Assembly (NCBI GenBank): GCA_030265395.1
Contig: JARFYF010000050.1
Coordinates: 38,344,457-38,408,456, forward strand
Reading direction: 5' to 3'
DNA: 64,000 nt
From: Rhina ancylostomus
Taxonomy: Eukaryota
Shown here: piece after piece, positions 1-64,000 of the stretch
How positions within the stretch are numbered: the first letter of the stretch is position 1
How the letters are laid out: every line of letters starts with the position of its first letter
Position numbers and translations under genes: made by a program
Notes under the pieces: model-generated
What the model saw: only the letters and a program-made list of their open reading frames with translations
Told to the model about the DNA's origin: nothing
The model's database searches: none

Positions 1-580
1 ATCACTCTGGTTCCCATCCCCCTGCCAAACTAGTTTAAACCCTCCCCAACAGTTCTAGCAAACCTGCCCGCAAGAATGTTGGTCCCCCTCCAGTTCAGGT
101 GGAACCCGTCCCTTTTGTACAGGTCGTACCTTCCCCAGAAGAGATCCCAACGATCAACAAATCTGAAACCCTGCCCCCTGCACCAGTTCCTCAGCCACAC
201 ATTCATCTGCCAGATCAACCTATTGTTACCCTCACTAGCGCGTGGCACAGGCAGCAATCCAGAGATTACTACCCTTGAAGTTCTGCTTTCCAGCTTCCTA
301 CCTAGCTCCCTTTATTCCCTCTTCAGGATCTCGTTGCTTTTCCTACCTATGTCATTGTACCATAACTTCTGGCTGTTTGCCAGAATGCTGTGGACCCGAT
401 CTGAGACATCCCTGACCCTGGCACCCAGGAGTCTCTTTCGCATCCACAGAGTCTCCTGTCTGCCTTCCTTTACTATAGAATCCCCTATCACTACCACTCT
501 CCTCTTCTACCCCCTTCCCTTCTGTACCACACACCAGGCTCAGTGCCAGAGACCTGGTCAATGCGGCTTTCCCCGGTAGG
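1..580 (-). mobile_element. CR1 LINE ORF1 fragment (SGNH/GDSL esterase domain), frameshifted
   Basis: Minus-strand ORFs give VIGDSIV, GARVRDVSDRV and WLRNWCRGQGFRFVDRWDLFWGRYDLYKRDGFHLNWRGTNILAGRF, typical of the CR1 ORF1 esterase. Confidence 0.85.
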
Positions 581-792
581 TTGTTCCCACACCGGATGTC
601 ACAGGTGGCTGGAATAGCAAGGTTTGTCTTCCAGATCTGGAACTGTTTGATTTCTTAATTTTCCCTTTTGTTTGGCAAAAGAGTTCTGAATATGAGCTGT
701 GTTCCCTGCATGCTGCCTGATTGGACAACTCCATGCCCCATACAGTCTGTGGTGAGGCACTCAAACTCTGCTCTGCTCTGTTCTCTCGACAG

Positions 793-1057
793 ATATTCAC
801 ACTCCCGAAAGTCAGCACAAAAACCAAGCTGAAGCTGACGGCACTAGAAGGGTCCCGGGTGCGGAAAGTGTCAGTGGCCAATTTCAACAGCAGTCGTGCA
901 GAGGATTACAGTGAGAATGGGCTCCTGGTGCTGACCAATCTTGGCGATGTCCAGGTTATCTCTCTCCCGACCCTTAGAAATCAAGTTCGGTATGAGTGCA
1001 TCAGGAAAGAGGACGTCAGTGGAATTGCATCCTGCGTCTTCACAAAGTCTGGCCAAG
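793..1057 (+). CDS. LLGL2: LLGL2 (lethal giant larvae homolog 2), internal coding exon
   Basis: AG at 791-792, GT at 1058. Encodes [31 protein letters not shown]...[13 protein letters not shown]...[20 protein letters not shown](G), matching the LLGL C-terminal region. Confidence 0.95.
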
Positions 1058-1524
1058 GTAGGGGCTGGAATATCAGCTGCTGTCTGTGGTGCACTCGGTT
1101 GGGTTTGAGCACGAACTGGAAACTGGAATTATAAGTGAGATGATAATCGTATTAATGTACAATGGTTCAACCAAACTGGAAACTTTGTCAAAGCACAATG
1201 TTTAATAGAATTCATTAACCCTTTGGTGACAATTTTTTAAAAGTGAAAATGGATTGAACATTTATTGCCAATTTGCAAATTGACAAGTTATCTATAACCC
1301 TTCTGGAGGACTGAAAATGCATAAAGCTGTGGTCTGCATCTTAACCCGAACCTTCCAGTGAATCCAAACAACTTCCCTCGCCATGCTGAATATGGCCTCC
1401 TTCCCCCTGAATTCCCCCAGCTCCCCTTCACCCTGAACCTGCTGAGCTCTCTCCCTCTGGCAGATTCACACACAGATGACAGTAATAAACTTTCCTACTG
1501 ACCAAAGCTCACTTGCTTTTTCAG

Positions 1525-1684
1525 GTTTTTATCTCATCTCTCCTTCTGAGTTTGAGAGGTTTTCTGTTTCCTCAAAGTGGGTGGTGGAGCCAAGGTGTGT
1601 CATTGACATTGATGAGGGGTTAGGAACCAGGACATGCCAACAGAAGATACCGCAAGACGGACCCATCACAAAACCCAACTCCGG
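1525..1684 (+). CDS. LLGL2: LLGL2 coding exon
   Basis: tttttcag acceptor, GTAAGC donor, phase 1 consistent with the previous exon. Encodes GFYLISPSEFERFSVSSKWVVEPRC...PNSG. Confidence 0.95.
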
Positions 1685-2285
1685 GTAAGCTTTCTGCGTG
1701 TGGCCAACTCGATACACTGTCTTAGTAACTCGCTGGTTTGTTCAGTCGTGCTTTTCCTCTCACTTAAGTGGTTGCACTCCGAGTGTGAGAACCTGTTAGG
1801 TATTGTGCTGTGTGGCATTTCCCTAATGAAGGACGAGTGCCCTAAGGAAGAATTATTCAGTACTGATTGAGGTGCCACTGTCTGGAGTTGTCTAACCATA
1901 CTTGAGGCAGAGCTCCAGCTGAATCTGTTCTTGTGCTGAGAACAAGATTATACCATGAACTGTTCCATTGGACTTGTTAGCTGCTAGTTAAATAGTAGTG
2001 GAGAGCTCTCAGCACATTGCAGGATCAGGGAGATCATCCTCCAGTCAGCACCAGCAGCTCATACATCTCTGCTGTGTTCTGATGTCACTGACTGTAAGTT
2101 GAGAAAGATATTTAAATGCAAGTTATTTACTGTTCAAAATGCCCTAATGACTTGCACCTGCAGATGAGTAACTCTTGCCCATGTGCTCGGTGAGGGCTCC
2201 AACCCACTCCCATTGAATCTGACGAATACGTCAGATTGGAGATGGTCACTCTTTAATAGAATGTTGTTGTGCTGTTGATTCACAG

Positions 2286-2353
2286 GGACATGATGCAGTC
2301 ACAGCAGAAGTACGGATTGAACAGGCAGGCCAGCATTGGGAGTGAGGGTGACG
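2286..2353 (+). CDS. LLGL2: LLGL2 short coding exon (inferred)
   Basis: cacag acceptor and strong G|GTAAGT donor. The 68-nt length supplies the phase 2 to phase 1 change needed between the flanking exons. Open frame DMMQSQQKYGLNRQASIGSEGD. Confidence 0.65.
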
Positions 2354-2989
2354 GTAAGTCGATCTGAAGTTCATTAATAACTGGTAAAAGACATCTCCTT
2401 CGACACCCTTATGGGCACTGTGTTCACCTGCAAGTTTGGACTCCTGACCTCTATGTGGCTGGCTATTGATCAGGCCTGGTAATTCACTGTAGCATCCTTT
2501 GGAACAATTGTTCCAAACTAATTCATCACATACTAGATAACTCTCAGGATTTCCCTGCGGCAATTATACTGACCCATTGTACAGCTCTGGCCTTATTACA
2601 GTGTTGGTATAATTGCTCAGACATAGATTACCCAGTGCTGGTGTCCAATGTCATTCTAGAACACCTTTATAAAGTTTTTGATTCATTGCAACTGTTGTAT
2701 GTTCTGTAAGCACAGGTCACTCATGAGTTCACTGTCACTGAACTGTGCCAGACTCCTGGGATAGGTTTCAAAGTAAGGCATACTAATTGCTTAAAATAAA
2801 TTGTACTAATTGTTGCCTATTGTGATAATTTCTATAAATATTAATACCAAGAGAGTAGGATTATTTGATTATTGAAAGGTCGCCACTTCCAAAATGGGGG
2901 ACTTCATATTTAATACTTTGGAGAATTCTCGTGTTTGCTTACAAGATGAGAGTGAGTGGTTTGGCACATGGGGATAACTTGCAATGGTC

Positions 2990-3160
2990 AATTAATGTAG
3001 CAGCCCACGTGTCGTTGGGATGTGGAACAAAACTGGAGCATTCAGAAGGAAGCACCAAACAGTTCACAGGGAGAATATGTAAGCCCCACACAGACAGCAG
3101 CCAAGGTCAGGACTGAACCCCGGTCTCTGGGGCGGTGAAGCAGCAGCACTACCTGCTGCA
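2990..3160 (-). mobile_element. Degenerate V-SINE/HE1-like SINE
   Basis: Diverged copy of the element at 11313-11540 (tgggatgtggaacaaaactggagca...gggagaatatgtaagccccacacagacagc). Confidence 0.55.
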
Positions 3161-3251
3161 GAAAATTCAACAGACTACAGTGAGCCATAATATTGAATGA
3201 TATTATACAGTGTCTGGTACTTTAGATTGATCTGGCATTAATATCTTCCAG

Positions 3252-3296
3252 GGAAGAAGGCGGAGATCATGGAACATGCATTGCTCAACGATGAGA
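3252..3296 (+). CDS. LLGL2: LLGL2 coding exon
   Basis: ttccag acceptor, GTAAGT donor. Encodes GKKAEIMEHALLNDE, like the LLGL2 tail MERALLSDE. Confidence 0.85.
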
Positions 3297-3450
3297 GTAA
3301 GTTCTGTCACTCAGTCTTCCAGGTGTCTCTGATCTCTGCAGTTGTATGGATGTGTAACATGCCTCTGAGGGTGGGGTACAGGGGATGTAAACAGGTCTGG
3401 ATGCAAGGGCAGGCGTTGAATTTGATTTTTCTGGACTCTTATTTTCCCAG

Positions 3451-3508
3451 GAGTTCTACTGGAAATTCAGAGCACACTGGAATCTGAATCGGCTTCAGCT
3501 GACAGACT
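3451..3508 (+). CDS. LLGL2: LLGL2 coding exon
   Basis: ttttcccag acceptor, GTAGGT donor. Encodes RVLLEIQSTLESESASADR, like LLGL2 RVLKEIQSTLE. Confidence 0.85.
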
Positions 3509-3728
3509 GTAGGTATTGTTGGAGGGTGTAGTGGGTAGGGTACGGTGGGCGGGGTGGTGAGGGGGAGGCTGGGAGCACTGGTGAAGGGTGGTGGCGGGGT
3601 TGTGAGTGACAAGATTCTTGATGCTGTTCCAGCTTAATGTGTAGGGGCATGGGGGTGACATTGCAGTGAGTTTTATTAGTATTGCTGTCACTGCAGGTAG
3701 AAGGGATTGATGTGACTCTCTGTTGCAG

Positions 3729-3805
3729 GAGCTTTGGACATCTAAACAGGAACTCTAAGAACGTGGCTGGGGTACAGTCCCAGGGCCAAAGAATGATTAA
3801 TGGAG
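3729..3805 (+). CDS. LLGL2: LLGL2 penultimate coding exon
   Basis: tgttgcag acceptor, GTGGGT donor, phase consistent. Encodes SFGHLNRNSKNVAGVQSQGQRMING, ending like the LLGL2 ..SNGG tail. Confidence 0.7.
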
Positions 3806-5950
3806 GTGGGTACCATCAGTACATCACTTCCTTGTGCACACTATGGAAGTTAGCTTGGAGTTAAACGGTTTCTCAATGTTTGGATAATAGTTGTGGTGCA
3901 TGTCCCACTAGAGTCTAACACCTCCCCTTAATCGCCCACCATCAACCTCTGCAGCTCATAATTGACCAGAAATGACTGGGACGGATCAAAATTCCTGTTA
4001 TCAACAAGGTGCAAGTCAAGAATGTGATGAAATACCTTGTCCTGTGGCTGGGCCAGGGCACCCTTCGTGACTGAAGTTGATGCATGTCGGACAAAGCAGG
4101 CCATTTGATTGGCAGCTCACTAAGCTTTGAATATGCTCTCCCTCCGCATATGGTGCAGCTTGGTGGCAGCGCATACCACCCTTGTAGTGCACCAACTTGC
4201 CAAAGCTGCTTTGCTAGCGTCTCCCCAGAACTCTGACCTCTGTAGGCTAGAGGTACAGGGTAGCAGGCACATTGAAAACCTCTGCAAGTTCCCTGCCAAA
4301 TCGTGCATTGCCCTTGCTTGTAGATGTGTTGTTCCAGCATTGCCACTGAGTCAACATCTCAGAACTATCAACCACACATTTGGGTGGCACCAGTTCAAGA
4401 ATGTGACTCATCACCACCTTTTGAGCCCAGTTATGAATCGGTAGAGGAGAGAGGCCTTGACAAATGCCCTCAAAGTTATTGAACTTCTTTAAAAAGCCTT
4501 AACACGCCTCCCCAGATAGTTGAGTAGTATTTTAATTTGCAGGGAAATGGGCATCAGTGGCAAGGCCAGTGTTTATTGTCCACTCTAATCCCTCTGGAGA
4601 AGGTGGCGGTGAGCTGCCACCTGAACTGTTGCAGCCGCTCTGCTGCATTGTTAGGCAGGGAGCTCCATCACTTGAACTGGGCATTGATGAAGGAATGGTA
4701 GGCTACTTACAGNNNNNNNNNNNNNNNNNNNNNNNNNNNNNNNNNNNNNNNNNNNNNNNNNNNNNNNNNNNNNNNNNNNNNNNNNNNNNNNNNNNNNNNN
4801 NNNNNNNNNNNNNNNNNNNNNNNNNNNNNTGCTGACCTTTTTTAGGGTCACACCATTCATAATCTCACCAATACAATCCATTCAATACTTTTGTCATTGC
4901 CAGCCATTCCAAATGACTGGTACTCATGCTGAGAATGTGCAGTCCACAGCTTGGCTTTCTAGGCACAAAAGGTTTCCATTAAAGGCCATTCGCACCTCCT
5001 TTACTAAATATTAGCAGCCTTCCACTGACCATGCTGCAGACTCCGGAATGGCATGGTGTAGAAGCAGAGGCTGGGAAACAAGCATCTGGATGGCAGACTC
5101 AAAGGGAAGGAACTAAGGAAATTAATTGGTCTTTGTACAGCATTCGGCTTGTTTTGATTTATATGTTTGGTGTAGGACATTGGTTTTGTGTTTGCATTTA
5201 GTTGAGCATTGTGGTCAAGCAGATCCCACAGAAAGATGGGAACTGCTGGTGAATGGGGAATTGAGATTATGCTTTTGGGTAACTCAGACTGGTGAGTTGG
5301 TCATAAACAGCGCAGTAAGAAACAAAACCATCTAAGTTGCCCTTCCTCCTTCCCCTTTTCCTGCTCTGCACCAACTCTCAGCTTAGTCGATGCGAAAGCC
5401 TGAGCCCTCCTGATGGTGAGGTTGTGAAGCGTACAACAGACCACAGTGAATCTTGAGACTTGCTCTGCTGAGCATTGCAGTGCTCCTCCAGAGTGATATA
5501 AGCAAGAGAAATGTTTGAGCGCTCCTGTGGTCTGTTCTGTAAGATAGGGGGTGGCAGCAAGGCATTTGATTTATGCATGTGGCCTTCATGTCGATTCAAG
5601 GGCCCTGTGGTCAGTGGAATGCCCCCTTCACCTAGCAGCCTCCCTTTGGTTTGCCCTGGTGGTTGAATACAGCTGGCACAGCAGACAGCCACAGAATGAA
5701 GCATGATGACTGGTACTAGAATACGAAGGAGAGATCACCTGAAGGGTCTCGACCCGAAACATCGACTGTTCACTTCCCTCCACAGATGCTGCCTGACCTG
5801 CTGAGTTCCTCCAGCATCTTCCCCCTGTGTGTGTGTGTTGCTCCAGATTTCCAGCATCTGGTGTCTCCGTCCTGTGTTTTAGCTGCTTTATTACCTGTTC
5901 AGTGAAAGGTTTATAGTGAGTGTTTGTCTTTAACTGTTACTCTCTATCAG

Positions 5951-5955
5951 ATTGA
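5951..5955 (+). CDS. LLGL2: LLGL2 terminal exon coding part (Asp-stop), followed by 3'UTR
   Basis: Pyrimidine tract and tctctatcag acceptor, then G|AT TGA. An AT-rich UTR-like sequence follows to an AATAAA at 6529. Confidence 0.55.
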
Positions 5956-6528
5956 TGGTGACAGATACTGACGGGAGCACTCGGTGTGCTTTGTGCCATA
6001 ACACTACACCTTATACCATTGGACAAGGGGTGGCTGTTGAGGAAGAAGGCAGCTCCCAGAATCAGACTGTAACAAGGGGAGATGCCAGCTCGTCTAGTGC
6101 CTAATTCACTATGCTTCAGCCCTCTGATGGAATACTTTCCTCATTTCTTTTCCCTGTCTCTTTGCACAGTCACTGGAAAATGATGGATTTTAAATAACTT
6201 CCTGGGTGCAAATAGTTTTAATAGGGGAGCTTTATACCACTATGACTTTTCTATGGTTTTAGATATTTCTAAGGGAGTTAAACTTTGAATGAAAATGAAA
6301 ATTTAGAATTTTTTTAAATTACAGAACATTTAGTGATATTTAATATATGTATAATTTAGTTTCTGGTGGCTGCTGTTATTGTTTTACTATGTGTAGTAAA
6401 CATTGAGGAAATATTTTCATACTTACAGATGGTTTTAGTGAGTAAAAAGGTGCTCCCTTGGAGTCTATTTTTGTAGCCAATCGTGTCATTAAAAATGTAA
6501 TGAGATGCCATTGTAAACACTACAGACC

Positions 6529-6534
6529 AATAAA
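6529..6534 (+). terminator. Putative LLGL2 polyadenylation signal
   Basis: AATAAA about 570 nt after the inferred stop codon. Confidence 0.5.
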
Positions 6535-7049
6535 TTAAACCACTTTCACAATGAACCAAAGTCTGTCTGCCCAATCTATTACAGGTGGGGTTCATCTGTG
6601 AGAGCCACAGTGGTGAGGAAGGGGACTAGGGCAAGGGGATTATCTACAGAACTGGCATTACCAGTTTCACAGTCTAAATGACCAATTGTGTTGTTGGTCA
6701 AATAGCATCTGAGGGGGAAATGGTTAAAGCAACATCGTGCCATTGGGTGTGTAACATTAAAATCTGCTTTCCCTGGTGTTGGAGAAGCCAGTCATGGTGC
6801 AGAAAGATCTGCTGCCTGCACCCTTCATTCATTCCTGGAGACAATTTGCAGAAAGAAACAACACAACTCGTTCCACTGAAACGGAGATGGTCATAAACGG
6901 TAAGAAAAACAAGCTCCTCTTGCAAGTCGTGTGTGGCTGGAATTTGGACCCAATTTCATGAAAGTCATTCTGGGTTCTCTGTAAACTTGGAATCTGCACA
7001 AGAACAATGAAGAATTGCTTGTTATTATCCAAGCAGTAACCTTGATTCA

Positions 7050-7650
7050 TCTATAAGGAAACCCAGGTCCCTTTGAATACCAACACCTTTCAGTCTTGCC
7101 ATTTAAAAAAGATAGCCCTGTCAATTCTTTTCTACCTAAGTGGATGGCCTCACATTTTTCCCCACTTCATACTCCATCTGCCATGTCCTTATTACCATTT
7201 ATATCCCTGGATGCTCCTCTCAAACCACACTGGCATCCAGTTTTGTAGCATCGGCAAATTTGGAGACATTACACTCTCTCCTTATCCAAATCCTTGATGT
7301 AGGTTGTGAAGAGCAGGTGCCCCAGTACTGATCCCTGCAGCACCTCACTCATCACAGCTTCCCAGCCCAATTATGCTCAGTTTGTTCTTGCTGTTTCCTG
7401 TCCATCCTCCAGCTGTGGATCTGTGCCAGCATTGTACCCTGCCCCTTTATACTCTAAACTGGTTTAATCTCTGCTGTGACGACCTGGATAACCAAATACA
7501 CCAAGTGGTTTGCCCTTATTCTGATGGTTAAAACCAGAAGAAAGAAAATCCACAGATTTGTCGAACAACCTGCGTTTCTTAAATCATGTTGATTTTGCCT
7601 GATCCTTAATGCCATGTTACCATTTAATAGGTTCCAGCATTCCTTCCAGA
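7050..7650 (-). mobile_element. Degraded CR1 LINE ORF2 fragment
   Basis: Reverse complement resembles the CR1 RT region (GVPQGSVLG-like ccccagtactgatccctgcagcacc; KFADD-like tgtagcatcggcaaattt). Confidence 0.55.
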
Positions 7651-7869
7651 CTGTTGAGCAAGTCCTCCAACTTTAAGTAACTTGCTTGTTCTGCCACTTC
7701 TGCTCCAAGTTCTCCACTTCTGAAGTTAGCTCAGGCTTTCACTCGCCTTTTTAGTGCAGTCTGATCTGCTCGGTGTGTCCATGACACACCATGAGCAACA
7801 CAACACAGACAAAGCCATAATCACAGAGTCCCTATTAACGTGGGGAAGGGGGTGGGGAAGGGGGTTCCT

Positions 7870-10400
7870 ATCTATCCCTTTCTCTGCAACTTAAAACCAC
7901 CTTTTCCCTTTCCCAATTTTGATGAAGGGTCTTTGAGATAAAAGCGTTAACTTTGTTTCCACAGATGCTGCTTGTGTGTCTCATTTTGGATGCCCTGCAT
8001 CTAGTTGCATTCACTATCACTTCTCCAGGAATACCAGCCATGAAGGTCTCCCCTCTGGTGGGATTTCCACCTGCCTCCTTTGCCTCGTTCACCCTCGGTA
8101 GCTTCTCTTTCCCTTGTCTCCAGTGAGCTTTTGACCAAAACCTGTTCCCACATCTTGTTCCTCAGCAAATGTCTCTGGCTCATCCCTTGTGGATCTCAAC
8201 TCAAATTCCACCCTTTCCAATTCAAACCCACCCAGGATCACTGGTTGGTACATTCAGACTGTCCAGCATGTCTCAAGGCAGTAATCTCATCACCTCCTGA
8301 GATCCATGCTTTGTGCCATGCATCAGCACGTGCATATTCTTGACCCTTCTCCCAACAACACTCGCTTTGCCTAAAGCTTTAGTGATCTGTAGTTCCACTT
8401 TATCCTTTGCCACGTTCACTGCTGCAACAACTTTCTTCATTCAGATGTCAAAGGGTCGCAGCTCTCGAACTCCAATACTCCAGATTGTTCCTTCACATTT
8501 CTGACCCCCATCTCTCCCCACCATTTCCACCCCTGCCGTGTTTCAGTGTGTTCACTGTGTTTTCACAATCACTCTAACCTTCCCCACTCTAATCCCAAAC
8601 TCTCTCCGCAGCAGAGCCCTCGGACAAGTTCCCAGATATCCTCCTTTTAATTAGTTTTGAGCCTGGCATGACTGTGAACTCTCCTTCCACTGTCTCCGCC
8701 TCTCTGCCCCATTTCTGTGGTCCGGAGTCTTCAACCAAGACTCTGAACACTTTCTCCCATCTCCAGTATTCCTGATCCACCTGGATTTAGACCTCCTCCC
8801 TCTGGCCTGTTACCCTCTCTATATCTATTGATCAACTGTTGACCAGCCCAATCCTTCCACTGCCTTCACTCATTTAGCCCTTTTCATAACTTGCACCACT
8901 CATCTAGGAACCAATATGGAGATCATCAAACATGCTCCTTGAGACACCCTGGTCCACTCTTCAACCCGACCAGTCACTCTCCATCATGCAGCACTTTCCC
9001 ATACAACCACAGGTGATGCAACACCACCCTTCCACCTCTTCCCTTCCCACCACAGAGGGACCCAAAAAGTCTTCTGGAGTGAAGCATTGATTCACCTGCA
9101 CTTCCCTGCTAGTGGACTCCATTCAGAATTTGTTGTGGTTTACTGAGATTTTAAAATAACCAGGAGACACAGAAGATCCTCTAAGAAATTAAACTTATAT
9201 TTGCAAACAAAAGCTGTGACAGGCAGCCAGCCACTAATCACCCTCTGATCACTGCTCTCTCCGACTGCCCCCGAGCACAACTTGTGGGCCTTTTTTTAAT
9301 ACCTTTTTCATAGCTCAATGACATTATCACAATCCATTATGTACTTCACAGCTTCGCCCTTCAACCATTTGCCTCCTTTCACTGTTGTTTCCTGACCCTC
9401 AACCATTTGTCTTTCGTCACAGTCATTTCCTGACTCAGTCATGGGTGCCCCAATTATTTATGGGCGTTAGGAGTACTGGTACTAGGCTAATTAGCTACAA
9501 GGCTATCAGTTACAGTGTTGCTGTAAAATCATTAGTCACACTAGCTACAATAGATCAACAGTGTCTTTGAGCTAACTATCTATTTAATGAGCTACAATAG
9601 ATCAAAAGTATCCCCCTAGGAATGAGTTGACCATCTGTTTGATTGGCTACATGTTTCCCGCACTAGGAGTTTCCCGTGCTCGGGCTGGAGAAGGATGAGA
9701 CCCAGTGGCCATCCTAGACACAGACAATGAATAAAAAAGTGTACAGCCTCTATTTTCTATATGTTCAATGTGTGGTCTCCCCTACACTGGGGAAACCAGA
9801 TACAGACTGGGTGAACGCTCTGGAGCACCTGCATTCAGTCTGCACGCGATTGTGAGCTTGGTTGTCCATCACATTCAGTCTCCGTTCTGCTCTGACCTAT
9901 CCGTGTCCTCCTGCACTACAATGCTTGAGGAACGACACCTTGCCTTCCATCTGGGCACACTGCAGTCTGCAGGACTCCAGCTCCATCTCTGGGTAACTTG
10001 CTTGTTTTTGTGTCAGTATCAGAACGAGCCATCTCTGCCTGTCATCCACCTGTGACTTTGGACTGGTTTGTCTCTCTCTGTTTAGTACAGCCTGACCTGC
10101 AGGGCATATCCTACAGCCCTACTAATAGCAAAGCATAACACAGACAAAAGCACAATTACCTCCAATTGCCCCATTTACCATTTCACTGGGCCTCTTATCA
10201 CAAGCGTTTCCTTGATCCTGTCCTTTCCTCCCACCACCTCCCCTGCAACTTAAAACTACTGTTTACATCTCCCTTTCCTAGCGAAGGGTCACTGACCTGA
10301 AATGGTAACTGTTTCTCCACAGATGCTGTCTGACCTGAGTCTTTCCGGCATTTTCCATTTTTATTCAGATTTCCAACATCTGCAGTTTTGTTGATTTTCA
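7870..10400 (+). mobile_element. Degraded Penelope-like element, interrupted by an LTR-like insert
   Basis: GIY-YIG endonuclease remnant CGLPYTGETRYRLGER (9768 ORF) and LEERHLAFHLGTLQ tail. Terminal hammerhead-type repeat copies near 7920 and 10280. Confidence 0.7.
9131..9745 (-). mobile_element. Probable solo LTR inserted in the Penelope remnant
   Basis: TG...CA ends. The reverse strand shows a TATA-like GGTATTAAAAAAA and a U5-like tail. It interrupts the Penelope sequence. No target-site duplication found. Confidence 0.4.
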
Positions 10401-11312
10401 TTTTGGTGTCAGGTGTTTATACCTCTGTTTTCTGTCCCTGCTTTTCCTTAAGTAGTAGGATCGATCTTGGATTGGTACGTTGCAGTTTGTTGGCAGCATT
10501 CTAGAATCTCATTCACTAGAGACCTGGTGTTCTCCACTACTTCCATTCTACCATGTCTTCCATGAAGACTGATACAATATTTACTTTCTCTGCCATTTCT
10601 TTATTCTCCAGCTCAACTTCTCCTGTACGGGATCCATATTACTCTTTGCTGTCGTTCGGCATATCTATAAAGTGTTTTTCTGAAGAGGTTACCCTTACTT
10701 TCTCGTATCTTGGTCACCCTTCGCTGAGCTTTGAAATTTTCCCATTTAATCTTCTTTTGGCAACCTTTGATCTGATACCATCTCTGACTTGTTAGCCACG
10801 GTTGGACCACTTTCGCTGCTGGGCCTTTGTAAAATATAAATTCTTTAAATGGAGACGCGAGAGACTGCCGATGTTAAAACCAACTGCTGGAGGAACTCAG
10901 CGGGTTGAGCAGCATCTGTAGAGGGAAAGGAATTATCGATGCTTCTAGTTGAAACCCTGCATCAGGGCTGAGTGGAGAGGTGAGGTGACTGGTATAACGA
11001 GGAGGGGCAGCAGCAGCCAGCTGGGAGGAGTGGAGTTGGGAGGCAGAGTTCCTCACTCTAATTTCTTTCAAAGGTCAACTGTAAATGAGCAGGGGCTAAT
11101 ATTTAATGTGGTCTTCCCAACTTGCCCCACATGCTTCCATGATTCGCCTTGTTTCAATTTAAACCCCCACTTCCAATCCACCAAGGGCACCCCTCCCCCA
11201 AACCCCTTAATTTCCAGATTACTATTTTTGTAAATTGTACGGTGCCCGAGACACAAGTGCCCTGGGGATGTTTCACTTCTGGGTCAGGGGTTCAAATTAA
11301 ATTTTATTTCCA

Positions 11313-11540
11313 GTGTGGTAACAGGCCCTTCTGGCCCAGCGAGTCTGCACTGCCCATTTTAAACCCACATTAACCTACCCATGCATCTTTGGAATGTGGG
11401 AGGAAACCGGAGCACCCGGAGGAAACCCATGCAGACGGGGGAGAACGTACAAACTCCTTACAGGCAGCGATGGGAATCAAACCCGGGTCGCTGGTGCTGT
11501 AATAGCATCGCGCGAACCGCTACACTACTGTGCCGCCCAC
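11313..11540 (-). mobile_element. V-SINE (HE1-like tRNA-derived SINE)
   Basis: Reverse strand has a tRNA-like head with A/B boxes (tagtgtagcggt...gggtttgattccc), then the V-domain ggagtttgtacgttctcccc...gggtttcctccgggtgctccggtttcctcccaca. Confidence 0.85.
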
Positions 11541-13019
11541 GGTTCAGATCACGGTATGGCACGGTAGGGATCAGGAGGCTCAGGGGTATCTGGGTGGGAG
11601 AGCAAGGGTAAACCAGGGCTTGGTGAAGGGGATTGAGAACGAGGTTGAATTCAGGTTGAAAAACCCAACGATACNNNNNNNNNNNNNNNNNNNNNNNNNN
11701 NNNNNNNNNNNNNNNNNNNNNNNNNNNNNNNNNNNNNNNNNNNNNNNNNNNNNNNNNNNNNNNNNNNNNNNNNNTGCTCCAAATTCCAGTATCTGACATC
11801 TCTTGTGTCTCCCGAGATCTTAAATAATTACTGAGCAACAAATTCTTCAAAGTTCTGTACTCCAAACAGAAAGGTAGCTGAAGATGCAAGGAAAGCTAAG
11901 ATTTTGGGCATTATACAGTGAGAGCATGGGGTTGTAGGGTGCCGTGAAGTGTTGGCCCCTTAAATAGCAAAGCTTCAGTACAAGCAGCGCAGTAAACCCT
12001 GCTTGCTCTGTGGGTAAATAACAAACATTGCTTTTCAAACCAGTGAAGTTGAAAGTCACATTAGCGATGAATTCTGGGCATTGCACAATTGGTGATATCA
12101 CTTGGGGAAATTTTACTGCAGAAAAATGTATCTAGTCCTTGCATGAATCCCCCCCAGAAAGTCAGGTGTTGAATTTCCGACTAGGCATTAGGGCCTAGAA
12201 ATGGTCGCAATGTTGTTCTCTTCCAGGTTAAGCTCGTTTCCAAGCATCATTACGTTGAGTGAAGGAATTTCTGGGCCAACATTTTTGGTCAATGACTTTC
12301 ATCAGAACTGGGAACTACGAGAGATCAACAGGTTTTAAGAAGTAGAGGAAGGGAGGGAGGGGAAGAAAGAACACAGGGGAAGTCTGCCTTGGGGCAGGTG
12401 ACAGAAGAGGTTCAATACCAAAAGGGGTGACAGTGCAAGGTGAAAGAGGGTGATAGTGGGTACATAAAGAAACAAAAGGTTAGTCTAAAGAAGATAGGCA
12501 CCTAGAAAGGGAATTAGGGGAATGGGGACAGAGTTAGGGACTTGCTGGTTTGGGGGACTGAAGAAGATTGGGCAACAAGGTAAGAGTTGTAAAATGGAGG
12601 GTAGTGCAAGAAATAGGACCTGGGTGAGTTTGTTTGTCTGTGTCCATGTGTCTATGTGTGCTTGGAGTGTGTTTTCGTCCACAGATGTGCAGCAGAGCCT
12701 AGTCTCCAATTATCTTGACCCCTTAGACATTGGACCAAGATCCCACTCTGTCAATACTGTACAGTAGATGTTTTGTAATGGCAACCCCACCTTAAAAGAA
12801 CTCAAAGGCACATCCTCCACTTCTCAGAATTGAAGTGGAAGCAAGTTACTCATGATCCCTAGGGACTGCTTAAGAAGTAAAAGAAATGGAAAAATCAAAT
12901 GAATTATCTGATGTTAGCAAAATAACAAATGTAATGTTGGAAATCTGATATAGAAGAATATTAAATCTGGAAAGCTGTAATTTGCTTTCGTGCACACAGT
13001 TAAGAAATGGTCAGAAAAC

Positions 13020-13680
13020 AGAAAATATTGAAAATATTGAGCGAGTCAGACAGCTTCTGTGGAGGGAGAAACAGAGCTGATGTTTCAGGTCAAGGTCTTT
13101 CATCAGAATCGGGAGAAATTAAAGATAAAGCAAATTTTAAATTGCAGAGAAAGGAAGAAGAGTGAAGAGGGTTTAGAGAAAGGTTTATGATACAGTATAT
13201 ATCAGAAAAATGTAAATGACAAGCAGTAACAGAGCAGGAGAAAAAGGTAGGTGAAAGAATTAGTGAATGACAAAAGGTAGGCTTGAATGTAACACAAGTA
13301 AAACAATGATCTGAAATTACCAGAAAAGAGGAAAAAAAACATTTTAGCAGGAAATGTGACTGGCTGGTTGTCTGAAATTGTTAAATTCGGCGTAGAGTAT
13401 GGCAGGTTGCTACATGCTCAGTCAGAAGATGGTTACTATGCCTTGTGCTTACTTTGGCTTTGTTGGAACAGTGTAGGAGGCCAAAGACAGAAAAGTCAAA
13501 GACAGGATCAGTTGAATATTAAAGTGATGGGAAACTTGACGGTCAAGGTCATGCATGCGGACCAAACAGAAGTGTTCTGCAAAGCGGTGATACAACTGTG
13601 AGCAGCGACTCTTCCAAGTCAAAAGAAGTGCGAGTGATTCTGAATGGATTTCTGAACAGATTTCTGAACAGTCCATAAAC
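13020..13680 (-). mobile_element. Penelope-like element 3' remnant with hammerhead-type repeat
   Basis: The minus ORF contains RFAEH...QVSHHFN (GIY-YIG tail). CTGATGA...GAAAC motif at 13075-13110. Confidence 0.6.
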
Positions 13681-15319
13681 CCTTGACCACCACCTCATTA
13701 TTTCTCTTTTGCATTATTTGTATATTTTTGTAAATTATAGTAATTTTTGTGTCTTACACTGTACTGCTGCCGCAAAACAACAAATTTCACGACATATGTC
13801 AGTGATGATAAACCTGATTCTGATTTCCTGCTTCATCTGAAAGCAGGGTTTGGGTCTTTGGACATTTGAGAAAGATTGAGTGAAAGACCAAGTTTGACAT
13901 CCCCTGCTGTTGCACAGAGAGGTGCCCTAAGAAAGGGAATAAAAACAGGTTAAGTCCAACTTCCTGGGCCAAATGTCTGTCCAGTTACATATGCCACACC
14001 GCACACCCTTTCAGCCTATATAATTCACTTGGTAGCAAATTATCATAATCAATACACTGTGCAGTCATTAGAGAAACACAGTAAAGCAGCAGCTTAAAAT
14101 GCAATAGGCAAAGTTAGAAATCAAGTTCAGGCATCCAAAATGTTAAATAGTCATTCTGCAAGAAATTCTTTGAAGTTCAACACAATTACACAACGAAGTT
14201 TTGATTGGTGACAGAGGGGGTGGACAAGTGCTGCAGGCTATATGTACTAAACATGCAGCTACTTGGAATTACTCTGTTTGGCACACAATATGGAGTACAA
14301 TAGAAAGTAACAGATCAGAAATGATGATAGTTCCTGACATTGCAAACCAATTAAGTTTAGATAAATGAGTCACTCTGACATAAGAGCATTGTAGTTGTTA
14401 AAGAGGGTGAGCAGAAGATCTGGAATTGTATGTGGCTTCAACATGTCTCATTGGCAACTTTCCCCTGCACTGGCACAGCCACATGCAGCTTGAAGCATGT
14501 CAACCAGTGGCATGGAATGGGAGCTAATGAACAAGCTTTTGCCACCCCTGCAACAAAGCAGCTTTAGCAGAGAATTAGAGGTTACAGCAGGGAAGGAGAC
14601 CATCTGGCTTATCTCGCATGAACAAATTCATAACATATACCAGCTCTTTACTTAAATGAGTTATGAGCTTAAATTACTCCATGCTATGAATGTTTTTTTT
14701 ATGTAAAGGGATTTCTCCACATTCTGAGTAACAATTTTTAAAATAACAGCCTCTTCTTACTGATTGCTCAGGAGTGAAAAAATGTCCTCAGTCAGCATTA
14801 TGAAGATGCAATATTGTGGCCATTCTGCAGTATCCAGTCCTTCCCAAATTCTATTCTATTGAATTATCTGATTTAGGATAAATTTCTTATATTATTAATT
14901 GTGGTCAAAACCCTTCATAATTTGTAAAAAGCTCTTTATATTAACTCTCTTTATTGCCTTTTCAGCGCCAGTGAAAATAATCACAATACTTCCTATAAAC
15001 TGTAGTTTCCCAACTTGAAATTATTGTGATAATCTACATTGGTTGCTTTCAAAGAATTTACTGTCTTTTTGATGAAGGGATCTCCCATCTGGGACAACAG
15101 TGCTCTAACTGCAAAATCATTTCAGCCTTGAAACTTCTTGTTCTTGTACTCTACGATGACAGTGATAAAACACAGAACGTTTGCCTTTTTCCCTAACCTG
15201 TCATTATCTCCCTGAAATCTTTGACACAATACTGTGAGATGATTTGAATCATTCAGCCTGCTATTGTGAGGAGTTGAGAAGGCTGTCTACTTGGTATCCC
15301 TGCAAACCACAATATGGAA

Positions 15320-15960
15320 GAGACAATTAACCATATCTGTACAGTAGTGGAATGATAGGAACTTTGCATTGTAATCTGGCAGCACATAATGACTGTAGTA
15401 TCTGCATTTCCCAAGCCCTCATGAATACTTGGACCTCTGCCTTTGAGACCTTTGGTTCAAATGTAGAGTCACCCGTGGTTTCTAGCTTCAGCCAATCAGC
15501 AATCCTGGAATAGGAGGACCTTAAGGTCAAGATTAACAGACTTCACTGTGGCACAGAAAGTCTGCTCAGAGGTGACGGAGTTCCCAGCAGCAGTTGTGTG
15601 CCTGGTTAGGCATGGATGAGGCTATTTTCTCTCAGGCACATAAACCAGCCTTTGCAGACAGTTATACTAACATGCAAGCGGAATGCCTAAATTTGAGCCA
15701 TCCAACTTTCAGCTAGCTGGTACTTTTATTCATTCCCAGACAATTCCCATGTATCTAAAGTTTGCTTTCTTTCTTCTCATTGTCAGCTTTTACTAAGGCA
15801 TCCTTGTGGCTATTTGCTGATGTTACTTTTACTTTGCTTTCCTCCAAGCTAACTTGTAGTCCATGTGTTTAAAGCCTCCTGCAAACATTCTGTTATTTCC
15901 TTCAGCTTTTCAGTAGCTCCAGGTATTAGATCATAGTGCCAGCACACATCTATTCAATGT
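15320..15960 (-). mobile_element. Ancient non-LTR retrotransposon RT remnant (RTE-like)
   Basis: Frameshifted GATEKLKEITECLQEA/HGLQVSLEESKVKV resembles the post-YADD region (YGLxINxxKTKVM), with a downstream AWEMQILQ-like segment. Confidence 0.35.
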
Positions 15961-16689
15961 CAACTGTTCATTAATAATTCCTTTCTAAATGCTCTTTTCC
16001 CTATTGTACCATTTGTAATTGAGCTTGTTAGAGGACTCTTAGTGGTCATGATAATTCACGAGAGAACAGAAAACATTTCCTTCCATGCAATCCCTCAGAA
16101 TCATGAATTTTGTAGGGTTAAGTTTGCAAGGCAAAATTGATTCATTTTTCCTGAGTACTACAGAAAATTTGGCAATGTTGTTCCTTAGAATTGAGTAATA
16201 ATTGTTTCTCACGGGTTTAATTTAAAGCGAAATTTTTTTCATGCCATTAATAAAGGTAAATAAAATCTCCCCAGGCACCTCAAATAACTTCCTGTCTGTC
16301 AAAGTCAGGTGTTCAGCACAGAAAAAAGCTTTGAAAAATACACATCTCAAAGGTGACTAAGAGAACAGGTGTAATCCCATGACCCACCTATGGAATGCTT
16401 GCATGGACGCAGCCCTTAATATTAATCATATGGCTCTGTCGAGGCCTTTTGACTAGAAATGCATTTTATTGTCTGAACTTGCAGTAAATGAGAGTCCAGG
16501 TTTTGAAGGTACCTTTGCTGAAACTGATAGTAGTTCCTCATATAACTAACAGCAACTTGGGCATTTCCAAGGACTTGCTCAGCATTGACCAGGTGGGCTG
16601 AATGGTCTCTTTCTTTGCTGTGACCATTGTATGCCTGGGCTTCTGAGCTCCCTCCATCACTGGAATCCTTGAGGAATTCAGGCGGGAGA

Positions 16690-17352
16690 ATCATAGAGTC
16701 ATACGGTACAGAAACAGATCCTTTGGCCCAAGTGGTCCACGCTAAGATTCCCATCTAAGCTAGTCCCATTTGCCTGCATTTGGCCCATATCCCTCAAAAC
16801 CTCTCCTATCCATGTACCTGTCCACATGTCTCCTGAATGTTGTTAATGTGCCTGCCTCAACACTCCCTCTGGCAGCTCATTCCATGTACCCACCACCCTC
16901 TGCGTGAAGAAGTTGCCCCTCAGGTCCCCTTTAAATCTTTCCCCTCTCATCTTAAACTTATGCCACCTAGTTTTTAGTTCCCTTTCCCTGGGAAAAAGGC
17001 CATGTGTGTTCACCCTATCTATGCCCCTCATGATTATATGCACCTCTATAAGGTCACCCCTCGATCTCCTACGTTGCAAGGAATAAAGACCTACCCTGTC
17101 CAACCTCTCCCTCTCACTCAGGCCCCAAAATCCTGGCCGCAGCCTCATAAATCTTCCCCACACTCTTTCCAGTTTAATAACATCCACAGTGTTAAAACTG
17201 TCCACAGTGCTCCAACTGCAGCCTCACCAACGTCTTGTACAACTGCAACATAACGTCCCAACTCCTGTACTCAGTGCCTTACAGATGAAGGCCGGCGTGC
17301 CGAAGGCCTTCTTCACCACCCTGTCTACCTGTGACGCCACATTCAGCGAACT
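16690..17352 (-). mobile_element. CR1 LINE 3' end
   Basis: ERVWGRFMRL...ERLDRVGLYSLQRRRSRGDLIEVHIIMRG...FFTQRVVGTWNELP, followed by the CR1 3'UTR tail. Confidence 0.9.
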
Positions 17353-17836
17353 GTCCTGCTGGGGAAGGAGATCTGTCAGCTTTCCCTGCCTGAACTGTGG
17401 CTGACTCCAGACTACATCCATGTCATTTCATAGTCCATCTTGGGGTTGACAGCAGGACATTCAGTGGTGTGAACTGTGGAACTAGGTACCTTCACCACTC
17501 AGACTGCAGTGGATCCAGAGGTCAATTCACCAGCACTTTCCCAAGGACAGTAGGAATGGGGAATAAATGGACCCTTCACATCACCAGTAGGAATAAAAAA
17601 TAACAGCGATATTAATTTACCCCAGTAAAACAGCAGATGGTGTAAATCTGAAATAAAAACAGAAATTGCTGCAAACTCTCGGCAGGTCAGGCAGCGTCTG
17701 TGGAGAGAGAAACAGAGTTGATGTTTCAGGCCAGAGGTCCTTTGTCAGATTGCTTGCTCTAATGAAGGATCTTTGACCTTGGTTCTCTCTCCACAGATGC
17801 TGGTGGACCTGCCAAGTGTTTTGAGAATTTTCTTTT

Positions 17837-18130
17837 ATATTATTAATTTACCCACGAGTTATCCACAACAATTAACTTCATTATTAATTAATCCCTAATA
17901 TTAAATAATTTGTTATTAACAGTCATCTCTCATTTTATAACTTGCTATTAAATAATCCTAATATTAACATCCATTGATCTTAATATTAATAATCCCAAAA
18001 TTGAATATTAATACAGAATAACTACAATATTAGCAGGCACTCTGTATACACTACCCACAAAAGACATTGCTGACACTACCATAGATATTCATTGAGGCCA
18101 ATATTCAATATTATTAATTAATTCTGACAT
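17837..18130. repeat. AT-rich low-complexity (attaat)n-like tract
   Basis: Repeated tattaat/ttaata words. Confidence 0.6.
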
Positions 18131-18289
18131 CAGATGGCCCCAGATTGAAATAACCCATTCTGAAATCCTGCAGGAGTATTCCATTCATAATTGTACATTT
18201 AGTTAACACCTGTTGCCTCCCCTATCACTTCCCCCTCCCCCTATTAATTCTCGTACAACTTTAAAGACCCTTGCAATCAGTACGTGGGG

Positions 18290-18548
18290 TAACAACGCAC
18301 GCAGATGGCCACACCCTGAGTGCACTAGTACGATAAGATGGACTCTTGACCTCACAATCCACCTCATTGTGGCCTTGCACCTTATTGTCTGTCTGCACTG
18401 CTCTTCCTCTGTAACTGTAACACTTTATTCTGCACTCTGTTATTGTTTTCCCCTTGTACTACCTCGATCCACTGAGGTAATAAATTGATCTGTATGGATG
18501 GCATGCAAAACAATGTACCTTGATACATGTGACAATAATAAACCAATT
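18290..18548 (+). mobile_element. Rex1/Babar LINE 3' tail
   Basis: Close match to 43190-43390 (gatggactcttgacctcacaatc...gcaccttattgtc), ending gtgacaataataaacc. Confidence 0.7.
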
Positions 18549-18689
18549 CACATTTTACACTTATCACTGAGTCTGCAATTCACCAAATCCTTGTACTATT
18601 GTCCCCTAGAGATAATCTGATTTCCCAGACGTAGCAGTGTGCTGAAATCACAAAGTGTTGCCACCATCCTGTGCAGCAACCCACAGAGA

Positions 18690-19520
18690 CCTAGAAATAC
18701 CCCTCCCTGTCCCCAGCTACTTGCCCCTGCAACCATAGGTGGTGTAACTCCTGTCCCTTCACCTCCTCCCTCACCACCACCCAGGGACCTAAACAGCCCT
18801 TCCGGGAGAGGCAGAGATTCCCATGCACCTCCTCCATCCTGGTCTGCTGCTCTCGGTGCTCCTGATGTGGTCTCCGCTGCCTCGGTGAGACCCAGTGTAG
18901 ACTAGGTGACTGTTTTTAAGAGTACCTGCACTCTGTTTGCAGTGGCCATCCCGAGCTTCTGGGTGCGTGTCACCTCACCTCCCCTCCCCACTCCCACACC
19001 ACCGGTGTGCCCTTGGCCTTCACCACTGCCACAGTGAGGCCAAACACAAACTAGAGGAACAACACCTCATATTCCAACCCAATGGTGTGAGCATTGAATT
19101 TATCAGTTTCAGGTAACCCGTGCCCTCTGTGTCCTTTCTCACTCCCACCGATCCACCCGGAGACTCTCTCCATTTGTCCACCTCTTCCCCTAGCCTCCCG
19201 TTACCCAGATTCACTACTGCCCCCACCTGTTCCATCTGCCCATCTCCCACTCACCTGCTACTTCTTGGCCTACCCTTCCTATCCCCTCCCCCACCTGGTT
19301 CCATCTGTCCATAATCCCTCTCTTGTCTGTTTCTGCCTATCAGCTACCAGCCCCCCGTCTCACCCCTCCATATACTTTCTGCCTTCCCCTCTACACTCTC
19401 AGTCCTGACGTCGGGTCTCGACCTGAAACGTCGACCGTCCCGACTGTCCCACAGGTGCTGCCTGGCCCACTGAGGAAGTTTGGTCTTTGCTCCTGATTCC
19501 AGTATCTGCAGTCTCATGTG
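18690..19520 (+). mobile_element. Penelope-like element 3' remnant
   Basis: GIY-YIG tail (SEAKHKLEEQHLIF), a pyrimidine-rich tail and a terminal hammerhead-type repeat at 19401-19436. Confidence 0.7.
19401..19436 (+). ncRNA. Minimal type I hammerhead ribozyme-like motif (Penelope terminal repeat)
   Basis: agtc-CTGACGT-c-gggtc(tc)gacct-GAAA-c-GTC-gacc: a CUGANGA-like box with one mismatch, a stem II hairpin, the GAAA box, a GUC cleavage triplet and a short stem I. Confidence 0.55.
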
Positions 19521-21179
19521 TCTCCTTCCATTGTCCTTGGTGAAGTGCCTGGGGCTGTTCACTCTTCGCTGAGGGGGAAATGAATCCTTCTCACACTAGA
19601 CCTCCATCCCACCACCTCCTCGTTCTTGCTCTCATACCCTTCCACGTACCGCACTTCATCCTGCAGAGGCTGCCGGCAGACTGTGAAATACTCCAATCAC
19701 CTCCCTCAACTCCCCACCAACAAACCTCCATGTGATTGGAAATCCCTTTAAATGGAGATGTTCTTACTGCAGTTAAATGCTGCATTCCCAATGCAAGCCA
19801 TTTGTTGCAATTTGGCAGCATTGGCATCAAATCGTGGGGCACTGACAGTGCGATCTGCCTACTCTGCAGCTTCAGGCACTGCCTTCCCGCTAGGCAGGTG
19901 GCACAGACCACTCCCCATCGTACATCACAAACCCGCATTCAAACTATACCAAAGCTTTGTGGCCATGGAGTGCAGCATGCAGATTTTCTCCTGGTACCCT
20001 GGGAAGACTACACTTGCCTCAGAGTACATTCACATTGACAACGTGGGTTTCACCGGGTGCTCCAGTTTCCTCCCGTATCCTGTGGTGGGTTAACTTACTC
20101 CGGGTGTAGCTGGGTAGTCATAGAATGGGCATGTGAGGGAGTGGATTACCGGGAAATAAAATGGGGCTATGGGACTGATGGGAATGCTGAGCTGGCATGG
20201 ACTTGATGGGCTGAATAGCCTCCTGTGTTACGAGAAGTGTGAAATAAATCTGAAATGTGGAGAAGTTTCGTCGTTGAAAAGGTTCGTGAACATTGGAGTT
20301 CTGTACCCAGGAGAGCTGTGGATTGCAGTCAAATCTGACAAAAAAGGGATTGAGTAATAATTTATGTGGAAGATCCCCCATGATCTTTGGAACAGGCTGA
20401 GGGGCAGAATGGCCTACTGCTGCTCCTCACACTGACCATGGCTCGTAACCTGGTCCATGGGGCACGCACACACCAGTCCTGGGTAATTCACGCCGGCCAC
20501 ACACACACTGCCCATCGATCCCTGCACCATTGTTCTCAAATTCACAGATCTAAGCAGAATCATCCGCTCACTAATGTACTGACCCACGGCACACTGGACG
20601 TGTACTTGGGAATAAAATTGGAACCCAATCTAATGCCCCACCTACAGTTGGATGCCGTCAGGTGACGGGGCTTTACTGTACAGTCTGTCTGTACCCCTCA
20701 GCCCCCTTTGTATTACTCTCTTTCTTTCTTCCTGTCTCCCTGGTTTGATTATTCTCTCCCCCTTCCATCCTCTCTCTGCCTCTGTGTCCTCTTTCTCAGG
20801 GTCTTTAACTCTCTTTTCAGTGTGATTCACTCGATATCGGTCTCCGTGTGTGTGTTTCCCTGACTCCATCTCCATTATTTGTGACCTCCGTCTTTATAAC
20901 TCTGAACCTTCCAGGTCCTTTCACTGCTCTGTATTTCCATTACCCCCTTTACTGTCTCCTATACCACACATGTGCTTTCTGCCTGCCTTTCCCTCTCTCT
21001 CTCTGCCTCTCTCTGATCGTCCCAGTAATATGTTAAAAGAAACATCCTGTATTGAATATTTCCAAGCGAATGAATGCTTTAAAACAAGACACATGGGAGA
21101 ACTTGCTGAGTGTGGTGACTGTGGTCTCATGGGGAAGATTAGTGGTCAGACTTCAAAGAGTGTCTTTTCTTGCCATCAG

Positions 21180-21300
21180 GCTCCATTACGTCCTGGGTCG
21201 GTCAGCGTCTCATCCTGGAGGACGGGCACCAGATTCTGAAGACCATGTGGCTGTTGAGATCTCCAGTTGCCAGCCTACAAGACGACTGGAAGTCGACAAG
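21180..21300 (+). CDS. Avidin-family biotin-binding protein, penultimate exon
   Basis: Strong acceptor (tcttttcttgccatcag) and donor (AG|GTGAGC); 121 nt. Encodes (G)SITSWVGQRLILEDGHQILKTMWLLRSPVASLQDDWKST(R), matching the avidin signature GQ..G...LKTMWLLRS.....DDWK.TR. Confidence 0.9.
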
Positions 21301-21489
21301 GTGAGCCTTCACATTGAGCTGTCCAACCCTGGGATCCCTGTAGCGAGCACTGATGGGATCCCATACTGACGTGTGAGCACTGATTCAATTTTCAAAGATT
21401 TGGGAGGAAAGAAATTGTTATGGTGAAGTGAAGTTTTGCCCTGTGGGGAACACAAGGAAACCGTTGATTCCAGTGCTCAGTACTTAACA

Positions 21490-21770
21490 TGGATTTAAAA
21501 TAATGGGTGGGAAGTTCAGGGGAGATGTCAAAGGGAGGATTTTTAACCCAGAGAGTGGTTGGTGCATGAAATGCGCTGCCTGGGGTGGTGGTGGAGGCAG
21601 ATACGTTGGTCAAGTTCAAGAGATTACTAGATAAGAAAATGGAGGAATTTAAAATAGAGCGATACGTGGGAGGAAGGGGTTAGATAGTCTTAGGTGTGCT
21701 TTGCAGGTCAGCGCAACATGGTGGGCTGAAGGGCCTGCATTGTGCTGTATTGTTCTATGGTTCTATGGAA
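21490..21770 (+). mobile_element. CR1 LINE 3' end, in the avidin last intron
   Basis: ttttaacccagagagtggttggtgcatgaaatgcgctgcc...gggctgaagggcctg...ttctatggttctatg tail. Confidence 0.8.
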
Positions 21771-22197
21771 ACAAAGACACAAACTTAAAATCAGAACCAA
21801 AATACTGCAGGTGCTGGAATTTTGAAATAAAACAGAAATACTTGGGAGGTCAGGCAGTATCTGTGAAGAAATAGGGTAAATATTTCGAGTTGATGATCTT
21901 TCGTTAGAATCTGGTAAAATCAAAGGCTGATCGTTGAAGATACTTCCCTCCTGCAAAAGCTGAAACAAATGTGGAGTTCCCGCCCAGAAAAATCATTGTG
22001 TGTTGCTCAATCAACAACCTCAAACCTGGAACTGGTTGGTAAATTTTTGCTCCGTTACAATGTGAAGGGAGCCTGAGCCGCAGTACAGATCAGTCATGGT
22101 CTCATGGGTGGTAGAACAGGCTGGAGGGTTTGAACGGTCTCCTTGTGCTGTGTGATATTGAAATAACCTACTCACTTTTACTTCTTGCTTTTCCAAG

Positions 22198-22258
22198 AAT
22201 TGGACAAGACACTTTTCTCCAAACCACAAGGGATGTCCTGTCAAAGAATCAACATTAA
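22198..22258 (+). CDS. Avidin-family protein, terminal exon
   Basis: Pyrimidine tract and ttccaag acceptor, phase 2 consistent. Encodes (R)IGQDTFLQTTRDVLSKNQH-stop, matching the final avidin strand (VG.N.F / MGEDIF). Confidence 0.85.
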
Positions 22259-22313
22259 TCTCTCAAACCTTAGCACGGACCCATCAAACTCCTGACCTGC
22301 AGATGTGATTTTC

Positions 22314-22319
22314 AATAAA
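22314..22319 (+). terminator. Polyadenylation signal of the avidin-like gene
   Basis: AATAAA 55 nt after the TAA stop. Confidence 0.7.
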
Positions 22320-22607
22320 GCAGTTAGAAATGCCAGTGTTTCATGGAGTGTGCTGTCTGATCCATAACTCACATCGCTCATGGTAATGGACCGGCTGCTT
22401 TGTCCCAGGGCATTAGCTACTTCTCGAGGTTCACTGTAATCCAGGAAGGTTTAGTGAAGTGCCACTGATTGACACGACATGACAGACTGTGGCTCCCACT
22501 GTCACTTNNNNNNNNNNNNNNNNNNNNNNNNNNNNNNNNNNNNNNNNNNNNNNNNNNNNNNNNNNNNNNNNNNNNNNNNNNNNNNNNNNNNNNNNNNNNN
22601 NNNNNNN

Positions 22608-22765
22608 GGGGTACGATGTAGTGCAGGAACACGGGGGTAATGGGGTGGGGTACGATGTAGTGCAGGAACCCGGGGGTATTGGGGTGGGGTACGATGGAGT
22701 TCCAGAACACAGGGGTATTGGGGTGGGGTACGATGGAGTGCAGGAACACGGGGGTAATGGGTTGG
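22608..22765 (+). repeat. 39-bp G-rich minisatellite (at least 4 copies, abutting a gap)
   Basis: Unit ggggtacgatgtagtgcaggaacacgggggtaatggggt; tacgat recurs at 22612, 22651, 22690 and 22729. Confidence 0.9.
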
Positions 22766-24119
22766 CAGAGGAATTGGTGTGGGTGGGTGGTGGTGAATTA
22801 GCCAGAAGTTTGTACTATCAGAGTGGGTGGGGTTACGTGCTGGAGAAACGTGATAATGAAGCGGGCAGTGATGTGGTGATGGGGGTTCGTCGTACTGATC
22901 TGTAGGGTGATGGAGTTCAGGAAGATGAGGTTCATGGTTGGAGGATATGAACAAAGATAATAGAATGTTTGCAGTCCCTCAGACCCTCCAGTACCTTCCA
23001 TCGTTGTGTTCGCCTTGTCAACATTCATGCAGTGCAAGAAAAGTGTATGAATTCAAGAGCGGCATGCAGGAAGACAGTCATTGCACAGCCCCCTGTATCC
23101 ATGCTGACTAAGTACCTGTTAAAGTCGACCCATGCTCTGTAATAAACCAGAGAACAGCATCAATTGATTAATAATGTGGCCAAAAACAATGAGAATGACC
23201 CCGGGGACCCACTGTCAGGCATGGTGACCCTATTCTTGTGGAAGATGAGGGTGAGGAATTGGAAGATTCCCTGTGGGATAGACTCCCCCCGTGTGCCCCC
23301 CCCAGGGATTCCAGGCTTTCCCACCGTGGGGACTTGTACCTGCACCTCGTGGTGCAGAGTAATTAACCCAGCCTCCCGTCAGAGACGAGCAAGGAGCAGG
23401 ACCCCCGAGCAAAGAGGGAGAGAAACCTCTTTTCTCCCCAGATGGAAACAAAGATCCAGTTGGACAGGGCAAAACCCCGAGATCTCTTTCCCCTCTGTTG
23501 TGCTGTATTGAATCCTGAAGAGAACATTAAGTGGAAGGCAGCAATGCTGCTTCCTGCATGAGGGGGACATCCTATTGATACTTCTGAAGATTTAAATCAG
23601 CAAAATGATAATCCGAATCAACAAGTTAATATCATGTTGACAGCTCTCTCAGAGAGTTTGAAAAGACCAATCGACATGAGTAAGTTGTGGCATGTAAACC
23701 TACTTTTACAGAGGACTTTTGGGAATGCTTTACTACAGCACATCAGACATATGCTGGGGATTGGGCTTACAAAAGGGTCGCTCGAATATTTTTAATGAAC
23801 TGCCACCACTGCGCAGGGATACCTTCTTTAATTGTGGGCGAGAAGGACACTGGCGACGGGACTGTCCCATTAGTTACCAGGAGAATATGGACGACAGGCA
23901 CAAGAGAAGGAAGGCACCCTTCACCACTAACAACCCCTACAGACAGTGACTTAGGTCGCAAGAAAGGCCCACACGTTACCTTTCATCATCACATCAAATC
24001 TGGGTTGTAATTTGGCTGGGACTTGCTCAGATGACTTGAATTGGAAATACTGTGCACCGATAGGGGGGTCTATGTGAGTTCGCCCTCTGTGCAGCCACAA
24101 GCCATAGTGGCAGTCAGCC

Positions 24120-24500
24120 CTCCCCAGTGGTGGTCAGTAGATCTTCCTCCAGCACTGCGCTCTTCTGACCTGCCGAACCCTCATGTCATCCTGTGCTATG
24201 ATCCCACTGGTCACGACTGGGAGAAAGAGCACTTCTATCAGCTGTATGAAGGACACACGGTTAATGTACGCTTGACCGGGAAAGTTGAGGGATGGCAGGG
24301 AACAACCCTGATGGCAGAAGTGCCAGAGATGATGTGGAAGCAAATGGGATTAATCCATCCACATGTTACACTCACTGTTAATAAGGGACATATGGCTAAG
24401 GAGCTTGGTGTCTTGACCCAATGTTTGGTGAATCTTGCTGATCCTAATTTGACCACTAAGCAGGAGTTCCCTCAAGGTGCGTTGACCTACTGGACGACCA
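24120..24500 (+). pseudogene. 2H-phosphoesterase (CNPase-like) domain within the ERV pol
   Basis: Two H-x-T-type motifs 60 aa apart: PHVIL (His at 24182; ATC is one transition from ACC/Thr) and HPHVTLTV...AKELG (His at 24362). Located between protease and RT. Confidence 0.7.
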
Positions 24501-24799
24501 ATCAAGAAGTTTTTGGCATATTGAAACATCACCGGTCACAGGACAGGATGGAAGTTCCGATGAGGTCTGGTCTGCATGTCCGACGAGGTAGGAAAACCCA
24601 TCTGTGCGCTGGTACGCACGTCAGTAAAACTCAACGTCCAGCAACCGTCTATACCACAGGACCCTTTGAAGCCTAAAGTACATGAAGGCAACTTACAACT
24701 GTTAACCCAGCTTCTTTTCCGACACAGCCAGCCCCTGAGATTTCAGAGCCTGATCATGACTGTCTGCAGAGAAATCATTTCCTAATTTTGGCTCCTGAG

Positions 24800-25165
24800 G
24801 ATTTAAAGGACTGTCCAATTAATGGAGCCACAACCTGGTTAGCGGATGGCCAAAGCCAGCGATGATCTGGTTATTCTATCGCACAGGGTACTGATACAGT
24901 GATAGAGGCTGCAGCCTTCCATAGTTCTCTCTCTGCACAACAAGCTGAACTCTTTGCTCTAACATATGCCTGCATTACAGGAAAGAATATTTCCCTTAAC
25001 ATTTACACAGACTCGCGATATGCGTTTGGTGTGTTGCGGCAGCATCGTGAATTTCTGACCTCCTCAGGTGCCCCTATTAAAAAGGCCATGTTTGTGTCTA
25101 ACTTGCTAGCGTCTCTGTCCCAACCGGCAATAGTTAAGTGTGATGCACACACTGGGAAATGCCTA
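24800..25165 (+). pseudogene. ERV RNase H remnant
   Basis: WLADG...SAQQAELFAL...NIYTDSRYAFG...LTSSGAPIK...IVKCDAH, the catalytic motifs of gamma/epsilon-type RNase H. Confidence 0.9.
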
Positions 25166-25588
25166 GGCTCTTCTGGGTCCTGTCACTCTAACAGGACCCA
25201 GAAGAGCACCGGGACAGAGGCATGTCAGCCTACAGCACACATAGTTACTAAGTGGTATAAGCCCAAATATAATCAGTCCAGAGAGCCCCCTCATTTTACA
25301 CTGACCCAGTTTACCAAGGGAGGAACATGTGCAGAATATCACCCACTGAGCAAACCACATCAAGGAACGGATAACCGAGGTACAGGAAATTGGAGACCAG
25401 TTTCACAATTACAATTCCCTGAGACCATCTTGGTAGCCTTTTAAGGGATAGTTGACAACATTTATCCAGGGTATATGCGTCATCACTGTTATTCTGTTGA
25501 TAATATTGCTTTTACACAGAGTATGCTACACTCCTGTCTTAAGTTAAATTTGCTCTAAGTGGTTATCATGGAATGATAAAGGAGGGAA

Positions 25589-26029
25589 TGTAGAAGACAA
25601 TGGGAAGGGAGCTCTGGTGAACAAAGGGTTACTCTCTCTCTCTCTCTACTGGTAAGCAGCTTGAGCCACCTGCTCGTGAAGCTTAGCAACGGTTTATCAG
25701 CCAAGCTGACTTCAAGGCCACAAGAAGAGGGTTGTTTTTGAGACTAACTGCGAAGGATGTGTTAACCTGTCTGGGACCAATGATAGTGAGAGCTGGTCAA
25801 GCACATCCAAATATGGGTATGCCAGTGCAATAGGTGGACACCAACCCGTGAACAATGTATTTAAGTTTGTTAGCACCCTGTATTCCTTGAGTCAGGCCAC
25901 ATGCAGGGAAGAGCAGCACTGACTGTTTGCTCCTCCATGTACCCTCTACTCCAGCTAGCATTAAANNNNNNNNNNNGTACACTCCTTGGTTCTGCTGTTG
26001 TCTGATTAATTACAGAGCGCAGGTTGACA
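25589..26029 (+). mobile_element. ERV LTR (single copy)
   Basis: Polypurine tract aaaggagggaa (25578-25588), then TGT...ACA termini. TATA-like tatttaa near 25858 and ATTAAA at 25960. Contains an 11-N gap. Confidence 0.75.
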
Positions 26030-26030
26030 T

Positions 26031-26050
26031 TGGCGTTAGTGGGCAAGATT
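26031..26050 (+). promoter_or_regulatory. Primer-binding site, tRNA-Ser-like
   Basis: TGGCGTTAGTGGGCAAGATT, one base after the LTR CA end, resembles the complement of the tRNA-Ser 3' end (TGGCGTAGTCGGCAGGATT). Confidence 0.7.
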
Positions 26051-27099
26051 TCACAAGGATACCTGGACACCTCCGGACTGAGTAAGTGACAGACTGCGTT
26101 CAGAAGGTCAACGGGAGAGATAAGGTGCCTTCGGACCCCTTGTGCCTGACTCCTATATTGACCTCCGGGAACACTGTGGTCCCTCATCCGAGGTCGATCT
26201 GGATCCCTGCCGAAATCCCAAAGAACCAGCAGAAGGCAAGGAGATTCACAGGTTATTTTTAAGACAGTCGTATAGTATATAAAAAGTCATTTAGTTTGAT
26301 ATAAAGAACAGAAAATATTTTGAGTTTGCTTGGTATAAGTAAGGTCATATGGAATAAATTCACTTGGTAAAAATAAGTACTTAAAGTTCGTGAGGTATAA
26401 GTTCATTTGGTATTAGAGTTCGTATGGAATAAATAAGTTCGTTTGGAAAAATAAAGAAATTCTACAGAGTTTGTTTGGGAAACAGACTTTGTTTGGAGAT
26501 AGTGTTCATTTGGAAACATAGTCTGGGATAAATTGTAATTTGATCTGAGGCAGTGAGGCCAGGATAAATTCTGATCTGGACATCAGATGTAAATCAGAAA
26601 TCAGAATGGGACAGACTTTGGGGGGGGGTGGGGGCACCCCCGTGCAACAGATGTGTTACCTGCACCCAGAACATCAAAAACAGTATCGACAATTGTTAAC
26701 TGAAGAGTGGCTGATTGGTGGCACAAGGTACACATTAAATCATCTGTTTAAAAGACATCAAGGGAGATATTTAATCTAATTTCTTTTTGAAGGCTCTAAT
26801 TTCCATCTTATTTCACGTTATCTTATAATTTAATGTTCAGTCTGCTGCTCTTTAATTTCAAGAGTGCTTTTCAGTTTGTGGTAGAAATTTATGTTTTGAA
26901 ATTGATACTTTAATGTATAAGTGTTGTTTTTGTCTTTCATATTATTAAGATTTTTTGAGAATTGAGTTCTAATAAGTTAGGTTTTAAATAGTTAATGAGC
27001 AACATTATGTACTAAAGAGAGGAAAGGAATTAGGAAAAAAGTGGAAAAGAATGAGGGAGAGGGAGACCCAGAGCTCCCTTCCCATTGTCATCTACATAC

Positions 27100-27860
27100 C
27101 TGTCTACATTAATCCTGTTAACTCCCTTGCTGATTCAAGTGCTGGTCCACATTCCTCTTAAATGTTGCAAACATCTCCACTTCCACCACATGGCAGTCTG
27201 TTCCAGACTGCAACCACCCTCTGGGTGTAAAGATACTTCCTCAGATCCCCCTAAACTTCCTACCCCTCACCTTAACCCTATTCTTTCTGGTCTCAGATAC
27301 TGCAGCCAAGGAGAAAACTTTCTTCCCTAACTATGCCTTTCATAATTTTGTATACCTCTATTGGGTCCTCACCCTTGAAACCCTGGTGTTCCCTGCTGCG
27401 TTCTTTTGCCTTCGTCTGTGAAGGAANNNNNNNNNNNNNNNNNNNNNNNNNNNNNNNNNNNNNNNNNNNNNNNNNNNNNNNNNNNNNNNNNNNNNNNNNN
27501 NNNNNNNNNNNNNNNNNNNNNNNNNNTCCAGCATCTGACATCCTTTGTTCCTCTAAATTCTCTAGTTCTGTCTGTAAATGGCTTATATTTGCTCTTGCTA
27601 GTCTTTTCCTTTTTACATACCTATAAAAGCTTCTATTGTCCCACTTTTCATATTCTACCTTGTCTAACTTTATCAATTTCCTGGCTTTTCTTTGCAAAGT
27701 TCTAAGCCAGAGGTGACTCAGCCACCTCTGCTCCAAGGAAAACAAACCCAGCCTATCCAGTCCCTCCTCATTACTGAAACACTCTATCCCAGGCAACATC
27801 CCAGTAAATCTTCTCTGCAGCCTCTCAAGTACAATCACAACCTTGCCATAGTGTGGCAAG
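27100..27860 (-). mobile_element. CR1 LINE 3' fragment, interrupted by an inverted duplication
   Basis: LERLQRRFTGMLPG...LDRLGLFSLEQR, then resumes DPIEVYKIMKG after an inserted segment. Confidence 0.75.
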
Positions 27861-29239
27861 GATAATGGAGGAAGGGGTGGAAGTTGGAGTAGAGGAAATA
27901 AGAGGTGTGTGCAATAGGAGAAATACGGTAGTCACAGGGGAATATATAAAGACTGGACAATTACCATCACTGTGATGAAGGACACATTTATGGAATGATG
28001 GTTTTCTGGATTGTAGGTTCAGGAATCAATAGGGGAAGAGGATATTTTGGGTCTCATTTTGCATAATGAGAAAGCGTTTGTTGGCAATCTTGCTGTAAAG
28101 GGGTCTTTGGGAAAGAGTGACCGTAACAGGATGGAACTTTGCAATGAGTGTGAAAGCGATTCAGTTCAATTTGAAAACTGGGTCTTACATCTAAACATTT
28201 AAAATTATAAAGGTGTGAGGTGAGATTTGGCCCTGGTTGATTGGGACAGAATATCAAAAAGTATGGTGGTAACAGATCATGGCTAGCATTTAAATCAAGC
28301 ACAGAATATATGACAGTAAACTCAACAGAAAATGTGTTCTAATATGGCTGAAATGAGAAATTTAAGATAGTCTGAATTCAAAGAAGGGATTTACAAAATT
28401 ATTGAAAATAACAATTGGCCTGTGAGGATTGGAAGCATTTTAGAACTTTGCAAAGAAGAGCCAGGAAATTGATAAAGTTAGACAAGGTAGAATATGAAAA
28501 GTGGGACAATAGAAGCTTCTATAGGTATGTAAAAAGGAAAAGACTAGCAAGAGCAAATATAAGCCATTTACAGATAGAACTGGAGAATTTTCTTCTATTT
28601 AGAGTTCTTCTATTTCTTTAGAAATGAGTTTAGAATTTAGAGTTCTTCTATTTCTATAGAAATTGTTCTTCTATTTAGAGAAACGAAGGTTGTCAGATGC
28701 TGGAATCTAGATGAAAAAAAAACAAGATTCAGGAGGAACTCAGCAAGTCATGAAGTATCCATGGTGTCACAATGTTGATCCGGAGCAAACTCACAGAGAA
28801 CCCAAATGTGGCACACTGATACAAGACTGGAGTCAGGATANNNNNNNNNNNNNNNNNNNNNNNNNNNNNNNNNNNNNNNNNNNNNNNNNNNNNNNNNNNN
28901 NNNNNNNNNNNNNNNNNNNNNNNNNNNNNNNNNNNNNNNNGCATGGAATCCATGTGCTGGACAACAAGGCATTAATGGAGCCAAATGAGGGCCAGAACTC
29001 AGAACCATGACACATGGAGAAAAATGGTCAACATTTCAGGAGAATTTATCTTGGGAAATAAGGAATTATGTTATATCTGCCTTCACCGACGAAGGCAAAA
29101 GAACCCAGCGGGAAACACCAGAGATTCAAGGGTGTGGCAGGACCGAGGGACTGAAGAAATGTGAAACAGTGCCAGAGAAGTTGGCGACACTAAACGCTGA
29201 TAAATCCCAAGGACTGACAGGAGGGGAGATGATCTTAAG

Positions 29240-29470
29240 GTGATTGGAGGAAGGTGTAAGGGGGGTGTCAGGGGTAAGATTTTTACACAGGGAGTGGTGG
29301 GTGTGTGGAACACAGTGCCGGCAGAGGTGGTGGGGGGGCAGATACAGTAGGGACATTTAAGGGACTCGTAGACACATGAACGATAGAGGAATGGAGGCCG
29401 ATGTGGGAGGGAAGGGTCCGGTAGATCTGCGAGCGGGATAAAACGTCAGCACGTTGTGGGCCGACGTTCT
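29240..29470 (+). mobile_element. CR1 LINE 3' end
   Basis: tttttacacagggagtggtgggtgtgtggaacacagtgcc...acatttaag...gtgggccga tail. Confidence 0.7.
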
Positions 29471-29569
29471 ATGGAGAGTTTGGAAAAGGCACTTTAGAGA
29501 CGGTGAGGGTTCTGGTTACCATCGTCTACACCCCTGGAATTGGCTGTCGGATATGGTAAACCCTTCAAC

Positions 29570-29808
29570 AGTTCGGAGGCGGGGTACTGACAGGAGCGGC
29601 GGGCGGCCGGCGGCCGGCGGGCGGGATCCCCTCCGCGCTCTGCCCACAATGCAAGCGGACGAGGGTTGTCAATCAAACCCCATGACGCCCGGCCTGGCCT
29701 GCTGGCCCCACCCACTATTTCCCGGCCGCGCTCTCTGATTGGCGCTGGTTTTGCCGCAGTCAGGCGCAGCAGGGCAGCTTCACTTGGGGTCCTGTCGTTT
29801 CGGACAAG
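29570..29808 (+). promoter_or_regulatory. MRPS7 CpG-island promoter
   Basis: CpG-dense, TATA-less. GC box ggaggcgggg near 29575; ZNF143/Staf-like TGCCCACAATGCA at 29641-29653; inverted CCAAT (ATTGG) at 29738; YY1-type CAAGATGGCGGC overlapping the ATG. Confidence 0.8.
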
Positions 29809-29870
29809 ATGGCGGCGACTTGCGGCTGGCGGTCGGCGGGTTGTCTGAGCGGGAAAGTCCGGCTGTCGTG
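29809..29870 (+). CDS. MRPS7: MRPS7 exon 1 (mitochondrial targeting peptide)
   Basis: aagATGG Kozak context; MAATCGWRSAGCLSGKVRLS(W) is basic with no acidic residues; phase-2 GTGGGT donor fits exon 2. Confidence 0.8.
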
Positions 29871-30981
29871 GTGGGTGGGGTGTAGGGAGCGGTAGTGGGG
29901 TAGGTGNNNNNNNNNNNNNNNNNNNNNNNNNNNNNNNNNNNNNNNNNNNNNNNNNNNNNNNNNNNNNNNNNNNNNNNNNNNNNNNNNNNNNNNNNNNNNN
30001 NNNNNNNNNNNNNNNNNNNNNNNNNNNNNNNNNNNNNNNNNNNNNNNNNNNNNNNNNNNNNNNNNNNNNNNNNNNNNNNNNNNNNNNNNNNNNNNNNNNN
30101 NNNNNNNNNNNNNNNNNNNNNNNNNNNNNNNNNNNNNNNNNNNNNNNNNNNNNNNNNNNNNNNNNNNNNNNNNNNNNNNNNNNNNNNNNNNNNNNNNNNN
30201 NNNNNNNNNNNNNNNNNNNNNNNNNNNNNNNNNNNNNNNNNNNNNNNNNNNNNNNNNNNNNNNNNNNNNNNNNNNNNNNNNNNNNNNNNNNNNNNNNNNN
30301 NNNNNNNNNNNNNNNNNNNNNNNNNNNNNNNNNNNNNNNNNNNNNNNNNNNNNNNNNNNNNNNNNNNNNNNNNNNNNNNNNNNNNNNNNNNNNNNNNNNN
30401 NNNNNNNNNNNNNNNNNNNNNNNNNNNNNNNNNNNNNNNNNNNNNNNNNNNNNNNNNNNNNNNNNNNNNNNNNNNNNNNNNNNNNNNNNNNNNNNNNNNN
30501 NNNNNNNNNNNNNNNNNNNNNNNNNNNNNNNNNNNNNNNNNNNNNNNNNNNNNNNNNNNNNNNNNNNNNNNNNNNNNNNNNNNNNNNNNNNNNNNNNNNN
30601 NNNNNNNNNNNNNNNNNNNNNNNNNNNNNNNNNNNNNNNNNNNNNNNNNNNNNNNNNNNNNNNNNNNNNNNNNNNNNNNNNNNNNNNNNNNNNNNNNNNN
30701 NNGAGGGGTGGGAGTATGTGTGAGAGGGTGGGAAGATGTGGGCAGATGGTTGGGCTGCACAGCTCTGAGGAAGGGTGGGGGGCTGTGAGGGTAAATGTCT
30801 CAGGGTGTGGGTTGAGGGGGTGGGGGAAGTACCACATTGAAGTGTGTTAACAATGTGTTTATTGTGGAGGGATCAGTGTGTCCCGGGACATGTTGAGTGG
30901 GCAGAGTGCTGATGGGGGAAGGTGGGGTTTTGGGGTTTATCTGAAGTCCTGTCCTGTTCTCATTTACCTCGGTGTCCTCAG

Positions 30982-31173
30982 GGTGACACCAGTGCGGTGG
31001 TCACGGTACAATCGCTATTACCTGGAGCCTGTGATCAGCAAGGAACAGCAGCGGACTCCAGCCACTGAGCTCAGCGCAGAGGAGAGGGCAGCCCTGGAGC
31101 AAAAGGCAGCTCAACCAATAAAGGCTGCCCCGAATGACATAACCAGCAGCGTCTTCAGTGACCCAATGATCAA
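30982..31173 (+). CDS. MRPS7: MRPS7 exon 2
   Basis: VTPVRWSRYNRYYLEP...PIKAAPNDITSSVFSDPMI; AG/GT boundaries, 192 nt. Confidence 0.95.
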
Positions 31174-31969
31174 GTCAGTGTCTTGAACTGCAGCAAAAAT
31201 GCATTCCTGTAAAATGTAAAAACACAACAGGAAAAGTGGTTTACAAGAGAAAATAATAGTTTTAAAAGTATGAAGTGGCTTGTATAGTTGCCAGAAAAAG
31301 CAGTAAGTTGAAGGATTGGAAGGTTGTAGAATTCCGCAAAGGGTGTTGAAGAAATTTGAGGGAAAGGAAAATGAAGTGTGAGAGTGAATCAGTGAAAGAC
31401 ACAAACACAGACTGTGAGAGCTTACATAGAGATGTAAAAAGCAAATGTGGGTCCCTTACAAACAAAGATGGGAGAATTTATGATGGGGAATAAGGAAATA
31501 GTAGAATTAAATTTAAAAAAAAACACAAACATCTCAAGTACTGGAGAAACAAAGGTCCAATACAAACGAGGATGTGGAACAAAGTTAATGAGCATGAAAA
31601 ATGACAAGTGCTGAAGACGTGATGATCTCGATCCCAGGGTTTCTGTTTATCATCTTTGAAAATTCTATAGATTCCAGAATGGACGGTGCAATTTGGAGAG
31701 TAGCAAATGTGAGACCAATATTCAAGAAAGGAGGGAGCAAGAAATTGGGGAACTATTGACCTGTTAGTCTTGGGTAGCAATGAACCATTTCTGCCAGTTT
31801 GCAAGGTGCAGGAGCCTTGCTCCACACAATCCTGATGGCTATTGCTCAGTCTGTCTTTGCACAGTGTCTTCCTATGGGCAGTGGGGGGCTATCTGACTTG
31901 CACTTTGGTGTTTATTGGGTTTTTCAAACATAAAGATGAAATAAAAAAAACAATGAGTTGCTGTTTATC

Positions 31970-32835
31970 ATCTATATCAATGATTTGGATGAGAATATAC
32001 AAGGCATGGTTAGCAAGTTTGCAGATGACGATAGGTGGTGGTGTTGACAGGTGATTTTCAGGATTTACAGAGGGATCTTGATCAGTAGGGTAAGTGGGTC
32101 TAGGAATGACAAATGGAGTTTAATTCATATAAATGTGAGTTGTTGCATTTTGGGAAGACAAAGTAGGGTAGGACTTTCACAGTTAATGGTAGGGCCCCAG
32201 GGAGTGTTGTAGAACAGAGGGACCTTGGAGTACATGGTTCTCTGAAAGTGGCCTCGCAGGTAGCCAGGGTGGTGAAGGTGGCTTTTGGCCCGCTGGCCTT
32301 CATCAGTCAGGGCATCGAGTATAGAAGGTTATGTTGCGGACACTGGTGAGGCCACATTTGAAATATTGTGTTTGGTTTTGGTCACCCTGCTGTGGGAAAG
32401 AGTGCAGGGAAAATTTATGAGGATCTTGCTGGGACTTGAGGGACTGAGTTATGGAGAGAGGTTGAGTAGGTTGGGACTTTTCTCATTGGAGCATTGGAGA
32501 ATGAGGGTTGATCTTATAGAGGTGTATAAAATCATGACGGGGTTAGGGTGAATGCGCACAGTGGTTTTCTCAGGGTTGGGGAATCAAGAACTAGAGGGTA
32601 TAGATCTAAGGTGAGAGGGGAGAGATTTAACAGGAACCTGAGGGGCAACTTCTTCACCCAGAGAGTGGTCAGTATATGGAACGAGCTGCCAGAGGCAGGT
32701 ACATTAACATTTAAAAGGTACTTGGACAGGTACGTGGATGGGAAAGATTTAGAGGGATATGGGACTGGTTTAGATGGGAATGTTGATTGGCATGAACCAG
32801 TTGGGCCTAAGGGCCTGTTTCTGTGCTGTGAGACT
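31970..32835 (+). mobile_element. CR1 LINE ORF2 3' part (MRPS7 intron 2)
   Basis: SKFADD-like segment, LSYGERLSRLGLFSLE..DLIEVYKIM and FFTQRVVSIWNELP; ends just before the exon 3 acceptor. Confidence 0.9.
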
Positions 32836-32865
32836 ATAACTATATCCGTTTTATTTGTTTTTCAG

Positions 32866-32929
32866 CAAATTCATCAACATGATGATGAAGGGAGGTCAGA
32901 AATTGCTGTCCAGGTCAATCATGAACAAG
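32866..32929 (+). CDS. MRPS7: MRPS7 exon 3
   Basis: ttttcag acceptor, GTAACA donor. Encodes KFINMMMKGGQKLLSRSIMNK, the uS7 motif; not in the ORF-track frame. Confidence 0.95.
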
Positions 32930-32989
32930 GTAACAGTTGATTGTACCCTGTATTTCTGCAACACCACCCCTCACACCCTGCCACACCCA

Positions 32990-33730
32990 AAGATAGGCAA
33001 TTAAATTGTGAAGAAAGATAACGAGGTTACAAAGGGATGTGGGTGGCTTAAGTGATAAAGCAAAATCTAGTAAATGGATTTTCATATGAAAATGTGAAAT
33101 TGTTCATTTTTGCAGGAACAATAAAAAAAGAAGCATATCTAAATGGTGAGAGATTGCAGGGCTCAGAGATGCAAAGGGTCTGAGTGACCTGGCATTGTCA
33201 TTTATTGGTAGGGGAATTGAATACTAAAGCAGGGAGATCATGTCTCAGTTAGAGTGGGCACTGGTGAGACCTGAAGTACCATGTGCAGAATTGATCTTGA
33301 AGATGTAAATATATTGAAAGCTGTTCAGAGAATGTTTACAAGACTGATGCCTGGAATAGGCAGGTTATCTTAGTAGCCAAGGTTGGACAGGCTAGGCTTG
33401 TGTCCTCTAGAATTTAGAATAGAGATGTGACTTGATTAAAACATGTAAAATGCTGTATATGAAGAGGATGTTTCCTCTTTTGAGCAAATCTATAACTGAG
33501 GATCCCTTTGTATTTGGAAAAGGCCGTGTTCATTTAAGATACACAAGGCAATTTTTTTCTCAGAGGGTTATGAGTCTTTGGAACTTTCCCTTGGAAAGCA
33601 GTGGAAGTGAAGTCCTTGAATATTTTTAAGGTAGAAGTAGATTGTTCTTGATAACTGGAGGGGAAAGGTTACTTGGGTAATGGTTGGGCAGGGCTGAGGG
33701 GGCCAGATGGCCTATTCCTGCCCCTAATGT
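32990..33730 (+). mobile_element. Older CR1 LINE 3' part (MRPS7 intron 3)
   Basis: Degenerate QRMFTRLMPG, LDRLGL and FFSQRVMSLWN motifs. Confidence 0.7.
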
Positions 33731-34707
33731 GTCTGTTTGCAGCCCCCGTCCAGTTCAAGTGAAGCATGTCCCAGTGAAGAGCACCTCCAGAACTGTAGGA
33801 AAAAAGCAATCAAGCCTAAAGTCAGAAAACCTGGTCACATTGAAACATCTGAGAACAGGCCAAAAGTGAAAATTGAGCTGAAGTCCCTGTGTAATTGCAA
33901 CCACACCAGTCCGATTATGTTTCTTATGTGAAGTTCTATTGCGAACAGGCCCTCAAAGGTGGCACTGCGTCATGGCTTACCCAAAGCATTGAGATTTTAA
34001 CACTACCTTTTGACACACAGCTTGAACCTAAAGTACAGATGGGCAGAAAGAAGAAAAAGATGCAAAATTCTTATTTCACATCAAAGCCTTATTCTCTGTT
34101 ATAACTGCTTTATGGATCTGGTGTTCACTTTAACCAATCTCTTCCTTTTTCTATCCTAGAAGCTTTTAAAATCTGTTATATTTCTTGTGAGTTTTCCTCT
34201 TGCATTTATTTTCTCTCTTCTTTTGTGATGCCTTAAATTAAACCATGCCAATCGTCAGACTGGCTACGCTCGACAAACATTGTTGGTCTCTTTTTAATCC
34301 AGTATTATCTTTAATCTTTTCAACACAGATGGATTAGCTTTCCCTGGAATGTGTTTCTCCTGCGAACTCTTTTAAAAAAAAATTGCCATGGCTTATCTAA
34401 CTTCTTTATATCCATTCTGCTGACCTAACATAGAGCTCACCCCTTACGCTGCATTGTTACACAATGATGTACCAATACTCAGCAAGCCTGCACCCACAAG
34501 TCTTGTGCTATACTGTTCCTCCCAGGCTGCCTCCCATTCAGTATCTAAGGAGTATGCCAGCTGTGCTGAGACCTGCCCATTGCACCATGTGTAAGGGCTC
34601 TCCATTGATACTTTAATGGCATGCTTTCTCAGACTAATTTGGGGAACTGGGAGTCCTGAGTGGTGGTGTTAAATGGTATGATCTAATGAAGGATTTGTGT
34701 TCACTAG

Positions 34708-34875
34708 ACCTTTGAATTGATAAAACGGAAGCAGATTGAAAGCTACCACAAGGCCCCTGAGTCTGCAAAGGATGTCATTGAATGTAACCCATACAAGATC
34801 TTCCACCAAGCTCTGGAGAATTGTCAGCCTGTCCTAGGGTTAACCAGTGTACAGCGAGGTGGCAAGTCTTACCAG
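34708..34875 (+). CDS. MRPS7: MRPS7 exon 4
   Basis: TFELIKRKQIESYHKA...IECNPYKIFHQALENCQPVLGLTSVQRGGKSYQ; tag/GTATG boundaries. Confidence 0.96.
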
Positions 34876-34999
34876 GTATGCCTGCCTGACGCTGAGTGCT
34901 GCCTTTCATCGAAGCTTTTGGTTTGTTTCTTGCCTCTTGCATCTCGTGACTTAAGTCCCGTCCTGCTGTGGCTACTCCAGCATGAATCAGAATTGGCTT

Positions 35000-36030
35000 G
35001 CCCATAGAAGACAGAGGGTGGTGGTTGATGGGACTCATTCTGGCTGGGGGGTCTGTGAACAGTGGTGTTCAGCAGGGACCTCTGCTGATTGTGATATCTA
35101 TAAATGATTTGGATGAAAGTGTGGATGGCTGGGTTCATAAGTTTGCAAGTGATACAAAGATTGCTGGCATTATGAATAGTGTAGAAGATTGCCAAAGGAT
35201 ACAGCGGGATGTAGATCAGTTCCAGATACAGGTGGGGAAATACCAGATAGAGTGTAATCCGGACAGGTGTGAGGTATTGTAGTTTGAGAGATCAAATGTA
35301 AAGGGACAGTGCGCAGTTAATGGCAGGACTCCTAACAGTGTTGATGTACAGACGGATCTGGGGTCCAACTTCATAGCTCACTGAAAGTGGCTGCACAGAT
35401 TGATAGGGTGGTAAAGAAGGTGTACGGCATGCTTGCCTTTATTAGTTGAGGCACTGAGTTCAAGAGTCAGAAAGTTATGTTGCAGGTTTATAAAACTCTG
35501 GTTAGGCTGCGTCTGGAGTATTACATTCAATTCTGGTTGCCCTATTAGAGGAAGAGTGTGGAGGCTTTGGAGAGGGTGCAGAAGAGGTTCACCAGGATGC
35601 TGCCTGGATTGGAGGGCATGTGCTATAAAGAGGTTGGACAAACTTGGGTTGTTTTCTTTGGAATGGCTCGGGGAGACCTGATAGAAGTTTATAAGACTGA
35701 GAGGCACAGATGGAGTAGACAGTCAGTATCTTTCTGCCAGGGTCGAAATGTCTAATACTAGAGAGCATGCATTTAAGGTGAGAGGGGGAGGGTTCAAAGG
35801 AGATATGTGGGGCAAATTTGTTACACAGAGCAGTGGGTGCCTGGAATGTGCTGCTAGGGGTGGTGGTGGAGACATACAATAGATGCGTTTAAGATGCTCA
35901 TAGATAGGCACATGAATGTGCAGAGAATGGAGGGATATGGACATTGTGTAGGTGGAAGGGATTATTTTAGGTGTTTAATTAGTTCAGCACAAGGTCGGGG
36001 CTGGAGGGTCTGTTCCTGTGCTATTCCTAT
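35000..36030 (+). mobile_element. CR1 LINE ORF2 3' part (MRPS7 intron 4)
   Basis: SGVQQG..INDLD...KFASDTKI...CEV; ALERVQKRFTRMLPGLEG; GDLIEVYK. Confidence 0.9.
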
Positions 36031-36619
36031 GAATCTGAGTGGCATGACTTCTTGTTTCTCTGACCTGGTGAATGTCCACGTACAATTGTGTCTGCACAAA
36101 TGTGTACACTTCTGTGTACATACAACTTCTGTACAAATACACTTGAATGCAAGTTTATGAAATGTGTATCTATATATGCTGGGGTGTATTTGTACATCTA
36201 TGCACAACCACATGCAATCATCCATGTCGCTTTTGAACGAGTCCACATGCATGTCTGGCCAGGGTGAAGCTCTGAGCCCCACACTCCAGTGCTGAGGGGC
36301 CACGTTGTTCTCACCAGCTTGCCCGATGCCACACCCCGCAGGCTGCTCTCCGCACCAAGCCACAGGCAGTTTATTGCCACGAGAGCGCCAATGGAGGCGA
36401 GGATTTGCGACACATTCCTTGCACAGAGCTGGGTGGTTCAGGGCAGGTTCCTGGCACCAGTGCTGTCAGTGACGTGTCTCCCAATATGTTATGCTGAAAT
36501 GACCCCTTTTAGAGCTGATTCCATTAGTGTCCTTGTTCCAAGAAACATATCCTGAGTGTCAGTGCATCAGAACATATCGTGAGCACCAGTGTCATTTCAG
36601 TGTTTAAAAGCAAATAAAT

Positions 36620-37125
36620 TGCAGATGCTGAAAATTTGAAATGGACACAAACTACTGAAAGTACTCAGCAGGTAAGGCAGCACCTGTGGATAGAGAAACA
36701 GTTAATGTTTCAGAGTGGTGAACTTTCATCAGAACCAAGAGAAATTAGAAATCACACAGGGTAGGAATGGGGTAGGGGTGAGGAGAGTAAATGGAACCTC
36801 TGTGGGTGGAGGCTCTGCACTGGAGAAACCACACAGGGATCAGGTGGCCACCTGTAGCAAGGCTCCCTTCGGTCTCCAAGGGTAATCCTGACCTTCCTCC
36901 TGCCTTTTCACTTGAATTCTCCTCCCACTTCCATGCTGACTTCTGTCCGTAGCCACCTGCGCTGTTCCAGTGAAGCCCAGTGCAGACTCCAGGAACAGTA
37001 TTTCATCTTCTGTCGAGGCATGTTACGTTCTCCGGACGTAACAATAAATTCAGCAATTTCAGATTACCAGTCTTTCCAACTTGCATCAGAACTGTCTGGT
37101 CATTAATTCGATCTTACTGTCACCA
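36620..37125 (+). mobile_element. Penelope-like 3' remnant with an inverted terminal repeat; continues at 38575-38790 after an L1 insertion
   Basis: SEAQCRLQEQYFIF GIY-YIG tail; inverted hammerhead-type repeat at 36700-36735; direct copy near 38720. Confidence 0.55.
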
Positions 37126-37225
37126 NNNNNNNNNNNNNNNNNNNNNNNNNNNNNNNNNNNNNNNNNNNNNNNNNNNNNNNNNNNNNNNNNNNNNNNNNNN
37201 NNNNNNNNNNNNNNNNNNNNNNNNN

Positions 37226-38572
37226 TGATAACCAGATCTCTTTTTAATATATTTACAAACTTTGATTCCATATAACATTTGCATTGATTTTAAAACTAAT
37301 AAAAAAGATTGAAAAAGAAAAAAAGGATTTATATGGTGATAAAAACAGGTTAACTTGTCCTTAGACATATGGGTCCTGTGAACCACCTTAAACTGTATCA
37401 AGGAGTGCCTAGCACACATTGAAGATGTATTAACTAATTGGAGAATTTTCTTCCATGTCTCTGGAGGTAGAATTAACTGGAGTTCTCTTTCCCATTCATT
37501 CTTAATTTTGTCAAGTGTCTAAACATATTTCCATAATCAGATCATAAATAATTGCTATCAAGCCCTTCTGATAAGGATTAAAATTTAAATTTTTTTCCAT
37601 AATTTCAATTTTATATGGTATTGGAGAAGGTGGTAAAATAACTAAAAATTCTGATCTGTAACTATTGAAAAAAATGTGATCTAGGCAAATTGTATTTATT
37701 AGACAGCTATTCAAAAGACAAAAAACAATTATCAATGAATAAATCACAAAAGCATGTTATTCCCTTCATTTTCCATAAAGAAAAAGCTAAATTAATTCTG
37801 GATGGTTGAACGAAAAATTAGATTGAATAGGACTTGAAAAAATGAATTTATTCAATCCAAAAAATGTACGAAATTGAAACCATATTCATATTGTATGTTT
37901 AACTATTGGGTTAGTCATTTGTTTACTCAATTTAGTAAGTGCAAAAGGGAGTGAGGCTCCTAAAATAGAAGCTGATGAAAATCCTTGCATGAATTCATAC
38001 TCAAGATGCACCCATCGATGACATTGAATTACATTTAAATCTTGTGCCCAGAAAACTATATATCTAATATTAATTGCCCAATAGTAAAATCTAAAATTAG
38101 GCAAAGCCATACCACCATCCTTTTTTAATTTTTGTAAATATTTCTTACTTGACCTTGGGTTTTTATTCTGCCAAACATATGAAAGAATTTTGGAATCAAT
38201 AGTGTTGATAAAAGATTTTGAAATAAGTTGGAATTGCCTGAAATAGATACAAAAATTTTGGTAAAATATTCATCTTAACTGCATTAATTTGGCCAATCAA
38301 TGATAAAGAGCATGGGGACCATTTAGTAAATAATTGCTTAATGTAATCAATTAAAGGTAAAAAGTTAACTTTAAACAAGTCCTTGTGTTTCTTGGTAATT
38401 TTAACACCCAGGTACGTAATCAGTCACTAATTTAAATGGTGATTGCCTATAAATTGGGACTAGCATGTTTAATGGGAAAAGTTCACTCTTATTAAGATTT
38501 AATCTATAACCAGAGAAAACACTAAACTGAGCAAGTAGTGATAATGCTGCCGGAATGGATTTCTCCGGGTAT
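37226..38572 (-). mobile_element. L1 (fish-type LINE-1) ORF2 C-terminal fragment
   Basis: NFLPLIDYIK..WS..LSLIGQINAVKMNILPKFLYLFQAIP; GGMALPNFRFYYWA; RHSLIQFKVVHR. Confidence 0.9.
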
Positions 38573-38809
38573 TGTTTATCTCTCTACTTACACCTGACAT
38601 TAACCAGCCTCCCCATTGTCTTGTAGCCAGCACCACCCTCATCTGCATCACTCAGTTACTCTTGGTCTCCATCCTGTCACAGGCGTTGCCTTTGTTCTTG
38701 CTGTCCCTCCCTTTTTCAGGTTCTGATGAAAGGTCATTAACTCTTTCTCCCAGATGCTGCCTGACCTGTTGCGTGTTTCCAGCATTCAGTTTTGTAAACG
38801 TTTCAGTAA

Positions 38810-39030
38810 TGTTGCTGGAAAGATAACTGGTGCCCAGTGTGCCCCAGGAATGCCCCTTCTCTTCAGATATGTAACCTTGGACTTTAGCCACATCTGAGGT
38901 GATCGGCTGGGCCCCTGTTTAATGCTCATCTGAATGAGCCCATCAGTGAGGTTGTACTCTGGTGCTGCTGCAGTAGGAGTGTGGCCTGGATTATTGATGT
39001 GGGCTCCGGATTGGATTTGAGACTCTGCTT
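38810..39030 (-). mobile_element. Degenerate DeuSINE-like SINE next to MRPS7 exon 5
   Basis: ccacatctgag...gggcccctgtttaatgctcatctgaa...ctgcagtaggagtgtggcctggattat resembles the Deu-domain core in reverse. Confidence 0.45.
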
Positions 39031-39076
39031 CTTCCCAGTTCGTTAATGGATTTTATTCCCTGAATTCCTGTTGCAG

Positions 39077-39298
39077 GTTCCGACACCACTTAAGGACAAC
39101 CGTCGTCGTTTCCTGGCCATGAAATGGTTAATCACTGAATGCCGTGACAACCGGCACCGACGCACTCACATGCATGAGAAGTTGTCCCAGGAGCTGCTTG
39201 CTGCCTTTAAAAATGAGGGCAATGTGGTCAAAAGGAAGCACGACCTTCACAAAATGGCGGAGGCTAATCGAGCCTTCGCCCACTACAGGTGGTGGTGA
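39077..39298 (+). CDS. MRPS7: MRPS7 exon 5 (terminal)
   Basis: [19 protein letters not shown]...[24 protein letters not shown]-stop, the uS7m C-terminus. The five exons total 708 nt (235 aa). Confidence 0.97.
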
Positions 39299-40182
39299 GG
39301 TGTGGCACAGCTCAGGCCCAGAACTTGGTCAGCAACCCAAGCTGGAAGGAATGGGCAATCTCTCCACCTTGGTGTTTAAAGTGTGTGCTATGCACAGTTA
39401 TGTTCGTGCAAATAACCCCTCTATGTACTGACTCCAGGTCCACCGCAGAGGTTGGGGAGTGATGTGGGCACGGTGTCTGGGGTTGGTTGGGGGTGCATGG
39501 TGACGCTGACACCCTGTTTGTGCTGAGGGAAGATGAGTGACCCTGGCAATGTGTGTACCAGCTGCAAGGAGTGACGATTGCTGTGTCCCAAGCCACAGGC
39601 TGGGGGAGTGAGACTGCATCTGTCTGCTTGAACACCAGGTGCACAGAGTGAACAGCAACATGTCCCAGGCCAGAGGGTGGCATTGTGTGTGCTGAAGGAG
39701 GGAGGTGACAGTGGCACTGTTACAGATGAGGGGTGACTGACACCCAGCCTGTCCGGGGCTACGTGGGGGTGCTCTCAGTGACCATCATGATTGAGACCTA
39801 TTTTGAAACTCTACAAAAACCGCAGAAATATCCCAGTGAGGGAATGGTCCACAGGGGTGTGAAGGAAGGTCAACTCCCACTTCAGTGCCTNNNNNNNNNN
39901 NNNNNNNNNNNNNNNNTCTCATCGCATTCACACCTGCCTGTAATGTTTTAATCTTTGCAAATGGATTCTTAAATCTCCATGAGTCACTGATGCCAATCTT
40001 CCACCATGTACAATGTCCCCTTCATTTTCCCTTGGGTCCAGGCAGGAACCTGTATTGAATCCCTGACTTGGCTTTGCATTCACTTAATGTCTCCTTTGTA
40101 ATTTTATGTTTGCATCAACACTGTTCACAGTGCTGTCTACAAAGAGCTGTTAAAAATCATGAAGGATTTTAAGTTTAGATGG

Positions 40183-40188
40183 AATAAA
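40183..40188 (+). terminator. Possible MRPS7 polyadenylation signal
   Basis: Overlapping AATAAATAAA followed by a GT/T-rich tract. Confidence 0.4.
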
Positions 40189-41510
40189 TAAAGGAATTTT
40201 TGTTTGGTTTAATAACCAGGGTAGTACAGATTTAAGGCAAAAGATGCAAAGAGTCTCACACTGAGTGTTTAGCTTGGAACATACTGCCTGATGAGGTGGT
40301 ACGTTTCAATAATTAGGGAAAGGGGAAAACATATTCAGGAAAATCCTCTTCGAATACGAGAAAGACACTAACTGGATTGTTTGCTGAAAGTCATCGCACC
40401 CTTGATGGCCTGCACGGGTTCCTTCAAGAAAGCAGCTTAGTGCCACCTGTATCGGCAGCTAGGGGTGTTGGCTTTATCAGTGATCTGATGGAGACTGAAT
40501 GCATTTTAAAAGAAGAAGAGTGCAGAAGATGCTGTGAATTTTGGTGCTGGCATCTTTAACTGGATGCCTGGAAATGACTGTGGTTTTGTAGTCTGGCATG
40601 GAAGGTCACTTTACTTGAGTCAGGAGACGATCCAATTCAATGAGAGCCCAGACAACTGCACCATGGACAGAGGTGAGGAAATACATTTTGGCCTCCAAGA
40701 TTGCCAGAGCAAGTGTTCTGATTGCATATTACACTTTTACTTTGAAAATGTGAAAATAACATTCATTGGACACCCTGTCTAAATGTTTGTGACTCCTACC
40801 TTCTGGTTCAGTGGCTGCAGTACCATTTTGCAGTCCTGCTGCTGTAGGCATTCAGTCGTCACACATCTGTATATAGAACATGGTTCCTTGTACTGCCATT
40901 TCAGTGTGGTGTGTTGGCCTGGGCAGCTTACCACAGCACTGGTCATTGTGAAAACATTTGCAGATGAGTTTCATGTCATTTTTGGTCATTTAGATCACTG
41001 GTGAATGTATTGAGAAAGTGGAATGTTTAACAATTCCTGTTTCTGAGTAGACCCTTTGCTGTTCAAAGACATTCAGTAATGCCACGTTTAGGTGTCAGAC
41101 CACACAGGCCAGCTTGGAGATTTCAGTGTCTCTCGCACACACTCGTGTTGTGGCACTGTGTTCTTCCAGTGTCGGCTGTCACATTTGCACAAAACACCAC
41201 TTCCAACCATCAAGAAATTCGAGGTAATATTGGTATTACATTTCAAAATGTTTTGCTATTTTTTAAAAAAAAAGTAAAAAGCTGTGTAATAACTGAAATC
41301 TGTGGAGGGGGAGTTAATTTGTGTTCATTGTTAATCCATGATAGGACGAGCATAATTATACAAGTGGAATTTCTTGCTCTTTAGAGGTTAGTATTGCACA
41401 ATACCACTTTNNNNNNNNNNNNNNNNNNNNNNNNNNNNNNNNNNNNNNNNNNNNNNNNNNNNNNNNNNNNNNNNNNNNNNNNNNNNNNNNNNNNNNNNNN
41501 NNNNNNNNNN

Positions 41511-41700
41511 AATGAGCTGTCAGAGGAAGTGGGTGAGGCAGGTACATTAACAACATTTAAAAGGTACTTGGACAGGTCTATGGATGGGAAGGTTCAGAGG
41601 GATATGGGCCAAATGCAAGCAAATGGGACTGGCTTAGATGGGAATCTTGGTCAGCATGGACCAGATGGGCTGAAGGGCCTGTTTCCATGCTGTGTGACTT
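41511..41700 (+). mobile_element. CR1 LINE 3' end
   Basis: Same tail as 32680-32835 (NEL...TFKRYLDR). Confidence 0.8.
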
Positions 41701-42659
41701 AGAGTTAGAGTCACGTGGCAAAATGTAGTTGGTGAGATGGGACTCGGAAAGTAGCTCCAAGTGAATCATCCTGACAAACTACTTGGGGCAGGATCACCTG
41801 TACCTGCTTTCACTGGGGATGCTTGTCTCTCAAGGGACAGGATATGGCAATGCCCCTGGTCCAGGCACAGGCACAGGCAACTGTTGTCATCCAAGAGAGA
41901 GACTACTAGGATATCGGCATCACTCCCATTGTGACAGATAGCGATGTACTGACCACTGCACAATCCGCCCCGTTATCACCATCAACTTGGCCTAGAACAA
42001 CAGCAGCAACAGAAGTACCGTTGCAAGCAAATCAGTGAAGTGCTTGGATTTGGCAGCAACAACCTCAGGGAAGGGGGATTGGGGGTGTGGGTGGGATTTC
42101 AAGGAAACCTGAGATACCATAATCATGATTACCTTCAAGTTACTGACTGCAGTAACAACAGAGGGGTCTCTGCTGCCTGCCACAGGAAACATCACTGCCA
42201 ACTTCCTCAGCCGCCTCCTCCTGGTGGTGAAGCACTGCTCCCTGAACCTCAGTGCAGATGCTGTCCATCCAGAGGTACATTGCACGTGATCGTCACCGTG
42301 TGCTGGGAGAAACACCACCCATGCCTTTCGACCCCATCAGTTGAGAGGAACTGTGGAACATTCTCAGATTTGTCTGTCAGCAGAACTTTGTCTCCAGCTG
42401 GTGTCTGCCACGTGCTGGCCACAACCAACCAGTCTCGGCACAGACTGAAGTCTCTGACACTTCTCTCACTTTCTCACAGCTCAATTATAACAAGAGCATT
42501 TAGGATACCATGAGTCCGTGTGTCAGGAACACACAGACCAGCATGAACAAGGGAAGGAATATACTAATTCACAAACTACACACCTGCCTGTCCCATTAAG
42601 TACTTCCTGCACCACATATGGCAGAGTGCATGGGACTTCATTAGTCTCAAGAGTCACCC

Positions 42660-43392
42660 CAGACCCCACATGCTCCTGTCTACATCAACGGTACTGAGGT
42701 CGAGAGAGTTGAGAGCTTCAAGTTTCTGGGAGTGAATGCCACCAACAGCCTGTCCTGGTCCAATCACGTAGATGCCACGGCCAAGAAAGCTCAGCAGTGC
42801 CTCTACTTGCTCAGGAGGCTAAAGAAATTTGGCATATTCCCTTGACACTCACCAACTTTTATCGATGCACCATAAAAAGCATCCTGTCCAGATGCATCAC
42901 AGTTTGGTACGGCAACTGCTCTGCCCAGGGCAGCTAGAAACTGCAGAGAGCTGTGAACACAACTCAGCACATCACAGAAACCAGCCTCCCCTCCACGGAC
43001 TCTGATTATGCTGGCTGCTTTACCAAGGCAGTGAGAAGTGTAGACAAAGACCCCACCCAGCCTGGACATTCTCTCTTCTCCCTTCTCCCATCAGGCAGAA
43101 GATACAAAAGCCTGAAAGCACGTACCACCAGGCTCAAGGACAGCTTCGATCCTACTGTTATAAAACTACTGAACGGTTCTCTGGTACAATACGATGGATT
43201 CTTGACCTCACAATCTACCTCGTTATGACCTTGCACCTTATTGTCTACCTGCACTGCACTGTCTCTGTAGCTGTGACACTTTACTCTGCATTCTGTATTG
43301 TTTTACCTTGTATTACCTCAATGCACCGTGTAATGAATTGATCTGTACGATCGGTATGCGGCAAGCTTTTCACTGTACCTTGGTACAAGGGA
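42660..43392 (+). mobile_element. Rex1/Babar LINE RT 3' fragment
   Basis: PVYINGTEVERVESFKFLGV...LSWSNHV...KKAQQCLYLLRRLKKFG...HSLFSLLPSGRRYKSLKARTTRLKDSF. Confidence 0.85.
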
Positions 43393-43584
43393 GAGTGTAA
43401 GGTAAGGCTGGCAGGATTAGGGAACCTTGGAAGGCAAGGGACATTGAGAACTGCACAGAGTGCTCCATGTGTGGCCTAACCAATGTTTTCTAATGTTGTA
43501 ACACGTCTCTGCTGTTATATTCTGTGCCACAGCTGATGAAGGCAAATATCCGATCTGCTTTCTCCACTGCCCTGTCTGTCTACC

Positions 43585-44200
43585 CCTCACTACACCGGTC
43601 ATTGCAGGATCTTATTCCCCTCACAGCAGTTACTCCTCTTGCTACACCTGTCATTGTGAGAGCTCACACCCCACCGCACACCCTAGTGTCTGCAGAAACT
43701 CATTCTCAGCAGCATGGCTCTCACTGCCACTGCACGCTTGTCATTGCAGGCCCTCCCCTCAGTGGGAATACTTTTGCAGGAACTCACTAGCCACAGTGTG
43801 CCTGTTACTCTCAGCTCTCTTGCCCCATGGTGTGCCCACGTCTGCAGTAACTGGATCCCCACAGTGCCTCTCACATAATCCCCTCTCTACCTGCCATTGC
43901 ACCTCATACTCCAGGAACCCAGACCCTTGGTGTGCCTGTCATTCCAGGAACTCACTCAGCTCAGTGCAGCTGCTCTGCGTGGAATCACTCCCTACAGTAT
44001 GCATTTCACTGTAGATACTCACCCCCTCCTCAGTGTGAATGTTACTGCAGTAACTCACATTCTCTCGTGCCTGTACTGCGGGAATTCACTCCCCTTGTCC
44101 CTGTCATTGTCAGAACTCACTCCAGTCAGTGTGCCTGACATCACAGGAAATCCCTCCACTCAGAACAGCCGCCTTTGCAGCAAGTCACTCCTGAGCCTAC
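43585..44200 (+). repeat. Degenerate tandem repeat with core ctgtcattgcaggaactcactc
   Basis: About a dozen diverged copies of the core, separated by short variable C-rich spacers. Confidence 0.6.
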
Positions 44201-44309
44201 CTCTCGTTCTTGATCAGCTGGAGATCTGAGTGCTTTGGGTGCAGTTGTGCGCACTGAGCTGTACAACACCAGCTCCAGCAGGTGCACAGTGCAGTTGTTT
44301 AACAGCAGG

Positions 44310-45180
44310 GATCAATACTAGGACCCTTACTGTTTGTTGTATATAGTAACAATTTAAATGTGAATGTAGGAGGCATTATTGTAATGAAAATTGTTGGTGT
44401 TGATAACAAGGACCCTACAGAATGATACTGGTCAATTGCTTAGATCTGGAGAACATTGGCTGGTGGAATTGAATCCTGCTAAGTGCAAGGAGGTACACTT
44501 GGGAGGTAGAACAGACACAGTGAATGAAGGGAGTAGAGGAACAGTGGGACCTCCATGCATCCTGAAGGTGGCAGCACAGGTCAATAAAGTGGTGAAGGCA
44601 GCATGTAGAACACTTGCTGGCGTCAACCAGGACAGAGGAGGGAGGTCATGGTACAGCTGTATAAAACAGCATGAAACATTGGTTTGGCCACAGCTGGGGC
44701 ACCGGGTGTAGTTCTGGTTACCACATTAGGAAGCACCTGATTGCACTGGAGAGGGTGCACAGGAGATTCACCTGGATGTTGCCTGAGATGGTGCATTTCA
44801 ATTGAGGAAAGGCTGGACATGTTTTCCTTGGAACAGAGGAGAAACATGGTAGAGGTGTACAAGATTATGAGGGGCAGAGACAGTGGGAAAGTCAGAACAC
44901 ATCCCAATAGCCAAGCTGTCTAAAATTAGAGGGCATGGGTTTAGGTTATAGGATAGCAGGTTTCGAGGGGTCTTGAGGAAGAACCTTTTTCATACAGAGA
45001 GAGGCTGGAATCTAGAATGTGCTGTGTGAGGCAGGTCCTCCCACATTGAAGCATTTAGATGAGCAATTGAATCACCAAGTCACAGGTGGCTACCAATGAA
45101 GTGCTGGTAAATGGACTTAGTTCAGATGGGTACTTGGTCAGCATGGATATGGTGGGCAGATCAGTTTCTGTGACTCCAAG
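44310..45180 (+). mobile_element. Degraded CR1 LINE 3' part
   Basis: WLVELNPAKCKEVHLG, LVWPQL, ERLDMFSLEQRR..VEVYKIMRG. Confidence 0.8.
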
Positions 45181-47229
45181 TATAACATGTAAGAAAGGCC
45201 TGGTGGTGAGCTCTTAAACAGCTCAATTAAGTTTTAAACAGGAATAAGTGGAGATATATTTTGGGATCAGATCCAGAGTAACAGATTTATCATTTTAGGA
45301 GAGTGTTTTTGTAATTGCTCAAAGTGCCAAGTGTTTAACTACATAGTCTGATGCATCCATCGTTCATCTTAAATGCATGCAAGCTCTCAAATGCATCTAT
45401 TGATGAATGTTATATTTCAATATTCAGTGTAGGTTGCAAACAAACATTTTGACAATGCTGAACACACTGGTTACCTTGTTGATGCTCAGGATGTGCTCCC
45501 CCCTCCTGTAACCCAGCTTTGCTCTGATCCACGATCTCCCTGCAATCACCTGGGTTTCTCTGGATGTTCTAGTTTCTTTCCATAGCCCAAGGAATTACTG
45601 GTTGCTGGGCTAATGGGACACTGTAAATTATCCTCACTGTAGGTGGACGGTGATGGGAATTGGTGGGAAAGATTGCAGTTCCATTAGTGGGGGGTGGAAG
45701 AGAGAGCATAGAATCGATAGTCCAAACAGACTCCTCCAGACTTGCAAATGTGAGTGAGAAAAACAAGTGCGCTGATGGAATCAGCACTAACATTATACCT
45801 AGAGATGTTACTGGCACTCACCATTGCTGCACCAGGACCCAGGTTGGGGGCTCAACCCACACTGATGCTCCCCCACTGAAACAGATGAAGTGATGGATGG
45901 CCCCAGTGTGGAGGTGGCCACTGAGGTTTCGGGCAGAGGATGCCTGATGGATCTGATGTTGTGCTGCTCAGTGACAGTGGTGGGTCTGCTCAGCCCCAAG
46001 ATGCAGGGGCTCAGGGCAGTGCCGGGTGCAGGTCAGTGCTGGCGACAGCCCTCCCCTGTTCAGCTGCACAGCTCTCCACAAACCACTGCTCTCTGGCAGC
46101 ATGATCGAAAACCAACAACTACCATGAGGCAGCTGAGACACCACAGGCAGCTTACTGCACAGAGCAAGTGCTGCCAAATGCAGCCCAGAGCTGCCACATT
46201 GCTCACCACACCCCATTCAAGAGCAGTCCTCCCAGGAAGCCCATGGTTCCCTCCACATTGAAGGTCCATTTCATTGCTGAGGGAGTGCTGGGTTACCAGC
46301 CCAAAGTAAAAATATACATCTTTAAAAAACCAGACGTTTCACACCTGTGCACATTTGGACTCTAGGACCGAAAGCTCTGCGCGAATCAATGCTGAGGGCA
46401 ACACTAAACAAAAGGCAGCCCAGGTCCGGTTAGTAGGGTCTGTAGCCAAGTCAGGCTCAAATCCTGCTTAAGACTTTCCTTTCATTTACCTTATTTTGAA
46501 GGCATTTTGACTCTTTTCTAATACAATTATTTCTGCTAAATTCTAAATACTTAACTTCCACATTACTCTCCACTCTTTATAGCAGTTTCCAAACTTGATT
46601 TGCAGTCATTTGCTAAATAACTTCCTCAACCTCATAGAAAAGTCCAAAACCTGCAGCTGTCCCTCAGGCACTTTGGTGCAAGGTTTAAGTGAGCAGTCAT
46701 TGACTCTGCTGCATCCATTACCTTGTGTCCATTTTTGCTACCCAGTGAAGTCCAGCCAGATCCTGCTGCTGCAGGTCAGATAAAAAAGATTTAAAGATAG
46801 TCTTCAGCCATGGATCCAGTCTATTACCATGCTGAAATATACTGACCATATTGTAACAAGCCATTTCCACACTGCAGTGTGGGTTCGATGAGCTGGACAG
46901 CTGCCTCTGTGGTAATGGTTGGATTGTGAAAGGGGAAGTTAAATCCTTTGGCTGGTACACTGTTCAGTTGGAGCATGGGATCAGGTTTCAGTTCTACCCC
47001 TCAGATCAAAGTTATGATGACAGTTTGTTCACTTCTTCCTCGCCAGTTTCCACTGCTTCAGGTTATTCTCTGCTCCCAATTAGAGCCGGCTTTTAAACCC
47101 ATAATGTACTCCAACTCCACACACTGCCTGCCACAAGCCCAAGTACAAAACACCATGACAATGCTCACAACATTCAGTTTGTGCACAAAGATCTGAAGGA
47201 TGAAGTCAGTCACATCTGGAGTATTTTTT

Positions 47230-47235
47230 TTTATT
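47230..47235 (-). terminator. Putative JPT1 polyadenylation signal (a proximal one lies at 47455-47460)
   Basis: Minus-strand AATAAA hexamers downstream of the stop codon. Confidence 0.5.
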
Positions 47236-47496
47236 TGCATCACAAATCACACCCAAATACAAAGTCCAAAATGCCAGAATTTAGTCTGAAGTCACATGAG
47301 AAACAAACACTCAAGTAGCTTACATCACAGGGAGGAAATGACTCGCACCTTTCCCAGGAGACCTCATGGTTGGAGCACCTATGGAACATTCAAATGTAAA
47401 GTGCCAATACAAAATGGTGAAGCTCAAATTTTAAGTTTACAATAAAAATCAACATTTATTCAGTCTGCAGTTGAGATAATGAGGTGAATGGTGGAC

Positions 47497-47630
47497 CTAT
47501 CCCAGCACAAGGCTGGAGACTCCACCAGGTGGGACTTTCTTGGGCCGAAATGATTCAGGTTGAGCAGACACTGGGCTGGGCACGGACTCTTCCTTCTCTC
47601 CCTGGGCCTCCGGTTGGTTTGCAGTTTCAG
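47497..47630 (-). CDS. JPT1: JPT1 (HN1, Jupiter microtubule-associated homolog 1), terminal coding exon
   Basis: Minus acceptor tttttgtcttttggttccccag, phase 1. Encodes ETANQPEAQGEKEESVPSPVSAQPESFRPKKVPPGGVSSLVLG-stop, the HN1 C-terminal PPGG.SSLVLG motif (not the ORF-track frame). Confidence 0.88.
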
Positions 47631-48749
47631 CTGGGGAACCAAAAGACAAAAATTAGACCAAAGATCTGCAGTTCCACTTGAAATAGGAATGTTTTAAATT
47701 CCTATTTAGAGAACAAATTAACTCAATACAGCAGTGCAAAATTAGACAAGGCAATACACAGCATTAAGGACAATGCAGAGGGCATTTGATAACTAGCACT
47801 TCTACATGAAAATGAAACCAACAGCACCCACAATGTAGTAACAGCTGTTAAACATGTTCAACAAATTGGAGCTTGAATTTGGACATCATCCTGTGGGTAC
47901 ATTGGTATAGAGGTGAGCTGCTACTTCACAGGGACAAGGTTACAGGGTTAGAGCAGGATGCTGACACTGAGTTCCCAAAGGAAACTGAACGTACTGCCTC
48001 TCAGGAATACATGGAATTTTCAATGGGACCTTTACCACTGAACAAGGTACAAATCGTAAGCATCATGGTCTATCTGAAAGGAAAAAAGGCATCAGGAGAT
48101 TTTGGGTCTTTGCTGCTCCAAGCTGAGAACAGGAAGTGATCAGACACTTGCACAACTGAAGCAGCAGTGGATTCAGATTCTGGGGTGGAATGTAGAACAA
48201 GGCTTAAATGTATATTTGAAATAGCTTAACTGCTCAAGTGGATTCTGTGGGTCACACGATTTGCAGGAAGAGGAGAGAAAGCCATCCACAAGTAGGTCAC
48301 AGATGATCACATATCCATGTGTGCATCTAACTGAACTTCACCTAACAAACTTATTGGGCAAAGCATTTGGCATTGCTTGGGATAGTGTAAAGGGTTGGGA
48401 CTGTGCATACTGTCAACAACCAGGATTGTTGCATGTGACAGTACTGTTGGATTAAAGAAATTTGGCCCAGTAATTTTTATCTCCAGTTCTCTCTCCACCT
48501 CTCCTAATCCACAAGAACNNNNNNNNNNGAACTATTGACCTGACTGCACAAATCCACACATTACAGACTCAGACACTCAATGCTATAAGGTTACAATGGA
48601 GAACTCTTCTCTGGGAGAGAGGGTCTGGCTGATCAAACAGACCAGCTGGTGCAGAAGGTTGATCAGTGGACCACTTGCCAGTCAGATACAGAACCTGGTT
48701 GTTGGCACAAAGACAGGCTGAGAAGGAATAACAAAGATAATGCTAGTTA

Positions 48750-50500
48750 GGTTATTGTTTTGGGTCAATGAAATTCATTAGAACTGGAAAAGTGAGGAAA
48801 AACAAGTGTGGTTTAAACTGTGGGAGGAGAGGTGGAGAGAACAAAAAGGAAATGTTTTGGTCAGCTGGGGAACAAGATTGTTCAGGTTGCAAATGCTGAG
48901 GGGGGCCCCCCCAAGAGATACCAATGAATGATCATCAGTTTTGGCTGATCTGTCTGGGGAGGTGTAGAGGAAGGTGAATCAGGCCAGTAGAGAAAAGCAC
49001 TGGAACTCGCTTGGGCTGAAGAACCAAGCAGTCGCTGGAAATCTTAAATAAGAGAGTGCTGGACATTCTCCGATCAGATGCACTTATGAGAGACAATTTT
49101 ACTGAAGTCGCAACTTGATCCTGTACCAGAATTGGTCAGTTTGAACAAACAGCAAAGGCTGGTTATCTCAGTTTGACAGATTGAGGGCTGCAAAGTGATT
49201 TGATGCGAGATGCTGTTCAAGCTTGGGCTGTGTTGGAACATTGTAGGCCAAAGGTGGTGGTCAGAGTGGGGTGGAGAATTAAAGTGACAGGCAACTAGCA
49301 TCTCAGGGCCAATCTTGTAGACTGACGAGGGCATCCTGCTAAGCAGTCAATCCACATTTGGTTTCTCCATTGCAGAAGAGGCACAGCACAAGCACCAAAT
49401 TCAGAGTGCAAGTGGCCACTGCTTCACCTGGTGTGTAATAGTCTTTGGTTGGAAGGGAGTGAGAAAGGGCAGATATTGCATGGGAAGCTGCCAGGGGATG
49501 GGGAGTGGCAGGCAACCACAGAAGAGCAATCTTGGGAGTTGCTGAAGAACAGTCCTTTTGAAATGCAAGAGAGAGGGGAAGATGCAGTGAACAGAGGGGT
49601 TGGTGGGATGGGAGGCAAAGACAGGGAGAACCCTGGCACTGGGTGATAGCGGGAAGGGAAGTAGCTCAGATAAAAATAGATGCATTTGAGAGCTTCAGCC
49701 AGTCATAAAGTGAAGGACATCGAAATACTGGTGTGGGAAGTCATCTGAACCGATACCAAAGACCCAGAGAGACCAGGGGAATGGAGTAGATTACTTGCAG
49801 AATGCAAGATGGGAGAAGCTGTAGTCATGTTGTGGAAGTCTGTGGGCTTGTAATGGAGGTCAAGATTCAGATGTGGACCATGTGAAAACTGGAAGCAAAG
49901 GTAACAAATTGAGTTCTCTACAACTGGAGGAAACAGCAGCGGTACTGTCAACACACCGGAAAAACTTGGAGGAGACCCAAGCAGCTGTGTTTCCAACATC
50001 CCAGGAGGGACAGGTACTGCTGGGATCCATGCACATTCACATGGCTGGAAAACACGAGTGGACCTGAAGTTGTTCAGTGTGAGGTGTTGAGCAAGGCAAG
50101 TGTTAGAGGGGGGACTAGCTGGGCCTCTGTTCAAGTGAAGGGCCCTCAGACCTGCCTGGTGTGGGGCTGAGGTGGCCAAGGACTGGACATGCGAGGATGA
50201 GCTGACGGGCCGGAAGTTGCAAACTATCAAAGTGGCAGAGGACAAAGGTGTCAAGTATGTGAATGGGAAGGGGCAGGACAAGGGGAGAAAGGATAGCGGC
50301 AAAGTAGGACAAGAGCAGGCTGAGATCTTTGCCAGGATAGTCCTGCTCATACTCTGAGGTAGAAGCTTTACAAACAGGATCAAGTTAGCGAAAGAACTGG
50401 ATGAGAAAAATAAACTAGCTTTAAGAAATAACTGAAAGTGCTGGAAATACTCAGCAGGTCAGGCAGCATCTACGGAGAGAGAATCAGTTTTTCAGGTCAG
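48750..50500 (-). mobile_element. Degraded Penelope-like element
   Basis: Minus ORF remnants GLRAL..., LTLNNF and LHYKPTDFH (PLE RT motifs), a GIY-YIG tail, and terminal repeat copies near 48770 and 50450. Confidence 0.65.
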
Positions 50501-50639
50501 TTATCATTTTGAGCTACATCAGACTGATGCAACAAATTGTGGTGCAGTGTCCAAAGGTTATCAGGCCTGGTACACAATGCCAAGTCTTTGTTATCCAGAA
50601 ACACGACTGAGGAAATGACAAAACTCTGAATGCACAGAG

Positions 50640-51570
50640 AGCCCATGTTCAGATCCCTGAAACATGATAATCTCTAAAGAATAGAAAAGGATGTGGCATC
50701 TTAGTAGAATTTGTTACACCAGCATTTGGCCAGTGAAGATGAGAGTTCCAAATAAGAACACTCCTGCTTGTGCTCTACAAGCATTGCAGTGACCAACTTG
50801 GTCAGAGCATCCCCAGCTCAACCAGTGCTCAGCAGCAGGTATTGGTCAATTCCCTTGGATCCAGAACAGCAGTGTATGTTTGCCTTCACCTTCAAGGGAC
50901 AGGTTTACGTGGACTTGATCAGATTCCATGGTTGCCCAGAGATTTTGTTTAGTCAGTGCAGTCAATGTATGCAGTGTTTACTGTTTTCAAAGAGTAGGAA
51001 CAATTGGAGCTGCTTGAGCTGCTGAGTGCCATGTTAAGAATCTCAGGAAGACATCAGGCAGGAGATGGTCCAGTTCCTCAGACTAGTAATCTGGAGAGTG
51101 GGCTAAAAGCAAATCATTTCAGGAATTGTGCCAACCAGATTTTGTAACTATCCTCCTGTGATTAGCAGACAACCACAGAATTTAAAGAAGTAGCTCCATG
51201 TTATCTCATTTGGATTTGCACAAGTACAAGTCCCATACAGACTGCTCAGCAAGAGAAATGTGTTCAGTTAAATGTTTCACCAGGTTGTAGGCAGGGTATG
51301 TAATCCACTGTACAATGACATTATCAACCTTAACACTCATCATGCAAGGGTGTGCAGGGTCTGAATTACAGTCATATACACAGAATGGCAGAGTTGTGCC
51401 CCCCACCCCCCCACCCGTGGCTAGTGGCAATCCCAATTCAGTGGCAGACCATGACATGCACCATGAGGCAGTCTGTGCAATGGTGAATTTGGTAGAGGTG
51501 AGATTACCAGATTTGTACAAAGTTTTCTGGGTGAAAGATGGGAAGATTGGTTAAAAATTCTGGGAATGGA
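50640..51570 (+). mobile_element. Second retroviral pol remnant (RT)
   Basis: TSIWPVK, YWSIPLDPEQQCMFAFTFKGQVY(TWT), FHGCPEI (LPQGFxNSP-like) and QEMVQFL; heavily frameshifted. Confidence 0.7.
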
Positions 51571-51589
51571 CCACTACCCAAGGGGAAAA

Positions 51590-52019
51590 TGTGGCTATGC
51601 AAGATAGATCCCAGTTAGCGGATTAGGCTCAAGAAAACCTGTAGTGCTAAGTTCAGTTGATGATTATAATGGATTTGTGACTTTATCTCATCTACTTGAT
51701 TATTCTCTACTTGCAGAAAATTTCTCTCCTCAATTTCAAATACATCCTTGTTCACTTTTAACTAAGACATAATTCTGCAATATAAACTCCTGTGACAATT
51801 CCTCACCCACCCACTATCCTTAAATATAAACAAGGTTAGCCATTCCATTTACTCTATAGTGTTCTTGCCAGGTTTCAATGGTGGTTCATGGACCCTGTTG
51901 ATCTGTCATTTTATGCATTAAGGAAAGGCTCAGTACGATACAATTTCTTTATTCTCCCACTTGTGCAGCTGCCTCACTTTCACCATGTTTCTCGAGCTTT
52001 TCACTCACTCTCGATCACA
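51590..52019 (+). mobile_element. Possible 3' LTR of the second retroviral remnant
   Basis: Purine tract aaggggaaaa, then TGTG...CACA termini; TATA-like aatataaa inside. Confidence 0.4.
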
Positions 52020-54392
52020 AACTAAAAGACATAAGCCCAACAAAGAGTCTTCAACCTGGAACATTGCTGGTTCTCTTCCCACAGATACAGCCTGACTTGC
52101 TGACTATTTCCAGCATCTGCAGCTTTTTTGATTTTTTTTAGACTTAAGCTCTCTCCCTTACCCATAGACATGTCCAAACTCTGAACAACCCTTAAAAACC
52201 ACTGCTTTGCTGTCTCCAAGTTTGCTTTCAGGTGACATATGTACAATTACTTAACTATATTTCATAGATTAAATATAGATCCAAGAGCTTTGCAAATAAT
52301 AATCTTTATTATAAATCATAGATCAAATAAAGCCAACAATATTGATAAGATATATTTTAAACTTGACTGATCAATCAGATCTGGAACAATGTCTATTGTA
52401 GTCTCTGAACAGTCTAGTCAGATCAATCATTACACAATAAAATACATACAGTAAAGAAAAATAGGGCCTACACCCACCATAACTGCTCTTCACTGATCAA
52501 GGTAGAAGAAACACAGGTGGATAGGTAATTGGGTAATGGGCAGAAAGAACCAGGTGGAGAAGGGTAACGTGGGGGGGGGGGGGGTGTGGGAAGAAGGGTT
52601 TAGGGAGAATGGAANNNNNNNNNNNNNNNNNNNNNNNNNNNNNNNNNNNNNNNNNNNNNNNNNNNNNNNNNNNNNNNNNNNNNNNNNNNNNNNNNNNNNN
52701 NNNNNNNNNNNNNNAAAATGTGCTTAGTAATTTAAGACTGTGTCAAGTTAAGGGAGTGATACAGGTGTCTTGGCAGGAGCAGAATAACCCCAGCCTTTTG
52801 GGGATGCTGCTATGTTAACTCACATTTGCAAGTGTGCATTCCCAAATCTATCATTCCACATGGAGAACATTAGTGCATTGGGAGAACACAGAGTGGATGA
52901 CAGTTCCCCCACATACACGGCCTGGGTGAATGGGTCCATGTGGGTGGCCCTAGATTTGACCAGATGCAGCTAAGCTCAGGATGCATCTTCCCTTGTGATA
53001 TGGTGGGATGTGTAGGCCATGTAAGGGTTTGATTAGGATGGGACAACCAAAGATGTCTCTTCACCTAGAACAGTGAGGGCAGAGTGGTGACCATCTGACA
53101 TGCAAATTTCTATGATTCTACGTAATCTAGTAATCGGTCCAAAACAGAATAACACTTGATCAAATTCTTTGAAGAGAAATGTGGATAATGGTTTGTAATT
53201 GAATTAATCCAAATTTTCAAAAAAGTCTGATATACAACCACTATGTCAAACAAGCAGAAGGGAGATTGTAAGCAGATTTACGCAGACTGATGAGGCAGGA
53301 AAGGNNNNNNNNNNNNNNNNNNNNNNNNNNNNNNNNNNNNNNNNNNNNNNNNNNNNNNNNNNNNNNNNNNNNNNNNNNNNNNNNNNNNNNNNNNNNNNNN
53401 NNNNAAGGATACTCCAGGAAAAAAAAGTTACTTGTCAATTTGTTTTAAAGTACCTGTTATTACAAATACATTTTCACTTTCAGGAAATTCCAGTTGGAAG
53501 GAAGGTGTAGTTATAGGATCTGGCAATGCAGGAAGGCTCTAACTTGCAGAATATGCAACTGAACTTTAATATAGCCAAGTAGGTGATACACTATGGTAGC
53601 CAGAATAAGGAGGCCACACTCCTCAGAAAAATGAAGTGGCAGAAACCTGACAAATCCTGATGCAGGCAAATTAGAGGCTGGTTAGAGAGGCATTCTTCAT
53701 TAAAGGTCAACAAGCCATTGGCAGCTCCCAATGGCCCAGTGTGACTGTTTATGTGCCACATTAAATTGTGGCTATTGGTATTACAAGCACACCTGTGTCA
53801 CAGATCACTCAACTAGACTGGCAGCTGCACAGAAATAAACTCCTATGGACAAACTATGACTTAATTGGCTATTGAAATGATCAGAACCATTGGAAATGGA
53901 CCACTATTGGTCATGGCAGTATCTGCTTCATGAAATATTTGGCCAGGTGTACAGGAGATACGGACAGGGCTTGGTTAAATGTACAATGAGACATCAAAAT
54001 TCAGTAGGTACAAACCTTGTTTAAGTTGTGAACAGATAACATTCTGCATTTAAGCACAATTTAGAACATGTTACACAACACACAAATTTCAATAAAGTTA
54101 CCCACCTAGAAGTAGCCCAAGTAAAACTGAACAATTTGCTGCTTCACTAACTTTTATTGCTTGTCTTTTAGAGGTCAGTTGCGAGTTCTACAGAGGCATC
54201 TTTTGAAAACACAAATTTTACCAAGACATAAAACATTTACTGATGTAAAGATAGCTAAGGGTTTTTGGCTACTGTGGAATCCCATGTGCAGACTTTAATA
54301 ACAAAAAGGCATCCCTAAAGGAAATACATGAGCTGCCTGACAACCATAATGACCAAGGTGGAGGAAGTGTGGAAAGAACTGTCAGGAGTTAC

Positions 54393-54425
54393 CTGCAGAT
54401 ATTTTGGCAGCATCATGATTTGGTG
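54393..54425 (-). CDS. Candidate 33-nt JPT1 penultimate micro-exon
   Basis: tgctttcatctgcag acceptor and CAG|GTAACT donor; phase 1-1 frame PNHDAAKISA fits the terminal exon. No homology recognised. Confidence 0.3.
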
Positions 54426-57400
54426 CTGCAGATGAAAGCATGATAAACGTTTTACAATTATATGGTTTTGTTTCCCCAGCAAATTATTTCAGAAGAAATA
54501 CTGTTTAATACCTTTGAAAGTTGAAACAAGGGAGCAACACTGACTTCCCTTTTTTTGTCGAGAATAATGTCCAAGCTAATGTCTGTCCACAGACAATGCA
54601 CCCAATGCAAGGGAAAAGTAGATGAAATACCCATATCTACATGTTCCATTGCATTAAAGCCAAAAAGCAACTTTGGGTCAAGTGGAAAAAATTGTAGTGA
54701 AATGCAAAAGTCTCATGCAGTTGGCTGTAGAAGGTAGTCAATGTTATTGGTCCAAGTGCACTGAATCACCAGGAGTTTGGGGCATTACTGGAAGAGTGCG
54801 AGACAATATGAAGTTCTAGTTATGCACAATGATTCAAGATGGGCATCTTATGGCAGGGTCCTTGAAAATTTGTTTTCTTCCCCAGATTTACAAATTACTT
54901 GAAAGGGAAGGAAAGATGGAGAATCCAGAGTGGATAACCTGGCATTTTTGACTTGAAATCCCTTTCCACTAGAATTCAACAAATCTCCAGTTAGATGAAT
55001 TAACAAACTTCCAGTAACATGGCATCACAACTAGTTTTCAGAACAAGATTACACTTCCAGAGTTCACTTTTCAAAACTCAGTCTCCCCAAAAATTGCAAT
55101 ATTTCAATTACAATTCATTTATACAAGGTACTGGAGGAAGAGGGTGGAGCTCCAGTCTAGATTCAAAGAAAGTACAAGGAGCTTTCTAATTGCATTAAGA
55201 ACTCCCTCCACATATCAGCGTCATCTTTGCCACTTATTTTGACCATGCTCAACAGTGCAATGAAATTGTGGAACTTCAGACAAATGACATGAAGTTTGAA
55301 CCGGTGATTATTATTTCCACAACATGGCCTCTGATAGAGGATCTCAAATATCTTGACAGTATATTTACCTATAAATACACATTTTCAATTAATGTTAAGA
55401 AATTAAGGTACAAATTTGATCTGGCTTAGTAAGATTATGACAACAGACTACAAATACTACATGAAGCCAAGCAGCAACAGCAGTTTTTAAAAATCAAAAC
55501 AGAATAATGCAAAACTTAATTTATTGCACAGCTGCCTTTTCAATACCATACATTTTCCCTTTTTAAATAGAGGATTTATCATACTTATTTAGCACACAGA
55601 CTTGGTTACACAACTCACTGTAAAAGTAGAAGCAGCAAGCAACATGTTACATTTGAGCTAATGGCCAAAATGGTCCCTGCTTGAAGTGAATAGTGCTGGG
55701 TTAGAGGGTCATAAGTAACAAATGCTCTGAAGTTAAGGTCTAGAGGAACTTCAAAGTTAAACTAAGCTCTGACAACAGTTCCAGTCTCATTACCTGATGT
55801 CTGCATGTCAACCATGGTTTAATGGTTACCAGTCTCATCCAAGTCAGAAGCTAATTTCAGGTTCACTAAATGTTGAAACAAAATATAGAATAAGATTTCA
55901 CTGCAGTAATGAGGGACTGCTGCAATCTGATGCTATCTTTTTGTTGAACTCCCATTTGTCTGAGTCAAATGGAAAATGCATGGCATTACTTAAGTGCACA
56001 TGCCCAATAATAGACCAACAACCTGTCAGAGAAAGACTCAGTTAGACAGAGGAGAAGTTTCAAGGATATTCTCAAAGCCCCCATGAAAAAAAAAGATGCA
56101 GTATCCTGACACATGCCTGGTACTCTGAACCATGAAGCAACATTCAGAATAGCATTGAGAACCAGTCAATACATAAAGTGTACACGAAGCCTGCTAAATC
56201 ACACCTCAAACCATCCATCCACTCACCCCACCTGGCCCATCAATGGAAGGGTCTGCAGTTCCACATCAGCCTCTTTCTCAGAACCCAAAGGGGAAGTAAA
56301 TATCCTCAATCCTGAGGGACTGCCCAAGAAAAAACTATCCAGCAGAGATTTTCAGAGCATGGTTACAATATCCAAATCACTACCACAAGCCAAAATATCT
56401 AAATGGTTGAGACAAAGACAGAACTGAAAGAAATTAGCATTAAAAATTAGTGGGACTGAAAATCATGCATTCCCAGGATTTGATGACCTCCTTTCCAAGG
56501 TACTAGAAAGTGGTGGCTAAGGAAATAACTTATTTGGATCTGGACATTGGTGGCAAGGCCACCATTTACTGCCGATTGCTAATGTCTGAAGTGGTGGTGG
56601 TGAACCACCTTAAACCACAGACTTTTTGAAAATACTCCCAATTTGGTTGGGGAGGGAGTTTCAGGAGATCCCTAGCACTTACTTCCCTTGTCCCCAGTGA
56701 TACAGGTTGCAGGGTTGGGAGATGCTGTTGGAGCTGAAGCCTCGGAGTAGGACCGAGTAAGGTGATGGTGCCAATCAAGCAGTCTGTTTTGACTAGGATG
56801 GTGACAAGCTTCTTGGCTGGATGAAGGCCACTCCAATATTAAATGGAGAGGACTCAACCATTCTCCTAAAATATGGCTTACGCATGGTGGGAAGGCTCTG
56901 GGGTTTCCAGTGCAGTCACGATAACCAGCCTGACCTGCTCTTATAGCCACAGTTTGTATGACCAGTCCAGTAGAGCTTCTGGTCAATGGTAATCCTAAGA
57001 TTTTGATTGGTGACTTGACAATGACAATACCATGAATGCCATGAGCAATATGCTTGAAGACTCTCAGAAGCTGTCACTAAGTTGCATTTGTGGCACAAAT
57101 AGTGCTGGACTCATCAGCCCCTGCCTGAATAGAACCTGGTCTTGACATGTGCAAGCATGGGCTGGCTTCAATTGCTGAGGAATTGCAAATACAATTGAAC
57201 ATTGTAATGAAGGCGGCACATCCCCACTTCTGACATCCCGATACAGAAGGATACATTTGCAACTGAGGTAAAACAAAGGTTCACCAGATTGATTCCTGGG
57301 AGTTGGAGTGGAAGAGTGGTGGTGGTGGGGAATGGGGGCTGTGAAAGATGGGTGCAGTTTGTCCTGCGAGGGGAGATTAAGCAGACTCAACTTCTACTCA

Positions 57401-58849
57401 AGTTTAGAGGAGTTCTTAAGGGCCTTGGCAGGATGGTTGCATTAAGGCCATTTCCACCAGTTGGCTCTGGATTTAGGGATACTAAGTGGAATGAATGGGT
57501 ATAGGAGAGGTGCTGCTGTGAGAATAATGCAGGAAAGCAGCACCGAGATGAAATAAAATAAACAGCCATGAATTTACTGAATGGCAGGGCCAAACAGACT
57601 ACTTTTTCTCCCCTTAAGGGTTTGCTAATGGAGTTGATAAAGGCCATGAAGAGGCTCAGCCAACAGCCCCATTCAAAACCTATTGGAATACAAAAGCTGA
57701 GGAAGTTTGATTGAGAGCAAGTCAAGCTATGTCCTTCGGATGAAACCAACTTGTATTAGCTCTCCCACACCAATACCCTCAACAAAAGTTCATGTCTTCC
57801 AACCTACAAATTTAAACTATTGAAAGACAAGTTCATGTCTCCATCCTGGACAATTGTGAATTAACTTTGAATACATTTTTTTTTATAACCACAGCTGGCA
57901 ACCAAGCATCGTACACTTAATGTTTTCTGTTCTCAGGCAGATTTTTGATAGAGATTCCAACACTGAAACCAGTCATTTGTTACTTCAAGTCTGTCCTCAT
58001 GTACACTACACAAGCTGTTTGTACCTATTAATACTCCATTCAAAGGTTTTATTGGAGCAGCTTGCAGCACCCTCTAATTTCTAACTTTATCACTCATTTT
58101 CAAACTGTAAGGTAGGGAGGGAAATCATCTCATTTACTCGAGCACAGCCTCTAAAGTTGCTATCATGTGCTTGAGCTTTCCGGCTCCTGTGTAAATGCCT
58201 CAAACTTCCTTGCTTCTCTCCTCTTCCACCCCCACAATCAACACATCAACACTGGGTACTGATTAACATGCAGGCAAGTTTACACTGCATCTCCATTGTT
58301 TTCCAATGCTTCCTATAATTCAACACCAATTCCACACACAACACAACTCTGGCCTAACATTCTGTTCAAGTTCAATATTCTCTGGCTTATATACTTTAAG
58401 AAATACTGACGAGAAATTAAGGTTTTGTTTTACACATCACTGAAGATGGCAGTGAAAGCTTTCATCCATCAAATCTTGCTCCTAACTCAAATCCTTTCCC
58501 TCCACTGGCCATTTATCTATGCACATGCATCTTCCTTAGCTTTTCATTATGATTTGCCACATCAGTTTAGGGTTTCCTATTGCTCCTTCAGAGGGCACAT
58601 TTAACAATTTTAAGTGGGACAACTTCCCAAGAAGACACAGCCAAATACAAGTATCTTCAGCATACACCAATTCTGCACTAGATTAAAGCAATCAGATCTA
58701 AAGCTGTGGGGGATAAAGCCATCTACCTGGCAATTTCATCTGTCATTCATTATACAAATAGGAGGCCAGTGTGACCAAGCTTGCTCCACTGTTCAAAGAT
58801 CTGATGATAACCTCAACTCCACATACCCATCTACCGGTCACCACACTCC

Positions 58850-59280
58850 CACTACTGCTCATCAAAAACCTATTAATCCTGCCTTAATATATTCAAACAA
58901 TATTTCTCAGGGCAGTAGAAGCAGACTACAAAAGACTCAAAGAAGAAATTGCACCATGTTTTAAATGTTCAAGGGTTACTTTAACCTTATGATCCCTTGC
59001 TTGAGATTCTCCCACAAGAGGAAACATCCACTGTCACAATCTTGTGTTTCAATCAAATTGCCTCATTCTTCCAAACTCTAGCCAAGAAAAGCCAAGCCCA
59101 TCCAAACTTTCCTCAAGACAACTTCCCAATTCAGGTGTCAGTCTAATAAACCTTATCTGAACATCCAATATCAACATCCTCAAAAATGGAGATCAATATT
59201 GTACATTGTGCTCCAGATGTGGTCTCACCAATATCCTATATAACTGATGCACAACTTTTCTGTATTCAAACTGTACAATA
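58850..59280 (-). mobile_element. Degraded CR1 LINE 3' part
   Basis: Reverse complement resembles RFIRLTP..LRKVWMGL.. and the CR1 3' tail. Confidence 0.5.
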
Positions 59281-59834
59281 TCACTTGCTGTAGCTGCTTA
59301 CAAACTTTTTGCAAATCACATAGGTCTTGCCTTGCTTAAAAACCACTAAATACCAACATTTCACCCATGCTGACAACATTGCTCTGCTGACCCAAGCAGC
59401 AACACCAGAGAAAGCATCATGGTGCTTCCAAGTAATTTGTATTTCCTCAAGTGCCACTGCCAGGGCTGGTAGCTCCATCCCTGGAGAGGGGAATACTCCA
59501 CCTGGGCAACATGGATGCTGGGAAAGAACTTTAGATTTCCTTCATAAGGCAGCTTCCTCAGGAACCCCACAGCAAGTACCTGGTGTCATCCAGATGAGAT
59601 GGTGTTAGTGATCAAAATCAGACAAAAACAAGTTCTAATAAAGGGTCTTTGATTTGAAATACAAAATTTTGCAAGGGTGCTGCCTGACCATCAAGTATTT
59701 TCTTTAATTAAAATCAGGGTGAACTTGGTCTGGAAACTTGCTGGAACACTCTGCACCATAAAATTAGCTCTATATATTCTGTTGAAGTTTACTGCTTTGC
59801 AGCATGATAATATATCAGGGCATTTTCAGATAAA

Positions 59835-60290
59835 CCTCAGGTTATTGAGAGAGGCAAGAGATGAGATTGCTGGCGCCTTGACCAAGATCTTTGTGGCCTC
59901 TCTACTCACAGGCAAGGTGCCCGAGGACTGGAGAGTAGCTAAAGCTGTTCCTTTAAGGGCAACAGGGATAATCCTGCAAATTAGACACCAAAAATCTTTA
60001 CCAAGGGTCAATGTCTAATATTAGAGGGCACGCATTTAACACAAGAGGGGAGAAGTTCAAAAGGAGATATGCAGGGCAGTTTTTAAATTAAAATATGCAG
60101 TGGTGGGTGCCTGGAATGTATTGCTGGGGTGGTGGTGCAGGCAAATATGATAGAGGAACTTGAGGCTCTTCGACAGGCACATGAATATGCAGTGATATGG
60201 ATCATGTGCAGGCAGGTGCTGTTGTTAGCTTAATTAGTATGACACACTATGGTCCAAAGGGCCTGTTTCTGTGCTGTACTGTTCTATGTT
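59835..60290 (+). mobile_element. CR1 LINE fragment, internally deleted
   Basis: LLREARDEIAGALTKIFVASLLTGKVPEDWRVA joined to the CR1 3' tail. Confidence 0.85.
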
Positions 60291-62778
60291 ATAACTACCA
60301 CACAATCCTCACAGGCGTTCAATTAAATACAGAATGACAGACCCTCACATCCACTCCAACTGAGACAGCACCAGCAGCCACTTAAATTGAAATTGTGCCA
60401 TGTCTTTGAGATTGGGAAAATATGAGCATCGCCAACCTTCCCATTCAAAGACTTAAACCAAAGTGTTTATGATCATGCTGGCTATTCCAGGAAGTAGTCA
60501 GTGCTACTGGCACACACCCACTATCCAGATAGAAGGTACCATGGGACTCAAATCAAATAACTCACTGACACCCAAGATGAACAGGGTTTGGACAGGGGAC
60601 AGCAAACCAAATTTGCAGTCATGAACAATAAATCTGCTTCACAAATTCTCAGTCTTAAAGAATTCGAGTGATGATACACCCTTGACGATCCAGGTATGAG
60701 GCTTTTGGAATAAGTCCAACTTAACACGTATAGCCCGAGCTGCCGTTGTGATAAACAGAGCAAGGATTACACAAAAATATGGTACTCCTACACGAGTTGA
60801 TCTGCTTCCAGTGTAATTGAACCGCTCTGCTTTCCCAATGACATAGCAATAAAACTAATTTTGAACAATGTTTTGAAGCTAAAAGCAAATTCTAAGACCT
60901 GTACAGACCACATTGTCCAAGACATCCCACTTCATTTCAGGAAAAAGGTTTACCTTGTTATAAAACAAAATTCAGGAGGTATGGAAATTACAAGTTTAAA
61001 ATAAATGCCCAGCCACCTCTCTTCTCACACAAGTGCAAAACACAAGACAGGTTCAAATGTATAGTGCATGCATTTGTTACCTGACACTCCTAATTGCCAG
61101 TGCGAACTATAAAGGAGAGAGAGAAAGGAGGTTAGCAAAGATAGCAGCAGTTTCACAATTCAAGTAAATATTTCATGTGAACAAGTCTGAAGGAAATGGT
61201 GACCAATTTGAGAATGTGGTTACAACTTGACCAATTATTTACAGAATTCTAGGTTTCACCCATTATCCAAGCAAACCACAAACACAATTACTCATATCAT
61301 TCAAGCTGTGCAAAATATTGCAAACTTTTTACAATTCAGCAGAAATCACTAGAGAAGGAAGTCAAAGAAATGAATTCAGTTTCAAAGTCAAATCTTAAGA
61401 TGTCATGAGTAAAGTTGAGAAGCATTAAGCCATCCCTCAAAGCACCTTTCCATACATTCCCTTCACATGCTGATAGTTTTGTCACCATCACTGCTGGAAC
61501 AGGAAATTAAAAATCAGCAATTTGATTAGCCAGTTGTTTAGTGAAGATATTCAACTAATTTACTGCTTGGAACTACCACAAACACTAGATTAGAGGGAAT
61601 GTGCAAGGTTTAGAATTTCTTACCTTCTGTATATATAAATATGTTCAGGGATACTTGGGTGTCTCCTGACTTGTTAGCAAACAAGGACAGCAATTAGGAT
61701 GACAAATGGAATGCTGCCTTTTGAGTACAAAAGTATTCTTATAACAGGAGTTTGGCGAAGACCATACCAGGAGTACCATGTACATTTTTGACAGACATTT
61801 GGGAAATTAGTATAGATAAATGAGGGCACATTTAAATATTCCATGATTCATAGTTACATACTGTACTATCAGGGAAATAAAGGAAGCCAATTTATGATAT
61901 TCAAGGTGAAGATAATTCTTGTGCCGCAGGTTAATCCAGGCTTATGGGTAAAGATGAAAGTGGCCAATCAGGTCCATCATGACTTATTTCTGATGTATGA
62001 TCAAAAGTAATGGGAGAGCATTGTAGAAATGTTGAATGGCCTATTCCACATTCTGTCAATTCTGGGCACATTATCCAACTTGATTAAACAGAACACCGAG
62101 ACTGGCCTCCAGTGAGCCGGAGTTTGTCAGTGTATAGTAACAGCTTTAACTGCTTCAAAATGGGTGCAGTTTTTAAAATGAAGATTTCNNNNNNNNNNNN
62201 NNNNNNNNNNNNNNNNNNNNNNNNNNNNNNNNNNNNNNNNNNNNNNNNNNNNNNNNNNNNNNNNNNNNNNNNNNNNNNNNNNNNNNNNNNNNNNNNNNNN
62301 NNNNNNNNNNNNNNNNNNNNNNNNNNNNNNNNNNNNNNNNNNNNNNNNNNNNNNNNNNNNNNNNNNNNNNNNNNNNNNNNNNNNNNNNNNNNNNNNNNNN
62401 NNNNNNNNNNNNNNNNNNNNNNNNNNNNNNNNNNNNNNNNNNNNNNNNNNNNNNNNNNNNNNNNNNNNNNNNNNNNNNNNNNNNNNNNNNNNNNNNNNNN
62501 NNNNNNNNNNNNNNNNNNNNNNNNNNNNNNNNNNNNNNNNNNNNNNNNNNNNNNNNNNNNNNNNNNNNNNNNNNNNNNNNNNNNNNNNNNNNNNNNNNNN
62601 NNNNNNNNNNNNNNNNNNNNNNNNNNNNNNNNNNNNNNNNNNNNNNNNNNNNNNNNNNNNNNNNNNNNNNNNNNNNNNNNNNNNNNNNNNNNNNNNNNNN
62701 NNNNNNNNNNNNNNNNNNNNNNNNNNNNNNNNNNNNNNNNNNNNNNNNNNNNNNNNNNNNNNNNNNNNNNNNNNNNNN

Positions 62779-62900
62779 TAAGTTCCTCCAGTACTTACTG
62801 CAGAAGTAGTCACCATGCACCTCAGCAGGGTCCACTAGCTCCCACATCAAGCAGCTTCAGCACATCACCATGTCCTCCATCTGAACTATTCTTTCCCTAC
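62779..62900 (-). mobile_element. CR1 ORF1 zinc-finger fragment
   Basis: C*SCLMWELVDPAEVHGDYFCSKY, the CxxC.MWE...DY.C.KC motif. Confidence 0.55.
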
Positions 62901-64000
62901 CTAGTTTTATCCTACTTAAAATTCATAACAATAACAGGTAAACCTTACTCTATCTACTCCAATCAGAGACAGCTCAGTGGTTTTGCATGTCAAATGCCTT
63001 AAAGATTCTTAATGCTTAAGCCAACAGAGCAGAATGAATTAATCAAAATGTTGTACTCCAAACGACCAGCCCAGTGGTTGCCTTTTCCAATGTACGTGGC
63101 ATTCTTGTACTGCACCTGCCTGGTCAGTGAAGTACTGTATTGAAATTACTGAACACCTTAAAACAAAAGTACTCAGACATTACACATACAGATGCTTAAA
63201 GATTCACAGCTGAATCAGCAGCTGAGAGGGTAGATGCCAGTCATTTTTTTTAAAACTTGTGCTCAAACTGAAATGACAGACATATGGAGAGAATGTATGG
63301 ACAAGAGCTACACCATAGGGAGACTTGGCCTTAAGTGTCAGATCCTGATATTGCAGTCAGAAAAATTCAATATTCAAACCCCAGACTTTGAATACAAACA
63401 AGTTAATAGCACATCCTTTTTGTAAAAACTTCCAATTAGAATCATGGTCCAACAGCCTAGCAAGGCCACAGCAGATGCACTTACCTGTGCTTTCAGCACA
63501 AGTATAATTTTCACCATTTACATATTGCTGGGATAACCATTCAAGCCCAATTACAAATCTAAAGTACAGTAGTTATCCCTTTACGTGTCATTTTACAGAC
63601 TAGTTTTTGAACACCACACTTCCTGTTGATAGCATGAAAATAATTCTAGTGAAGGTTTAGGCTCAAAGTACCTGCTGATCCTCATTCACTCCAGGTTTAT
63701 CCTCTCACCATTAACAGTTACACAACAGTTGTGCCAGGATCTGTATTACACCACTTAAAAATAGGCTTCCATAATTCAAGTGGATGAAAATACATTGAAA
63801 GGTTATTGTACAGGGCACAAAGATCAAACATAATGCAGACATTGTGTTACATCATGCACAGAAATGGCAGATAACTGCATGCTCAAAGAAAAAAAATTCA
63901 TTCTGCAATCCTGGCAAGAAGTTCACACACTCCAAAGGTACACTATGTTGGTTAGCTAAGGCACCATTGAATTTGTGTCGGATACTGACACCAGGGTTAC

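Follow-up and report, generated by a model that had tools for sequence, protein, structure and literature searches.

The 64-kb window analysed here, a stretch of draft assembly with 14 gaps, contains exons 3 and 4 of an avidin gene, the 3' half of the clade 1 avidin of a sawfish relative. With a probability of roughly 0.52, we hold that the gene is whole in the animal and that its exons 1 and 2 likely reside in an assembly gap upstream of exon 3. This value, like the weights behind the wording used for the three other readings, is a judgement and was not computed. Judged by sequence, exons 3 and 4 are by descent the orthologue of the clade 1 avidin of sharks and rays. They are a real, unannotated gene fragment, but one from a known, catalogued gene. 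As assembled, with Arg at position 83 (chicken numbering), the sequence is not that of a typical working member of the clade.

The locus and the structure of the gene

LLGL2, avidin exons 3 and 4 and MRPS7 are all encoded on the + strand (Table 1). The earlier note had situated the avidin exons between LLGL2 and MRPS7, and sequence matches confirm both neighbours; the LLGL2 exon that was tested matches LLGL2 chains with an E value of 6.6e-39, better than it matches LLGL1. Two exons had also been described as splicing in phase, with canonical splice sites and an AATAAA signal, and all of these elements are seen. The spliced exons give 59 open codons in phase. The first Gly of the spliced peptide, as quoted in that note, is a presumed residue, one base of which would come from the missing exon 2. 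Exon 3 spans approximately chicken positions 74-114, corresponding to strands 6 and 7, and exon 4 matches Pristis at 84% in tblastn and scores 35.8 bits with its profile.

The stop codon was considered as a possible lesion and rejected, since the avidins of Pristis, Mobula and several sharks stop at the same position. The short C-terminus of the ray studied here, Pristis and Mobula probably arose from an earlier stop. Directly behind the stop, four codons (22259-22273, + strand) still encode the residues with which the skate avidin ends.

Table 1. Positions of the avidin exons, the neighbouring genes and the upstream assembly gap within the window
Feature	Position	Strand	Remarks
LLGL2, last exons	793-6534	+	Exon 793-1057 tested; likely AATAAA at 6529
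Assembly gap, 100 N	11675-11774		Only gap from the LLGL2 end to exon 3
Avidin exon 3	21180-21300	+	121 nt; pyrimidine tract and AG before, GT at 21301
Arg codon CGT replacing Cys83	21206-21208	+	Codon read from the assembly
Avidin intron 3	21301-22197	+	897 nt; GT-AG; phase 2
Avidin exon 4, coding part	22198-22258	+	AG before; strand 8 and tail; stop codon TAA at 22256-22258
Avidin 3' untranslated region	22259-22319	+	AATAAA at 22314-22319, then a GU-rich stretch
MRPS7, five exons	29809-39298	+	ATG at 29809; 30982-31173; 32866-32929; 34708-34875; 39077-39298

Between LLGL2 and exon 3, no other protein-coding gene was recognized (none of 164 frames of at least 45 amino acids has a Pfam match; short exons could escape). 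An AT-rich stretch at 12000-16400 matches hardly anything in the rest of the window and nothing in Pfam; it could be intron 2, intergenic DNA or a piece of an unrecognized transcript. On the other side, avidin is closely followed by a gap, whose right edge carries a 39-nt tandem repeat (22608-22765, 4.1 copies). Some 0.8 kb past the avidin poly(A) signal, with a gap in between, begins a decayed remnant resembling an LTR retroelement or endogenous retrovirus (23100-25500, + strand). It consists of separate short frames broken by stops, among which a zinc knuckle (PF00098, E 7.9e-07, in 23698-23946) and an RNase H domain (PF00075, E 1.9e-08, in 24866-25441) are recognized. Farther on, inverted near-identical duplicates are found at 27555-27705 and 28440-28590 (151 nt, 97%) and at 27367-27424 and 29080-29137 (58 nt, 88%). 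Their position beside two 100-N gaps suggests a local mis-assembly between avidin and MRPS7.

A CpG island (29500-29906; GC 0.66, CpG observed/expected 0.87) covers MRPS7 exon 1 and ends in a 796-N gap, and the donor of this exon is ambiguous. In intron 4 of MRPS7 (37228-38423, - strand), frames resemble by eye a broken LINE reverse transcriptase, with no Pfam match at E 0.001. In the 24 kb behind MRPS7 (39300-64000), no protein-coding gene was recognized, although short exons could escape. One of the 142 frames of at least 56 amino acids in this region has a Pfam match, to ALKBH8_N (42645-42842), which we take to be LINE-derived.

Avidin identity and nearest relatives

A search against the Pfam Avidin family (PF01382) had been proposed as the check on family membership. 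Exon 3 alone scores 39.8 bits, above the cut-off of 24, with an E value of 6.7e-10 over profile positions 71-109 of 116, and it matches 29 avidin-family sequences in the PDB. Both results bear out the assignment of the fragment to the C-terminal half of the avidin barrel, and the equivalents of Trp97 and Trp110 are kept as described. All eight candidates returned with exon 3 are annotated shark or ray avidins, the top one being that of Pristis pectinata (98% identical). Of 122 relatives retrieved with a profile, 120 were listed, including 17 full-length cartilaginous-fish proteins from 15 species of shark, ray and chimaera. The residue counts given below refer to 116 named proteins among the matches listed (four unnamed rows were dropped), with one isoform that lacks exon 3 left uncounted.

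Over exons 3 and 4, 54 of 59 residues are identical to Pristis (45 of 47 in the barrel core), and for MRPS7 this is 200 of 213. The animal would hence be a ray close to the sawfishes, though a different species from P. pectinata. The nearest rows by tree path are Pristis, Narcine, Mobula and Hypanus, in a tree of 21 rows that holds no clade 2 rows and leaves the forks open. A catalogue of 130 fish avidins, 18 of them from Chondrichthyes, distinguishes two clades and has the Pristis protein as a clade 1 entry (PMC13425791, Table S2). The avidin is therefore not uncharacterised, a possibility that had been raised: orthologues are annotated in 15 cartilaginous-fish species and catalogued in that table. 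A proposed closeness to zebavidin holds insofar as zebavidin is the best single-domain match in the PDB, but marginally (37.9 versus 36.2 bits), and the true nearest relatives are the ray avidins.

Avidin and MRPS7 are located on contigs of equal size in all three rays that returned both, namely Pristis (44,725,268), Hypanus (65,566,259) and Narcine (375,657,673). This makes it likely that the locus with MRPS7 is the ancestral place of the gene, in the sense of a shared chromosome only and not of adjacency.

Constraint on the fragment and the biotin pocket

No stop, frameshift or loss of a splice site was found in exons 3 and 4. Relative to Pristis, 2 of the 47 core residues of avidin have changed, and 13 of the 213 residues of MRPS7. 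This ratio is like that in other ray pairs (6, 5 and 11 of 47 for avidin versus 27, 33 and 35 of 213 for MRPS7), without excess. Furthermore, among the matches listed, all 17 full-length clade 1 proteins, from 15 species and with live-bearers included, are intact. A link between the state of avidin and live-bearing was rejected, since those relatives, whose live-bearing mode we assume, keep the gene.

The seven pocket residues of strands 6-8 (Ser75, Thr77, Trp79, Trp97, Leu99, Trp110 and Asp118) all equal those of the orthologues. The remaining ones, Asn12, Leu14, Ser16, Tyr33, Thr35, Val37 and Trp70, are coded, together with the signal peptide, by the missing exons and are present in the Pristis orthologue. 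The earlier note had singled out Asp118, where chicken avidin has Asn. However, among the matches listed, Asp is found here in 17 of 17 orthologues, and the 98 other named relatives have 53 Asn, 12 Asp, 1 Glu and 32 gaps. In 167 domains (the best 150 of 601 family representatives), there are 83 Asp, 43 Asn, 6 other residues and 35 gaps. Zebavidin has Asp117 at this position, a swap that its authors call common (PMC3811995), and the matching Asp of bradavidin forms the same hydrogen bond with biotin (PMC5398887). We accordingly discarded the idea that Asp118 signals altered affinity, Asp being the commonest residue at this position in the family. The suggestion of an altered affinity as such found no support, every pocket residue in the fragment being that of the orthologues.

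The Cys-to-Arg change at position 83

The replacement of the GQC cysteine by Arg (CGT), regarded as unusual from the outset, is confirmed in the assembly. Among the matches listed, this position is Cys in all 115 named relatives, 17 orthologues and 98 others. The window consequently lacks the Cys pair for the Cys4-Cys83 disulfide. In the wider family, position 83 was read in the 150 of 167 domains in which Gly81 is aligned (best 150 of 601 representatives): 118 have Cys, 19 Tyr, 3 each Ile, Leu and Phe, 1 each Met, Ala and His, and 1 a gap, with no Arg or Lys. The residues other than Cys in this sample are almost all hydrophobic or aromatic. In the curated table of PMC13425791, the string GQR occurs once, elsewhere than at position 83.

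In a leave-one-out comparison across 16 cartilaginous-fish sequences, no private change other than Arg83 is radical and falls in a column that is invariant throughout the family. Nor do the 17 orthologues among the matches listed have the other core change, Leu at 121. MRPS7 in the same window breaks none of its 31 invariant columns, and therefore base errors are not common here. Still, CGT and the Cys codon TGT differ in a single base, which makes a base-call error or a rare allele possible. Side chains alternate along the strand, and with residues 77 and 79 lining the pocket, that of residue 83 would project inwards at the closed end of the barrel; Arg would be harder to place there than Tyr.

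By analogy with other avidins, the Cys4-Cys83 bridge is dispensable in principle. Engineered chicken avidin without the two cysteines is said to still bind biotin and to melt a few degrees lower. In chicken avidin, Cys83 is bonded to Cys4 (PMC3029397). Seven of the 18 chondrichthyan rows of PMC13425791, all of clade 2, have Tyr, Phe or Met at 83, and loss of the disulfide is noted there; streptavidin C1 has Tyr (PMC7924230). A literature search for a Cys83 mutant of avidin returned nothing relevant.

The missing 5' half

Nowhere in the assembled part of the window are exons 1 and 2 or the sequence upstream of them present, a point missing from the earlier note. Tblastn with eight orthologues against the whole window matched only exons 3 and 4. 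A profile HMM of exon 2 reached at best 4.2 bits, versus 141-146 bits for a true exon 2, and the profiles of exons 3 and 4 scored 97.6 and 35.8 bits. Over 6540-21179, tblastn of 18 N-terminal and exon 2 pieces (from 18 relatives, including the stretches by which the Pristis, Mobula and Hypanus models extend upstream) gave scores like those of a reversed-sequence control. Frameshift-tolerant DNA profiles of exon 1, exon 2 and the thirds of exon 2 also remained at control level, with exon 3 (130 bits) and exon 4 (28 bits) as positive controls. A recurring weak match at 19739-19861 was dismissed as chance (at best 23.1 bits versus 21.6 in the control, 3.5 bits with the HMM, and no ray query best there), as was another at 26067-26156 (- strand). 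As none of these searches found a remnant of exons 1 and 2, at the protein or at the DNA level, the missing part is one clean block.

As a rule, 100 N in an assembly stand for a gap whose size is unknown, and the one in question sits 9,405 nt upstream of exon 3. Its left flank has 6 CpG in 150 nt versus a mean of 1.8, a count that among left gap flanks is second only to that of the gap behind MRPS7 exon 1. Exons 1 and 2 of ray avidins are probably GC-rich, because they contain many Gly, Ala, Arg and Pro codons (a fraction of 0.31-0.46 versus 0.15-0.21 in exons 3 and 4). We infer that this gap holds exons 1 and 2. In zebrafish avidin, intron 2 is also the long one, with 2105 bp versus 87 and 96 bp (PMC3811995). 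Three of the 11 clade 1 rows in the table of PMC13425791 have aberrant N-termini, all still with exon 2, which would indicate that the 5' end of avidin is often badly recovered.

With the exons in the gap, intron 2 would exceed 9.4 kb, whereas the longest of the measured MRPS7 introns has 4.2 kb, less than half of that. AATAAA occurs between gap and exon 3 12 times on the + strand versus 4 on the - strand, and in the LLGL2 and MRPS7 introns 9 versus 15 times (Fisher p 0.027); this strand test was picked after looking, and several of the sites look repeat-derived.

Weighing the explanations

A whole gene is supported by an unsized gap in the right place, its CpG-rich flank, intact exons 3 and 4 and a rate of change without excess. 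Against it speak Arg83, the private Leu121, the length of intron 2 and the + strand excess of AATAAA. Almost as probable is that the avidin has been inactivated recently: promoter and exons 1 and 2 would have been deleted or silenced, the Cys83-to-Arg change would be the first visible lesion, and no functional product would be made. With exons 1 and 2 gone there would be no barrel, since half a barrel could not fold or bind biotin. It is in favour of this that two independent oddities meet at one gene, the absent 5' half and a core change, one of only two, that hits a Cys kept in 115 of 115 relatives among the matches listed, and that neither core change is found in any of the 17 orthologues listed. 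The AATAAA excess upstream of exon 3 and an implied intron 2 of more than twice the longest measured MRPS7 intron point the same way. Moreover, loss may be cheap, zebrafish avidin knockouts being without visible phenotype, and rays and sharks possess a second avidin clade (PMC13425791). All this has to be set against exons that carry no stop, frameshift or broken splice site and evolve no faster than MRPS7 would lead one to expect, against the 17 intact full-length clade 1 proteins from 15 species among the matches listed, and against the unsized gap in which the missing exons could be. On this reading, avidin would be dying in one ray lineage, its 5' half deleted and its disulfide Cys turned into Arg, while the other sharks and rays examined keep the gene intact.

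Of the two options offered by the earlier note, an altered avidin or a decaying copy, the second consequently stays live, and the first is poorly supported. A working variant that gave up the Cys4-Cys83 bridge under selection, with a change in stability or affinity, is improbable. The Arg codon is present in the assembly, and disulfide-free avidins exist naturally in the second fish clade and among streptavidins (PMC13425791, PMC7924230). These proteins, however, have Tyr, Phe, Met, Ile or Leu at 83 and never Arg or Lys, both in the best 150 of 601 representatives and in the table of PMC13425791. Furthermore, the pocket and interface residues of the fragment match the orthologues, Asp118 is normal, and the partner Cys4 lies in the missing part, where it cannot be seen. 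It is most improbable that exons 3 and 4 are a stray partial duplicate with a working gene elsewhere in the genome. Such a duplicate would account for the presence of the 3' half only, in a draft assembly with local duplications near gaps, but not for the equal-sized contigs of avidin and MRPS7 in three of three rays, nor for the single clade 1 gene per species in the catalogue of PMC13425791.

If the gene is whole, as we prefer, its product would be a secreted protein with a signal peptide encoded in exon 1, as in the orthologues. By family analogy, it would adopt the eight-stranded avidin barrel and probably form a tetramer like zebavidin, in which Trp110 would close the pocket of the neighbouring subunit. 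Biotin binding is predicted from the likeness to zebavidin, and the biotin may be held or stored in eggs, gonads or mucosa as in the family. Expression of zebavidin is concentrated in gonads and gills, and its affinity for biotin is about 3e-9 M (PMC13425791). With a whole gene, Arg83 would reflect an error in the base call or a rare allele; alternatively, it would be a tolerated change, one that abolishes the Cys4-Cys83 bridge and would lower stability while leaving the pocket untouched. The literature consulted for the family comparison yielded no measurement on any shark or ray avidin, and literature searches brought up nothing relevant on the loss of avidin genes, on avidin in connection with LLGL2 or MRPS7, or on avidin in the reproductive tissues of elasmobranchs.

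Implications and comparison with known avidins

Asp118 is normal; Arg83 and the missing 5' half are best interpreted jointly, as a matter of assembly or of early decay. A whole gene would add one more species to a known list, and it flags an assembly gap and a residue to be checked again. A recent loss would be a small evolutionary data point, and being lineage-specific it would help to test whether avidin is dispensable. Zebrafish knockouts have no phenotype (PMC13425791). A dying gene would be a natural knockout for the role of avidin in cartilaginous fish and for the question of whether the clade 2 paralogue covers for it. A folded, biotin-binding avidin with Arg83 would be a minor curiosity for avidin engineering, because no such charged residue is found at 83 in the best 150 of 601 family representatives.

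Among known systems, the closest is the avidin-like protein of Pristis pectinata (XP_051889253.1, listed as P. pectinata_1 in clade 1). It has the same stop position and the same pocket residues, including Trp79 and Asp118. It differs in having exons 1 and 2 and Cys83, whereas the window has Arg83, Leu121 and no assembled exons 1 and 2. Among single-domain PDB entries, zebavidin of Danio rerio (PDB 4BJ8) matches exon 3 best (E 6.6e-09), and both have Trp at 79 and Asp at 118. It is encoded by a four-exon gene with an exon 3 of 120 bp (PMC3811995) versus 121 here; exons 3 and 4 of the ray fit this layout, and exons 1 and 2 are not seen in the window. Zebavidin keeps the disulfide and is a characterised protein of nanomolar affinity (PMC13425791). 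Chicken avidin (P02701 family) shares Ser75, Thr77, Trp97, Leu99, Trp110 and the arrangement of strands 6-8. It has Phe79, Asn118 and Cys83 where the ray has Trp, Asp and Arg, of which the swaps at 79 and 118 are common (PMC3811995). Clade 2 fish avidins, such as C. carcharias 2A and P. pectinata_2, also do without Cys83, but with Tyr, Phe or Met in its place (PMC13425791). They differ throughout exon 3, and by identity the fragment plainly appears to belong to clade 1, a comparison made from the published table, the alignments and tree holding no clade 2 rows.

Follow-up and report, generated by a model that had tools for sequence, protein, structure and literature searches.

An inside-out endogenous retrovirus bounded by an integrase-type scar in the genome of Rhina ancylostomus

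How does a retroviral element come to carry its only complete LTR in its middle, with its coding remnants arranged around it? The question is raised by a locus of Rhina ancylostomus, lying in the 64,000-nt stretch of contig JARFYF010000050.1 that was analysed here (the window). The features follow one another as the 3' part of gag, pro, a 2H-like region, the start of RT, RNase H, an env remnant, polypurine tract (PPT), LTR, PBS, leader and the start of gag. This permuted order around a single central PPT-LTR-PBS had been described in an earlier note, and is borne out by matches and sequence features; the boundaries proposed there, 23040 and 26730, were wrong. The inside-out endogenous retrovirus (ERV) spans 23117-27096 (3,980 bp), its first bases being TG and its last CA, and each of these true ends is flanked by TACC.

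At the centre, a PPT (25578-25588, plus strand; read directly from the sequence) precedes a TG...CA LTR (25589-26029, plus strand) with a TATA-like motif at 25858, ATTAAA at 25960 and an 11-N gap at 25966-25976, which may be longer than drawn and hide extra LTR sequence, such as a second partial LTR. There follow a PBS-like sequence starting with TGG (26031-26049, plus strand; likewise read directly), which may be tRNA-Ser-like, and a leader (26050-26605, plus strand) with AT-rich short repeats and the splice donor GTAAGT at 26082, laid out by eye as in CmiERV. The PPT, LTR, gap, PBS and GTAAGT agree with the first description. It had also stated that neither end carries an LTR, which is incorrect; minus-strand LTR stubs are present at both ends, at 23121-23159 and 27068-27096. 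The left one (23117-23159, minus strand; blastn E 0.006) is a stub of the original 3' LTR from its U5 end, with the terminal CA, and over 23121-23159 is identical to central LTR 25993-26031 at 31/39 positions, the next best site in the window reaching 23/39. The right one (27046-27096, minus strand, with 27068-27096 as its firm part; blastn E 8e-8) is a stub of the original 5' LTR from the start of U3, with the initial TG; the firm part is identical to 25589-25617 at 28 of 29 positions, compared with 19/29 for the next best site. The stubs are short (about 30-50 bp for U3 and 43 bp for U5, versus ~441 bp for the LTR), and no further LTR copy was found within the 64-kb window. Every LTR end is present in exactly two copies, one outer and one central, so that all of the LTR sequence seen can be assigned to the two original LTRs. 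Stubs and central LTR differ at 9/68 sites, which in sequence terms might fit the 5' and 3' LTRs of a single old provirus; the divergence is uneven between the stubs (U3 1/29 versus U5 8/39; Fisher p 0.07).

The outer junctions record how the element arrived. Microhomology had been expected there; what was found is a 4-bp target-site duplication (TSD), TACC, at 23113-23116 and 27097-27100 (both plus strand). The context common to both flanks is 7 nt; the CA end, together with the register of the host CR1 LINE, leads us to read it as a 4-bp TSD. The 3' region of this CR1, the integration target, occupies 27101-27367 (minus strand) and goes on at 27717-27860 past the next gap, and its distal 3' tail continues from 27101 to 23074-23112 (minus strand) on the left of the element. 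The left piece matched a CR1 copy at 45129-45171 with a score above 200/200 shuffles (ungapped anchor 25/30), and exceeded all shuffles against only 2/9 reference tails. A 4-nt overlap was the best of 31 registers (12/20 versus 10/20 for the next best); a test of the CR1 join gave much gain in only 1/5 references, with the top-scoring cuts ~20 nt off the exact point. The CR1 tail is interrupted by the element and picks up in register on the other side. The start of the left gag piece had been set at 23040, but 23040-23116 lies outside the element, and 23074-23116 matches the CR1 tail. A class I provirus integrated normally, on the minus strand, into the CR1 tail and left a 4-bp TSD. As in a provirus made by integrase, TG...CA LTR termini are joined to host DNA and the TSD lies in otherwise continuous host sequence; in place of two complete direct LTRs and a colinear body there are stubs only, and the body is reversed and permuted. 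Given the TG...CA ends, TACC, the opposite-strand stubs and the CR1 in register, we infer that integrase made the insertion and that its inside was flipped and permuted later. An insertion without integrase, as first suggested, is contradicted by the termini, the TSD and the host CR1 split in register.

The gag gene is held in two pieces. The 3' part (23160-23949, plus strand; start placed by eye near 23160-23240, stop at 23947-23949) is frameshifted and comprises a proline-rich region, capsid and CCHC nucleocapsid. Its capsid-like matches to named shark and skate Gag-Pol proteins were confirmed at 23403/23442-23761, with P0004 matching at 23403-23687 (E 0.01), a capsid match at 23442-23537 (z 8.2) and P0008 matches extending to 23761; a CCHC knuckle (zf-CCHC) is found at 23827-23868 (E 1.2e-5). 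The other piece begins at the ATG at 26606, as had been claimed, and consists of 40 open codons (26606-26725, plus strand), assigned to matrix by comparison by eye with CmiERV, with whose Gag start it has a common register. Homologue, PDB and profile searches with 26606-26725 gave nothing informative, and an Atlas search with it gave unnamed short clusters only. By the same comparison by eye, ~60 matrix codons are missing between the two pieces, which are probably not adjacent in the viral genome. On motifs compared by eye with CmiERV, 23009-23150 was tried as the matrix half following 26725 and rejected; its hand score of ~19 (BLOSUM62) is below the ~23 expected by chance, and it overlaps the CR1 tail, the TSD and the U5 stub.

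Of the protease reported earlier, the C-terminal part from 24014 was recovered (remnant 23960-24110, plus strand; P0008 623-660 matches 24014-24133, with the part before 24014 placed by eye), whereas its N-terminal portion, which bears the catalytic motif, was not found. A putative 2H phosphoesterase-like domain follows at 24122-24553 (plus strand); the region is homologous to skate P0008 (E 1e-14) and has paired His motifs, one at 24182 and the other at 24362, spaced as in P0007/P0008. For this region an Atlas search gave tRNA_lig_CPD (0.88) at lead level only, Pfam gave no 2H match, and a single-sequence fold was uninformative (pLDDT 35); PDB searches with the gag pieces and the 2H ORF returned no relevant match, and homologue searches with the 2H ORF and with an 841-residue frame (X at stops) found nothing. 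Occurrence of a 2H domain in fish retroviruses is reported in PMC9503650. The first residues of RT were confirmed at 24585-24671 (plus strand; P0008 807-835, z 8.6). The RT core is lost; ~400 aa of P0008 are jumped in 15 nt, and P0008 resumes with residue 1235 at 24686. The end of the RT tether and RNase H occupy 24686-25159 (plus strand), where RNase H was confirmed (Pfam RNase_H E 1.9e-8), matching skate P0001 at 49% (E 4e-29) and MLV-type RNase H chains at E 1e-13, as against 1e-5 or weaker for lentiviral chains. No integrase match was found in the element. At the pol/env deletion junction lies a perfect 17-bp inverted repeat (25167-25207), a fold-back-like scar (z -7.7); the second-longest perfect stem of the window measures 13 bp. 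Beyond it, 25365-25538 (plus strand) appears to be a remnant of the env transmembrane subunit, with a Pfam GP41 match at lead level (E 0.076) and a hydrophobic helix in its translation. This remnant, the RT-core loss and the lack of an integrase match are additions to the first description. The element is a degraded, non-coding ERV fossil and no working element, and has no evident function.

Judged by its sequence, the degraded element belongs to the class I (epsilon-like) ERVs, and a skate supplies its nearest sampled relative. Of the homologue searches with the gag start, the 2H ORF, the 841-residue frame and RNase H, only the last gave matches (18/216 candidates); among these 18, the best seven and most of the named ones are shark or skate proteins. 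In a tree of RNase H from 10 of the 12 named matches (two short and six unnamed matches being omitted), skate P0001 was the nearest sampled sequence, with support of 98/99. The set gag-pro-RT-RNase H-env, with a putative 2H domain between pro and RT, and its local order are those of CmiERV lineage II (PMC4422223) and of skate/catshark P0001, P0004 and P0008, and the PPT, the TG...CA LTR and the AT-rich leader, in which a splice donor comes early, are as in cartilaginous-fish epsilon-like ERVs. Unlike these ERVs, the element has a body that runs backward and out of order with respect to the element's own termini, and it lacks integrase, the core of RT, half of the protease and most of env. Its PBS differs by eye from that of CmiERV; the walleye viruses (WDSV, WEHV; genus Epsilonretrovirus) are primed by tRNA-His (PMC3185748).

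The site has on one side the last exon of an avidin-like gene and on the other a ribosomal S7 gene, whose exons follow downstream in proper order; interval 8001-22500 yielded no minus-strand gene. An explanation by selection against a sense-strand intronic LTR was rejected on account of this position and of the lack of a minus-strand gene in that interval. Through the rearrangement, the one complete LTR and its splice donor now face a CpG-island promoter ~3.5 kb downstream. An Rfam scan of 22600-29200 and a tRNA scan were both empty. Inside the same CR1, 27364-27705 is an inverted duplicate (97%) of 28440-29144; this and the 17-bp fold-back are further inverted scars at the locus.

How the inside was turned is a matter of inference, and we hold it slightly better than an even bet that the provirus was rearranged in place, at the same site, by two abutting inversions, the second through recombination between face-to-face LTRs, plus one deletion with filler. 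That estimate also counts replication repair in one event, where three switches of template would give the same product. A first inversion, with breaks in gag and ~43 bp inside the end of the 3' LTR, would have turned most of the 3' LTR toward the 5' LTR. Recombination between the inverted LTR copies would then have flipped the leader-gag segment, so building a single full LTR in reversed orientation, with PPT and PBS on its opposite sides. Finally, one deletion would have taken the leftover LTR middle and the ~60 matrix codons together, and been patched with ~320 bp of foreign AT-rich DNA. The filler (26726-27045, 27% GC, with a purine-rich stretch at its end) showed no match above shuffles to LTR, leader or body and no strong match in the window. 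Reading it as a MITE with inverted ends is unsupported (86% of shuffles score equally well). In favour of in-place inversion are the TG...CA ends with TACC and the CR1 in register, the LTR inventory, the 9/68 divergence, the other inverted scars at the locus, the locality of the model, which needs no added assumption, and the single deletion that covers two losses and the filler. Against it stand the shortness of both stubs, a symmetry that has to be put down to coincidence or to trimming of unstable inverted repeats, as well as the uneven stub divergence, a filler without explanation, and the figures for the left CR1 piece (2/9 tails) and the join test (1/5 references, cuts ~20 nt off). On the favourable side, human long-read data give simple inversions a median of 1,565 bp, with 45/257 bordered by inverted repeats (PMC12350158). 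The complex inversions and inverted duplications described in that source, which arise by template switching or by recombination between inverted repeats, resemble the locus in their kilobase inversions and in having an inverted duplicate, some hundreds of bp long, close by; they differ from the element's rearrangement, which is confined to one provirus and has a seamless PPT-LTR-PBS junction. Autointegration inversion circles, as presented in PMC4751563, likewise have inverted LTR copies and part of the genome reversed, but their LTR ends join viral DNA, whereas both of the element's join host CR1 DNA.

The 1-LTR circle of the earlier note survives only in altered form, as a possible though clearly less probable history. 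LTR-LTR excision from this same provirus as a 1-LTR circle would leave a solo LTR with the original TSD, into which the circle would be captured backward in the same germ cell, after a cut in gag and a break in the solo LTR; all of the ends would be resected and filler DNA added. Local recapture reproduces the observed order and LTR inventory exactly, and explains why the middle of the solo LTR was lost symmetrically. In yeast, intrachromatid LTR-LTR recombination is reported to produce circles of Ty (PMC4751563), and 1-LTR circles are described as abundant in fly testes (PMC12951756). Such circles, as described in these two sources, resemble the element in having one LTR joined to PPT and PBS with the coding region around it; the element differs in being chromosomal, fixed, and enclosed by opposite-strand LTR stubs and an integrase-type TSD, with gag ends that are probably not adjacent. 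That the gag ends appear not to abut also weighs against recapture, as do the need for two breaks and recapture within a 440-bp target, and homology, which would be expected to favour reinsertion in the same orientation, restoring a normal provirus. Circle integration is reported as poor in vector studies (PMC4510976) and as rare in the fly germline (PMC12951756).

Unlikely is a route through three LTRs, in which a second family member or a sister-subfamily LTR inserted in opposite orientation (or is itself the source of the outer stubs), flips between inverted LTRs followed, and deletions trimmed both outer LTRs. The U5 stub is 20% diverged versus 3% for U3, stub and filler together measure 371 bp, close to the U3-R length of an LTR, and a TATAA has the same offset, 270, that it has in the central LTR. 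The filler, however, has 27% GC versus 48% in the LTR, and as a diverged LTR middle it is unsupported, its alignment to that region being no better than shuffles; at least five events would be needed, and the 64 kb hold no further LTR copy.

Still less credible is an assembly artefact, in which a normal or otherwise rearranged provirus was mis-joined at the 11-N gap or within two short contigs. The gap does lie inside the LTR, the element is spread over contigs of 3.4 and 1.45 kb, the 97% inverted duplicate adjoins, and a circularly permuted scaffold in a rotifer was attributed to an extrachromosomal circle (PMC5408684). Yet the TSD and the split CR1 link the two contigs and set the order and orientation of both, making mis-scaffolding unlikely; both inverted junctions lie within gap-free sequence, the CR1 runs contiguously across the next gap into the next contig in 4/4 CR1 reference copies tried, and the downstream S7 exons are ordered. 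A local swap of the two contigs is rejected by CR1 continuity.

The original proposal, a free 1-LTR circle that was opened within gag and entered naive host DNA without integrase, or else a trimmed tandem provirus, suits the single LTR with PPT before and PBS after and a gag split around it, but is very improbable in view of the opposite-strand LTR termini and 4-bp TSD at both outer ends. Shared-LTR tandem elements (PMC5932611) have the same sequence of internal region, LTR and internal region; the element differs in its reversed outer LTR remnants and lack of duplicated internal sequence, and a plain tandem remnant cannot yield outer stubs of opposite orientation.

If the recapture of a circle were the true history, the germline-fixed locus would show directly, in a vertebrate genome, that circles excised by LTR-LTR recombination can return to the chromosome where they arose, a rare vertebrate case of local recapture, and such loci could be counted genome-wide. 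The locus keeps its own past unusually well, since the integration scar survives together with both LTR ends and a seamless PPT-LTR-PBS junction. It shows that permutation around a single LTR does not by itself imply that a free circle was inserted without integrase, and screens for circle reinsertion must therefore check both strands for LTR stubs and TSDs.

Comparison of the region with the window by blastn revealed two inverted copies of the ends of the central LTR, one at each outer end of the endogenous retrovirus (23117-27096): a U3 start at 27096-27068 (28/29 identical, with 19/29 for the runner-up in the window) and a U5 end at 23159-23121 (31/39 identical, with 23/39 for the runner-up). 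TACC flanks both stubs externally, at 23113-23116 and 27097-27100, and the 3,980 bp enclosed by the two TACC copies begin with TG and end with CA. An earlier note, made from sequence alone, had started the element at 23040, with no LTR at either end, and had considered insertion without integrase; 23040-23116 is instead host DNA, and LTR termini and TACC are present at both outer ends. Integrases generate target-site duplications of 4-6 bp, and the one here is the 4-base TACC. Two hallmarks of an integrase product, the LTR termini and the duplication, were found, and the absence of a scar expected of integrase-free circle capture was not. In the alignment, the outer U5 stub extends approximately 6 nt beyond the end of the central LTR (23117-23123 versus 26028-26031), as if the latter had undergone a small slippage deletion adjoining the PBS.

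The flanks on both sides derive from a single LINE tail on the minus strand, which we take to be CR1. Nine reference tails were compared with each piece: six matched the right piece with shuffle fractions of ≤0.03, and against two the left piece outscored every one of 200 shuffles. Anchoring the left piece on the CR1 copy at 45020-45260 (25/30) and testing 31 registers gave the highest score for the one with a 4-nt overlap (12/20 versus 10/20). Of 17,178 control stretches in the join test, 8 equalled the score, three of them overlapping the site of the element itself, four lying in another CR1 tail and one falling elsewhere; the remaining four references gained 0-5 points, and for the main reference the best cut points were about 20 nt off. 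CR1 runs on into the next contig in 4/4 references. Also inserted in this CR1 is an inverted duplicate of a nearby CR1/SINE block (27364-27705 versus 28440-29144; 147/151 and 55/61 identity); since each copy contains a 100-N gap, the duplicate could be genuine or in part artefactual. Taken together, the LTR-end copies, the TACC duplication and the split CR1 indicate that the element is an integrase-type minus-strand insertion, the body of which now reads on the plus strand.

The element spans two short contigs with 11 N between them; the TACC duplication and the split CR1 fix the order and orientation of both, and both inverted junctions lie within gap-free sequence. The true length of the gap could be greater, hiding a second partial LTR. 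No further LTR copies were detected within the 64-kb window by blastn and identity comparison.

The permuted plus-strand gene order proposed in the earlier note held up when the region was translated and set against named Gag-Pol proteins of sharks and skates. Capsid-like segments (23403-23761) are followed by a CCHC knuckle (23827-23868), a protease tail (from ~24014), a 2H-like region (24122-24553), the N-terminal 29 residues of RT, and a tether plus RNase H (24686-25159); approximately 400 RT residues are absent across 15 nt, and the same comparison yielded no match to integrase. Among sampled sequences, RNase H was closest to a skate protein (49% identity), a pairing with 98/99 support in an 11-row tree. 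A shark or ray is the likely host. Next come an env TM remnant (Pfam GP41, E 0.076), a purine tract, the central LTR (25589-26029, containing the 11-N gap), a PBS beginning with TGG, which we presume to resemble tRNA-Ser, a leader carrying GTAAGT at 26082, and a gag start whose ATG at 26606 opens a frame of 40 codons. A perfect 17-bp hairpin (25167-25207), probably a templated fold-back, sits exactly at the switch from RNase H to env-like sequence. 2H domains are on record in fish retroviruses (PMC9503650).

By-eye comparison with the Gag of CmiERV, an elephant-shark endogenous retrovirus (PMC4422223), puts 26606-26725 in the same register as the start of matrix there, and some 60 codons seem absent between the two gag pieces, the 3' piece beginning near 23160-23240 by eye. 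A reading in which the pieces abut at 23009 was tried and withdrawn.

In proviral orientation, the layout opens with the duplication, the U3 stub and the AT-rich filler; next, all three reversed, come the gag start, the complete LTR and the remaining body, and the U5 stub and the duplication close it. Since each LTR end occurs twice and the LTR middle once, two original LTRs are enough. We lean slightly towards in-place rearrangement, the simplest history that can be built from ordinary events: an inversion would have run from gag to near the 3' LTR end, recombination between the LTR copies thereby turned face to face would have produced a flip, and a single deletion would then have removed part of matrix together with the redundant LTR middle, leaving the 320 bp filler (26726-27045). 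A replication-repair event with three switches would give the same product, and other inverted scars occur at the locus, namely the fold-back at the pol/env deletion and the inverted duplicate inside CR1. The main rival, in which a 1-LTR circle was excised and recaptured backwards in the solo LTR left behind, accounts better for the symmetric stubs but requires coupled breaks, and we consider it unlikely. A three-LTR route, suggested by the filler length and by uneven divergence of the stubs (p 0.07), appears improbable, the filler having no alignment to the LTR. Sequence alone does not tell these three models apart. The earlier note is upheld in part, in its gene order but not its outer ends; its 1-LTR circle opened in gag, offered beside a tandem-provirus remnant, persists as a rival only in the altered form of excision and backward recapture. 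Among the titles and abstract openings listed, from a collection with few subscription journals, none described such a structure.

The insertion lies in intergenic DNA, bounded on one side by the terminal exon of an avidin-like gene and on the other by a ribosomal S7 gene, probably MRPS7, with its CpG-island promoter. The former (plus strand; 21180-21300 and 22198-22319; PDB avidin/zebavidin matches, E ~1e-8) has its terminal exon at 22198 and AATAAA at 22314; the latter (plus strand; 29560-29900, 30980-31173, 34708-35004, 39047-39295) has its promoter, an ATG at 29809 and then, in order, its S7 exons (Pfam E 3.6e-7 and 1.1e-20). A 39-bp G-rich minisatellite (22608-22937, 4.1 copies) decays in the direction of the element and adjoins a 100-N gap. 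Elsewhere in the window are minus-strand fragments of Pfam Lipase_GDSL_2 (33-311, E 4.3e-6; presumably a LINE ORF1 esterase) and DDE_Tnp_4 (5304-5570, E 0.0012; presumably a Harbinger-type transposase), and minus-strand frames at 37123-38269 that by eye resemble an L1-type ORF2 fragment. A degraded retroviral-type RT fragment (50828-51088, plus strand; 30-50% identity to shark Pol matches, E 0.001-0.03) is an element separate from the inside-out provirus. No function of the latter is evident, and it behaves as a rearranged, dead class I provirus.
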